Shown piece by piece: positions 1-64,000 of a DNA stretch of 64,000 bases. Below the pieces are notes generated by a model. That model ran no database searches and was not told the origin of the DNA. It was given only the letters and a program-made list of their open reading frames with translations. Source of the stretch: Isurus oxyrinchus (taxonomy: Eukaryota); assembly GCA_026770705.1 (NCBI GenBank), contig JANJGN010000038.1:1364001-1428000 (forward strand). Direction: 5' to 3'. How positions within the stretch are numbered: position 1 is the first letter of the stretch; the number at the start of each line of letters is the position of its first letter. The position numbers were made by a program, and so were the translations under genes.

Positions 1-1750
1 ATATTTCCTTAAATATCTATCACTAGGAGCTCTTTTACCCAGGTGTTATGAATTAATTGTGACTCATTGTGCATTACCATGTCTGAAATAGCCGACTACC
101 TGATTGGCACGAGAACATACTGAATTTAGATATTGAACACCATGAACTCATCTTCTTGGCTGCCTTGTTAATCTGATTGGTGGAACCTATATGAAGATTA
201 AAATATCTGGCTTTCCATTGACTTTCTTTCAAGCCATATTTATTTTTCCTGTATACTCCGTACTATGATGTAAATACTTTTAGGGAACCTATAAACTACT
301 CCCACAAGAGAATTCTGACATCTGCTGTTTCTTATCTCCTCCCAATCTGATTGTACATCTTGACCTTGTGAACAAATGTCATCGCTCACTACTGTACTAA
401 TGTTAACCTCAGTTATCCAAGCTATGCCGCCACCTATTTCTAGTTTCCCGCCATTCTGAAATTTGGAAGACGTTTGATTAGTCATTTAACATCTATGGTC
501 AACTTGCAACAACCTCTGTAAAGCGTCAATCAGGCCATGCATATTTATGTCTACTGATGTTATCAATTCATTAATTTTGTTCTGAATGCTGTGCACATTC
601 AGATACACAGCTTAAAATCCTGCTTTTTGTTACCAATCTCGTAAACACTGGTTTATTCACTCTGTCACTTCCTGGCACACTCTGGTTACCATTAAACATT
701 TCACTGTCCTGCCCTATTTCCTTGTTCTTTATCCTTAATTCACCACATTTCCTCTCAAGTGATCGCTGTACCCCTGACACTCCCAACAACCGTCCCCAGC
801 AACCACCCCCTCTCCCGACCCCCGGAATATTTAGCTTAAAGCCCTCTCCACCGCCCTAGGTATAGAACACGTCAGAACACTAATCCCAGTATGACTCAGG
901 TGAAAACCATCCCACATTCCCGCTTTCTACAGTACTGGCACCAGTGAGCCATGAAGTGCAACCGATTTCTCACACATCACCCTTTGATCGATGCATTCCA
1001 CTCCGTACTCACATTTATCATGTGATAATTTGCAGCGTGGCTATCGCATTAATGCAGGGATTATTGCCTTTCTGTTCCTGCTTTTTAAACTTAGACCCTA
1101 GCTACCTATAATCCATAAGAAGCAGCTCTAACTTGGTCCGATCTATGGCCCTGGTATCTACAAGTTCTATGGAAACTTCATATTCCATTTCCAACCCGGA
1201 ACTCATGTCCTGACTTGCAACACCGGGCAGATGACAGAGCCTTCTGGACTGAAGCTCTCAGCTGCAGAAACCCGTGTCGACCCCCTGGCTATACTGTCTC
1301 CTACTTGCTCTAGATTTCTGGTTAATACCCCACACCCCCATTTCAATGGCTTCCTGAACCTCGAATCCATGGCCAGATCAATTATCAATGCTACAACCAA
1401 CGATTTGGTTCACATGAGCTCCAAGTACCTAATACCGATTTGACCATTGCAAGGGCTCAGGCTGCTCCACTTCAAACTTCTCAATCTCCATATCTGACTT
1501 ACTCACAGCCATTCCCTTCACTGTATGACAACGGACCAAATCAGGAGACCCTAGCCAAAGCTATGTGTCTGCCATCTGGAACAAAGTGCCCAGGTAACTT
1601 TCGCCGTTCCTGCAGCATCGCAGCATCCAAAGCCCAGGGTCGAGCTCACAACTCTCAGATGAGTTACTTGAGCTTCAGACACTTACTGCATGTGTGGATG
1701 ATATAGACATCCACCAGAACCTACATACTACAGTTGCAAAACAACACCTC
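1..1750 (-). mobile_element. CR1-type LINE 5' portion (ORF1 plus AP endonuclease), old
   Basis: ORF 240-485 reads GGGIAW..EIRN..LVGVVYRFP (APE); degraded ORF1-like sequence at 800-1750. Confidence 0.7.
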
Positions 1751-3369
1751 CCTTACTCTCCATATTATGATTTAATTAATTAATCAATTAATTGATTTCT
1801 TTGTTACGTTTCAATCAATGCTTCTCGGCCCGGTTCTGCTTATGTTTTATTCCTTTATCATTCAATTAATCTCATACTAAGACATTGTCATTAAACTTCC
1901 CCGTTTAAAAAATAGAGAAAGAGAAAATACTCAACAGACAATCACTTATCTTCTTGGCTGTTGGATCACTCTTCGAGTTGTCCACAATGCTCTGAACTCA
2001 CAGGCCCACCCGTTGAGATCTACAAACTCTCGTTGCTGTCTCCAGATATCTCTTTATTTCTGGTCTGCAGTTTGTTTCTTCTGCAGTTAATGGAGGCTGA
2101 GAGATGGTTCAAAAACTGGTGCCTCTTTGCTCCTCGGCATCTATTCCCACTTAAGCCAATTTCCCGACTGTTCGCGCGGCTTACTTCACACTCCTGTGTA
2201 GTTCCCTCTCTGTGCGTCCCGCTTACTAAATTGAAGAGCCAACGGTGAACAGTCGACTGAAACGAAAGAGGCGGTGTGGATACAGCGTCTTAACTGTAAA
2301 AGTGGGCTCAAATCAATTGGTTAAAGGATAAAAAGTTGCAATGATAACATGCTAAAGTGAAAGAGAAGGAGTTTGAGGAAACAGAGAAAAAGGAAGAAAG
2401 GACTCGAGGTAGCAGAGTAATTGGATGGAAGGAGTGATGCACTAGTAGAAAGAGTGGAGAGACATTCTGGTAAATGGGAGAGCTACAATTGGGATGGGAA
2501 TGTAAGTTGAAGTGCTGTATAGAGGCAGTGTGAAAATTGAATGAGGTATTCTGGATAATTGGAAGAGGAGGGGTGCAGGAAGATGTGTCATTGGAACTAT
2601 TTCACATAGGCATTGAAATTTGTTATTGATACGAAATTCGGAACGTTTCAAACAGAAGGTAGGAATGAAAGCTTGGAAGAGAAATTGAGGCATGGGACAT
2701 TGAAAATGCGAATCCTAAAACGTAATACTCCCAACAGAGAGTAACAATATGAGGAATGCAGATGAAATGATTTCAAAGCGTGTGATTACGGATGGTGAAG
2801 GCTACTAAAAGGGTACTTTGGTCTCTGAGTTTTACAAGGGTGTTGGATAGAACCTGTATCCAAGGTGATGTGAATTCATGCATAACATAGACAAAGCCGC
2901 AGATTGCCTACCGGGTGTTAATTGTGAACTTAGGTATACACTGCTGCACTACATTGATTGGATGGTTACTTGAGCACTTTTAAAGAGAGACTTACTGACA
3001 CAATTGACTGCATATTACTGTTGCACGTCAATGGAAGGTTCTGCACGCTGTGTTCAGCTGTGTTTCAACTTCCAGAATCGCCATCAGCGCACACATAATA
3101 GCATGGTAACTGCAACCAGTTAGCGCCCAGGACGGGTTACAGAGCGTCATCCTGCCAAATGAGAGGTGAAGGGAGGCATGTCCGGTCTCTGAGGCTGCAG
3201 ATCATGACTCAAAATAAAGTAAGGTCCAACACGCTGAAGGGCCCCTTGGCACGGATCAGTGTCAGGTAAACCATCAGATGGTCTCCCGAGTGCATCTTTT
3301 GTATCTGATGACGATTTGTGCATTTTCCAGTCTGGACAGATAAGCCAATTTAATTTATGGCTAAAGTAA

Positions 3370-4110
3370 AAGTTGAATACTGTGGACGTTGGAAATCTGA
3401 AATTTAAAAACAAAATCAGAAAATACTTGAAAAAGCTCAGCAGGTCTGGCAGCATTTGCGGAGGTCGAATCAGAGAATGTTTTGAGATCCTGTGACTCTT
3501 CTTCAGAACTAAACAGCGGTAGAAATACGATGGGTTTTACACTGGTGAAGCGAGGGGGTGGAGCAAAGTAGAATCCAGAGATAGTGGGGATCACAAGAGA
3601 GATTTGACAAAGATGCCACGTACAGAAGCCAATGGTAGTGCTAAAGACTAAGGCCGGTGCCAATAGTGGTATAAATGTCAGATAGCAGAATGTGATAACA
3701 GCAGAACAAGGTTCCGTGCTATTTGAAAGCAAAACATAGGAACATGTTAGAGACGGCCCTCGTAAAAGGGCAGGGGGTGGGTGTGGTAAAAGTATCAAAA
3801 TAGAGGGCAGAGTGCATGGTGTGAAGTTGTTGAACTCAATGTTAAATCCAGGAGCCTTTAAAGTGCCTAATCAGAAGATAAGGCTTATAATTAGGTGCTT
3901 TACAGTCTTCTGGACTTAACACTAAGTTCATGGCTTCAGACCTGCATGTTGATTTCTTTCCCCAACCATATCCTCCCACAGGGCAAGTCTGTAACTTGTT
4001 CTTTTGCTTTGCTTTCACAGACGCTGACCTGTCAGTAACACATTCTGCCATCTGACCTTTACATCAGCATTAACACCTACCTTAGACTTTATCACTATCA
4101 TTACCACTCT
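3370..4110. mobile_element. Non-autonomous Penelope-derived repeat
   Basis: Same tail as the Penelope copies (gctcagcaggtctggcagcat..ctcttcttcag) plus the gttgttgaactcaat ORF end, followed by an inverted part. Confidence 0.65.
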
Positions 4111-4114
4111 GTCT

Positions 4115-4785
4115 TAGGAACATAGTAACAGGAAAAGACCATTCAGCCCGTCGAGCCTGCTTCGCCATTCAATACGATCATGGTTGAACGAACAGTTCAA
4201 TGGCTTTTACCCACACTATCTCCACAACACTTTATGTTATTAATGAGAAATCTGTCAATCTCTACCTTAAGCATATGGAATTGCTAAGGTTTCACGACCC
4301 GCTGGGGTAGAGAAATCCAAAGATTTACAACCCTCTGAACAAAGAAATTTTCCCTCATCTCGATCCTAAGTGGCATCCCCCTAATTTCGAATTTGTGACC
4401 GCTGTTTCTACACTCAACAACCCGGGAAAAATCTTATCTGCATCAACCCTGTCTATACATTTAAGAATTTTGTAGGTTTCAATGAAATCACCTCTCTTTC
4501 TTCGAAACTCTAGAGACTACAAGCCCAGTTTCCTCAACCTCTCTTCATCAGACAGTTCCCCAAACCCAGGAGGAAGCCTGGCGAATCTTCGTTGCACTCC
4601 CTCTATGGTAATAATACCCATCCTAAGGTAAGCGGACCAAAACTGCTCACAGCACTCTAGTTGCGGTCTAACCAAGCTTCTATACAATTGAAGCAAGACT
4701 TCAATAACTCTGCACTCAAATTCTCTTAAGGTAAAGGCCGACATTCCATTAGCCTTCCTATATGTTTGCTGCACCTGTATGTGTT
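4115..4785 (-). mobile_element. CR1 LINE 3' fragment
   Basis: ORF 4517-4774 LYRSLVRPQLECCEQFWS..EGVQRRF; CR1 3' tail at ~4120-4180. Confidence 0.85.
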
Positions 4786-5159
4786 GTGTGCATGGCGTTT
4801 TGTCATTTCTCGTCTGAGCTCCCAGCTATCCCTGACCTTCTATTTTGCTCCACCTGCCCCGCCCCTCTCTTCCGCAGTGGAAACAAGCACATTTCTACCT
4901 CTCTTCACCTCTGAAGAAGAGTCATACGGACCCCAAATGTTAACACTGTTTCTCTCTTCACTGTTGCTACCAGACGTACAGAGATTTTCCAGCTTTTTCA
5001 GTTCTCATATTAAATTTTGGCTAATCTCCGCCAATCATCTAAATCTGCATAGGTGGCAGAATTTTAAAACATCAATAAGTCTCTCACTTTCTGTCAATGA
5101 TCTGTCAACATTTATTGCATATTTCCATACATAGTTGTCTGCGCCATCGGAGCGAGGGA

Positions 5160-5390
5160 AATGGTGTTTTATCAAGGGGAAAGCTTCCCCCAGGTTCGAT
5201 GAGGCCGGTCTCGGTCCCCACCTGCATGTAGCATGTGATCGAGGTGATCGGCTCATGCCCAGCGGTGGGAAGACGGGAAGCCCAGGCAGACTCGTGGTCC
5301 ACGAGGTCAACGGTGCTAACGTGGCTATGAGAACTTGCCCCAGTACAACAAAAAGCTCAAAGGCGTCATGAGATCAGTTGCAGGTAGATA
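5160..5390 (+). mobile_element. Harbinger-type Myb/SANT-like ORF remnant
   Basis: SPRFDEAGLGPHL..PSGG..EVNGANVAMRT/QYNKKLKGVMRS matches the PRF..W..VN..RT..QC.KK pattern. Confidence 0.5.
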
Positions 5391-6169
5391 CATCTGTGCC
5401 TGTAAACCCTTGGGGCGGCATAAGCTCCTCTGCACCGCCGCTGAGGGGGCTGAATTTTACGCTCCCAGATTGGAGGCGTTTATTGCTTGATTGATCATAT
5501 GATGGGGCGTGATGACGTCTGACACCGTTTATGACGTCATCAAGCCTGTTTCCGGGAACACTGCACCCGGCAGGTCAAAATTCAGGACCCCACCCACATC
5601 ACTGAAATATGAATGTAAAAGACAATTCAGCCGTTAACTACCCATCTCACTGCTATAATGCGGTCAGGAGGCAATTTTATGCTTTCAGGGCCAGGCTTTG
5701 CACAGTTGGGAAAACTTTTCTTTTTAAGGTGATGCTTGTTTGGGCGGGTTTTAAAGCTGCAGCGCCTCAGCTTTACAGTTCAAATTCTATTGACTTCAGG
5801 AAGTGCTCATTTGAGTGAAGAGGGAAACCTTTGGGATATTTGTCATGAGGAGAACTCTCCTCTAATGCGGAGGGCCCTTTTGATGTAATATTTTCCAATC
5901 CACCTTCAAGGGGTTTGGGGTGAAAAGTGTCAAAGACAGATGGGGATTGTTGCCTCAGTTGGTGAGTCAACCTCCAGTGAGGAGGAGGAGAGTAGGAATA
6001 GGAGGAGGAGGCGAGATGGAGAACAGAACATGGGGAGGTTCATGTTGCTGTAGTTCCGTGAAGGAAATAGACCAGGGCTGGACCACGACGGTCAGAAACA
6101 ACCCAAAATACTTAGCGAAGGCATAGGCAAACTTGTGCCTCCCCAAGTGTGTAAGGCTGAGATTTAACT

Positions 6170-6380
6170 ACCCGCATCAGATCTCACGAAGTTGTTGATC
6201 CTTTTATGGCACTGGGCCAAGTCCTCCTCACCAGGTAAACACTGTTGACCCCATCGGTCATCTCCAATGCAGTATGATTCTGCCTGGGCTTCGTCCTTCT
6301 CCCAGCGCTCGACATAAACTGACCACATCTATCATATCAGCACAGAGAAGGGCATTAAGGGTGGCCTCGATGAACGGGAG
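6170..6380 (-). mobile_element. Harbinger-type Myb/SANT-like ORF remnant
   Basis: Minus strand, across frameshifts: FIEATLNALL..GVNSVYLVRRT..QCHKRINNFVRS. Confidence 0.5.
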
Positions 6381-6715
6381 GTGGTAGCATAGTGGTCCTG
6401 CAGTTGCCCCCGTGTAATGCTCTGGAGCCCCTGCTTAAAATCCTGCGGGGCCGATGGTGAAATTTGTATTCAATAAAGAAAATCTGGCATTATATGCCTC
6501 AAGGTGACCATGAAGCCATTGCTGATTTCTGTAAAAACCCATGTGATTCACTAATTTCCTTTAGGGGAGGAGATCTGCTGTCCTTGCCTGGTCTGGCCTA
6601 CATGTGACCCCAGACCCATAGCAATGCGTTTGACTCTTAAATTCCCGCTGAACAAGGGCAATTAGGTTCAGCAATAAATGCTTGCATAGCCACTGACTTC
6701 CACACCCCATGAAGG
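6378..6715 (+). mobile_element. Shark SINE (tRNA-like head, LINE-derived tail)
   Basis: A-box-like ggtagcatagtgg; central gtaaaaacccat..cactaat..tttaggg..ctggtctggcctacatgtgac, also seen at 7490-7880(-), 11800-11890, 53100-53250(-) and 53420-53590(-). Confidence 0.7.
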
Positions 6716-6929
6716 TGTACAAATAAAACTGGGGGGGGGGGGGCAGCTTTGCCCCTTCTAGAACGCCTCTCCTCTCCCTGCGATGGGGCAGATATCTGTG
6801 CATGGAAACATGTGATAAATGTCCAGCTCCCCAATGATAAATGGTGGGAGACTTGCTGATCCCTGAAAGTTCTGCCATTTATGAAAAATAACAGTTGATA
6901 GAGATTATCTAAAATATATAAGAAAACAA

Positions 6930-7400
6930 AAAATGCTGCAAACACTCAGCCAGCCTGGCAGTATCTGTAGAGACAGAAATAGAGTTAACTGTTCACGCCC
7001 ATCCAACTATTCAGAGCTGAATAGAGGTAGAAATATGGTTAGTTTTACGTTGTTGAAGAGAGGGGGTGAAGCACTTGGAACAAAAGAGAAGGTCAGGAAT
7101 AACTGGGAGATCAGCTGAGATTTGTCAAAGGTGTCATGGACACAAAACAACGAAGGTGGTAATGATAGTGTTAAAGTGCTGTTCCTTTCGGTTGGATTGG
7201 GGAACTGGAGGAACAACACTTCATCTTCCGACTCAGCACTTTGCAGCCTTCTGGATTCAACACTGAATTCAACAAGTTCAGATTATAAACTCTGTCATGC
7301 TCAACCCACCTCCTCCCATAGGGCCAAACTGTAACTTGTTCTTATGTTTTGCTTTTAGAGAGTACTGATCCTTGTTGTGCTTTTAGCAAAATCTGCTACC
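6930..7400. mobile_element. Non-autonomous Penelope-derived repeat
   Basis: Penelope tail on the minus strand, followed by a plus-strand LEEQHFIFRL..LQPSG.NTEFN fragment (7205-7280). Confidence 0.65.
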
Positions 7401-9649
7401 TGACTATTATGCCACTGTTAGGAGCTGATGTAGGTTTAAAATACATAACTGCCATCCTTGTTGTCTTGCTACATGACATTTTCATCATCTCAGCTACATA
7501 ATTGGATACCACGTGTTCCAGCCGGTTGTATTCCCTTTTCACTTTCTTGTAACAGCTTGATCCGACTTCATGGTTTCCTGGATCACTTCAGAGGGAATTT
7601 CAAATTCAACCACATTGCTGTGGATTTGAAGCTGCATCTAGGTCAGAACAGGTATGGACAGTTAATTCCCTCCCTTACATAACATTACATAACCAGAAGT
7701 TTTCTTTTTACGGTGATACTGACATAATTACAGAGATGAGTTTCAATTATTTTTTCTGTTTATGAAATAATTGAATTGAAATTCCACCAGCCACCTGTGG
7801 TGGGCTTTGACCCCGTGCTCCCTAAGCATCAGTATGGCGTTCGGTATTACTGGTTCAGTTTTTTACATTTCCACTCCACCACCATTTCCCCAAATCCCAG
7901 TGACTCAAGACACCAAACCAGATTCATTGTGCTTTGGGACAGGGTGGTGAGCGTTTATTTTGTAGTCCACTCATTGCCTTATTGTAAAGTTTGAGCTGAA
8001 ACCTTTGACATGAAGCGCCTTGAGCAACTTAAAGGTTCTGAATAGGGTGAGTTGGTGACACTTGTCACAGAAATTGAACGAATAAAAATTAAAATGATTG
8101 TAATTTGATAGAAAATGCTATAATAGTCTGTTTTAGGTTTTTCAAAAGTTTTCTTGGTGAGAATGGTAACACTGATTAAGACAATTTTTCAATTACATCA
8201 TTTAACATTTTCACTGAACAGGGCAGTTGTTCCCTTAGGAGTTCTTTAGAAAAATGACGAAGTCAACCAGATCTTCTCATGAACACCTTTAAGGCAAGAA
8301 GTGCTCTTTTCTGAGTAATCTTTACATGGTGTAACCATAAAATCACCTTACTCAATGAAATTATTAGATATGAATGAAATCATTAGCAATATTGCCAAAA
8401 AAAACTCAATCACTCTTAACTCCAGCAATGGTGGGAGCAAATAAATGACAATAAATGATTGTGTTTTTTTTCCACAATAAAATCACACCCTCTGCTGTTG
8501 CATTATATGATCTGAAATGAATGATTATTTACAGGACCGGGAATTAAGTAATGGAAAATCACGGGAAAGTGTGGTAAATTGCTGGATCAGGAACCCACGC
8601 ATTAACAACGTGGAAATACTTGGAACCTCTGTGGCAACATTATAAATTGAAAGGTAGATATTCCAATCATCGAAAACTAAAGAAAATCACACCGAAATCA
8701 GGGAAAAGATAAGCCGAAGGCATTCATGGAAAAATATATAAAATTAAAGAATAGAAAATATATGACAGTGCTCTTTCAGGATGCAGTGTACAAAGGGGAA
8801 TATCCATCAACTCTATCTATCAGGAAAATCAGGAATTGTATCAGAGATTATGTCAGGGCTTGTGCAAGAGAGCATGTACTGGAGTTCCATCTATCAGGAG
8901 ATCAGAGATTGGAGAATAGAGGATGTCCTGGAGTTCCATCTATCAGGAAGCGGTCGAGGTCGCAGCTGGAGGAGTTCTATGAGACTGGACCAGATGAGTT
9001 TTTTCATCCGTGCCTGCCCCACCCCTCCGAAATTTAAATTTGTTTCAAAATGGAACAGAATAGTTCTACTGGTTTCAATTGATTTGATGTGAGGACGGAA
9101 TAATAACATTATAGGAAGTCACAGGAGATGTAAAGATTGTGCATGTTTTGGTACAACACAATTATTTGAAAGACTTGAATGACAATGTACCCAAGCAGTC
9201 GCAAATCTCTAGGGCATAATGAGGGGTGAGAGATGACAGTTCTGAAAAGACTTAACAGGATTTGTTTTTTCATTAGAGGTCTGGAACTGATAAAGGTGAA
9301 AAAAATGGACATTCAATAGCTATAAGGTTTTTAAGAAAGAAAACAAATGTGGTTTGGTTTCTCTGATCTGCTACGGGAGGGAAGCTTCGTGCCACTGTTC
9401 AGGATAATTTAATGCAATATTAAGATCAAATAATTATAGGGTCTGGGGGTTGATGAAATGTTTGTGGCGATGTGTTAACAGAGGATCAATTGAATTTGTT
9501 ATTAGTCAGAGTGCATGAATTAATTTAACAAAAGACATTTGGGTTAATTGGTTTTGGAAAGCAGGACATTCAAAGGTTTCATTCGAGAAATTGCCTTAGG
9601 TTCCATGGTGCTCTTGTGGTTGTGGAGCCACTGAGAGGCAGTTTCGATT

Positions 9650-10290
9650 CTCAGTCAGCTGAGCGCAACTCGGCTCAAGAAGATATTTGGAATCTTTCTC
9701 TTTGTTAGACGAAGTATAGACTGTAAGATAGAAGGGTAAATACTCGAACTGTATAAAGCATTCTTTAGGCCACAAGTTGAGAACTGTGTGCAGCTCTGGC
9801 CACCTCATTACAGAAAGGGTATAATTGCACTAGAGAGGGTCCAGAGGAGATTTATGAGGATGTTGCGAAGACTCTAAAACATGCAACTAAGAGGAAATGT
9901 TTGATAGGCTAAGATTTTTCTCAGTGGAACAAGGGAGGCTGAGGGGAGGTTTGAATTGTGCGGGATCTTGATAGAGTGCATGGGAAGAGCATATTTACCT
10001 TAGCAGAGAGCTAAGTGACGAGGGGACGTACCTTTGAAGCGATTGACAGAAGGATTAGAGGGGTGTATAATGAATTTCTAAAACCAGAGGTTAGTGGTGA
10101 TATGGAAATCACTGTCTGAAAGGGTAGTAGATGCAAGGGCCCCCAGTTCATTTGAATGGTGTCTGGATATGCACATCAAGCACTGTAACCTGCAGGGCTA
10201 CGGGCCAAATGCAGGGAAGTGGGATTAGGATGGATGGCTCATTTTTTGGCCGGAGCAAACACGATTTCTGTGTTATAAATTTTCTGCGAT
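9650..10290 (+). mobile_element. CR1 LINE 3' fragment
   Basis: ctgtataaagcatt..aggccaca..gagagggtccagaggagattt pattern shared with the other CR1 copies. Confidence 0.75.
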
Positions 10291-10813
10291 TCGATGAAAA
10301 ATTCTAGTTTTTGAGCAGAAACACGTTGTTCTTTCAGGCTTGTCCCATTGATGCCAGGCTCGTCAAGGCCAAATACATCTTGTGATAAATAGGCAATTTG
10401 ACTTTCTAATATTGTGCATGTTGATTGATAGGTACAGAATCCCCAGAATCATTGGGCAACTTAGGGCAGAGATTCAGTTTCAATATAGGAATGCAAAGAA
10501 TTCAGGTTACTTCAAGGGACGAGAAAGCATAAGTTTTATTCTGCTAAAGCTGAGAAATATTGATGCTGGCAGTTTAATCGCTTTCTAATTACACATAATT
10601 TAAACAATCGAACCCCATTCGTTTGAAAAACTCACTTACAATTCACATGCAGAGGAAGAAACAATCATCGGCATCTTAAATATACAACAGGTTATTCTCA
10701 TTTTGGTTATTGTTCGAGAAATTAAAAAGCAATTCTAAAATGTATAATTCCTGCTGTTTACAATGTCACAAATATTTAGCCAGGAAATTAAAACTTCGTG
10801 CCGGTCAGATACA

Positions 10814-10819
10814 TTTATT
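10814..10819 (-). terminator. Polyadenylation signal of the IgL-like gene
   Basis: AATAAA on the minus strand ~80 nt after the C-exon stop codon. Confidence 0.75.
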
Positions 10820-10896
10820 AAATCTGCCGAGATTACCGCCACGTTTCGCTTTGAAATTAAACTCAGGAGTTATTGGCTTGAGCTAATAGCCGGTCT

Positions 10897-11217
10897 TTAG
10901 CGATTGCAGGTGTCCAAGCTGATGGATTTCTGAACGAGAGTGTCCTGAGACTTGTATCGGAACAGACACGAGTAGTGATCCTTCGAGTTCCAAGAGCTGA
11001 CAGGGACCCTCAGGTAGCTGCTGATGCTGTAGCTGTTGTCAGCCTCAAGATTAGGTAGATTTGTGGACACTCCGCTCTGCGTCTCAATGCCCCGCGCTTT
11101 CCACGAAAGCTGGGTAGAAGCCCCGAATCAGACAGCTCAGCGTCACTGTTTCAGCTGAAGTTACTTCCTGGCGCGAAGGCGGAAACAATTCCAGTGATGG
11201 CACCTGTAGTTGACGAT
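10897..11217 (-). pseudogene. Ig light-chain constant (C1-set) exon with frameshift
   Basis: TTGCAG acceptor, then DRQLQVPSLELFPPSRQEVTSAETVTLSCLIRGFYPAF. A frameshift occurs at ~11104, after which a second frame reads WKARGIETQSGVSTNLPNLEADNSYSISSYLRVPVSSWNSKDHYSCLFRYKSQDTLVQKSISLDTCNR* (TAA 10899-10897). The near-terminal Cys is typical of L chains. No transmembrane exon was found. Confidence 0.88.
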
Positions 11218-12054
11218 CTGCAACAGATGGTACATAGATGACATGGACTGTCACTGTAAGAGGCATTATTATTGTGGCTTAACGGTATGGTTATCATAGA
11301 CCTTCGGAAAATACCGCACAGAATGAGGCGTCCACCAGTGCCTCTGCCGGCTTTTCAAATAATTATTCATCTTGTCTCAGTCATGTACCCTTTTCCCTTA
11401 GCCCCGTAATAGCGTCCATTCAAATATACATCCCATTCCCGTTTGAAAGTTATTACTGAATCTGTTTTCACCGTCCTCCCATCCGAGCCCTCTAGATCAC
11501 AACAAACCGTTGCATAAAAAGAAAAATAAATCCCGCATGGCCGCTCTGGTTCTTCTTCCATTCGCTTTATATCTGTATTCCGTGAATACCGACTTTCCTA
11601 TCGCTATTGAAGTCCTTAATGGTTTGAATACCTGCATTAAGTTACCCCATAAACGTCGCTGCTCTAAGGAAACAACCCCAGGATTTATAGTCTGTCCACA
11701 GAACTCCCGTCCTGCTTCTCTGGTGGGCTTAGTTATGGGCTTATGATCACACCATTACAATTTCAGGAATTGAATTCAATTACGCTGGAGGCAAACAAGC
11801 TTCCGGATTGTTGTAATAACCAAGTGGCTCACAGGAAATGGACCAACCCCATTCCTACCCGCCTTGTCAACGTGACTCAGTCCCACACTGCGTAGGTAAA
11901 TTTTGGTTCATTGAGGGCGAATAATAATAGGCCACCTTCGCTCTGTAGCCCACTATGTTCAAAATTAAATTATTTCAAAATGCTATGACACCATTATTTA
12001 CTATCACCGCGTAACATTTTCGCCAATATCTTTTAGCTTTCACAATAGTTTGAT

Positions 12055-12352
12055 GGAAAATTCCTCGAATTGCTTGGTGTGAACAATTTGCTAAATAAAA
12101 GGGGAATTTTCCATTTTCGGTTATATATTGGGGAACTCCCAAACAGATATTCCAAATATCTGCCAGCAGTACAAACAAGCAGAGTCCTCGCCGCTGTCAC
12201 ATTTATTTGTTCTACAAAACGTATTCCACCCAATGTGCTTCTGATTCTGCTCCACTCCAGCTGAAAGCGCAGCCGCTCGGTGTGTTTTAGATCAGTGCAC
12301 ATCAAGCCTTGTGCATTTTTGTAAAAATTGATTCGTGTAATATCCTCAGCTG
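12055..12352. promoter_or_regulatory. Candidate J-C intronic enhancer (NF-kB-like sites plus E-boxes)
   Basis: GGAAAATTCC 12055-12064, GGGGAATTTTCC 12101-12112, GGGAACTCCC 12131-12140, and CAGCTG at 12258 and 12347, all 0.85-1.1 kb upstream of the C exon. Confidence 0.45.
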
Positions 12353-14324
12353 CTACCTTTTATTCAGGAGGAGCGCCTTTATTTTTTTTGTAAACGTACC
12401 TACAGCCAGTGGCCAAAATGTGAATCATTAAAAGAAGCATTGCCTGTATTTATTTTCCCTGAAATTGATTACATTGTATTTCTCTATCGCGGAAAATTAG
12501 ATAATGTCTAATCTGCAACTCTGACATTCAAACCGACAAATACAGCACTTTATTGCTGGAAAGATCGAAACCTTTGCACTAACCATATTAAAATTATCAT
12601 GCGCTAACTTAAAAAAAAACTAACCAGAAATGAGCTCTCCAGCGCAAGATCCAACTGATTGACCTACACTTCAGTATCAAAATGTCTTGCAATGAATTTG
12701 GCTATAAATTCGCCCCAGGCGGCGGAACAATACAGACGGCATTGATTCTACCGGCCTTTCTACACAGCGCCTGATATCCTTGTCCATGCAGTTAGTGGAG
12801 CTGAGTATCGGGAGCTGTTTGAATGATGGCCGACAATGACTATTTTCTAGCACTTATCAGTAGCATCAGGAACAATTGAAAGAAAAATAAAATTTCAGCA
12901 ATATTATTCATGCTTTGAACTGTGGGGGAAGTAATTGCACGGGTCACTTTTTGAATTAAAATAGGAAATGCACCCCAGAATATGTTCCCTGCTTTGCATT
13001 CAAAGACAAGTTGGGCATTCACTGGACTTTGAATTGCCATGGATCGAAGAAAAAGGCATCTATAGCCCATCTATATCCCACCACCCTCCACTGAAATGAG
13101 AGCAATTCTTCCCCGTCGGAACAAAAAACAATCGGTGGCAATTTGAAACCTTTTTTTTCGGAATCATTGTCATTTTCTGAAATTAATCCTATTGATGATG
13201 ATGTTCATACGTGGAACATTGCACATTCTTATTTGAACGTTTCTTTGCCTCGGAGCTCCGCTCTAAACTAATGGTTTATGGTTTAAAATAAAATAATACA
13301 TGGCAGCTCCAAATTAAATACATTTTTTTCTCAATGTTGTACTGTAGGAAATTTAAACCCACAACTTTCTGACTCAAACGCCAGAGTGCTACAACTAAAC
13401 CATGGCTGACACAACAGAAATGATACCAAGAGGGAGTGTAACGGCCCTCTGTGTAAACATTAACATCATACTCAGTGTTCCATTCCATTAATATCACAAT
13501 TAAATTATTTCATTCTTACCCTGTCCCACTGTCTTAACCTGCAACTTAAGGTGCAATAACGTCTAGGTTTTTTTAAATAAATACTGATTGACACGAATGA
13601 GCTTTTCCAATGATCATGGCAGAGGTCTGCAGTTTCATTTAATATTTGCCAAGAAGGTCAATGTTCTCAAGCGCTTATACCAGAAAAATGGAGCCGAAAT
13701 ACAAGTTCAGAACAGAAGTAAAAAGTGAAATTTCAAATCCTATAACTTACTGACAACTAATGTTTTTTTTTAAATTATGCTTCATGCTTAACATGTCTGG
13801 AAATTTAGACATTGAATTATACGGTTTGCCAATAAATTAAAGATCGGGTGATTTAATATTTGGTAGCTGTACCTGTTCAGATTTAAAGATTCTATTGTTC
13901 TGATCAATTTCGGTTTATCCTACGGTATACGCTTTTAGTTATTCGAGCCAATGCATTAATATGGAAGTGACGGAAAATACATTCATTGAAGGAATTGTGA
14001 TTGTTGGTTATGCACCGTTCAGCCACAAAACAATAACTGCCCCCTCACGCCGCTGGCACTACGCCCCAGAGCAATAATGCATATGGCTATGTGAGCATAA
14101 ATAGATGTAGAATTGATGAGTGGTGGTAATAAGATAGATTGCTCAGGCGTTGCGGAAATAAATATCCTGTAATAGCAAGTGTCACTCAATGTTAAAATAT
14201 GGTCCAGTTTTAACCAGTTTCACACGGCAATACCAAATAGCTCCCAGAAATAACAAACGTCGTCCAATAATAATGAATAGAGATTAGCACCATCAAACAT
14301 CGCCTACTATTCACCACAATGCAC

Positions 14325-14510
14325 GGTAAGGATAGGAATCCGCCTTGGCAGTGGCGCAAATCAGGCCGTATCGGTGAGGCCGCTGGTTCAGTGCAGCCCC
14401 TGACATTTAGTTCCATTGGCTACAAGGCAACTGACTATTGGCCGCTGGGTAAAAGGCGCGGCCTATCTGATAAAGTCCGTTTCCGCCACCACCTAAGGCG
14501 ATTTTTACCC
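14325..14510. mobile_element. MITE-like element in the J-C intron
   Basis: Imperfect terminal inverted repeats: aatccgccttggcagtggcg ... cgccaccacctaaggcgatt. Confidence 0.4.
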
Positions 14511-14816
14511 CATGGAATCCAAAGAATTTCGGACTCTCTGTTTCGTATCCCGCGAAGTTGAGAATGCTCCTGCATTCCTGACAATAATTTTTATTGGAGC
14601 AACGTTAACGCTTAGCCTCGTCTCAGCTGAACGATCACCGAATTCACCTTTTTTCAACTAATAAAATACCAACTGCCGAGTATCTCAAGCTCTGAAGGAA
14701 ATATTGCCGTCGTGTCGGGCTTGTGACGTTTTTTCACAATGACTGTGGAACATTGTGTAATATTTTGCAATCTAAAATCTTCCTTTAACACAAGCACGGC
14801 CTCAATATTTACTTAC

Positions 14817-15176
14817 CCAGTACGTGTAACTCTGTACCTTTGCCAAAATACTGTCCAGAATCAAAAAGCGAGCAGTAGTAGACAGCCGAGTCCTTCAGCT
14901 CCACTTGATTGACAGTGAGGGAGAAACTTTTCTTTGCGTCGTCTCTAGAATGGGCGAAGCGGTCGGTGAACCCTGAGCCTCGGAGCAGGGCGCCTCCATC
15001 ATCGGTGCTTTTATGGGTCAGGATCCATACCGGTGTCTTCCCCGGCGTCTGTCGGAACCAACGGAGCCATCTATCCCCGATATCTCTGTTCTTTACCCAG
15101 CAGCTTAAGGTGACGGACCCTCCTGGGACGGCAGAGGCAGTTTCGGCTTGGAGCAGTTCGGGAAGTGGACAGACAC
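14817..15176 (-). CDS. Germline-joined V-J exon of Ig light chain (sigma-cart/NS5-like)
   Basis: Open frame with V-set hallmarks: TLSC, WFRQTPG, long CDR2 (THKSTDDGGALLRGSG), FTDRF..SRD, DSAVYYC, then CDR3 SLFDSGQY fused directly to J motif FGKGTELHVL, then G|GTAAGT donor. No RSS between V and J. Isotype is inferred from recalled motifs. Confidence 0.92.
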
Positions 15177-15300
15177 CTGTAAGAATCAGAGTAAGAGTCA
15201 TGAGTTCAGGCCTAAGGTAAAGGGTAAAGGCAGCACGGAACGTTTTGGGTCAATACACTTTTAAATCTTTACAGCAAAATCAGCTCCACGTTATACTCAC

Positions 15301-15346
15301 TGGAGAAACACATTAGCAAGAGCAGCATCATATAAACTGTGTCCAT
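15301..15346 (-). CDS. Ig light-chain-like gene, leader (signal peptide) exon
   Basis: ATG at 15346 reads MDTVYMMLLLLMCFS plus 1 nt (46 nt, phase 1), followed by a GTGAGT donor; the 124-nt intron ends in TTCTTACAG at 15177. Confidence 0.9.
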
Positions 15347-15430
15347 GGTTACACTGAGGCACGCGCAGTGATTGACAAGCTGGGCCTGAGATTCTTACTG
15401 TCAGTGCAGAGGCAAAAATTCGGTGCGACC

Positions 15431-15493
15431 CATTTATATCCCAAACTAAGGATTCTTATTGGCTGTCGGCAACACGCCTTCAAAAATGCAAAT
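15431..15493 (-). promoter_or_regulatory. Ig V-gene promoter: octamer ATTTGCAT, CCAAT, TATA
   Basis: Minus strand reads ATTTGCAT (15493-15486, light-chain orientation), CCAAT (15462-15458) and TATAAA (~15439-15433), about 90-145 bp upstream of the leader ATG. Confidence 0.8.
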
Positions 15494-17719
15494 TCAGTTG
15501 ATGGGAAGAGAACTGGACAACAGACCGAAACCCGTGGACACTTGGAAATTAAAATTTATACCGATTGTGAAAATAGCAATTGCAGCCGCAATGTCTGGGA
15601 GCAATCCAACACTCGTGTGTTTGGTAACATCAGCAGTCTTTACTGCCCCCTTTGTGAATCCTTCACAATATGTACATCTTCATGATCTATCTCCCCTTCG
15701 CCATGCTAAGGCTATGCTCCCTTACTGTACAGTCAGTGAGTATGCTAGTTTTTCTTTAAAGTTGTGTTTTACTATCCAGCCTGGAAGTTGCCATTGCTTC
15801 TGTGAATTGAGGACCTTCCGTATTCTAGTGAAACGCCCAGAAGCCGCTGTTACACTGCTAAAAGCAGCAGAAAAGAGTTTGGTGCAGCGAGATGTTAATG
15901 TAGCTGGTGCTTGACATTATCAACTTGTCTTTGGCCTGAAGTAACTCACTAGCCCTTACCAAGTCAAATAGAGCATCATTCAGCATTTATACCTCAGCAC
16001 AACGCAACAACACAATTATGAATAAATAAAAGTTCTCTGCTGCAGTTTGCCTTCCAGTCTATTGAATAGAATTATCAAAATATACGAGGAAGAAGAAAGA
16101 CGCTCTTTCTATCTTTGTGTGCTCTATAAGATCTGTTGAATTTATCCTCGCTCTTTCCCAGTAGACCTGCAAAAATCCCCTTCCATTTATATTTCAAATT
16201 CCCTGTTGAAATTCATTATTAAATCTTTTTCCACCATCCCCTGAAGGGTGCATTCCAGATCATGAACGAATAAAATAAAATAATTAAAACCTGCTGCATG
16301 CCCTTCCCAAGGCCCTGACATTCTTCCTAAAGTGTGGCACACAAAATTGACGATAATACTCCAACTGTGCTGGAAATAGTGCTCTATTAAGATTTAACAT
16401 GAATTCCCTTGTTACCTTTTTGTCTTTGCTTTCAAAGTCAAGGCCCGTATGTATCTTTTTTGCAGCCTTCTCAAATCCGCCTGCCAATTTTGGAAATTTG
16501 TTCACACATACCCTCCAGTCTGTCCCTTTAAGGGATTACCTGGCTATTTGATTTGTTAATTTATTTAATTTGTATTAATTTAATTCCCTTTAATTTGCTT
16601 TATTTGCTAATTGCTCCAATCAAGAAAATATACCATCCTGCCTTAAAATAACCATTTACCACAACTACCTGCTTGCAGTCCCCCAACCAATATCCACGCT
16701 GCCATGGGCTTCACTTTTGAAACAAATTGATTCTTAATTCTCAGTAACAGTGTTTGTAGAGATTGGATGACAATGGAGAAAATCAATTCTGTCTCTCACT
16801 GAATGCTAAGAGGTGTAGAGTTGTTTGTAGAGGATTACTCCTGTTCTGTAATGTGCCAGATAGTACTTCTGCTTTAATGAAAGATATTGCGATAGCAAAA
16901 CGACGTTTTCCCCAATATATTTGCAATAGAGAGTAGAGTTCTTCACCTCAGGCAGCAACTGAGGTGGATATTAATGCACCTTTCAATCCATTTTTAAACA
17001 AAGTAAGATGAGGAGACTGAGCAGTACTCGGGGTCACTTTACTTTTCTCCAGGAGAGCGCGCACACGATGGGCCAAAGAAAATCCTTCCTTTTGTAAACG
17101 TGTTTGTTTATATTGTTTGACCAATCGAATTACATTTCTTCCCCTGGACCTGATAGTTCGGTTAGTTTTGCAGATTAACGTGGTATTTACATTATTATTT
17201 GACAAACTACAACAAAAAAACAATCAAACTATATGTTTTTTTGCAAGTGTGGTTTGTCTGCCATCCCAATCAGTTGTAAAAGGTATAAGTCAGTAAAATC
17301 AACTTGCTAACACTCTCGCTGCACTCAGGAAAGCTGCAAATACACAAACACGACAGATCTGCCTGGGCATGTGAGCTTACTGAGGCGGCAGCCGTATAAC
17401 TGGTTCAGCGCTAAAAGCTGAGCTTGATGCTGACAGTGAATGAAAACTAACACATAATTGCGTTCATTTCTAACACTCTGGGCAAAAAAACGACTCAGGT
17501 TATTTTCAGAAGTAATTCTTAGCGGCACTGCTGCTGTAAAAATAAAGCACAAGGAAATGGCCAACTTTCAAATCATTTATGAAAAATTTCAAGTGGGAAG
17601 CATACATACTATTCACGTTCACTCAAAACCAAACAGGGTGATTCCAATTTCCACACCTAACTTTTACGAATAAAAGACATCTCGAGGAATACGACAAGCA
17701 AACACAAGACAGACTCTTA

Positions 17720-19300
17720 AAAGAGCAATGAATGTTATTAACTTTACATGTAATAATCGGTTAATGCCCTTGGAATGTAAGGAATATGTCACAATGAATG
17801 ATTATTATTCATTTCATCTGTGATACCTTACAACACTGTGATATTTCCCATTCAGTGTGAAGTATATCAGAAAAGATGATAGTTTACTATTCGTTTGACG
17901 TGAGGGATAATAAAGTGACAAGAAATTATGAGCTTCTTATAGTAATGGATTATTGTTCATTAATGTGAGGGGTGTTACAGATATATAACTAAATCATGTT
18001 ATGTGAGCTGTACTCCAGCAATGGAATGTTGTTAAATAAAGTGTGCTATAATACAGAAATGGGTTATTATTCACTTAATATGATGCACCTGAAAGTAATG
18101 GACTAATGCTCAAGTACTTTGAGATATACAACAGCAATGCGTCAGTGTTCATTTAATTTGGAGGATATTTCAATCGTAGAGTTTTGCTTGTTTAACGCAA
18201 GGGATATCAAATATATACATTACTTTTCATTTCATATGACATACATTACAAAAATTGATTATTTTCAGTTATTATAAGGGATATTTGAGCAATAGATCAG
18301 TGTGCATTTAATATGTTGCATATTGAAGAAATGAAGTAATGTTCATTACATTTCAGGGATTTTACAGTGATTACTCCTTTGGAGTGAGTTTATTAAAGGA
18401 ATAGATTATTCAGTTCAGGTAAGGGGTATCACAGCACTAGATTTTTGGTCGTTTCATGCATTGCAGCAATGAATCAGGATTACTTTAAAGCCTTGTACAT
18501 TATGGCAAGGAATTAGTATTCGTTTAATTTGGGGAATATTACAGGAGTGGATTATTGATCAATTAATGTAAGCTGCCTCGGAGCAATGGATTATTCATCA
18601 TTTAAAATGAGTTATATTGCAGCAATGCATTATTGTTTTTAATGTGAGGGATACTACAACACTGGATTATTTTTCCTTTACCGTCTGATATGTGACAACA
18701 ATTGATTAGTATTAATTGCATGTCAAGATTATAGCAGAAATTGATTATTGAATATTTGTTGTGAGTTATATTAAATATAAAGATTATTATTCATGGAATT
18801 GTGACTCTGCAGTAATGGCATGCATTTTCATTTAATATGAGGAGTATTGCAGCAGTGCAACATTGTTCCTCTAAAGAGAGACATATCAGAGCAAAAGATT
18901 ATTGTTCATTTCTTGTGAGTTACAGAGTCACAATGAATTACCATTCATTTAATGTGATTGATATTACCTTTATGGATTATTCTTTATTTAATTTGAGATA
19001 TATTATTGCTAGGGAGCATTATTAATGTAATGTGAAAAGTATGAAAAATGGATTATTGTTCAATTATTGCGAGTTATATTACGGTGATTGGAATTTGTTC
19101 ATTTGAAACGTGATATAATTCACCAATGAATTATTTATCATTTAAAGTGAGCGATATAACATCAATGGGACATTGCTTAATTGCTCTGAGGTATGTTAAA
19201 TAATTGGATTTTTGGTCATTTAACGTGAATTTTATCAAGTGATGGAGTCTTGATATTTAATTTGAGGGCTATTACAGGAATAGATTACTGTTGCTATCTA
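17720..19300. repeat. Degenerate AT-rich minisatellite, ~39-bp unit
   Basis: Approximate consensus acagcaatggattattgttcatttaatgtgagggatatt, roughly 40 diverged copies. Confidence 0.8.
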
Positions 19301-22300
19301 TATGTATATGATACAGTGTGGGTCGTGGTGCCCTCTTGCAAACACTGAAATTATGTTCTTACTTTTAAGCCATTTTTTGCTCCATTAAAAATTGAGACTC
19401 AGGATCAGATTGGATATTAAATAAATCTCATGGAGCACTGGATTACCCCTTCAGTCTACTTTTCCTCGCCGTTCACCTCCAGCAACGGCATCTCGTCCGT
19501 TATTACTGTAATTACCTAATTTCTCTTGTAAGTGTCCCCCCTAAAACCTCCTCAGGAATTTCACCTTCAGGAATGTTTTCACTTCTTTCTCCTAAGTCTA
19601 TGAAATCCCCTCTTTAATGGACACCTGCCCCCATGAAAATTATTGTGGGAAATTTGAATCGATATGCTGATCGAGATAGCTGGATAAGATGAAGCTGATG
19701 GCCATGAATGAACGAACACGTTGCACTGATGACGGTGTAATACACTTTCTTCGCCAGCAGAGTGTGGCAATGTCCATAGTAAAACAGACAGCTCTGCTCC
19801 CTTCTGCTGTAATGTCCCTAATTCCTAAAACTTCCCGAGTCAGCAGGTCATTGATGTTTTGATGTGATCGGGCACATGGGGAGTTTGGTTGTTTTTATTA
19901 TGGGATATCATGATCTCCTGGAGTTCGCTTAGTTAACATCCAGCCCGGAAATTTCAGTTTCGGGGCTGGGAACAAACAAAGATATTTTATACCCCGAAGT
20001 CATGGTTCACCACCTATTAAAATTAATGATAAGTTCATGACCTGGCGATGTACAGTTTCCAGACAGATATAGTAGCTATTCATTCCCACCATCTTTATAT
20101 GTTTCACGTTAAATTCAGCTTTGATTGCGCGGGGAGGGGGTGTGTTGGGGGATGGTTGGTTGGGGGGTCGTGGAGTGAGGGGGAGGCAGGCCGTGGGATA
20201 TCAGGCGGTATTGAATGGACCACCAGTTATCTAAAACCACCGCATTTCCTCTGTATGGAATTCCACAGGGTGGAAAATTGACTAGTGTATAATCGCCATC
20301 GATCGGGTAATGACGGATTCACCTCTACCGAAGTCGATTTTCAGTCTCAAAGTGCTGTTTGGACAAAAAGCAGAGAAAAGTGTCCTAAGTGTGGGGTTTC
20401 GTGCCCATAACATGAAGGTACAGATAACACGGGGGGACAGAAAAGCAGGTGGAGTCATATCTGCAAAGACAAAAGGTTGTGATGCAGAAAGACATCGAAA
20501 TAATAATCTAGAAATCCCATTTGTAGAAATAATAAACTAAAATCGAAGACAGGAAATTACATTTTGCTTTCTCAATTTAAAGTTATTTTTAACCAGTTTA
20601 GAACAAATGGGATATGAACTCAATTGAAATATTCGATACAGGGATGTGACAATAAGTTAAAGGGCAGAGAGATAAAAGTAGAAATAGACAGAGAACTGGT
20701 GTACACTGAGCGTCAGCTAGATGGTTAAAGAGAGGATCAGAAACATAGATAGAGCTACCTAGCGAGGAAGAAAAGACAGAAATAGCAGTTTGGATGCAGA
20801 ACGAGAGAAAGGGATGAAAATCAGTAGAGGGATTACTAACAGAAAGATAGAAAGGAAAGAGGACGAAAGCAGAGCTAGAGGCAAGGAGAGGTAGAATACG
20901 AGAGATGGGAGAAAATATTGACAGAGTGAGAAACCGACCGCAAGACAGAGGTNNNNNNNNNNNNNNNNNNNNNNNNNNNNNNNNNNNNNNNNNNNNNNNN
21001 NNNNNNNNNNNNNNNNNNNNNNNNNNNNNNNNNNNNNNNNNNNNNNNNNNNNNNNNNNNNNNNNNNNNNNNNNNNNNNNNNNNNNNNNNNNNNNNNNNNN
21101 NNNNNNTGGCGGCAGATAGTGAGGCAGAGTGATAGACAGGAGATTGTGTTAGACTGTCGATGCATGTAGAAGCAAAGAGGAACAAAAGACAGAGGGACCT
21201 AAAGAATGAGAACGGCGGGGTCCTTGTCATTTGCTGAGATCCGAAACAGTTCCGTTCATTTTCAATGCTACAAATCATTTTCATATTGTTAATTCTGACA
21301 TAAAATGACAGACGTACACTTCAGCACATAGCTTTCCAGGCCGGTGCTGCGTGCTGCCAGGTACAGGCTGCAACCGGTACATAAAGCTCTGTGTATTGAT
21401 TTACTGCAGGACACGCTGCCTGTGGTTTTGCACAGCAGCAGAAAAACAGGATGTTGGCTGAATAAAATTAGAAAGAAGGCAGCGCAGTTACGTTTTTAGC
21501 CTGAATTAATTCGCTGCCTCTGCTCCATCTCAAACCCAGAAAATATTGTTCACATTTATTTAATTGAAGATTATTTCGAATTTGAGAAATATAAACGGGC
21601 ATTTAATTGTAAGTGTAGAAATAGATAACCGGGGATCTTAGACTGAAAAACATCCCTGGGAAATGATAAGGAGGTGATCGAAGGAGATTACAGAGAACAT
21701 CTCCAGCTGATCCCGCACTGTCACAGACCTAGTAACCCAATCACTTCACATTTAACTCTAATTACCAATATTCTTTAATGTACATTGGGTTATCTCCCTT
21801 TAACATTTCTCAGGGTCGAGAAGTACAATAACCCTTCTAAGCCTGTTTTGTGGTAGTCCACAAGGTTTTGCTAGGACGATTCTACCTGGCAATCAGAAGG
21901 GAGAGAGTCCGATTCAAAGCCTAACTTCACAGAGTTCATACTGCCGATTATCCGGCTGCATTGCAACAAATGTCTTGAGTGACAAATAGTAATTAAGGAG
22001 AACCTGGTCGCCTTAGTAGTTTGTGCAGAAATTAAATATCCTACCGAACGATCTGCTAAAGAATAGAATGCTCCTTGTTTCCCAGGACCATTTGTCTGCT
22101 CCAAGCAGTGGCAGAACAGGTTTGTACGAGATGGCAGTATAGATATTAGTGACTGAGTGGAGGCTGGACAATGGCAGCGAGGGTTTGGATGATGGGTAAG
22201 AATCTAGGCGACTAAAGAGGAGCATGAAGAATTTGAGAGAGCTCTGGATTATGGCAGCGTGCAGTTCAGCGGAGACCCTGAGTATCAGACTTATTGTTGG

Positions 22301-22599
22301 AGGCTGAAAGCATTCTGAGTGATCAGCGCCTTGAAAGCAGTAACAATACCACAATGTTTAGAGTTAATATACTTGTAGAAGTTAGTGAAATAGAGTGTTC
22401 CTAGGAAGGGAAAATGGACCTTAGTTCAAGTTCTGGCTCTAGCTCATAGAGAAAAGAATACTAATCGGCCTGTGTGGCACGACAGAGATACTTTACTCTT
22501 GAGGCTCCAGGTACGACGATAATTTGAGGAGATTCACTTTTGGGGGCGATATGTGATAATAAATCGTATGAATGATATTGGAAAACTGAGTGACTGGTA

Positions 22600-25500
22600 A
22601 CAAAAAGGATTCCTAGTGTTACAAATGTGGGAGGCTTCATGGTGAAGGAGGTTGATGTTGGAGGCTGGGGTTATTCATGATGAGCTCTCTGAGTAATGAG
22701 AAGGTGGGGCAGCCGAGGGGTGAGTTATCTGGGTGACGATGTTTGAGGTTAGCGATCAGGGCTCTGGGTGATGGAAGTGCGGGGATACGATGGTGGGCAT
22801 TTTGGATGCTGGGAGTTCGGGATTAGTGATAGTGAGGATTCTGGATGTTGTGAGTGTGGAGTTACTGATAGTGACGATTATTGATGATTGGAGTGTGGGG
22901 TTAGTGATCGTGAAGGTTCTTGATGTTGAGAATGTGGTTAGTGATAATGAGGGCGCTGAATTTGGGAATAGGGTTAGTGATAGTGAGGACTTTGAATTTT
23001 AGGAATGTGGGGTTAGTGATAGTGAGGATTCTGGATGCTGGGAATGTACGGTTAGTGATAGTGAGGATTTTGAATGTTGGGAATGTTGGTTTAATGACAG
23101 TGAAGATTCTGGATATAGGGAATGCAGTTAGTGTTAGAGATGATTCTGGGTGATGGGATTGCTGGGTTAGTAATAGTGAGGATGCTGGATATTGGGAAAG
23201 TAGGGCTAGTGATGCTGAGGGCTTTGATGTTGGGAGTGTGCGGTTAGTGATAGAGAGGGTTCTGGATGTTGGCAGCGTCGGGTTTGTGATAGTGAGGATT
23301 CTGCATGTGGGGAGTATGGTTTAGTGATAGTGAGGAGTGTGGATGTTGGGAGTCTTTGTTAGCGATCGTGAGGCATTCTGGGCATTGGGAATGCGGGGAC
23401 AGTGATGGAGGGGATTCTAGAATTTGGCAGCGTGGGGTTATTGATTATGAGCATTCTGGATGTTGGGAATGTGGGGGTAGTGATAGTGAGGGTCCTGCAT
23501 GTGAGGAGGGTGGTTTAGTAACAGTGAGAATTCTGTATGTTGGGACTTTGTCAGTGATAGTGAGGGTCCTGGATGTTGGGAATGTGGGATTAGGTATTTT
23601 GAGAATTCTGAATGTTGGAATTGTGGTTTGGTGATAGTGAGGATTCCACATATTGGGAATGTGATGTTAGTGCTAGTGAGATTCTGGATTTTGGGAACGT
23701 GGAGTTAATGATAGTGAGGACTCTGGAAGTTGGAAGACGGGTTAGCAAGAGACTGGAATCTGGATGTTGGGATTGTTGGATTAGCGATAGGGAGGATTCT
23801 GGAAGTTGGGAAAGTGGGGTTAGTGTGTAATTTCAGAGGCCCAACCGTCTTAAGCACTTTCATCAATGACCTTCTTTCTATCATAAGATCCGAAGTGAGA
23901 ATGTTCACTTATGATTCTGCAATGTTCAGAGCCAAATCGCGACTCCTCGGGTACTGAAGCAGCACATGAACAATTGCAGCTAGATCTGGACTGGGCTGAC
24001 AAGTGGAAAGCAAACGTCACACCACACAAATGCCAAACAATGACTTTCTCTGACAAGAATGAATCTAACCATGCTGCTTGATATTCAACGGCATTATAAT
24101 CGCCGAATTCCTTGCTCCCGCATCCTGGGGGTTAACATTGATCAGAAACTGAGCTGGAATTGACAGAGAACTATAATGGCGACAAGAGCAGGCCAGGGGC
24201 TAGGAATCCTGCGACCAGTAAGTCACCTCCTTACTCCAAAAAAGCCTGTCCACTATCTACAAACACAAGTCAGGAGTGTGATGGGATACTCGCCACTTGC
24301 CTGGTTGAGTGAAGCTCCAACAATACTTGAGAAGCTGGACCCGATCCAAGACAAAACAGGCAACTTGACTGGCACAGCATCCAGAAACATTCAGTCCATC
24401 CACCACCGACTCACATTGACAGCACTGTGTACCATCTACAAGATGCACTGCAGGAACTCAACAAGGCTCCTTTGACAGCAGCTTCCAAGCCCATGGCCGC
24501 TACCATACAGAAAGGCAAGCGCAGCAGACATATGGGGATACCAGCACCTGGACATCCCAACTCAAGCCACTCACCATTCTGACTTGGAAAAATATATCGC
24601 CGTTCCTTAAATGTCTCTGGGTCAAAATCCTTGGAGTCCCTTGCTAACAGTTCTCCAGGTGTACCAAAATCACATGGACTGCAGCGGTTCAATGAGGCAT
24701 TTCATCAACCACCTTCTCAAGCGCGATGCGGGATGGTTAATGAATGCTGGCCTAGACAGCGGCGCCCCAAATGACATGAATGAATATAACAAAACAAAAA
24801 ATATAGTGATATTGAGAATTCTGAATGCTGGTAATGGGGTTAGTAAGGGTGAGGATGCTGGATGCTGGGAATCGGTTTAGTGATAGAAAGGATGTTGGAT
24901 GTTTGCAATGGAGTTAGTGATAGTGAAGTTTCTAGATGTTGCAAATGTGGGTCTGTGACAGTGAGGATTCTGGATGTTGGAAATGGAGCTAGTGATCGTG
25001 AGGATCCTGAATGTTGGGAATGTATTCAATGATAAGTGAGGAACCTAGATGCTGGGATTGTCGTTACTAATAGTGAGGATTTTGGATGTTTGGGTTGTGT
25101 GTCAGTGATAGTGAGTACTCTGGATGTTGGGAATGGAGTTACTGATAATGCAGATTCTGAATGTTGGGAATATATTCAATGATAAGTTAGGAGCCTAGAT
25201 GCTGGGATTGTCGTTGTAGTAGTGAGGATTTTGGATGTTTGGGTTATGAGGTCTGTGATGATGTCGTTTCTGGCTTTGGGTTGTGCGCTCAGTGCTGATG
25301 AGGTCTCTGGATTTCAGGTTGTGGGATCAGTGATGGTGAGGTTTCTCGATTTTGCAAATACTGTGTTAGTGATAGTGAGAATGCTGTATTTTGGGAAGCA
25401 CGTTCGTATTTTGAGGGTTCTGGATGTTGGAAATGTGAATTCAGTGCTAGTGGAGATTTGGATGTTGGGAATGGGGTTAGTGATAGTGAGGAACTTGGAT

Positions 25501-26720
25501 GTTTCAATTGGAGTTTGTGATTGTGAGGATTCTGGATGTTGAGAGTGTTGGGTTAGTGATAGTGAGAATTCTGAATGTTAGGAATGGTGTTCTTGACAGT
25601 GAGAATCCTGGAATGTGGATATATGATAGTGAGGATTCCGGATTTTTGGAATGGGGTTCGTGACAATGAGAATTCCGGATGTTAGGAATATCGGGCTAAT
25701 GATAGTGATGATTCGGGATGTAGCAAATTTCCTTCATAATGTTTAGAATTCCTGATGTTGGGAATAGAATTTTTCATTCTGAGGGCTCTGGATGTTGGGA
25801 ATGGGGTCAGTGATAGTGACGATTCTGAATGTTGGGAATGGGCTTAATGATAATGAGGGATCTGGATCTTGGGAAAGGTGTTAGTGATCATGAGGAATAT
25901 GGAAGTTGTGAATGTGGTCAGCAATCGTGAAGAATCTAGAATGTTCGGAATGTTGTTAACATGGTTAATTACTGTGAGGATTCTAGATGTTGGGAATGGG
26001 GTTAGCAGTAGTGAGGATCCTGAAATTTGGGAATAGGTTTAGTGTAGTGCAGATTCCGGATTTTGAGGATGGTGTTAGTGATACTGAGGATTCTGGATGT
26101 TGGGAATTGTGTCAGTGATAGTAGCGATTCTGGATGTTTGGAATGGGGTTAGTGTAAGTGAGGAATCTGGATGTTGTGAGTGGGGTTAATGATAAATGAG
26201 GAATCTGGATTTTGGGAACGATGTTAATGAGAATGAAGAAGTTGGATGTTGTAATTGGGTTTAGTGATAATGAGGATTCTGAATGTTGGGAATAAGTTTA
26301 GTTCTAGTGCGGATTCCAGATTTTGAGGACGGTGTTAGTAATAGTGAGGAGTCTGGTTGTTGTGAATGGGATTAGTCATAGTGAGAATTCGGAATGTTGG
26401 TAACATGGTTAATTACTGTGAGGATTCTAGATGTTTGGAATGGAGTTAGTGAAAGCGACAATTCTGAATGTTGAGAAAGTGGGGTCAATGAAATTTATGT
26501 TTCTGGATGTTGGGATTTTCAGGTTAATGATAGGTATGTGGCAATAATGGTAGTGTGGACTCTGGATGTTCGGGATGTGGGGTTAATGATAGTGAGGATT
26601 CTGGATGTTATGGATGTGGGGTTAATGATATTTATGGTCTGGATGTTGGAGTTGTGGGGTTTTGATATTTACTGATCTGGATGTTGGGTTTTTCGGGTTA
26701 GTGATTGTTTTTATTCTGAA
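22600..26720. repeat. G/T-rich minisatellite, 37-39-bp unit, split by a LINE
   Basis: Approximate consensus gttagtgatagtgaggattctggatgttgggaatgtggg; produces spurious 13-aa repeat ORFs; interrupted at 23830-24795. Confidence 0.9.
23830..24795 (+). mobile_element. Non-LTR retrotransposon 3' fragment (MFADD-type RT family)
   Basis: GPTVLSTFINDLLSIIRSEVRMF; same family as 30410-31330, 35253-36445 and 63012-63355. Confidence 0.8.
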
Positions 26721-26759
26721 TGCAGTGAATACTAACGTTTCATCTGAACAAATTCCTTC

Positions 26760-27900
26760 ACCCTAAATAATTCTAATAAGTTTCATCAGCACCATCTCTA
26801 AGTTCTTGTCATTTGCCCTGAAGTATGGTGTCCAGAATTGGATGCAATACGACAGCGAAGGCCTACGCAATTGTTTCTGAACATTTTTCATAACTTCCTT
26901 GCTTCTGTTTTGTAATCCCTTATTAAATAAAATAAAAGATCCTATAAGCTATTCATGTCTTTCCAATTGCCCAGTCCCGTTAAAGGATCTGTGTCTGTAC
27001 ACTATCTCTGTCTTTTGAACTCCTTAAATTTATCCTATTTAATTAATATTGCCTTTCTTCATTCAACCAACCAAAATGTGCCACTATATACGCTTAACTA
27101 TATTAATTGTTACACGTTACATGTTTGCTCACCTGACAAGTCAAAATCCGCATGAAGACTCTTACAATCCTCATGCTTTACCACATTTTTGAGTCAGTAT
27201 GATTTGTTAACTTTCAAGTTATTCCCTGAATGCCTAAGTCCAGCCTATTAATAGGCATCAAAATAGCAGTGGACCTGATACAGACCACTACAGATCAGCC
27301 GTTTAAACTGCTCTCTAGTCTGAAAAAAATTAACTGCTCACCAGTTCGCTGTTACCCAACCGTTTGGAAAGTTCTGTTTCCATGTTTCTTTAACATCATA
27401 AGTTTTTATTTTGATAATGTTTCACTTGTAAACAACGTTTGCAAGTTCATACAGACAACATGAACCAGATTGTCCTTATCAAAGCTTATTACGCCTTCAC
27501 CAAAAGCACAGCATTCGAGTCAGTTAGACAGAATTCCATTTATTAGCCCAGACTTTTGTTTCAAATATAAATTATTTTTGTCCCGGACTATTGCCTTTAA
27601 TCATTTTCTACACCAACATTAGGATCTTTAGCCTGCAATTACTTTGTTCGCCCCTCTCCCCTATATATAAACAGGGGTGTAACACTTGCAGTCCTGAAGC
27701 CATGCGGCACCATCCCCGTAGACAAGGAGGATTGTCAGCTTCAGGTCAGAAACTCCACAGTGTCCTCCCCTACATCCTAGCTAACTCAAGGTGCCACTGA
27801 TTTAGGTTGGTGGCTTTTCAGGGTTGGCGATGGACAATCTTGAAGTACCTTCGCTTTCTCTATTTTTATCCAATGAAATGTTGCTTCCATCTTTATGTCT
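26760..27900 (-). mobile_element. Old CR1 fragments
   Basis: Reverse-complement CR1 RT signatures (ctgaagtatggtgtccagaattgga; tgcaagttcatacagacaacat). Confidence 0.6.
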
Positions 27901-29110
27901 GCATTGGCAACATTTGCTACTCAAATAAAGATGCAAAGTAGACATTTATTGCTTGAGCTTTGTTTTCTGCCTCTACAAGAAGGTCTGAATCTTGACATAA
28001 TGGGCCCAAACATCCTTTGATGCCCTGCTGCTGACAGAAGGGGTAGCATCAAATCTATTTTAATGATATATTTTCACTGCTCTAAACTATCCGCAACTCC
28101 AATCCCCTCTTCCATCCCCACCAACTCCCTCTCACCCCCGCCACACTGCCCTGAAATTCATGTTTTCAGATTACCCCGACATTCTTTTTGATTCAGCTTG
28201 GTTTTCTATTGTGATATGAAAAGAACATTGTCAAAAACTGCCTTTTCCTCATTTCATTTTAACCTCTATATATCTACTTATTTACGAAACTCTGCCTTTG
28301 AATTCCCTTGTTTTCCCCCTCATAAAAATGTGCCTCCAATTTCCCAGAATCATCTTCGCTTTGAAGTCCTCCAATTCCACAATTACCCTTTTGCTGCCAG
28401 TTTTTGTTTTCACTCCAACGTGCCAGGGTCAAATCCCCACTGAACTCACTAATGTTTATGTTTGTTTTGTGCTTTATTGAGTTTGTCCCCTTTCCATAAC
28501 CTCTCTAAACTTGACATTTTGGTCATTCTTTCACAAAGCTTTACCCACTGAAATATGCTCCAGTTGCCTCACTTCATTCCCAGACACAGATCCAGCACTG
28601 TTTTCATACTGAATGAGCGAGGGAACAAAAACACTGATTATGTGAAATGTGCCGCCAGGAAGTCTGGTGAAGGCAGGTTCAATAGATGTATTCAAGAGAA
28701 TATTAGATGATTATTTGAATAGAAACAATGTGAAGGAGTACGGGGATGCTAGGGCAATGACACTAGGTCATAATGCTCACTTGGAGAGCCAGCATGGAAA
28801 CAATGGGCCGAATGGCCTCCTTCTGTGCCGTTAAAAGTCTGATTCTGTAAAGTCGTGCTTACATTCAATTCAAAATATTACCCCTTCTCTTGGCCGGTAG
28901 GATAGATCATATCCCAGTCTAAATTAGGATAATTGAATGTTCACATTATCAACACTGTACTTTTTTCTTCTTTTTTAAAGTAATAACATACAGATATCCT
29001 CCTTTATCTAAGATACACATAAATGCTGCGGATGCTGGAAATCTGAAACAAAAGCAGTAAATACTGGAAAAACTCTGCAGGTCTAGCAAAATCTGTGGAG
29101 AGAGAGAAGG

Positions 29111-29145
29111 AGTTAACGTTTCGAGTCCGTATGGCTCTTCTTCAG
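29111..29145 (-). ncRNA. Minimal hammerhead-ribozyme-like motif in a Penelope-derived repeat
   Basis: Minus strand: CTGAAGA-A-GAGCC-ATACG-GACTC-GAAA-CGTTAAC, i.e. CUGANGA core, stem II, GAAA and a palindromic stem III. Confidence 0.5.
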
Positions 29146-30409
29146 TGCTGCTGAGTTTTTCCAGCATTTTCTGTTTATGCTCTTGTATCTCCTTGCAACA
29201 AGTTGGTGGTCTGAAGTATACATCCTAGCATAGCTGTTCCTCTTTTGCTCCTTAACGTTAACCAAATGGAATCCATCTTTGAGCACGCAATGATATCATC
29301 CCCCACCGTCCCCATCCCCCCCCGCCCCCACAACCCGCCACCACCTCTCCCCACCCCCCCAGCGCTTTAACATTTCATTCGACCAACATTGCTTCTTTAT
29401 TCCATTCCCCATCATTGCTGATACATAATGGAAATAACAATTCAGTTTTTAATCCAAGCCGGTATTGAATCAGTTCCCTGTTCCTTCCACCATAGCAGAA
29501 CCCCACATGGCGATTTTGTCTGCAGTCAAACTCCATTCATCACTACGTGCACTTGCACACGTGTTCTGCCAAACATTTCAAAGTATCTCGGAATTTGCCT
29601 CCAGTCTGTTTCCTCCTGTTTCTCAACTATTCTTAACTCTGCTGCTATTTGCCTCTCCTGGTGTTATGTGCACCATGTTTTTCCTCTCATCCTGTAGCTC
29701 ACTTATTATTTGAAAAGAAATAATACCTCAACTCAATGGCACTAGTCCCTTTCTTGAATCAATTCACCGACCGGCACTTATAACAATAATTACGCTGGAA
29801 TCTGTTTGTGTTCATGGCGAGCAGCTGCGATTTTCCTAAAATAGATATATATGAGGCAACACAAATAAGCAGATGGCAGAAAACTCGCAGCAAAACAGGC
29901 CGGATATTTATGTAAATTAGCACAGAAATAGGGCCACAGCAGAGAGCTTAGTGACAAAAGAGTAACCAGAAATTCCCCACCAACCAAAACAGATTCATAA
30001 TGATCAACGAATGCAAATATTACAACGAGGAACACAGATTGCTTCAGTATTTGTTGATTCAATGTTTTTCTTTCCCATTAGTAAAAATGAAAAAAAAAAT
30101 GCAGGATTCTACACGGTGATAAGAGCAAAGAGTCTTCTGCCAAGCATGCAGTTCGACAAAACAAAAAAAACTTTTTTCTGCAAAAACATACCATTTCCAA
30201 CATTTCTACTTAAACTGTAAGCATATTTCTGTGAATGGCCTATTTTTAATTTTACAAGAGGTAGCAAAAACTCTATTTACGCATTGATTTACTGTTTGTA
30301 GCATATAAATGATTTTTTAAACCCTGTGTTCTCCAGATTTAAAATATTACTGGGCCTACCAATTTATTATCTGTTTTTCGTTCCCTCTTCTATTCAACCA
30401 TCTTCTGTT

Positions 30410-31330
30410 GGTACATCAATGACCTTCCTTTCATCCTCAGGTCAGAAGTGGAGATATTCGCTGATTGCACAATGATCAGCACCATTCGCCACTCCTCAGG
30501 TACTGAAGCAGTCCATGACCAAATGCAGCAAGACCTGGACAATATCCAGACTTGGGCTGACATTTGGCAATTAACATCCCCACCTCACAAGTGAGAGGCA
30601 ATAACCATCTCCAACAACTGAGTATCTAACCATTGCCCTTTGACGTTCAATGCATTGCCATCGCTGAAATCCCCAATGTCAAATACCTTGGGGTTACCTT
30701 TAACAAGAAACTGAATTGGGCGAGCCATATGCAATGTGTGACTACGAGGGCAAGTCAGAGGGTATGAATCCTGCGGCGAGTAACTCACCTTCTGGCTCCC
30801 CAAAGCCTGTTCACCACCTACAAGGTACAGGTTAGGATTCTCCCCACTTGCTGGATGTGTGCAGCTCCAACAATACTCACGAGGCTTGACACCGTCTAGG
30901 CCAAAAATGCCGCTTGATTTTCACTACATCCACAAACATTTACTCTCTCCACCACCAACGCAATGTGGCAGCAAAGTGTACCAGCTACAAGATGCTCTGC
31001 AGGAATTCACCAAGGCTCCTGAGACAAAACCTTCCAAACCCACGACCGCTACCATCCATAAAACAAGGATAGCGGACACATTGGGACACCAGCAACTGGG
31101 AGTTGCCCTTCAAGCAACTCATCATCCTGACTTGGAAGTATATTGCTGCTCCTTCGTGTGGCTGGGTCAAAATCCTGGAATTCCCTCCCTCACAGTTCTC
31201 TGGGTGTACCTACACCCCATGGACTGCAACAATTCATGAAGGCAGCTCACCAGCATATTGGCAAGGGCAATCAGCAATAGGCAATAAATTCTGGCCTAAC
31301 CAGAGAGGCCTATACCTCGTGAATGAATAA
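30410..31330 (+). mobile_element. Non-LTR retrotransposon 3' fragment (MFADD-type)
   Basis: catcaatgaccttcc..tcagaagtggagatattcgctgat; conserved tail ending gaatgaataa. Confidence 0.8.
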
Positions 31331-33519
31331 CAAAAAGCCTTCCTTTTCCTGCCTTTCACTCTTCAATTCAAGACGGTTATTCCTACTTCCCTTCCCCTCT
31401 CTGCCAATCTTCAATTCAGCAATTCAATTCCCTTTCCCTCTCTTTCCATGATCCATTTATGAAGATAAGTCACTTTTCTCTCTTTCCCACTTCAATTGAA
31501 CAAATTACCATTTTTTTCTATTTCTAACCATTTTACTTTTCTATTCCATTGATGAGAGTTAGATCTCTTTGTCATATCTCAGTCAGAACTTCCTTTCACA
31601 ATCAGTTAACATGTTTGACCACACATCAACAGACTCGCACTCTTTGGCTCTCTGTCGACCCACCAATCGGTCTGGCTGAAACCAGTCAGCATGGCCTCCT
31701 ATCAATGATTACCCTTATCACCCATCACAATGCCCCTGCAGGATTCTTTAAGCAGTTGCTCGCCCTTTCTCTTATTGAAGTATCCCCTTTCCCGCATCTA
31801 TTGCTATCCCTGGCCTTTGGTTAACACTTCTGTTGAAATTAGTTTAACCTGCCTCTTCCACTGAGATTTCAGCCCTTTGTTGCCGTTGAGAATTCTGATA
31901 GATTGTTTTCCCTAAAAGTTAACTAATTGGCCAGCACCAAAGTTGACCGTTTGTGGCAGGGACTTATTCTGAACTGATTTGTTCTGTTTATTACGTAAAA
32001 CATTTTTATTTTCAGCTTACACTTGCAGTAACATGGTGAAGTTTCATGTACATCAGGCCTTTATACATATTGCCTTCTACATGCACTATTCAACCATGGA
32101 CTGAAGAATATGGGGTATGTCACCCATTTGTGTACAGATTGTGGATCTAATTAATTGTGCTGTAAATGAATGCACACAGCACCTGATGATGCACAGTCTG
32201 GACCGTCAGAACTCCCGCACATAACATGGCGAAGGTGAAAAATGCAGGTTGTAAGGAGACGTCGAAAATGGAAAAGCAATCATTTCATCATCAGAACCAT
32301 TCACTGGCCACAGTTGCAAAATGCCAATGTAGGATGATGTGTGGCTGAAAAGGATAGGTTTATGACAAAACATTTCAATCCAGTCATTTCGTCGGGTTAG
32401 CCCATCAGCTGAGGCAGGCCTGGTCTAACATTATAAAGCCTGGTTCAGAATGCTGGCTCAGATGTGGTGGCAATACAGAATAGCACTTGATCCTATCAGC
32501 CTTTCCACTAAAGGCTGTTCCACGTGTTAGAACACATATTCGATGATGCAATGGTCGTAGATTGTGCTCAGGTGGAAGTTTCCCTTTTCTCATTGAAAAC
32601 GAAACAACGGGGTTTATGGAATCTGGAGCCGGAAGACAAATAGCTGAGGACCACGGCAGGCCTGGTGCCAATTCAGATGGTCGTGTGTTGGCAATGATGA
32701 GACACTTGTATAGATGGCGATGAGGAGCCTGCTTATTGACTATCTGTCAAATGAGCATAATTTACATTATATAATATGGGAAATGGGGCTGAAACATATG
32801 ATAGCAGATAATTCCACTTGAAGAGATTGCGCCAGCGTGTTCTAGTGAAGTAGCGACCCCATGTGGCTATGAGTGATATAACTCGAACGTTGCACGAACA
32901 TAACTGTATTGTTCTGAAATTTATTTTCCTTAGCAACACAACACTGTGAGACTAAATTGTAATGAAACAACTTCCCAATGCATTCACTTCCAAGACTTTC
33001 CCCGTTTCTGTTCTGAGTCAGATGGAATTCAAACTGAGGACCCTAGGGAAGCTCATGCTTTGCTGTTGTGGCAAATTAATCGATAATTGTAAAATTCTTT
33101 ACTTAGATAATCAATAATCCTAACTGCTAAAAATCAAATACCACATCTTTAAGTGTAAATTTGCCTGGTATATGTCCCAGAAAGTATTTGAGTGTAGGTT
33201 ACGGGGTTTAACTGCAATTCATCAACTAATTCATTCCATTAATGGAATTACCACTATTTCCATTAATGCCACAATCTCCCACTTCAGATTCCTGGGGCAT
33301 TGGGATGATTTGGGAGAAAGAAAGACCTTCAAATGCCGATGGGCTGCAACTCAAAGGCTCCAAAATAAATATCCTGGCATGATTGTTTGCTGGTGTTTTT
33401 GGAAATGGTTTTAATTATCTTGGCCAGACGATGAGAATCTGAATGTCCACTTGGATTGGTTAGAAGCACAGCTTGAAATTTTAGGCAGATAATTAAAAGG
33501 CCCTAACGCTAGACAGGGG

Positions 33520-34205
33520 AAGCAAAGATTTGAATTTAGGCGACACGATCGAAAGAAATGGGAGCAGGAGTGGGCCATTTGCTCTCGAGCCTACTTGGCC
33601 ATTTAACAAGATCATGGCTGAACTGATTGTGACATTAACTCTACTTTCCCGCCTGCCGTCATAACCTGTGGCTCCCTTGTAGATCAAAATTCTGTCTCAT
33701 TCAGCCTTGAACATATTCAATTACCCAACCCCCACCTCTCCCTGGGGAAAATAATTCCAAAGACTGACGACCATCTGAGAGAAGAATTTCGTTTTAGCCC
33801 CCATCCTAAAAGGGTGAGCCCTTATTATTGTACAATGACAATACTAAAATACTAAAAGGGAAAGGCAGGGTAGATGCAGGTCAGATGTTGGTCCACGCTG
33901 GGGAGTCTAGAACCAGGAACACAAGTTCAAAATAAGGTGGAATCCACTTAGGACAGATGAGGGTTGCTTTTTTTTTTCCAGAGGTTTGTGAATCTTTGGG
34001 ATTCTCTAACCCAGAGGGCTGTAGAAGCTTAGCCATTGAGTATGTTTAAAGTAGAGGTCGACATATCTCTAAATACCAATGACATAAAAGGGATTTGGGA
34101 ATAATGTGGGGAAAGGTATTGAAGTAGATGACCAGACACGATAGTATTGCATGGCGGGGCAGGCTGGACATGAGCAATGGCTCACTCCCCCTCTTATGTT
34201 CCTGT
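33520..34205. mobile_element. Two CR1 3' fragments in opposite orientation
   Basis: 33520-33830 (-) and 33860-34205 (+) carry CR1 tail signatures. Confidence 0.65.
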
Positions 34206-35252
34206 GGATCCTCTCTCTCTCTCTGCTTCATGCCCTCTGACAATCTCTTCCTCTACTGACTGATTATCATCCCAGGGATTTCTCTCCATCCCCTTCATCG
34301 TCACGTCAGAGATCCCTTCAGAGTCTCCAGATTATGGGAAAAGCAACATATTTCTGTTCACATTCCAGGATCTTCCAAAATTATATCTCTGGTGCGCAGT
34401 CACTTTCCCACGAAGCAAACTAGAGTAAAGGCTCAAGGTCATTTGTTATTGAATATCATAACGTAAAGGGAGGGAATAATTAACAACCCTTCTGAAATCC
34501 TCAGACTTATATGCAGCAATTCATGTTGGTGTCTTAACTCTTTCTCTGTCCTAATCTCCCCACCACCACCGCTCCCTACCACGTTACTGTTGAGGATGAG
34601 CTTCCTCCCTAATCAGCTTTCGTGCTTAACCACTGCCTCAGTTCTTTCCAGTTTCCCTGCCCTTTATAGCGTTGGACAGACTCACTACCATTGAGATGCC
34701 AAGGGCTCTCTCCCTCGGGGTCATAACCCTGAGTCAGGAGTCACAGGCGGAACAAACTTCACCACTGGACAGAGGTTGGAACCGGCCATGATCCCTGCTC
34801 TTGAATCAATGCGGGTAACAACCAAGCACAGTGATGTGACATCATCAATGCAGGGTCAATCAGCGACAGGCATGTCTGTGTGACGTCATAGTCCTGCCCG
34901 TACCTGCCGTTTATTGTAAAGAGCAGTTCGATTGAAACTGACTTCAATTCTCATCAAAATCCTCATTCCTCAATCCTCATTCAATGTTAACACTCATTGG
35001 ACCATGAAATGCAATGACTCTGCCAGTTTACTTTGTTTGTATCCTGTGTCTTAGCGCCTCAATTTGTATATAGTCCTTGTTCTTCATATACCATTGTATG
35101 CAGCGTAGCTTCATGACAGAAAGATATTTCCTGAAAGCTGCAGCTCTCACCAGTGGCACCGGTCAATTGGCAGCTCTGTAAGTTTAAGCAAAGATGGGAG
35201 ATCTCAAATGGAAACTGCGACTGTAAATTAAAATATTGACGAATATGCCTGG

Positions 35253-36445
35253 GTTATCATCAGTAAAGTGTTGGAAGGGGTCATTAACAGTGCAAACAAA
35301 AGGCATTTATTTATCAATAACCTGCTCCCTGAGGCTCAGTTTCGGTTCCGCCAGTGTCGCTCAGCTCATGATCTCATTACAGCCTTAGTTCAAATATGGC
35401 CAGTACAGCTGAACTCCCGAGCTGATGTGAGATTGACTGCCCATGAGGTTAAGGCCACATTTGACTGAGTGTTGCATCAAGCAGCCCAAGCAAAGCTTGA
35501 ATCAATGGGATCGGGGGAAAAACACTTCACTGGTTGCAGTCATAACGAGCACAAAGGAAGAAGGTTGTGGTTGTTTGACATCAATCATCTCAGTTCCAGG
35601 ATATCACTGCAGGAGCTCATCAGGATCCTGCCTTAGGCCCAACCATCTTCAGCTCCTCCATCAATGACCTTCCTTCCATCATAAGGTCAGAAGTGGAGAT
35701 GTTTGCTGATGATTGCACAACGCCCAGCATCATTGACGACTCCTCAGATACTAAAGCAGTCCATATCCAAATGCAGCAGGGCCTGGACAATATCCAGGCT
35801 TGGGCTGACAAGTGGTAAGGAACATTCACACCACGGAAGTACCATCTCCAACAAGAAAAAATCTAACTATCGCTCCTTGACAATCCACCCACTCCACCCC
35901 ACCCCACCTCCCACCGTCTATATCTTGGGCGTTACCGTTGGCCAGAAACTGAACCGGAGTAGACATATAAATGCTGTGGCCACAAGGGCACGTCAGGCAC
36001 TAGGAATCCTACGGCAAGTAACTCACTTCCTGACTCCCTAAAGCTTGCCTACCATCTACAAGGCCCAAGTCAGGAATGTGACGGTGTACTCTCCCCTTGC
36101 CTGGATGAATGTGTAGCTCCAACAAGGCCCAGGAAGATAAACAATATGCAGGAAAAAGCAACTAGTATGATTGGCAACTCACCCACAAACGATAGATGGG
36201 GGTGCCATGGCCGGAGAGATCCCCTCCAATCTACTTACCATCCTAACTTGGAAATATATCACTGTTCCTTCACTGTCATTGGGTGAAATTCCTGGAACTC
36301 CCTCCGTAGCCACACAGTTGCCACATCACAGGAAGTGCAGCAGTTCAAGAAGGCTACTCACCACCACCCTCTCAAGGCCAATTAGGGATGGGCACTAAAT
36401 GCTGGCCCAGCCAGCGAAGCCCACATCCCATAAATCAACAATAAA
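35253..36445 (+). mobile_element. Non-LTR retrotransposon fragment (MFADD-type RT)
   Basis: LLPEAQFRFRQCRSAHDL; GSCLGPTIFSSSINDLPSIIRSEVEMFADD; shared tail. Confidence 0.82.
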
Positions 36446-36764
36446 ACTGATTATGGTGTTATTGTTTTGATCTTATTATTGCTGCAATTGATGCCCTTTG
36501 GCTACGGTTTCTATGTAATATTGATTTTGAGATTATTTGGCTCTGTTTTTTTTTGAATGCCCAAGTCACAACCTTTTCGGTGAAACAGATGGACTTCACT
36601 TAAATAATTTCACAATGATGAGGCTCGGCTGTTGGTTTCATCAGAATAAATTGTTGCGATATTACTAATTATCAAATAATGGAACCAAAAATGATTAAGT
36701 CTGTAAATTAAGGGTGATTAATATTTTGTTATTGAAGGTTAGTCAGCATTTTGGGTCAAACATG

Positions 36765-37300
36765 GTTATGTGTGTTTTGTGTGTGTGTTACTGTGGGTGT
36801 GTGTGATTGTGTTGGTCTGCGTATTTGTGCGTCTATGTATGCGTGTATTTGTGTGAGTGTGTGTTTCTACATATGTATGTATGTGTCCATTTGTGTATGT
36901 ATATGTGTGTGTTCGTGTGTTAGTATGTATTCGTGTGTGGTTGTGTGTTTCTGTGTGTGTGTGTGTGTGTGTGTGCGTGTGTTTGTGTTTACTTGTACAT
37001 ATCTGTGCATATGTGTGTGTCTGTATACATCTTTGTTTCTGTGCGTGCGTGTCTATGCGTATATGTCCGTTTGTGTATGCAAGCATAGGTGTCCATGTGT
37101 GTGCATGTGTGTTTGTGTTTGTGTGTGTTTATCCGTGAATGTGCTTCTGTGTGTGTGTGTGCACGTGTGCTATTGTGTACCTGCATATTTGTGAGCATAC
37201 GTGTGTGTCTGTGTTTGTGTGTATAAGTGCATCTGTGTTTGTGTGACTGTGTCTGTGCTTTCGTGTGCACCTTTGTGTCTTTGTGTGCATGTGTTCGTGT
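36765..37300. repeat. Compound (TG)n microsatellite
   Basis: TG-rich low-complexity tract that explains the Cys/Val and His/Thr ORFs. Confidence 0.95.
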
Positions 37301-37983
37301 GATCCTCAGTTTGATTTCCATCAGATCGATGTATCAATCAAGCCTATCAATCTGGAACAACGTGAGATACATACCAAGGAAAATCACCCTTAACAGTGTC
37401 CCGCAAACCCCTCCAGTTCAGATAAGTAACTGAAGAGAGACGGAGTAAAGCTACCTTCACACTTTACATTGAAAGATTCCAAGTTCAGGCAGGTCACTGA
37501 CAAAATGCACGGTTCTGGATGGATCAGGAGTCATTACGCCTGAAAATGGGTAATAGATCAGCATTCACTTTGGAATAATGAGACATATTATTTCATTTCA
37601 TTAAATTACTCTGGCCATTTATTTCACATGTTACCTTTATATTTCCTTGGTGTCACACTCATTTCTCAGATTGATGTGTTATTTGTCTCTTTTGTCCGAT
37701 GAAAAGTGAATTCTTGTGCATTCTCCTCACGTCTTTCTTCTACCACTTGTCTCTAGACTGTAGCACAGCACAACATCGGACAGCCAATTCTTGTTAGTAG
37801 GTAATTTAAAAGAAATGCGAAATAGCGTTGTCATTCCTCTTCATGATGCATTAGTATCTAAAATTAAGCCACATCACAGGGGCAGTTGGCAGAGTAAGAA
37901 GATAATTAACATAATGATACGTACGAGGGGAATTACATGTATTATTTGTAGATATAGATGGCATCAATAAATTTATCAGTCTA

Positions 37984-38017
<34 letters not shown>

Positions 38018-39529
38018 CATTGATCGATCTTCGGACTTCTGTCTGTCCATCCATCCATCAACTCTCGCTGCACTCTGATCCTGAAAGTTCCTCGACCTAA
38101 AATATTAACACTGTTCGTATCCCCACAAACGCTGCCTGGACTATTGTTTCAAGATAATTGCGAATGTGTGTCCTGTTGAGCATTTCCGCATTTTGTTTTT
38201 AATTCATTTACCTGCTGTGGCCACAGGATGGCGCACCAGCATCCCAGTCTTGTTAAAAACCCGCGGACCTGCCGGTTCAATGGCTTCACAGGTGACAGCT
38301 GGGATTTCAGGAAACACAACGGTGTCCTAAAATCTTGCACGGTGGCTTGTTTAGGGCAGGAAACTATTAATAAGTTTAAGTGTCACGTTATGGAAAAATG
38401 TGACATTAAAATCTCGGGTAGATTGCATTGCATGGTCCAATCTGTTGTCCGTAAAAGGAATAAAACATCCTCAATCCAAAATGATTTTTTAACGTCTCAT
38501 TAATAGACGGACAGAAAATTGCTTCTAGCTTTCATGAGTGGATATAATTATAAGCATTGACCACACCTTGAAATTTTCTATAAACAGCTTGGACGTCCAA
38601 ATTCCTTCACCATTACACAAGACTCAGTGTGATAACATTTCCGGCCAGGAAAGAAGCATTCTTGTCTTTCTGTGTGAAGGCAATACAAAGGAAGATAATA
38701 TTTCTGTTCGATTTCAAATAGGTAGCCTTACACGTGTGAAAAATACGCGATAAGCAATCCATTACAGAAACACACCACAGCAAACAACATGGAGGAACAG
38801 CCAAAATTTTAAATAGTGCAGGCTTGACGCACACCGGAACCTTTTTTATTTTCCCTTTAGGAATCATGTTCGAGAACGAGGTATTAGGAAGGTTGCAGAA
38901 TTTGGTCCAAGAAATTGTATTACAACATTACAACGTGCTAGGCCATTCGGCAATTGTACCGAGTCCGGATCTTTGAAACAGCTGTCAAATTAGTCCCGAT
39001 TCTTGCCTTTTTTCCCCATTACCCTGCAATTCTCCCGTTCAAGCAATTATACAATTCTCCATTGAAACTCGTGAGTTAAGAAAAAACGTTATGGACAGTT
39101 GTGCAGGAGCCTTTGCAGTTTCGATGCAATGTGCTTGACATTTGCTGGAGTTCCCCTACCCAAAAACACTGCAAGTTCAATTCGGGATTCTGAATCCGTC
39201 TTGAAAATTTATTATTGTAGAACTGATTCCCAATCGAATTTGATCAATACTTATTCCGATCAAACAAGGCTTTGCTTTACTGAGTCATTTCACATTAACT
39301 ATGAAATCGGACACTATCGGGCTGTATGAGTTGTGGAACATTTTGCTACAGCTATAGAAAACTGGGTTAGATTACATCGGTTTGATACACACAGTAGAAA
39401 AACTGAAAATCTTTATTATAAGCATAAACAGAGACAGCTCGAAATTGTAGCAATCAACAAAATTCTATGGATTTTGGAATGGCCCCAGCGTGTAGGAAAA
39501 CCAGAAAAGTAGAAAGCAGGACGATAGCT

Positions 39530-40700
39530 CTGTTCGTCTAACATCTGTCACAGGGAAAATGCTTGAGACATTATTCAGGAGACAACATCAGGGCATACAG
39601 AAACTCATAATACAACCAGCCAAAGTCAAAAATGTTTTGTGAAAGGGCCATAAAGGTGCTTGACCAAAGTATTCAAGGTCCTTGAGGAGGTAAAAAGCAG
39701 GGTGTATAATGGAGAATGAACAGATACTGTGTATTTAGGTTTCCAAAAAGGCAGTCGAAAAGGTGCCACCGAAAGTCTTGCTAAGCAAGGTAGGAGATAC
39801 TGAGGGTAACACATTAAATTGGATACAGGACTGCTTACCTAACAGTAAGCAGAGAGCCCGCAAAATGGATCACTTTCGGGATGACAAACTAACTAAAGGA
39901 GTGCAACGGGTCTCAGTGCTGGGGTATGAACTCTTTATGATATGTATCAATGACCCGGAGGGAGGGACTGAGAATAGGGTGACTAAATTTGCTGACGACA
40001 CAAAAATATCAGGGATAGCAAGTTGTGAGCAGCACAGCAAAAGCCTGTAAAAAGATATGCATAGTTAGTGGGCAGAAAAGTGACAGGCGGAGAATAATGT
40101 AGGAAATAGTGATATTGACCACTTTGACAGGAACAAAGAAAAAGCAGATTAGGATATCAATGGAGAGTCTGCAGCAATCTGTGTTACAGAACGATATGGG
40201 TTTATTGTTACATGAATCACTAAAAGCTAGTTTGCAGATGCAGTAAGTATTTGGGAAGTTAAATGGAAAGTTGACATTTATTGGATAGGGAGTGAGCCGT
40301 ATAATGAAGGCAATGTTTCAACAAATATACAGGCCCTTAGTGAGACTGCGTTTTGAGCATTGTGTGCAGTTTTGACCTCCTGACCTAAGGAGTGATATAA
40401 TTACTTTGGAAGGAGTTGAGAGAAGGTTCACGAGGCTGATTCCTGAGGTGAAGTGTTTGCCAGATCAGAAAAGCTTGAGAAGGTTTGGCCTTTAAGCGTT
40501 AGAGTTTAGCAAAATGAAAGGTGACCTTACTGAAACATAAACGATTCTTTGAGGCTTTGGCCGGGTGCATCCAGGGAGGACGTTTCCCCTTATAATGGAG
40601 TCAAGGACTAGGGGGTGCATAGTTAAAATTGGGGTTTCCAATTTGAGATGAATATGAGGAGGTTCAGTAGACTTTTGAATTCTCTTCCTCGGGAAAAGAG
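39530..40700 (+). mobile_element. CR1 LINE RT fragment
   Basis: GVQRVSVLG..INDPEGG..TKFADDTKISG in ORF 39763-40050. Confidence 0.85.
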
Positions 40701-40734
40701 AGGCAGCTGGGGCATTGATTTAGAAATGGAACTG

Positions 40735-41460
40735 GTAAAACAGCTATTTCCTGTAATTTATGCAAACAGGAAATGCACAATATATGTCAACTCCTGCAGG
40801 AGAATACTGCCTGACATGGAGGAGAGTAGAAAAATAGACTTGCTGTGGCTGCCCATCTCTGGGTCAAACTGATTCTCTCCACTTCTGTAGGATCAGAGTC
40901 TGCTGTGGGATCTACTTGCCAGGAGAATTTTTCTGACTGTCACAGTATCGAGCAGTAAAATCAGGAGGAAGAAGAGGCATGGAGTTAGAATACAATCCAG
41001 CCAGTCAAACATTCTCCATGGAACTGAAATATAAAATGCCAATGTTATGCTCCAGAGACAGACTACATTATTAAAGATATACATAGGTTAATTTATGAAA
41101 TAAAAAGTGATGTTTATCAAAGAAACCAGCATCCAGACCATTGCTTAAATTACAGCTGCTGTTTTTTCAGTGCAGCATTTCATTTTCAACTCCAGGTGAC
41201 AAATGGCTAGAAAGCGGTAAAAGGTGAAAGCGAAAGTTAACCAGAGGGAGCAGTCTCTGGAAGGGAAGCTTAGAGCAACAATAAGACGACAGGTGAGAGT
41301 GGTGGACATAAAACTGTCTGGAAAATAAACAGCCAGAAACAGCTTAATACCAGTGTATTGATAATCACAAGGAGATCTGTCACTGCCATGGATACCAGAT
41401 ACTTGGCATCTGGAGAGACCACATCGTCCTCGGAAAGGGTCACGATCGTGAGAAAGTTAG
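40735..41460 (-). pseudogene. GPR139/GPR142-like class A GPCR, main exon (pseudogene)
   Basis: Polypyrimidine-TACAG acceptor at 41461, then ANFLTIVTL..KYLVSMAVTDLLVII..SRDCSLWLTFAFTFYRFLAICH..KCCTEKTAAVI*..WLDCILTPCLFFLLILLLDTVTVRKILLASR..DPEMGSHSKSIFLL. Several stops and frameshifts; the 3' end is cut by a CR1 copy. Confidence 0.8.
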
Positions 41461-41875
41461 CTGTAAGGCAGAGAGAAAGAGAGAGAGTTGGAGAGAGAAG
41501 GACGGAATTAGTGCTGAAATTCCCAGCTACAACATCAGTTTGGTGGTATGGCGGAATGATATGGAATATGGATCATCAATACTTGATTCAACGGTGGAAC
41601 TGATAAGTTTACCAATGTAAAGATAGTACACTAGGCTACAGAGACAAGACACTTGCCCCCTGTAAAAGCCATTACCCAGACAAGCAACCACAGAGACATA
41701 GCTCGGCCATCTTGAGGACACAAAGGGTTGAGTTCTGAGAGAATTCCTTTTAAAAGTTAAGAGAAAGGCACACTATACTATTAAGAAATTGTACTGGATC
41801 GTAAGTACTTAACTTCTTCAAATCAATATTTGTTCGAAAATCAAGATTGTTCAATAACATGGATTTAAAATTTTA

Positions 41876-44236
41876 AAACAAAAACAGAATTACCTGGAAA
41901 AACTCAGCAGGTCTGGCAGCATCGGCAGAGAAGAAAAGAGTTGACGTTTTGAGTCCTCATGACCCTTCGACAGAACTTGATTTCGAGTCCAAGAAAGAGT
42001 TGAAATATAAGCTGGTTTAAGGTGTGTGTGTGGGGGGCGGAGAGATAGAGAGAGAGAGGTGGTTGTGTAGACAAACAAGCAGTGATAGAAGCAGATCATC
42101 AAAAGATGTCAGCGACAATGGTACAAAAGAACACATAGGTGTTAAAGTTAAAGTTGGTGATATTATCTAAACGAATGTGCTAATTAAGAATGGATGGTAG
42201 GGCACTCAAGGTACAGTTCTAGTGGGGGTGGAGGGAGCATAAAAGATTTTAAAATATTTAAAAATAATGGAAATAGGTGGGAAAAGAAAAATCTATAAAA
42301 TTTATAGAGAAAAAAAAGGAAAAAGGGGGAAACAGAAAGGGGGTGGGGATGGGGGAGGGAGCTCACGACCTAAAGTTGTTGAATTCAATATTCAGACCGG
42401 AAGGCTGTAAGGTGCCTAGTCGGAAGATGAGGTGTTGTTCCTCCAGTTTGCGTTGGGCTTCACTGGAACAATGCAGCAAGCCAAGGACAGACATGTGGGC
42501 AAGAGAGCAGGGTGGAGTGTTAAAATGGCAAGCGACAGGGAGGTTTGGGTCATTCTTGCGGACAGACCGCAGGTGTTCTGCAAAGCGGTCGCCCAGTTTA
42601 CGTTTGGTCTCTCCAATGTAGAGGAGACCACATTGGGAGCAACGAATGCAGTAGACTAAGTTGGGGGAAATGCAAGTGAAATGCTGCTTCACTTGAAAGG
42701 AATGTTTGGGCCCTTGGACGGTGAGGAGAGAGGAAGTGAAGGGGCAGGTGTTACATCTTTTGCGTGGGCATGGGGTGGTGCCATAGGAGGGGGCTGAGGA
42801 GTAGGGGGTGATGGAGGAGTGGACCAGGGTGTCCCGGAGGGAGCGATCCCTACGGAATGCCGATAAGGGGGGTGAAGGGAAGATGTGTTTGGTGGTGGCA
42901 TCATGCTGGAGCTGGCGGAAATGGCGGAGGATGATCCTTTGAATGCGGAGGCTGGTGGGGTGATAAGTGAGGACAAGGGGGACCCTATCATGTTTCTGGG
43001 AGGGAGGAGAAGGCGTGAGGGCGGATGCGCGGGAGATGGGCCGGACACGGTTGAGGGCCCTGTCAACGACCGTGGGTGGAAAACCTCGGTTAAGGAAGAA
43101 GGAGGACATGTCAGAGGAACCGTTTTTGAAGGTAGCATCATCGGAACAGATGCGACGAAGGCGAAGGAACTGGGAGAATGGGATGGAGTCCTTACAGGAA
43201 GCGGGGTGTAAGGAGCTGTAGTCGAGGTAGTTGTGGGAGTCGGTGGGTTTGTAATGGATATTGGTGGACAGTCTATCACCAGAGATTGAGACAGAGAGGT
43301 CAAGGAAGGGAAGGGAAGTGTCAGAGATGGACCAGGTGAAAATGATGGAGGGGTGGAGATTGGAAGCAAAATTAATAAATTTTTCCAAGTCCCGACGAGA
43401 GCATGAAGCGGCACCGAAGTAATCATCGATGTACCGGAGAAAAAGTTGTGGAAGGGGGCCGGAGTAGGACTGCAACAAGGAATGTTCCACATACCCCATA
43501 AAGAGACAGGCATAGCTGGGGCCCATGCGGGTACCCATAGCCACACCTTTTATTTGGAGAAAGTGAGAGGAGTTGAAGGAGAAATTGTTCAACGTGAGAA
43601 CAAGTTCAGCCAGACGGAGGAGAGTAGTGGTGGATGGGGATTGTTCGGGCCTCTGTTCGAGGAAGAAGCTAAGGGCCCTCAGACCATCCTGGTGGGGGAT
43701 GGAGGTGTAGAGGGATTGGACGTCCATGGTGAAGAGGAAGCGGTTGGAGCCAGGGAACTGGAAATTGTTGATGTGACGTAAGGTGTCAGAGGAATCACGG
43801 ATGTAGGTGGGAAGGGACTGGACAAGGGGAGAGAGAAGGGAGTCAAGATAACGAGAAATGAGTTCTGTGGGGCAGGAGCAAGCTGAGACGATCGGTCTAC
43901 CGGGGCAGTTCTGTTTGTGGATTTTGGGTAGGAGATAGAAGCGGGCCGTCCGAGGTTGGGCGACTATCAGGTTGGAAGCTGTGGGAGGGAGATCCCCAGA
44001 GGAGATGAGGTCAGTGACAGTCCTGGAAACAATGGCTTGATGTTCAGTGGTGGGGTCATGGTCCAGGGAGAGGTAGGAGGAAGTGTCTGCGAGTTGACAC
44101 TCAGCCTCCGCGAGGTAGAGGTCAGTGTGCCAGACAACAACAGCACCACCCTTGTCAGCGGGTTTGATGACAATGTCAGGGTTGAACCTGAGAGAATGGA
44201 GTGCAGTAAGTTCAGAGAGAGACAGGTTAGAATGGG
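41876..44236 (-). mobile_element. Penelope-like retroelement, 5'-truncated (RT + GIY-YIG)
   Basis: ORF 42363-43727 has RT motifs (MDVQSLYT, GVAMGT, LRYIDD) and a GIY-YIG endonuclease (LVYCIRC..LYIGET..RFAEH); the 3' pseudo-LTR/tail lies at 41876-42360. Confidence 0.93.
42363..43727 (-). CDS. Penelope reverse transcriptase / GIY-YIG endonuclease (partial, uninterrupted)
   Basis: 454-aa open frame with YIDD and GIY-YIG motifs; homology to the copy at 50151-53100 continues upstream to 44236. Confidence 0.88.
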   Translation of the reverse strand: MDVQSLYTSIPHQDGLRALSFFLEQRPEQSPSTTTLLRLAELVLTLNNFSFNSSHFLQIKGVAMGTRMGPSYACLFMGYVEHSLLQSYSGPLPQLFLRYIDDYFGAASCSRRDLEKFINFASNLHPSIIFTWSISDTSLPFLDLSVSISGDRLSTNIHYKPTDSHNYLDYSSLHPASCKDSIPFSQFLRLRRICSDDATFKNGSSDMSSFFLNRGFPPTVVDRALNRVRPISRASALTPSPPSQKHDRVPLVLTYHPTSLRIQRIILRHFRQLQHDATTKHIFPSPPLSAFRRDRSLRDTLVHSSITPYSSAPSYGTTPCPRKRCNTCPFTSSLLTVQGPKHSFQVKQHFTCISPNLVYCIRCSQCGLLYIGETKRKLGDRFAEHLRSVRKNDPNLPVACHFNTPPCSLAHMSVLGLLHCSSEAQRKLEEQHLIFRLGTLQPSGLNIEFNNFRS

Positions 44237-44733
44237 TAAATTTTATACTATTTCACTTATTCATAAGTAATTAATCAAAAGCTGTCGCCTCACACTGAAA
44301 TCCTCACGAATCCACATATTGATAACAATATTTACCCTAGAATAAGCAAGCTCTTCTAAGTGCTGGTAGTGGTAAACTTGAAAAGAGCTTCTTTCACAGA
44401 ATAATATGCCTTTAGTTATATTCTACTCTGATTTAATTTTACTGGTTCGACAACTCCTAGGAGTGAAGCTATTTAATTTCAGGACAGAGCTTTTAGAAGG
44501 TAAAGTTGACTAGGTTATTTTAACGAACTTTTTCTCTTAGTTGATGTTATAAGCTAAAATTAAGTTTGAGTGGGTAGGTTTACCATTCCATGTGGAAAAG
44601 ATTGTATAATCATAAACAGATAGGCATAAAACCTCCTGCCAATTTCTTTATAATCTACTTTACTTCATCCTCCAATGTCAATATCTGCTTCATTAATTCT
44701 TCTTCCTAAAGATACGGTTCTAACTGGAGCTGA

Positions 44734-44772
44734 GGTTTTTGTACGGCGCTGTCGCCCCTTACTACACGTGTG
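44734..44772 (-). other. Recombination signal sequence, 23-bp spacer
   Basis: Directly after the TGT GCT GTA codons: heptamer CACACGT (44772-44766, degenerate), exactly 23 nt, then a perfect nonamer ACAAAAACC (44742-44734). Confidence 0.82.
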
Positions 44773-45020
44773 TACAGCACAGAAGTGTCTGTGAGACTCA
44801 AAGCTGAGATAGTCAGGGGGCTGCTTTTATCCAAGCTTCAACTGACGGCTCTAAATCGACCTTTTTGTTCACCGTTTGTCGACGCCATTATCAGCAACTT
44901 TGGGCTCTGGTTTGGAGGCTTAACGTACCAATATATCACAGGGAATGGGATGGTTGTGCGGCAGTGCATCAATATCATTTTCTGTTCAGCCGGAGTCTCT
45001 GATGGATAAGTTTGTATAAC

Positions 45021-46078
45021 AAAAACAAAATTACCTGGAAAACCTCAGCAGGTCTGGCAGCATCGGCGGAGAAGAAAAGAGTTGACGTTTCGAGTCCTCA
45101 TGACCCTTCGACAGAACTTGATTTCGAGTCCAAGAAAGAGTTGAAATATAAGCTGGTTTAAGGTGTGTGTGTGGGGCGGAGAGAGAGAGAGAGAGGTGGT
45201 TGTGTAGACAAACAAGCAGTGATAGAAGCAGATCATCAAAAGATGTCAGCGACAATAGTACAAAAGAACACATAGGTGTTAAAGTTAAAGTTGGTGATAT
45301 TATCTAAACGAATGTGCTAATTAAGAATGGATGGTAGGGCACTCAAGGTACAGATCTAGTGGGGGTGGAGGGAGCATAAAAGATTTTAAAATATTTAAAA
45401 ATAATGGAAATAGGTGGGAAAAGAAAAATCTATAAAATTTATAGGGAAAAAAAAGGGGAAAAGGGGGAAACAGAAAGGGGGTGGGCATGGGGGAGGGAGC
45501 TCACGACCTAAAGTTGTTGAACTCAATATTCAGACCAGAAGGCTGTAAGGTGCCTAGTCGGAAGATGAGGTGTTGTTCCTCCCCACCCCCTTTCTGTTTC
45601 CCCCTTTTCCCCTTTTTTCTCCCTATAAATTTTATAGATTTTTCTTTTCCCACCTATTTCCATTATTTTTAAATATTTTAAAATCTTTTATGCTCCCTCC
45701 ACCCCCACTAGAGCTGTACCTTGAGTGCCCTACCATCCATTCTTAATTAGCACATTCGTTTAGATAATATCACCAACTTTATCTTTAACACCTATGTGTT
45801 CTTTTGTACCATTGTCGCTGACATCTTTTGATGATCTGCTTCTATCACTGCTTGTTTGTCTACACAACCACCTCTCTCTCTCCGCCCCACACACACACCT
45901 TAAACCAGCTTATATTTCAACTCTTTCTTGGACTCGAAATCAAGTTCTGTCGAAGGGTCATGAGGACTCGAAACGTCAACTCTTTTCTTCTCCGCCGATG
46001 CTGCCAGACCTGCTGAGTTTTTCCAGGTAATTCTGTTTTTCTTTTGGATTTCCAGCATCCGCAGTTTTGTTTTGTTTT
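45021..46078. mobile_element. Palindromic Penelope pLTR insertion with 14-bp TSD
   Basis: 45021-45485 is the near-perfect reverse complement of 45581-46045; TAAGTTTGTATAAC flanks both sides (45007-45020 and 46079-46092). Confidence 0.9.
45943..45981 (+). ncRNA. Hammerhead-like motif (variant core) in Penelope pLTR
   Basis: AGTT-CTGTCGA-A-GGGTC-ATGAG-GACTC-GAAAC-GTC-AACT; stem I is AGTT/AACT and there is a GUC triplet. Confidence 0.45.
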
Positions 46079-47575
46079 TAAGTTTGTATAACGTCTGTTT
46101 AACCTGCAAGACACAAAGTGAGCACTAGAGCAAAGCCACCAGCTCTAATCATGCCCAACAGGTAACTCCGAAATATAGGAGCAGGTGGATGACTTTCAAC
46201 TCTTCAGCCCTGCTCCAAATTCATCTAGTTCTCAATTGGTCTGAAGCCTAAATTTATTTATCCTCCTTAGCCCAATATACCATGATACAATTGTGCTTAG
46301 CTAAGGAACATCTTGAAAATATAGTGAAAAGGTACAAAGAGCACAAACATATATAATAATGAGGCAAGATACCCCTTGAAAAATTAGAGTCTAAATGTGG
46401 CAGGGAACAAGGGGGTCTACAGTGACTGGTGCAAGTTCCGTAGCGACAGAGTTTATCCACGCAATTTGACACACACAACAAAAACTGAGTTTCATTTCTA
46501 AAGGGAGGAAACTGAAAATCAGAAAAGTTGCATTACTGTTACATTGAGACCCGTTGGATCACACGTGAGAATCTCCAACCACAGTTCTAGTCTTCATTTC
46601 GATAAATTTGTTTTTACTCGCATGACAAGAAATTTGAGATCATAATGGCTAGATATCTTGCAGACGCTGTGTCTCTTATCTCGAGAAATGAGTAAAGTGG
46701 GTTACACCCTGATAAATATTTTTGGGTTACAGAAGTGTTTGTTAAAATATATATAGGGCAAACGTATCAACTTGTGGGAATTACTAGAAGTGGTTGTATC
46801 AATATAAGATAGATGAAGAGTTATTGGGGCATTCTCTTGCTTAGCGTAATCAGCCGCACAGACCTGCTGGGCTGAGTGCCCTGTTTCTGTGCTGTATATC
46901 CTGTAATTCTACTTAATGCTTTGAATGAATCAAATCCAAATACTTTGGAGGCAAGAGCTTCGGATTCATAACCCTCTGCATGGAAGAAATTCAGTTTCTC
47001 CTCAAATATAGCCTACCTCTAATTGTAATATTATACACCCTCATCCTTTATTCTCCGAAAGAAGAATTATTTTTCTGTCAAATAGTTTAACACTAAATCA
47101 CCTCGAACAGACCTCCTTTCAATATTCTATAGTCAATGGAATAAACTGACAATTCTGCAACCTCTCCACACAATTTAATATTCTGTCCCTAGTATCCTGC
47201 AGGTCAATCTGTGCTGTATTAACTCGGAAGCAACTTTATGTTGCCTGTGGTGAGGAGCACAGAGCTGAATGCATTCATGTAGATACCGTCTGAGCAGACT
47301 ACTGATGCCTAACTTTTGCCGCTACCTGTCCCAGTTATCTTCCAATAAGGACTTACCTCCTTTCGCCATTCCGATTGTATTTTCTTCACCTCTACACGAT
47401 TTCAATGATTGTAAAAGAGGACAATTTAGTATCATTAAAATCCTTCTTTTCTCCGTGGTTAAAGTTTGAAGATTCAAGGTGAATGCCCTCACACCTGCCC
47501 ACAGTAAGCTCAATCTGCCACATTGTCTCTATTCATTTATTTTATCAACTTCCTTCTTACATCTACATACATAAT

Positions 47576-48110
47576 TGTTGCGGAAAAACCGAGTGAACAC
47601 TCAGACCCAGGAGGTTTGTCTCGGAAGCCTTTTATTATAATCGTGATATCACAGAGAGCCCAACAGCATAGAACAGAGCTAGCCGGCACTCTAACTAACA
47701 CCGCTTTACACACATAACTATAGCAAAAGGTTCGTGACAGAAACTTGGGCAATTACAATAGTTTCAAATGGTTTCAAAGGATAGCGATCAGTGTTAATGA
47801 TTTAACGATTAGACACGACAATGTCAATGGTTTAGCAAATAGAGAGGACAATGTCGATGGTTCAACAAATAGATAGTGTTAATGGTTACATATCCTGGGC
47901 AATGCACACACAATAGTTTTTTTCTCTTAGATTTTGCCACCGTATCTGACATCCGGAGCCCCTTTGTCTGGGAAGGTAGCACTGGCTCTTTGATTTGCTA
48001 ATTTATGTGCTGGCTGTGTGACTGTTTGGGGACATTCTACAGTAATTTCATTATACATGTATTTTTAGTTTTTTTCTCTCATAAGTATAGATGTATTTTA
48101 TTCTTCAACA
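47576..48110 (-). mobile_element. ERV 3' LTR
   Basis: Follows the PPT AAGGAGGGAT; begins TGTTG (48110) and ends CAACA (47576); AATAAA at 47636-47631; ~30-bp tandem repeats in U3 (47760-47890). Confidence 0.85.
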
Positions 48111-48349
48111 ATCCCTCCTTGTTAATCTTTTAGATTAAACACATCTTCATCATCAAAAGGGGGCTCATAACCATAAGGAAAAGGCCAATCACTGGCAGGG
48201 TAAACTTTTTCTCCCCACCAGGGGTTTCACTGGGGCCAGTGCGTATCAATTGAGGGACAAAGGGAGCTCCTCCTAATCCAGTGGTGACTCCAGTCATAGC
48301 TCCATTAATACATGGGTACAGCAAATCCTCATAGTAGCACATGCACAAC

Positions 48350-49150
48350 ACCCTATAACACCTAATAAAACTAACCCAATTAAAACATCAGCAGCTAACT
48401 TTCCCAACTGGCGAACCACCCCGTTACTGTAGCCCGCCAGGAATCCTTGTTATAAACACTGCTCAACCTTTCCCCAACTTTCTTTATTTCTCACACTTTA
48501 TCCATAACATGCTGTTCCAGGTCAATAATATTCTCAGAAACATCAGGCACATAGGCGCAGCATTCTGAGCCTATTATGGCACAAGTGCCACCTTTTTCAG
48601 CTAGGAGGAAATCAAGGGCCATTCTATTTTGTTGAGCTGTCAGGCGTAGGGCTAACATTTCAGCAGTGGTGTCTGAAATCTGTTTCTGGGTCTCAATAAA
48701 AGCATTTTCCGTTGAATTGGCAAATTTTTCAAGCGCAGCTGCCAGGTTGATAACCTCTCGGGAGTTACGCACAGTTCCACAAGAGGGGATAGCAATCATC
48801 CAGCATCGTTCAGATTTTGAGATGTTACGACGATGGAGACGCAGATGCGGGTGAATATCTGATGCTACAGGGCTGCCAGACAACGAGTGGCTTGGACCCA
48901 ATCTTCCTTCCCTTTAATCTTCAGGGCTGTACGAGTTGTTAGCAGCACCAGATAGGGTCCTTTCCACTCTCTCATGCAATTCAGCTGTTGTTTTGCATTG
49001 AGGAAAATGAGTACAAATCCAACATTCAGTCCGATGAACTTGCAAGGCTACGGCCTGTATTTGTTGAACCACAGAATTGGTATTCCATGCCCCTGCAAGG
49101 ACCATGCAGGACAGGATCCAAATCATTCCGATGGCTCAGTTAAAGTTCTT
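48350..49150 (-). pseudogene. ERV env (gamma-type TM), degraded and short
   Basis: Hydrophobic N-terminus and CWIC motif (ORF 48914-49126); basic cleavage site RLHRR; immunosuppressive domain QQNRMALDFLLAEKGGTCAIIGSECC (CX6CC). Confidence 0.85.
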
Positions 49151-49840
49151 GCACAAGCACTTCCGTCCGAGGTCAGCGTCTGTTTGACGTGCGATGTGTG
49201 GATCCACAAGTGCATCCTTCAATCTTCATGGCTGTATGGGTGGTGAGCAGGACTTGGAAAGGTTCTTCCCATCGAGGTTCCAAACAGTTCTTTCTACTGA
49301 AGGTCTTTACCAGGACTAGGTCCCCGGGCTGGTATTGATGGCAGTCTTCAGTGGTGGGCTTTTTCTGAGCTTCTACTACCTGTATATGTGAGCTCTTGAG
49401 ACAGTTACTGTGAGAGCGCATAGTCATGAGCGCCAAGGGTAGAGCTTCAGGCCCTTTCAAACTGGTTTCTTCACATAATTTAGATAGTTTGTTTTTCAGA
49501 ATACTATTTTGTCCTGCCATCGCTCCAGTAGACCGGGGGTGGTATGGGCAGGAAAGGTGATGGTTGCATTGTAAGGCCTTCAACAGTTCCTTTATCACTT
49601 CAGCAGTAAAATGAACAATTTTACAACAACAGCATCATTGCATTGGGTGGGATACGCCTCCACCCATCGCAAGAACAAACACACTAGAATTAAAACATAT
49701 TTATATCCCATACATTTAGGCATTTGTATAAAGTCCATTTGTAGGTGTGCAAATGGGCCCCATGGCTGGGGTCCCGTACCAGCAGTCACTGTGGGCGTCT
49801 TACCTGGGTTATGTCATTGACATAGGTATGACAGGTATTA
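49150..49840 (-). pseudogene. ERV integrase (class I, epsilon/gamma-like), frameshifted
   Basis: PFAHLQMDFIQMPKCMGYKYVLILVCLFLRWVEAYP, CPYHPRSTG, QPGDLVLVK, LEPRWEEPFQVLLTT motifs. Confidence 0.88.
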
Positions 49841-49845
49841 CTAAT

Positions 49846-52800
49846 ATAATTACCTGGAAAAACTCAGCAGGTCTGGCAGCATTGGCGGAGAAGAAAAGAG
49901 TTGATGTTTCGAGTCCTCATGACCCTTCGACAGAACTTGAGTTTGAATCCAAGAAAGAGTTGAAATATAAGCTGGTTTAAGGTGTGTGGGGGGGGGGGGG
50001 AGAGAGAAAGAGAGAGACAGAGGTGGAGTGGGGTGTGGTTGTAGGGACAAACAAGCAGTGATAGAAGCAGATCATCAAAAGATGTCAACAACATAGGTGT
50101 TAAAGTTAAAGTTGGTGATATTATCTAAACAAATGTGCTAATTAAGAATGGATTTCTCGGACTGCTGTTCCCGTCACATTCTGAAATCCACACTCAGTGC
50201 CATGCGGCGCCATATGAACACACTCGACCTCTCCCTCCAGCAGCACCGCCGTACCCTTTTTCAAAGCTGCACGTGCCCCCAGTTTCATTTTATCCTTCGG
50301 CTCATCCGACGCCTCAACAAGAAACTTTTTCTCTTTCTCCCAAGTGCTAAGGAACACAAGCTCCAACAACTCATTGACACCAACACCCATCTAGTACCCC
50401 CCACCCCGGCCTGTCCCTCCGTCCCCACCCCATCTTCCAATCCCAACACCAGCCATGTATTCACTATACCCCCTGACCTTCCCCTCTCCGATGCTGAACG
50501 TTCAGTGCTCAGCAAAGGACTTAGTTTCATACCCTTACGCCCTCACCTCAATGAATTTCGGGCTCGGCACGATGCTGAACTCTTCTTCTGCCGTCTTCGT
50601 CTCCAGGCTCACTTCTTTGGGCAGGAGTCCTCTCCCAGTTCAACGGATCCTTTGACCCATCTCCAATATTCTCCCTCCACCTGGACCCCTCCTTCTGGAT
50701 TCTTACCTTCTCTTGATCTTTTCATTGAGAACTAGCAGCACGACATTAGTCGTCTCAATTTCTCCGCTCCTCTCACCCATTCTAACCTGTCTCTCTCTGA
50801 ACTTACTGCACTCCATGCTTTCAGGTCCAACCCTGACATTGTCATCAAACCCACTGACAAGGGTGGTGCTGTTGTTGTCTGGCGCACTGACCTCTACCTT
50901 GCGGAGGCTGAGCGTCAACTCACAGACACTTCCTCCTACCCCTCCCTGGACCATGACCCCACCACTGAACATCAAGCCATTGTTTCCAGGACTGTCACTG
51001 ACCTCATCTCCTCTGGGAATCTCCCTCCCACAGCTTCCAACCTGATAGTCGCCCAACCTCGGATGGCCCGCTTCTATCTCCTACGCAAAATCCACAAACA
51101 GAACTGCCCCGGTAGACCGATCGTCTCAGCTTGCTCCTGCCCCACAGAACTCATTTCTCGTTATCTTGACTCCCTTCTCTCTCCCCTTGTCCAGTCCCTT
51201 CCCACCTACATCCGTGATTCCTCTGACACCTTACGTCACATCAACAATTTCCAGTTCCCTGGCCCCAACCGCTTCCTCTTCACGATGGACGTCCAATCCC
51301 TCTACACCTCCATCCCCCACCAGGATGATCTGAGGGCCCTTAGCTTCTTCCTCGAACAGAGGCCTGAAAAATCCCCATCCGCAAACTACTCTCCTCCGTC
51401 TGGCTGAACTTGTTCTCACGCTGAACAATTTCTCCTTCAACTCCTCTCACTTCCTCCAAATAAAAGGTGTGGCTATGGGTACCCACATGGGCCCCAGCTA
51501 CACCTGTCTCTTTATGGGGTACGTGGAACATTCCTTGTTCCAGTCCTCCTCCGGCCCCCTTCCACAACTCTTTCTCCGGTACATCGATGATTACTTCAGT
51601 GCTGCTTCATCCTCTCGTCGGGACTTAGAAAAATTTATTGATTTTGCTTCCAATCTCCACCCCTCCATCATTTTCACGTGGTCCATCTCTGACACTTCCC
51701 TTCCCTTCCTTGACCTCTCTGTCTCAATCTCTGGTGATAGACTGTCCACCAATATTCATTACAAACCCACCGACTCCCACAGCTACCTCGACTACAGCTC
51801 TTCACACCCCGCTTCCTGTAAGGACTCCATCCCATTCTCTCAGTTCCTTCGCCTCCGTTGCATCTGTTCTGATGATGCTACCTTCAAAAACAGTTCCTCT
51901 GACATGTCCTCCTTCTTCCTTAACCGAGGTTTTCCACCCACAGTCGTTGATAGGGCCCTCAACCGTGTCCGGCCCATCTCCCGTGAATCTGCCCTCATGC
52001 CTTCTCCTTCCTCCCAGAAACATAATATGCTCCCCCTTGTCCTCACTTATCACCCCACCAGCCTCCGCATTCAAAGGATCATCTCCGCCATTTCCAGCAT
52101 GATGCCACCACCAAATACATCTTCCCTGCACCCCCCCGGCGGCATTCCGTAGGGATCATTCCCTCCGGGACACCCTGGTCCACTCCTCCATCACCCCCTA
52201 CTCCTCAACCCCCTCCTTTGGCACCTCCCCATGCCCACGCAAAAGATGCAACACCTGCCCCTTCACTTCCTCTCTCCTCACTATCCAAGGGCCCAAACAA
52301 TCCTTTCAAGTGAAGCAGCATTTCACTTGCATTTCCCCCAACTTAGTCTACTGCATTCGTTGCTCCCAATGTGGTCTCCTCTACATTGGAGAGACCAAAC
52401 GTAAACTGGGCGACCACTTTGCAGAACACCTACGGTCTGTCCGCAAGAATGACCCAAACCTCCCTGTTGCTTGCCATTTTAACACTCCACCCTGCTCTCT
52501 TGCCCACATGTCTGTCCTCGGTTTGTTGCATTGTTCCAGTGAAGCCCAACGCAAACTGGAGGAACAGCATCTCATCTTCCGACTAGGCACTTTACAGCCT
52601 TCCGGACTGAATATTGAATTCAACAACTTTAGATCTTGTCCACCCTCATCCATCCCCACCCCCTTTCTGTTTCTTCCCCCTTCCTTTTGTTTTTTCCAAT
52701 AATTTATACAGACTTTTCTTTTCCCAAGTATTTCCATTATTTTTAAATCTTTTATGCCCCCCCACCACCACTAGAGCTATACTTTGGGTGCCCTACCATC

Positions 52801-53100
52801 CATTCTTAATCAGCACATTCGTTTAGATAATATCACCAACCTCAACACCTCTGTGTGCTTTTGTTCTTCAGTCTGTGACATCTTTTGATTATCTGCTCCT
52901 ATCACTGCTTGCTTGTCCCTGCAACCACACCACCCCTCCACTTCTCCCCCCCCCCACCTTAAACCATCTTATATTTCACCCGTCTTCTTGGATTCAACCA
53001 GTACTGCTGAAGGGTCCCGAGGACTCGAAACGTCAACTTTTTTCTTCTCCGTCAATGCTGCCAGACCTGCTGAATTTTTCCAGGTAATTCTGTTATTGTT
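49846..53100 (+). mobile_element. Penelope-like retroelement, near full length, with inverted 5' pLTR
   Basis: Inverted tail fragment 49846-50150, then a broken ORF (50148-50735, 51063-51407, 51469-52152, 52310-52702) closely similar to the 42363-43727 protein, then the 3' tail. Confidence 0.92.
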
Positions 53101-53644
53101 TAGCATTTATTACCCATCCCCAGGTAAGGGCAGCAGGTTTCCCTCCGTAAAGGACATTAGTGACCCAGATGGGTTTTTACAACAATCTCCAATAGTTTCA
53201 TGGTCACCATTGGACTTTTAATTCCAGATTTTTATATTACATTCAAAATCAATAACATTGTGGATCCTGTCAAAGTCCTGGTTCAGTTGTAAATATATAA
53301 AATCCCTCTCCTTCCTCCTGCACTTCCCACCCACTCCCCACTCCCCCCCCAACCCCCGCCAACCCCTCCACCGCCCACCCACAGCCTCCCTCTCTCTCTC
53401 TCTGCCTCTCTACATAGAGGCCAGGGTCTCATGTAGGCCTTGACTGGGTTGCAGGTTCCCTTCCCTGAAGGACATTAGTGAACCAGCTGTTTATTTATGA
53501 CAATCCAGCAGTTTTCATGGTCACTTTTTCCTCGTGCCGGCCCCACAAATGACCAGATTCATTCAGCTCAATTTCACAACCTGCCTTTGTGTTTTTGTGG
53601 GTTCTCTCTCACTCCCTTTTTTCTGTTTTAAATCAGTTTCACAG

Positions 53645-54626
<982 letters not shown>

Positions 54627-54789
54627 TTGGGCTTTTCTCTTACTCACATCCAGGACTGAGGCATGTTCAATAGGTCGGTTTCTGTTGATCTTAATAAATC
54701 CCAGCCCAGTTATAGGGGTTAAATTATGTTATTGAAGCGCTTTGTGTTAAACAGCATATTGATTTTTTTTAGTATCTCTGATACAAGTT

Positions 54790-55340
54790 AGTGTCCTTCG
54801 AAGGGCTCTCCCTCTCCCCTGTCTCCTCCATCCTCACCTCCAACAACAAGTGTGAGGAGCTCATGGAGCTTCTTTGTCACTAAGATTGAGACAATCTGAT
54901 CAGCTGCCTCTGCTGCTTCTCTCCCTCCCACTAGCCCACTGGGACAAACTGTCTCTAAAGATCTGCCCTCTCATCTTGAACTCACACCTTCCTTTAGGTT
55001 TTTCTCCATTACACCATTACACCCCTCCGTCTTCTCAATGCTCACCTTGTCCATGAGACCTGCTCTATTGACCCTATTTCCAATAAACTGCTATCAGTGA
55101 GAAGAATGTTGGATGAAGGTTTATGAAGGGTGGAAGATGGGCGACCAGCCAGAGGAGCATAGGAGTAGTCGACTCTGGAGGTAAGAGGGGCATGGATGAC
55201 GATTTCAGCAGGAAATTCACTAAAGGGTGTTGGGGAGAACTGATATTCCAGAGGTGGATGGAGGTGATCTCCCTGATGGAGAGGATGTGTAGTCAGTAAC
55301 TCAGCCCTCAGTTTAGGGTCTAATAGGAAACTGAGGCTGC
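54790..55340. mobile_element. L2-type LINE fragments
   Basis: aagtgtgaggagctcatggagcttctttgtcactaagattgag (+) and VIHAPLTSRVDYS (-), typical of the L2 ORF2 C-terminus. Confidence 0.55.
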
Positions 55341-57259
55341 AATTGGTCTGGATTAGCCACAGACCATAGGCAGGGAGAAGGGTGGAGACAGTGATGAAAG
55401 AAACAGATTTTATGATGGGGAGATTTGTGAGCTGGATCATTAATCCATCTCCTTGACTGTAGTTGTGTGGACCTGAGCATTAATTCACCTCTGCCGTAAA
55501 GGACTACATGACAGAAACAGTCATTCAATTCAATCGCAATGTGTTCATGAAAATTTCCACTCACCAATTGGACTTTCAAGGATGATGATAATTTTCCACG
55601 TGACAGAATGTGCCCTGTCAATGACCACAGGAGCCCAGTGAGCATGTGCAGCACTGGGTTGTCCTCTGAGCATGTGCAGTGGGGGAGATGAGCAGCATTG
55701 CAGAGAGGAAAATGGAGAAGAGGATTGGTGCGATGTCACAGCCTCATTTGACCCCACTTTTCACTGAGATAGGGGAATGGTTCTTTTAGCAAATTCAGCG
55801 GACATGGGAAAGTTGGATGGTCAGTATTGAGTAGGAATAGGGTGGATGGAGCAGGAGTTGGGTCCCATGGGCAAGATCAGCCCTGAGAGGGCAGGAGGGA
55901 GATTGGAGAGAAACTAAAGGAAGATATGGGTTCACGTGGATGTGGAACATCAAGATCAGGAGCCAGTAGAAGATTATTTATTGAATAACAGAGAATATAA
56001 AGTCCGGAATAAGACCATTTTGTTCAACGAGTTTGTGCTGGTGTTTATATTTCACCCACGTTTCCTTCCATTCCATCTGCCTCCTCCCAGCCTTTCAGCT
56101 TCTCCTCCTCATGCCTTTTCTCTCATTCACTCATCCCGTTTCCTTTTGAAAACATCGAAGCTGTTTCACCTCACCCACCTCCTGTGGCAGTGCATTTCAC
56201 ATTTACTCTGAGTAAAGACACTTCCCCTTGTTTCCCTGTTGGATTTAGTAGCAACTATCCTGTATTTATGGCCCTAGGTTTTGATTCTCCCACAAGTGGA
56301 AACATTGGCTCCACATCTACCATATACATTCCATCATCATTGAAAAGGCCTCTTTATGTCACCTCTAAGTCTTCTCTTGTCGAAAGAGAAAAGCCCCAAC
56401 CAGTTCAATCTTTCCCAATAACTGTAATCTCTCATTTCTGATATCATCCTTGTCTATCATGTATCCTTGCATCATGTAAATCACCATTGCAAAGTTTATT
56501 GCACTTTCGCCAGTGATTATACAGAGTCCAGAGCTTTGCACTGACTCCTATACACATTGAACATAACTTTACTGTTTCTGAATTCCATTCTCGTAATAAA
56601 TCCCAGTCCTTTGAGTATTTTAGTTCAATTGTTGATTTGCCATCATTTTTAACATTATTTGTTCATGATATCCTGAGGTTGCCTTGCTTTTCTACCCCAT
56701 TCATTCTCTTTTTCTCTAAGGTGTAGGAGATGTTTGTCCTCCTCATACCAAAGTACATCATTGCACATTATCCATGTTAAAGTTTATTTACCACTTGACT
56801 GCACAGACTGCAGGTTTTCTAATGTTGTTTTGTATTATGTTCATCCTTCCTCGGTGTTGGATACACAGCCTCCAGTTTGTTATCAGCTAAAGATTCACAT
56901 TGAGTCCCAATCATGAATGTACATTATGACTAACAGTGGACCCAGCACTGATCCTTATGGATCACCACTTTCAACCTGTTTCCAATCTGAAATTGGTGGG
57001 GGGTGGGAGTGAATTGCATGGAATTCGAATCAGGAAGTGAATAAGATAGATGCATTTCAGGGGAAAATAGACAGGTCTATGAGGAAAAAGGGAATAGATG
57101 GTTACATTGGTAGATGTAGATGAAAAAAGATGGGAGAAGGCTCGAGTGGAGTGTAAACACCAGCATGGACTGTTTGAGCTGAATGACCTGATTCTGTGCT
57201 GTATATCCCCTTTGTAATCTAGCTCTAAATCCACTGTATTATTTCTGTCTGGAAGCAAC

Positions 57260-58440
57260 ATGGCATTAAAACTAAAATCAAACTTTACCAGGCCATTATC
57301 CTGACCACCCTGTTGTATGGAGCAGAATTCTGGATCTGCTCTTGCAGCCACATTAAAGCTCTGGAACACGTCCATCAAAGACACCCGAGGTCCATCCTGA
57401 GAATTAGATGGCAGGACAACAATCACAAATAACGAGATTCTCCATCACGCTGGGTTCAACAGCTTGGAGACCACCCTCCAGACAATTCAGCTCCGATGGC
57501 CAGGCCATGTTTCCCACATGGACAATCACAGAATTCCCAAGCTGATCTTCCATGGGGAAGTGTCTCAGGGCAAACATCAAGGTGGTCAGTACAACCAATA
57601 CAAGGTCACACTAAAAAAGAGCCTCACAAAGTCCTGCGTTGCAGACTGCCTCTCCTCGGAAAACACTGCAGTCGGCCGGCTGAGTTCTGGTCACTACATT
57701 ATAGGAAGGATGTGATAGCACTGGAGAGAATGCAGAGGAGATTTACCAGGATACAGCCCGGGCTGGAGTGTCTGAGCTATGAGGAAAGATTGGATAGGCT
57801 GGGTTTTATTTCCTTCGAGTAGCAAAAGGGACCTGATAGATGTGGTTTAAGATTATGAGGGGCATAGTATGATGGATAGGAAGGCACTTTTTCCATTAGT
57901 AGAGGGGTCAATTAACTAGGAGGGGGAGGGCAGGGGGGGCGGATGGGAGCATAGATTTAAGGTAAGAGGTAGAAGGCTAAGAGGGGAGTTAAGGAGAATT
58001 GATTTTTTTTTTCACCCAGAGGGTGGTGGGAGCCTGGAACTCGCGGCCTGAAAGGGTGGTTGTGTCAGAAACGCTTGTAACATTTAAGAAGCGTTTAGAT
58101 ATTCACTTGCATTGCTTTAGCCTCCAGGGCTTTGGGCCAAGCGCTGGAAAATGGGACTGGTGTAGTCAGATCTTTGTGAGCAGCATGGGCACAATGGGCT
58201 GAATGGCCTTCTCCTGTGCTGTAAATATCTATGAGTGTAGAAGTGGAGGCAAGCACTGAAATTTTATTCAGCGTGTTTTGAGGACCATCTACATCAAACT
58301 CAACATCTGACATGCCCAGAGGAAGGTCAGAGGTGGCACAGGTGCAGAAGTTCACCCAAGCACCACCAACAACAATATGAAAGGCCAGTTCTGTGGATGT
58401 CCATGCTGATCCCACACCGAACTCTTCAGTCAGGACAGGA
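57260..58440 (+). mobile_element. RTE-type LINE 3' fragment with nested CR1 (57680-58240)
   Basis: IQLRWPGHVSHMDNHRIPKLIFHGE before the CR1 and CGCPC*SHTELFS after it; the CR1 has ALERMQRRFTR and a tail. Confidence 0.72.
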
Positions 58441-58859
58441 TCCACAGAAAATGATTAAATCATTTACAGTTTGGACACAATGGAACAATGAGCAGTTCAT
58501 CACAATATTATCCCTGTTCTCCAGATCAGGGGACGATATTTGTCTGTATTATTGCAGTGCTGTTAGTAAAATCAGTGTGAGACAATCTTTTGTTGTGAGA
58601 TTGATTATCTGGTGTCACAAACCACAAGATTCAACATTTAGAGTCAACAAGATGAACAAGGGAACACCAATTGTCCAGCTCAATGTTCACAGGAGAAAGT
58701 CTGTTTTCTAATACCTCGAGTGGACAGAATAGAGAAAGATTCCAACTGTAAGAAACCCTCGAATCATTTGTAAATATCTTTCAAATGTTGACAAGTTCCA
58801 GCTGTCAGACTCCATCACATTGAAGTTAATGGAAGGTGAGAGAGCAGTTATTCGAGAGC

Positions 58860-59370
58860 TTTAAAAAACACTAGTTAGAGCACAGCTAGAGTACTGAGTC
58901 CAGTTCTAGTCAGCAAATTACATGAAGGATGTGATCACACAGGAGAGAGCACAGGAGAAGAGATTTATCTGGATGTTGCCAGGACTGGAGAATTTTAACT
59001 CTGAGGTAAGATCGGATCAGCTGGGGTTGTTTTCTTTGGGACAGGGGAGGAAGAGAGGAGATTTAACTGAGGTATATAAAATTATGAGGGTCCCAGGTGG
59101 AGTGGATAAGAAGGACCTATTTCATTTACAGAGCGGTCAGAACCAAGAGGACAGAGATTGAAAATAATTGGTGGAAGATTAGAGGGGAGTTCAATAATGA
59201 CTTTACTTAGAGGGTGATGGACCTTGGAACTTACTGACTGAAAGGCTGATAGGGGCAGAATACACAGATTTAAAAGGTACTGGGATATACACTGGATGTG
59301 CTGTAACCTACAGGATTACGGACCAAGAGCTGGAAAGTGGATTAGACTGGATTGCTCATTTTCGGCTGGT
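58860..59370 (+). mobile_element. CR1 LINE 3' fragment
   Basis: LGLFSLGQGRKRGDLTEVYKIMR in ORF 58922-59161. Confidence 0.8.
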
Positions 59371-59374
59371 AGAA

Positions 59375-59765
59375 GCTCCTCTGCAGCCGGCGAGGATTTG
59401 GATACGCGCCGGGAGCAATGGAGCCGGCGGCTGGTCGGGAAGGTTTTTAAACACCCGGTGAAGGCCTCAAACCCCGAACAGAGACCTGCAAGTCCTGGGT
59501 TTGCAGCTCCGGGGCTTTTAACCGAGACTAGACCCAGATGAATGGCCGCCATCTTGTTTCAGAGGGGAGCAGGGCACATGGGCGCAGGGCTTGATGACGC
59601 CACAGTGGGCGGGGCTTCAGCGTGCCTGTTCCCAGCCAGGTCCAAGTGCCCGGTCGGTGCATAAATCTGGAAAACAGGTTTTCCCACAGCTTTACCCACT
59701 TTCAGGCTGCAGGTGATGTTTGAAGCGGAGAGGAGTTCACGGGCCTTGTGTATATTCAGAGTGAG
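59375..59765. promoter_or_regulatory. CpG-rich promoter / first exon of ZNF gene
   Basis: CpG-rich; YY1-type GCCGCCATCTTG 59545-59556, TGACG half-CRE, GGGCGGGG box 59607-59614; candidate donor GTGAG at 59761. Confidence 0.55.
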
Positions 59766-59899
59766 AGGCTGCAGCCCCTGTGTAGTTACCTGAAGGGGAT
59801 GATCCTCAACCTTTGGTGACACTGCTGTCCCATTCTTTGAATCTTTGTCTGACCAGTGTGGAGGGGGAGTGGGTAAGTCAGAGAATCTTCTCCTGAAAC

Positions 59900-60130
59900 T
59901 GTTCATGGGCCAGGTTAAAACATGAATTTGCAGATCCAGGATGGGTGACACACATGGGGGTGGTCACACTGGCTGACGACCTCTCTTCCGTGGTCTTGTC
60001 CGTGCCTGGGTGTCCCTGGAGAGGGAACATGCGGTGTCCATCGGTACGCTTGATACCTTCCATAACCAGTGGGCACCTCAGGGTACAGAGTGTCTCACAG
60101 ACACTTAAAACAACATTCTGCTTTAGTTCG
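59900..60130 (+). mobile_element. Tx1/L1-like LINE 3' end fragment in the ZNF intron
   Basis: LFRGLVRAWVSLEREHAVSIGTLDTFHNQWAPQG resembles the Tx1 ORF2 C-terminus (recalled). Confidence 0.5.
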
Positions 60131-60294
60131 GGAGGTTCCCTTTGCTTTTTTGGGACTTTGTTGCTGATTTGAGCTTCTTTTAGTTTGATTGGACCACATG
60201 TTTGGGGAAAGAATGTCCCAAAGAAACTTGAATTGTCTGTTTTGAATTTCTATCCTGTACTTACAGTGATGGTTTTTGTAAACTCCTTTTACAG

Positions 60295-61845
60295 GGGAGA
60301 AGAGGGAGATGATTTGCAGACGGGAAACTCAAACCAAACATCACAACAAGATCTGACCGCGTCACTCGATTCATCAAGACCTAAATATCATTGGACATTG
60401 ACTGTGAAAGGAGGTATATTTGTCTGTTCTGTCTGTGGGCAAAGATTTGAAACATCAGTGTGANNNNNNNNNNNNNNNNNNNNNNNNNNNNNNNNNNNNN
60501 NNNNNNNNNNNNNNNNNNNNNNNNNNNNNNNNNNNNNNNNNNNNNNNNNNNNNNNNNNNNNNNNNNNNNNNNNNNNNNNNNNNNNNNNNNNNNNNNNNNN
60601 NNNNNNNNNNNNNNNNNNNNNNNNNNNNNNNNNNNNNNNNNNNNNNNNNNNNNNNNNNNNNNNNNNNNNNNNNNNNNNNNNNNNNNNNTGATTGTAGAAG
60701 GAGCTTTAACCTGTTACACCACCTGAAACAAAGATCTCACCATGCACAGCGGGGAGAAACTGTGCAAGTGTACTGTGTGTGGACAAGAATTCAACTGATT
60801 ATCCAACCTGGAGAGGCACAGGAACATCGACACCATGGAGAAACCGTGGAACTGCGGGGATTGTGGGAAGAGATTCAGATCCCCCTCTGAGCTGGAAACT
60901 CATGGACGCATTCACACTGGGGAGAGACCGTTTATCTGTTGCGATTGTGGGAAGGGATTCGCTCGACTAACTAACCTCACTTCACACCAACTTGTTCATT
61001 CAGACATGAGACCTTTTAAATGTTGTGACTGTGAGAAGAGCTTTAAAAGCAAAAAGAATCTGCTAATACACCAGCGAGTTCACACTGGGGAGAGGCCATT
61101 CACCTGCTTTGACTGTGGGAAGGGATTCGCTCAGTTATCCAACCTGCTGCGACACCAGAGAGTTCACACTGGAGAGAGGCCATTCACCTGCTTTGACTGT
61201 GGGAAGGGATTCGCTCAGTTATCCAACCTGCTGCGACACCAGAGAGTTCACACTGGAGAGAGGCCATTCACCTGCTTTGACTGTGGGAAGGGATTCGCTC
61301 AGTTATCCAACCTGCTACGACACCAGAGAGTTCACACTGCAGAGAGGCCATTCACCTGCTCCAAGTGTGGGAAGGGATTCACTCAGTTAAGTACCCTCAC
61401 TTCACATCAACTTGTTCACTCTGACAAGAGACCTTTTAAATGTTCTGATTGTGAAAAGTGCTTTAAAAGCGGAAAGATTCTGCTGACACACCAGCAAGTT
61501 CACACTGGGCAGAAACCATTCAACTACTCCAAGTGTGGGAAGAGGTTCATTCAACTAACCTAGCTCACTTCACATCAACGTGTTCACTCTGAAAAGAGAC
61601 CTTTTAAGCATGCCGACTGTGTGAAAAGCTATAAAAGCAAAATGGATCTGCTAACACACCAGCGAGTTCACACTGGAGAATGGTCATTGACCTGCTCTGT
61701 GTGTGGGAAGGGATTCATTCACACATCCCTCCGGCTGAAACACCAGCGAGTTCACACTGGAGAGAGACTGTTCACCTGCTCCGTGTGTGGGAAGGGATTC
61801 AGTCATTCATCCACCCTGCAGTCACACCAGTGTATTCACAAGTGA
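60295..61845 (+). CDS. C2H2 zinc-finger array gene (probably truncated or pseudogenic)
   Basis: TTTTACAG acceptor at 60294; N gap 60464-60688; ORF 60835-61563 has 8 complete fingers; in-frame TAG at 61561, with fingers continuing to TGA 61845; AATAAA at 61991. Confidence 0.8.
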
Positions 61846-62029
61846 CTCCTGGGGTTGGATTCTGCTGTTATTGCTGCTGTTAATCACATCCAGGACTGAA
61901 CCATGTTCATTCTGACAGTTGGGGTTTGTTTCTGCTAATGTTAATAATCCCTGTAACTGGGCTGGAATTTAATACTCTGGATAAAGGTTAAATAAATCAG
62001 CTTTGTGTCAAACATTGTCAACATATTAG

Positions 62030-62560
62030 TCGAGGCATTGAATGCAAGAGCAGGGACGTTATGATGGAGCAGTATAAAGCATTAGTTAGGCCACATTTGG
62101 AGTACTCTGTGCATTGCTGTTTGCCACACTATAGGAAGGATGTGATTGCACTGGAGAGGGTGCAGAGGAGATTCACTCAGGATGTTGACTGGGCTGGAGC
62201 ATTTCAGCTATGAAGAGAGACTAAATAGGCTACTTAGTTCTGTTGAACAGTCATATGGACTCGAAATGTTAAATATGTTCCTCTCCGCAGATGCTGCCAG
62301 ACGTGCTGAGTTTTTCCAGGTACTTTTATTTTTGTTCTAGAGAGGCTGGGGTTGTTTTCCTCAGAGCAGAGAAGGCTGAGGGGGGACCTGATGGTGGTGC
62401 ACAAAATTATGAAGGGCATAGATAGGGTGGATAGGAAGAAATTTTTCTCTTTAATGGAGGGGTCAATACTCAGGGGGCATAGATTTAAGGTAAGGGGCAG
62501 AAGGTTTAGAGGGAATTTGAGGATTTTCTTTTCACCCAGAGGGTGGGGGCTATCTGGAAC
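62030..62560 (+). mobile_element. CR1 3' fragment with a short Penelope-tail insert (62232-62338)
   Basis: The CR1 frame ..EERLNRL/GLFSSEQRRLRGDL is split by a ~100-bp Penelope tail; taggct/gaggct junctions. Confidence 0.75.
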
Positions 62561-63011
62561 CTGCCAGCGAAGCCTACATCCCGTGAATGAATTTAAAAAG
62601 ACAACACTTTCATCCCAGGAATGAACCGAGTGAACCTTCCCTGAAATGCCTCTTATACAACTCCATCCATCCTCAAGATTATCCCATAACTATGTTATCA
62701 TAAGGTGTGAATGGTACGAGCTGGAACTTGGTATTTCTTATTGTTCAATCCATTTGCTAACAGAATCTCCCCCTCCCTTCCCCAGATTCAGACAATGATT
62801 AACTGAGACTCAGTCTCTAATGACGGCCTTAAAAGTGGATAAATCCCCAGGCCCTGGTGAAATGTTGAACTCAGTACCTGGGGGAGTGGTAGAGGCAGGA
62901 ACTCTCACAACATTTAAGAAGTACTTAGATGAACACTTGAAATACCACAGCTAACAGGGCTTTGGGCCAAGTGGTGGAAAATGGATGAGAGGAGATGGGG
63001 TTTGATGACAG

Positions 63012-63355
63012 GCACTGCAAGAATTCACCAAGGCTCCTTCAACAGCACCATCCAAACCCATGATCACTACCATCTAGAAGGACAAGGGCAGCAGACAGAT
63101 GGGAACACCACCACCTGGAAATTCCCCTCCAAGTCACTCACCATCCTGATATGGAAATATATTGCCATTCCTTCACTGTCATTGGGTCAAAATCCTGGAA
63201 CCCCCTTCCTAACAGCACTGTGGGTGTACCTACACTATATGGACTGCAGTGGTTCAAGAAGGCAGCTCATCACCACCTTCCCAAACGCAACGAGGGATGG
63301 GCAACAAATGCTGGCCCAGCCAATGAAGCCCATATCCCATGAATGAATATAAAAA
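63012..63355 (+). mobile_element. Non-LTR retrotransposon 3' tail (MFADD-type)
   Basis: Matches the tails at 24440-24790, 30990-31330 and 36220-36440. Confidence 0.8.
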
Positions 63356-64000
63356 GAAAGAACATGAGTGGTTAGTGTGGCCAGTAGAATAAAACAACGT
63401 TTTAAATTATCAAGGCATAAATACATATTCCACAGAAAAGTTCTCTCTCAAACATTTAGGAAAGAATTAAACACATTGAATCTAACAAAGTGAACCAAAT
63501 TAATTTGAAGAGGGGAATAAAGGTGAACAGAGAGCTGGAGAACCTTTAAAGTCCGTGCTTGAACTTTTGAACCAGATGTATTTACGACATGTCAATAATT
63601 TAGATTGTGTGAGATGATCGACAGGTGGGGAGGATGAATCTAAGTCGATAGTTATCACATTTAGTGGAAAAGTTTTGACATTTATTCTTGGTAGCAGCTC
63701 AAGTGTTGGTGTTGCTGATTCTGATCATTCTAGTAGGTTTAGCATGTTATCTATGGTTTGTTATCAAGAAATTAGGAAAACAAGCTCATAGCTTAGAAAT
63801 AGTGACGTTAGTCAGAAATCAGTTGTGAGAAATCAATAAGGTTATTCCCTTCTCAAACTGGGGAGATTTGTGAGAAATCACTGCCTAATTAACCTTATAA
63901 AATCTTCCGAAATTTATTCAACATAACAGAAATAGCTCTCTCTCTCTCTCTCCCTTGTTTAGGAAGCAAGATTCCTGGCTTGATAAACATCGGACAATGT

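What the first reader, a model, noticed from the sequence alone, without database searches (positions are those of the whole stretch)
44734..46152. Hidden TCR V-alpha/delta-like segment with 23-RSS, absent from the ORF track
Seen: manual translation of the minus strand across the Penelope insertion gives a full V domain (C-x10-W, WYVKPPNQSPKLLI, GRF, DKSSPLTISALSLTDTS, CAV), directly followed by heptamer, 23 nt and a perfect nonamer. Known: TCR Va/Vd segments carry 23-RSS and have this FR3 style. It is a pseudogene (two stops, a deletion and an insertion), and no J or C partner is visible in the window.
Basis: partly seen in the sequence, partly recalled or inferred. Interest (0 to 1): 0.78.

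Follow-up and report, generated by a model that had tools for sequence, protein, structure and literature searches.

The report
Dead shark TCR-type V gene segment
This is a broken, non-working copy of a shark T-cell-receptor-type variable gene segment, still carrying its recombination signal and split by a jumping-gene insertion; it is an ordinary gene relic, mildly notable for where it lies.

Summary
On the minus strand, 46152-44734 holds a leader-like ORF, a V-set exon and a 23-spacer recombination signal (RSS). The exon is cut after its fifth mature codon by a 1,058-nt inverted dimer of Penelope-like-element (PLE) tails with an exact 14-nt target-site duplication.

The V has five lesions:
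- TAA at 46101-46099
- the PLE insertion
- TGA at 44840-44838, at a codon that is Arg in intact relatives
- a 10-nt loss in FR3 that shifts Cys-Ala-Val out of frame
- a heptamer that is only CACACGT

The closest intact relative is a catshark protein, 70% identical (E 7.5e-21). An AlphaFold model of it matches only T-cell-receptor entries in PDB: 42 of 42 Foldseek rows, alpha chains where named. The alpha/delta-type reading is therefore supported, but chain type is not proven. A small tree excludes the family from kappa/lambda and does not place it inside TRAV.

Contigs of a related species carry both stops and the 10-nt loss, and probably lack the PLE. The gene was likely dead before the insertion.

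The window has no other TCR element. The V lies 30 kb upstream of a germline-joined Ig light-chain gene, in the same orientation. Earlier first-stage notes of this scan report an intronless TCR V family elsewhere in this genome; this copy may belong to it. Low interest.

The parts
46102..46152 (-). Leader-like ORF (ATG at 46152-46150, 17 codons, MIRAGGFALVLTLCLAG), contiguous and in frame with the V exon. It is probably a single-exon leader. It could instead be the pyrimidine-rich 3' end of a leader intron ending in ...tgtcttgcag.
   Evidence: Read (mean Kyte-Doolittle hydropathy 1.77). It occupies the same position as the leaders of P0002 and P0004. Its similarity to those leaders is not significant: 18% and 47% of shuffles score as high.
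46099..46101 (-). In-frame TAA between leader and FR1 (lesion 1). It aligns with Val of the '...SVTDEE' stretch of P0002.
   Evidence: It is also present in the related species: contig X6 record 24 covers 46079-46459 and all 6 of its differences lie elsewhere.
46079..46098 (-). First 20 nt of the mature V (Thr-Asp-Val-Ile-Gln-Thr-Ty..). The last 14 nt (46079-46092) are one copy of the target-site duplication.
45021..46078 (.). Penelope-like-element insertion (lesion 2), 1,058 nt. It consists of two 5'-truncated 3' tails in inverted orientation (about 45021-45582 and 45580-46045), with a 33-35-nt one-sided 'tail' at 46044-46078.
   Evidence: Inverted arms of 301 nt (99% complementary) and 172 nt (98%). 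The arms are 97.2% and 95.8% identical to the 3' end of the neighbouring PLE copy at 41875-42444. That copy's ORF has RVT_1 (E 2.2e-5) and GIY-YIG (E 3.9e-4) matches. Both junctions are confirmed by contigs of the source species (X1 records 1 and 8). The architecture matches the description in PMC8557442 (passages read).
45007..45020 (-). Second copy of the 14-nt target-site duplication. The V reading resumes here.
   Evidence: family D2: 2 copies, 100% identical, spacing 1072.
44841..45020 (-). V exon from FR1 to early FR3 (60 codons). It holds the first Cys, CDR1, Trp, FR2 (WYVKPPNQSPKLLI), CDR2 and GRFRAVS.
   Evidence: 70% identical to P0002 (E 7.5e-21) and 56% to P0004 (E 2.8e-12). Pfam V-set E 8.2e-4.
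44838..44840 (-). In-frame TGA (lesion 3), at a codon that is Arg in both intact relatives.
   Evidence: Also present in the related species: X6 record 22 and X9 record 30 cover it with differences only at 44842 and 44884.
44781..44837 (-). Rest of FR3 (SLDKSSPLTISALSLTDTS). A 10-nt loss between 44785 and 44784 (lesion 4) shifts the frame.
   Evidence: Matches P0002 residues 87-112 at E 1.2e-4. A 91%-alike contig of the related species has 10 extra letters behind 44784 (table 4). With these, the reading becomes Thr-Asp-Thr-Ala-Thr-Tyr-Phe-Cys-Ala-Val, as in P0002 (my reading by hand).
44773..44781 (-). Second Cys, Ala, Val (the germline CDR3 start), out of frame with the rest of the exon.
44734..44772 (-). 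23-RSS: heptamer CACACGT (44772-44766), 23-nt spacer, perfect nonamer ACAAAAACC (44742-44734). The heptamer is degenerate (lesion 5). The related 91% copy has one more base there and ends in ...ACAGTG.
   Evidence: 1 match against 0.01 expected. tables 3 and 4 (places 44767, 44770, 44771).

Best explanation
This is a pseudogene of a rearranging antigen-receptor V gene segment, most likely of T-cell-receptor alpha/delta type. It belongs to a small elasmobranch V family whose leader seems to be encoded in the same exon as the V region.

When intact, such a segment would be transcribed from its own promoter. RAG would cut it at its 23-spacer signal to join a 12-signal J (alpha) or D (delta) segment.

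Here it cannot work. It has a stop codon at the leader/V boundary, a stop in FR3, a 10-nt frameshifting loss just before the second cysteine, and a damaged heptamer. A 1.06-kb inverted pair of Penelope-like retroelement tails is inserted into FR1.

The point lesions and the deletion are shared with a related species, so they are older (shown). The retroelement insertion is probably specific to this species' lineage and recent (inferred).

In this window the V is isolated, with no other TCR V, J or C. It lies 30 kb upstream of an Ig light-chain gene, so it is either an orphon or lies at a gene-poor edge of a locus (inferred).
For: Anatomy and signal:
- The anatomy was read directly.
- The RSS pattern is unique in the window: 1 match against 0.01 expected.
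- The arms are 97% and 96% identical to the neighbouring PLE.

Relatives:
- Exhaustive HMMER search gave P0002 (Scyliorhinus torazame GCB75380.1) at 70% identity, E 7.5e-21, and P0004 at 56%, E 2.8e-12.
- Both relatives read through downstream sequence whose codons fit a heptamer and a nonamer (my codon reasoning).

TCR-alpha type:
- PDB phmmer ranks 2-11 are TCR alpha chains.
- Per-domain phmmer scores of the family: TRAV-like 33-43 bits, kappa 30-36, lambda 29-31, the neighbouring IgL V 15-16.
- A kappa/lambda clade with 95/90 support excludes the family.
- Foldseek gave 42 of 42 listed rows as TCR entries. VIA-align gave 48 of 50 titles naming a TCR, Z 12.0-12.8.
- ESM Atlas neighbours are TVA11 and TRAV41.

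Age:
- Contigs of the related species cover both stops and the deletion site with no difference there.
- One of its contigs stops matching exactly at the TSD (46079) with 57 letters to spare.
Against: - Chain type is not proven. The tree of 31 V domains leaves the family unplaced relative to TRAV (forks at 45/69), and it held no TRB, TRG or IGH V sequences.
- The margin of TRAV-like over kappa scores is only 2-7 bits.
- The AlphaFold model had mean pLDDT 64, and 4 of the 7 alignment rows were turtle TRAV-like sequences, which may bias it. The control model built from the family alone was unusable (pLDDT 38.5), so it was not searched.
- No TCR V, J or C lies in the 64-kb window. No CTCF-type site of the kind noted behind TCR V signals elsewhere in this genome lies near it.
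- No transcript joining this family to a TCR constant region was seen.
- The empty site in the related species is inferred from one contig end. The expected joint was not among the joints listed (15 shown, 1,362 not shown).
- The single-exon leader could be an intron end that happens to be open.
Confidence: 0.75

Rival explanations
1. It is a relic V of an Ig light-chain cluster of lambda type (V with 23-RSS). It would have been left behind upstream of the light-chain gene that now sits germline-joined at 10.9-15.3 kb.
For: - It has the same strand as an Ig light-chain VJ-C gene and lies only 30 kb upstream of it.
- FR2 (QSPKLLI) matches kappa chains best (first row).
- A 23/12 arrangement is the lambda type, per PMC5985310 (passages read).
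- Per-domain scores to kappa are only 2-7 bits below those to TRAV-like domains.
Against: - FR3 is GRFRAVSRSL.KSS..LTIS, not the light-chain RFSGS.SG pattern seen in the kappa and lambda rows.
- Only two codons follow the second Cys before the heptamer.
- The kappa/lambda clade excludes the family at 95/90 support.
- The neighbouring light-chain V is among the most distant V domains compared, at 15-16 bits.
- No antibody chain appears among 42 Foldseek rows or in the VIA-align list, although antibodies are far more numerous than TCRs in PDB (the abundance is from general knowledge).
Confidence: 0.08
2. It is a V segment of another chain that also uses a 23-RSS (TCR beta, TCR gamma or Ig heavy chain), or of a shark-specific receptor, and not alpha/delta.
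For: - The 23-RSS does not discriminate among these chains.
- The tree contained no beta, gamma or heavy-chain V sequences.
- TCR beta chains appear in the PDB list at E 1e-3, over residues 14-45.
- Chicken TRGV1 also has single-exon leaders (PMC10972964, passages read).
Against: - The chains named in the structural and sequence lists are alpha chains: 1b88_A and 1h5b_C are V-alpha domains, and 6vrm_D, 7n6e_G and 8ye4_G are named as alpha.
- The coding end Cys-Ala-Val is the usual alpha/delta ending (general knowledge, not tested here).
Confidence: 0.12
3. It is a chance resemblance, or a non-rearranging V-set gene followed by a chance RSS-like string.
For: The heptamer is poor (4 of 7 positions). 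Pfam V-set on the fragment is below the curated cut-off.
Against: - E 7.5e-21 to P0002 in 1.84 billion proteins.
- The RSS pattern has 0.01 expected matches, and the one match sits exactly after Cys-Ala-Val.
- Both relatives carry the same downstream signal in translation.
Confidence: 0.01

Closest known systems
TRAV/TRDV germline V gene segments (TCR alpha/delta locus) and their pseudogenes
   Same: V-set exon with first Cys, Trp and second Cys. FR3 of the GRF...L.KSS..L.IS...L.DT..Y.CAV style. A coding end two codons after Cys, followed by a 23-RSS. Best sequence and fold matches are TCR alpha V domains.
   Different: It is dead, with five lesions. No TCR locus context is visible. The leader appears unsplit. 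Membership in alpha/delta rather than another chain is not proven.
[quoted passage not shown]
   Same: Leader and V appear to lie in one exon, followed by a 23-RSS. [quoted passage not shown]
   Different: The animal is a shark, and no sequence relationship to chicken TRAV1 was tested. Here the unsplit leader rests on one genomic copy with a stop codon in it, plus ORF calls of unknown origin for the relatives.
Orphon V segments (V genes outside their main locus, known for human IG and TR genes)
   Same: An isolated V with an RSS and without J or C partners within 64 kb. It is non-functional.
   Different: Its position relative to the main TCR loci of this genome could not be determined, so 'orphon' is a hypothesis.
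Penelope-like element insertions (EN+ PLEs)
   Same: 5'-truncated copies in inverted arrangement, a one-sided 30-40-bp tail, a target-site duplication, and a source copy encoding RT plus GIY-YIG (PMC8557442 passages).
   Different: Nothing unusual. The RT and GIY-YIG matches are below Pfam's curated cut-offs (24.7 against 29.6 bits; 21.1 against 22.6).

Membership tests
Rearranging antigen-receptor V gene segment | V-set Ig domain with first Cys, conserved Trp and second Cys | tested here: met
   Cys-x10-Trp and Cys-Ala-Val were read. Pfam V-set E 8.2e-4 on the fragment. The relatives score 45 and 51 bits against a 26-bit cut-off.
Rearranging antigen-receptor V gene segment | RSS (heptamer, 12- or 23-nt spacer, nonamer) directly 3' of the coding end | tested here: met
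   CACACGT, a 23-nt spacer and ACAAAAACC at 44772-44734. One match against 0.01 expected. The heptamer is degenerate (4 of 7).
Rearranging antigen-receptor V gene segment | Split leader (L-PART1, intron, L-PART2) | tested here: inconclusive
   An in-frame ATG and a 17-codon hydrophobic ORF abut the V exon. The same stretch also ends in a good splice acceptor with 11 nt before FR1. No upstream leader exon was identified.
Functional V gene (as opposed to a pseudogene) | Open reading frame from leader to coding end | tested here: not met
   TAA at 46101-46099, TGA at 44840-44838, a 10-nt loss at 44785/44784 and a 1,058-nt insertion.
TRAV/TRDV | Closest to TCR alpha/delta V domains in sequence and fold | tested here: met
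   The margins over kappa are small in sequence, and the fold model may be biased by its alignment.
TRAV/TRDV | Groups with TRAV/TRDV in a phylogeny | tested here: inconclusive
   the family pair has 99/99 support, is excluded from a 95/90 kappa/lambda clade, and its placement among TRAV-like rows is unresolved. The row set was taken from hits to the query and lacked beta, gamma and heavy-chain V sequences. One of 32 extracted domains was dropped as frame-broken.
TRAV/TRDV | Located in the TRA/TRD locus | not testable with these tools
   The window holds no other TCR V, J or C.
TRAV/TRDV | Used with J-alpha/C-alpha or D/J/C-delta in transcripts | not tested
   No V-J-C transcript of the family was found among the 17 hits or. 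Clustering of the libraries could hide such transcripts.
Ig light chain V (lambda type) | Light-chain FR3 pattern, a longer germline CDR3, and grouping with IGK/IGL V | tested here: not met
   FR3 and the coding end were read. The kappa/lambda clade excludes the family at 95/90.
Penelope-like element insertion | RT plus C-terminal GIY-YIG in the element family; 5'-truncated tandem or inverted copies; one-sided tail | tested here: met
   The RT and GIY-YIG matches are both present but below curated cut-offs. The architecture is as described in PMC8557442.

The most novel reading that the evidence does not exclude
Sharks may have a TCR-type V family whose leader and V lie in one exon. A recent chicken paper calls this layout unique to chicken V-alpha-1. 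RSS-bearing copies of the family may be scattered outside the V arrays, here beside an Ig light-chain cluster. Copies could spread this way by retroposition of spliced germline V transcripts that run through the RSS, or by segmental duplication. Either route would place recombination-competent TCR V segments next to Ig genes, as raw material for the Ig/TCR mixing already known in sharks.
Probability: 0.12. Interest if true: 0.55.

Novelty: new member of a known kind. Interest (0 to 1): 0.25.

Why it matters
By itself it matters little. V pseudogenes and retroelement hits are common in antigen-receptor regions.

It is useful in three ways:
- It gives a dated example: the gene died first, and the PLE insertion came later in one lineage.
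- It is a marker that TCR-type V segments with an RSS occur next to an Ig light-chain cluster in a shark genome.
- It is one more possible member of an apparently single-exon-leader V family, which other first-stage notes of this scan report elsewhere in this genome.

The last two points would need locus-level and transcript data before they count for anything.

Tried and rejected
Searches and tests that gave nothing usable:
- Word-index protein searches found nothing new. The 60-aa piece had no candidate. P0002 found only itself among 22 candidates. A family profile found only P0004, P0002 and one weak eel protein among 3,540 candidates.
- The scan's own index by sequence was blank twice.
- Paper search for three short peptide motifs of the family found 0 papers. 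A search for shark + TCR + orphon found 3 papers, none about sharks' own orphons to judge by titles and abstracts.
- I found no paper describing single-exon-leader V genes in sharks. The V-gene tables and alignments of PMC10972964 and PMC5931798 could bear on this.
- The leader's similarity to the relatives' leaders is not significant.
- No CTCF-type site lies near the V: one match in the whole window, at 19754, against 4.85 expected.
- The promoter scan uses a bacterial consensus and is not relevant to a shark gene. I make nothing of it.
- The control fold built from the family-only alignment was too poor to search (pLDDT 38.5).
- The J scan found no free J segment.
- The second V-like region is the joined light-chain V, not a sister copy.

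I considered reading the V as part of the light-chain cluster and rejected it for the reasons given under rival explanations.

I considered a retrocopy origin. No poly(A) tract or flanking repeat around the V unit was seen, and the family is old enough that none would be expected, so this stays untested.
Full report
**What is there**

I read 46400-44500 on the minus strand and translated the three frames of 45022-44700.

An ATG at 46152-46150 opens 17 hydrophobic codons (MIRAGGFALVLTLCLAG). An in-frame TAA follows at 46101-46099, then Thr-Asp and the start of a V domain (Val-Ile-Gln-Thr-Ty...).

After 46079 the reading is interrupted. It resumes at 45020 and runs for 60 codons through:
- the first Cys
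- a 10-residue CDR1 stretch
- Trp
- FR2 (WYVKPPNQSPKLLI)
- CDR2
- GRFRAVS

It then meets TGA at 44840-44838. The same frame continues as SLDKSSPLTISALSLTDTS. The second Cys, Ala and Val (44781-44773) lie in another frame.

Directly behind them are CACACGT, 23 nt and a perfect ACAAAAACC, together spanning 44772-44734. The pattern CAC-N27-ACAAAAACC occurs once in the window on both strands, against 0.01 expected from 100 shuffles. The bare nonamer occurs twice against 0.93 expected. So it is the combination and its position that count.

**The interruption**

The repeat finder gives an exact 14-nt direct repeat at 45007-45020 and 46079-46092. Between the copies it finds inverted arms of 301 nt (99% complementary) and 172 nt (98%).

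BLAST inside the window shows each arm is the 3' end of the Penelope-like element next door:
- 45021-45582 is 97.2% identical to 41880-42444.
- 45580-46045 is 95.8% identical to 42349-41875.

The ORF of that neighbouring element (42363-43727, minus strand) has RVT_1 (E 2.2e-5) and GIY-YIG (E 3.9e-4) matches. Both are below Pfam's curated cut-offs, but both are present.

About 33-35 nt (46044-46078) at one end belong to neither arm. The passages I read of PMC8557442 describe Penelope-like insertions in just this way: heavy 5' truncation, an adjacent inverted 5'-truncated copy, and a one-sided tail of 30-40 bp. It is a textbook one.

**Is it a V gene, and of what kind?**

Pfam V-set on the 60-aa piece alone gives E 8.2e-4 and 20 bits, under the 26-bit cut-off.

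The exhaustive HMMER search of 1.84 billion representatives gave 17 hits at E up to 0.001.
- Two hits are close. P0002 is 135 aa, 70% identical, E 7.5e-21, and is named 'hypothetical protein scyTo_0018210' of the catshark Scyliorhinus torazame. P0004 is 152 aa, 56% identical, E 2.8e-12, and is known only from Logan assemblies.
- Two higher- or similar-scoring rows (P0001, P0003) are long internal repeats that I take as noise.
- The rest are multi-V gene models. By their names or their look they are TCR-alpha type (toad, hamster, turtle, tortoise, gar, lizard) or kappa/lambda type (hake, monkey, sturgeon, an scFv).

Both close relatives pass Pfam V-set, at 45 and 51 bits. Both are ORFs that run past the second Cys into residues whose codons fit a heptamer and a nonamer (...TQC... 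and ...YKNL / ...VQKL). That fit is my own codon reasoning, since I could not see their DNA.

P0002 has FR3 GRFRAVSRSLEKSSSLTISSLSLTDTATYFCVV. This shows that the TGA here stands at an Arg codon, and that the window's copy lacks the Ala-Thr-Tyr codons before Phe-Cys.

**Chain type**

Evidence for alpha/delta type:
- phmmer of the piece against PDB lists ten TCR alpha chains at ranks 2-11 (E 4.9e-5 to 1.8e-4, residues 2/8-57). The top row and the many kappa rows align only around FR2.
- I cut 32 V domains by pattern from the stored hits. Against these, the two family members score 33-43 bits with TRAV-like domains, 30-36 with kappa, 29-31 with lambda, and 15-16 with the light-chain V of this same window.
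- An AlphaFold model of P0002 was built from a 7-row alignment (mean pLDDT 64, core blocks 81-87). Its Foldseek matches in PDB are TCR entries in 42 of 42 listed rows. On VIA-align re-ranking, 48 of 50 titles name a TCR, with Z 12.0-12.8, all tied within 1.
- Where a chain is named, in a title or, it is an alpha chain.
- The ESM Atlas neighbours of P0002 are 'TVA11' and 'T cell receptor alpha variable 41'.

Evidence against, or limits:
- PDB phmmer with whole P0002 is dominated by multi-domain scFv totals. Single alpha chains (about 40-43 bits) and single kappa chains (about 40 bits) come out nearly equal.
- The tree used 31 of the 32 domains; I dropped one frame-broken hake domain. The family pair has 99/99 support, and a kappa/lambda clade with 95/90 support excludes it. 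Its position among TRAV-like rows is unresolved.
- The tree's rows were all hits to my own query and included no beta, gamma or heavy-chain V sequences.
- Four of the seven rows in the fold's alignment were turtle TRAV-like sequences.
- The control fold from the family alone failed (pLDDT 38.5).

I put alpha/delta type at roughly three in four.

**History of the lesions**

One read-laying run placed Logan contigs of the source species (A) and a related species (B, two individuals from two studies) on 44300-46500.

In species A, contigs cross both insertion junctions: record 1 reaches 45033 and record 8 starts at 46054.

In species B:
- The flanks are present with 1-3% differences.
- The contigs that cover the TAA, the TGA and the deletion site show no difference at those places. 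Record 24's six differences are all listed elsewhere. Records 22, 29 and 30 have only 1-2 differences, also elsewhere.
- The two stops and the 10-nt loss therefore predate the split of the two species.
- Record 24 (438 letters) stops matching exactly at 46079, the edge of the duplicated 14-mer, with 57 letters left over. An empty site would give this result. The corresponding joint was not among the 15 joints shown (1,362 not shown), so absence of the insertion in B is an inference.

Species B also has a second contig of lower depth that is 91% like 44511-44814. It carries ten extra letters behind 44784 and one extra base in the heptamer (table 4). With the ten letters, the reading by hand becomes Thr-Asp-Thr-Ala-Thr-Tyr-Phe-Cys-Ala-Val, as in P0002. 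The heptamer then ends in ...ACAGTG. It also shows that the heptamer here is damaged.

I cannot tell whether that contig is a paralogue or something else. Its depth is only 4-7% of the main contigs' depth in both individuals.

**Surroundings**

phmmer searches with five V proteins against all stop-free six-frame pieces of the window found only two V-like places. One is this V. The other is the ORF at 15249-14812.

That second place is a germline-joined light-chain VJ (Pfam V-set E 3.1e-18) with a C exon at about 11220-10940. It lies on the same strand, 30 kb downstream of the V. First-stage notes already flag it.

A J-motif scan found four hits. The only real J is the one already joined, and none has a signal.

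The rest of the window is:
- Penelope-like copies (41.9-44.3 kb and 50.1-53.1 kb)
- a retroviral envelope fragment (48491-48901; TLV_coat E 6.9e-7)
- C2H2 zinc-finger ORFs (about 53.8-54.4 kb and 60.2-61.6 kb)
- a CA-rich microsatellite at about 36.8-37.3 kb

The V therefore looks isolated.

**The leader**

The ATG and its 17 hydrophobic codons are contiguous and in frame with the V. They sit where P0002 and P0004 have their leaders.

Eight first-stage notes of this scan, unchecked, report an 'intronless leader-V' TCR family with an intact 23-RSS on other pieces of this genome.

From the passages I read:
- PMC10972964 says the single-exon leader is unique to chicken V-alpha-1, and that most chicken TRGV1 members share it.

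A shark family of this kind would therefore be a modest novelty. From this locus alone the case is weak:
- The same 50 nt end in a good splice acceptor, with the usual 11 nt before FR1.
- The leader's similarity to the relatives' leaders is not significant.
- I cannot tell whether the relatives' ORFs come from genomic DNA or from spliced RNA.

**Verdict**

This is a dead TCR-type, most likely alpha/delta-type, V gene segment with a recognisable 23-RSS. It was inactivated first by point lesions and a small deletion, and later hit by a Penelope-like element.

It does nothing now. It is a new member of a known kind and of low interest. The open points worth a look are its genomic position beside an Ig light-chain gene and the possible single-exon-leader family.

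Noticed in passing
window 10940-15345, minus strand: An Ig light-chain gene with V and J already joined in the germline. It has a leader exon at about 15345-15300, a VJ exon at 15178-14817 (Pfam V-set E 3.1e-18) and a C exon at about 11220-10940. The C reading seemed to break after ...GFYPAFVESAGH. It is already the subject of two first-stage notes.
   Followed up: partly
window 44511-44814, as seen in runs X6 and X9: The related species has a second contig that is 91% alike (315 letters, the same in two individuals from two studies). It keeps the 10 nt lost here and has a better heptamer end. Its depth is only 4-7% of the main contigs' depth, so it is unclear whether it is a paralogue or something else.
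   Followed up: partly
window 44300-44524 and 44596-44846, run X15: A run guessed to be RNA, from the source species, has low-depth contigs (about 2) over the V's 3' part, the RSS and the flank, in germline configuration. This could be a sterile transcript or carried-over DNA.
   Followed up: no
window 41875-44270 (minus) and 50148-53100 (plus): Two long Penelope-like element copies in opposite orientation flank the V region. The first has a 454-aa ORF with RT and GIY-YIG matches and is 96-97% identical to the insertion's arms.
   Followed up: partly
window 48491-49598, minus strand: Endogenous-retrovirus remnants. One ORF is an envelope TM-like piece (TLV_coat E 6.9e-7). An adjacent 141-aa ORF looks integrase-like by eye; I did not test it.
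   Followed up: partly
window 53779-54364 and 60185-61563, plus strand: ORFs with arrays of C2H2 zinc fingers (repeated HTGERPF linkers). The second array is interrupted by the N stretch at 60464-60688.
   Followed up: no
window 36750-37320: A long CA/TG-rich microsatellite. It produces many weak RSS-like hits in a naive scan.
   Followed up: no
window 46172-46177, minus strand: A TATA-like string (TATATT) lies about 20-25 nt upstream of the leader ATG. It was found only by a bacterial-type scan, and I make nothing of it.
   Followed up: no
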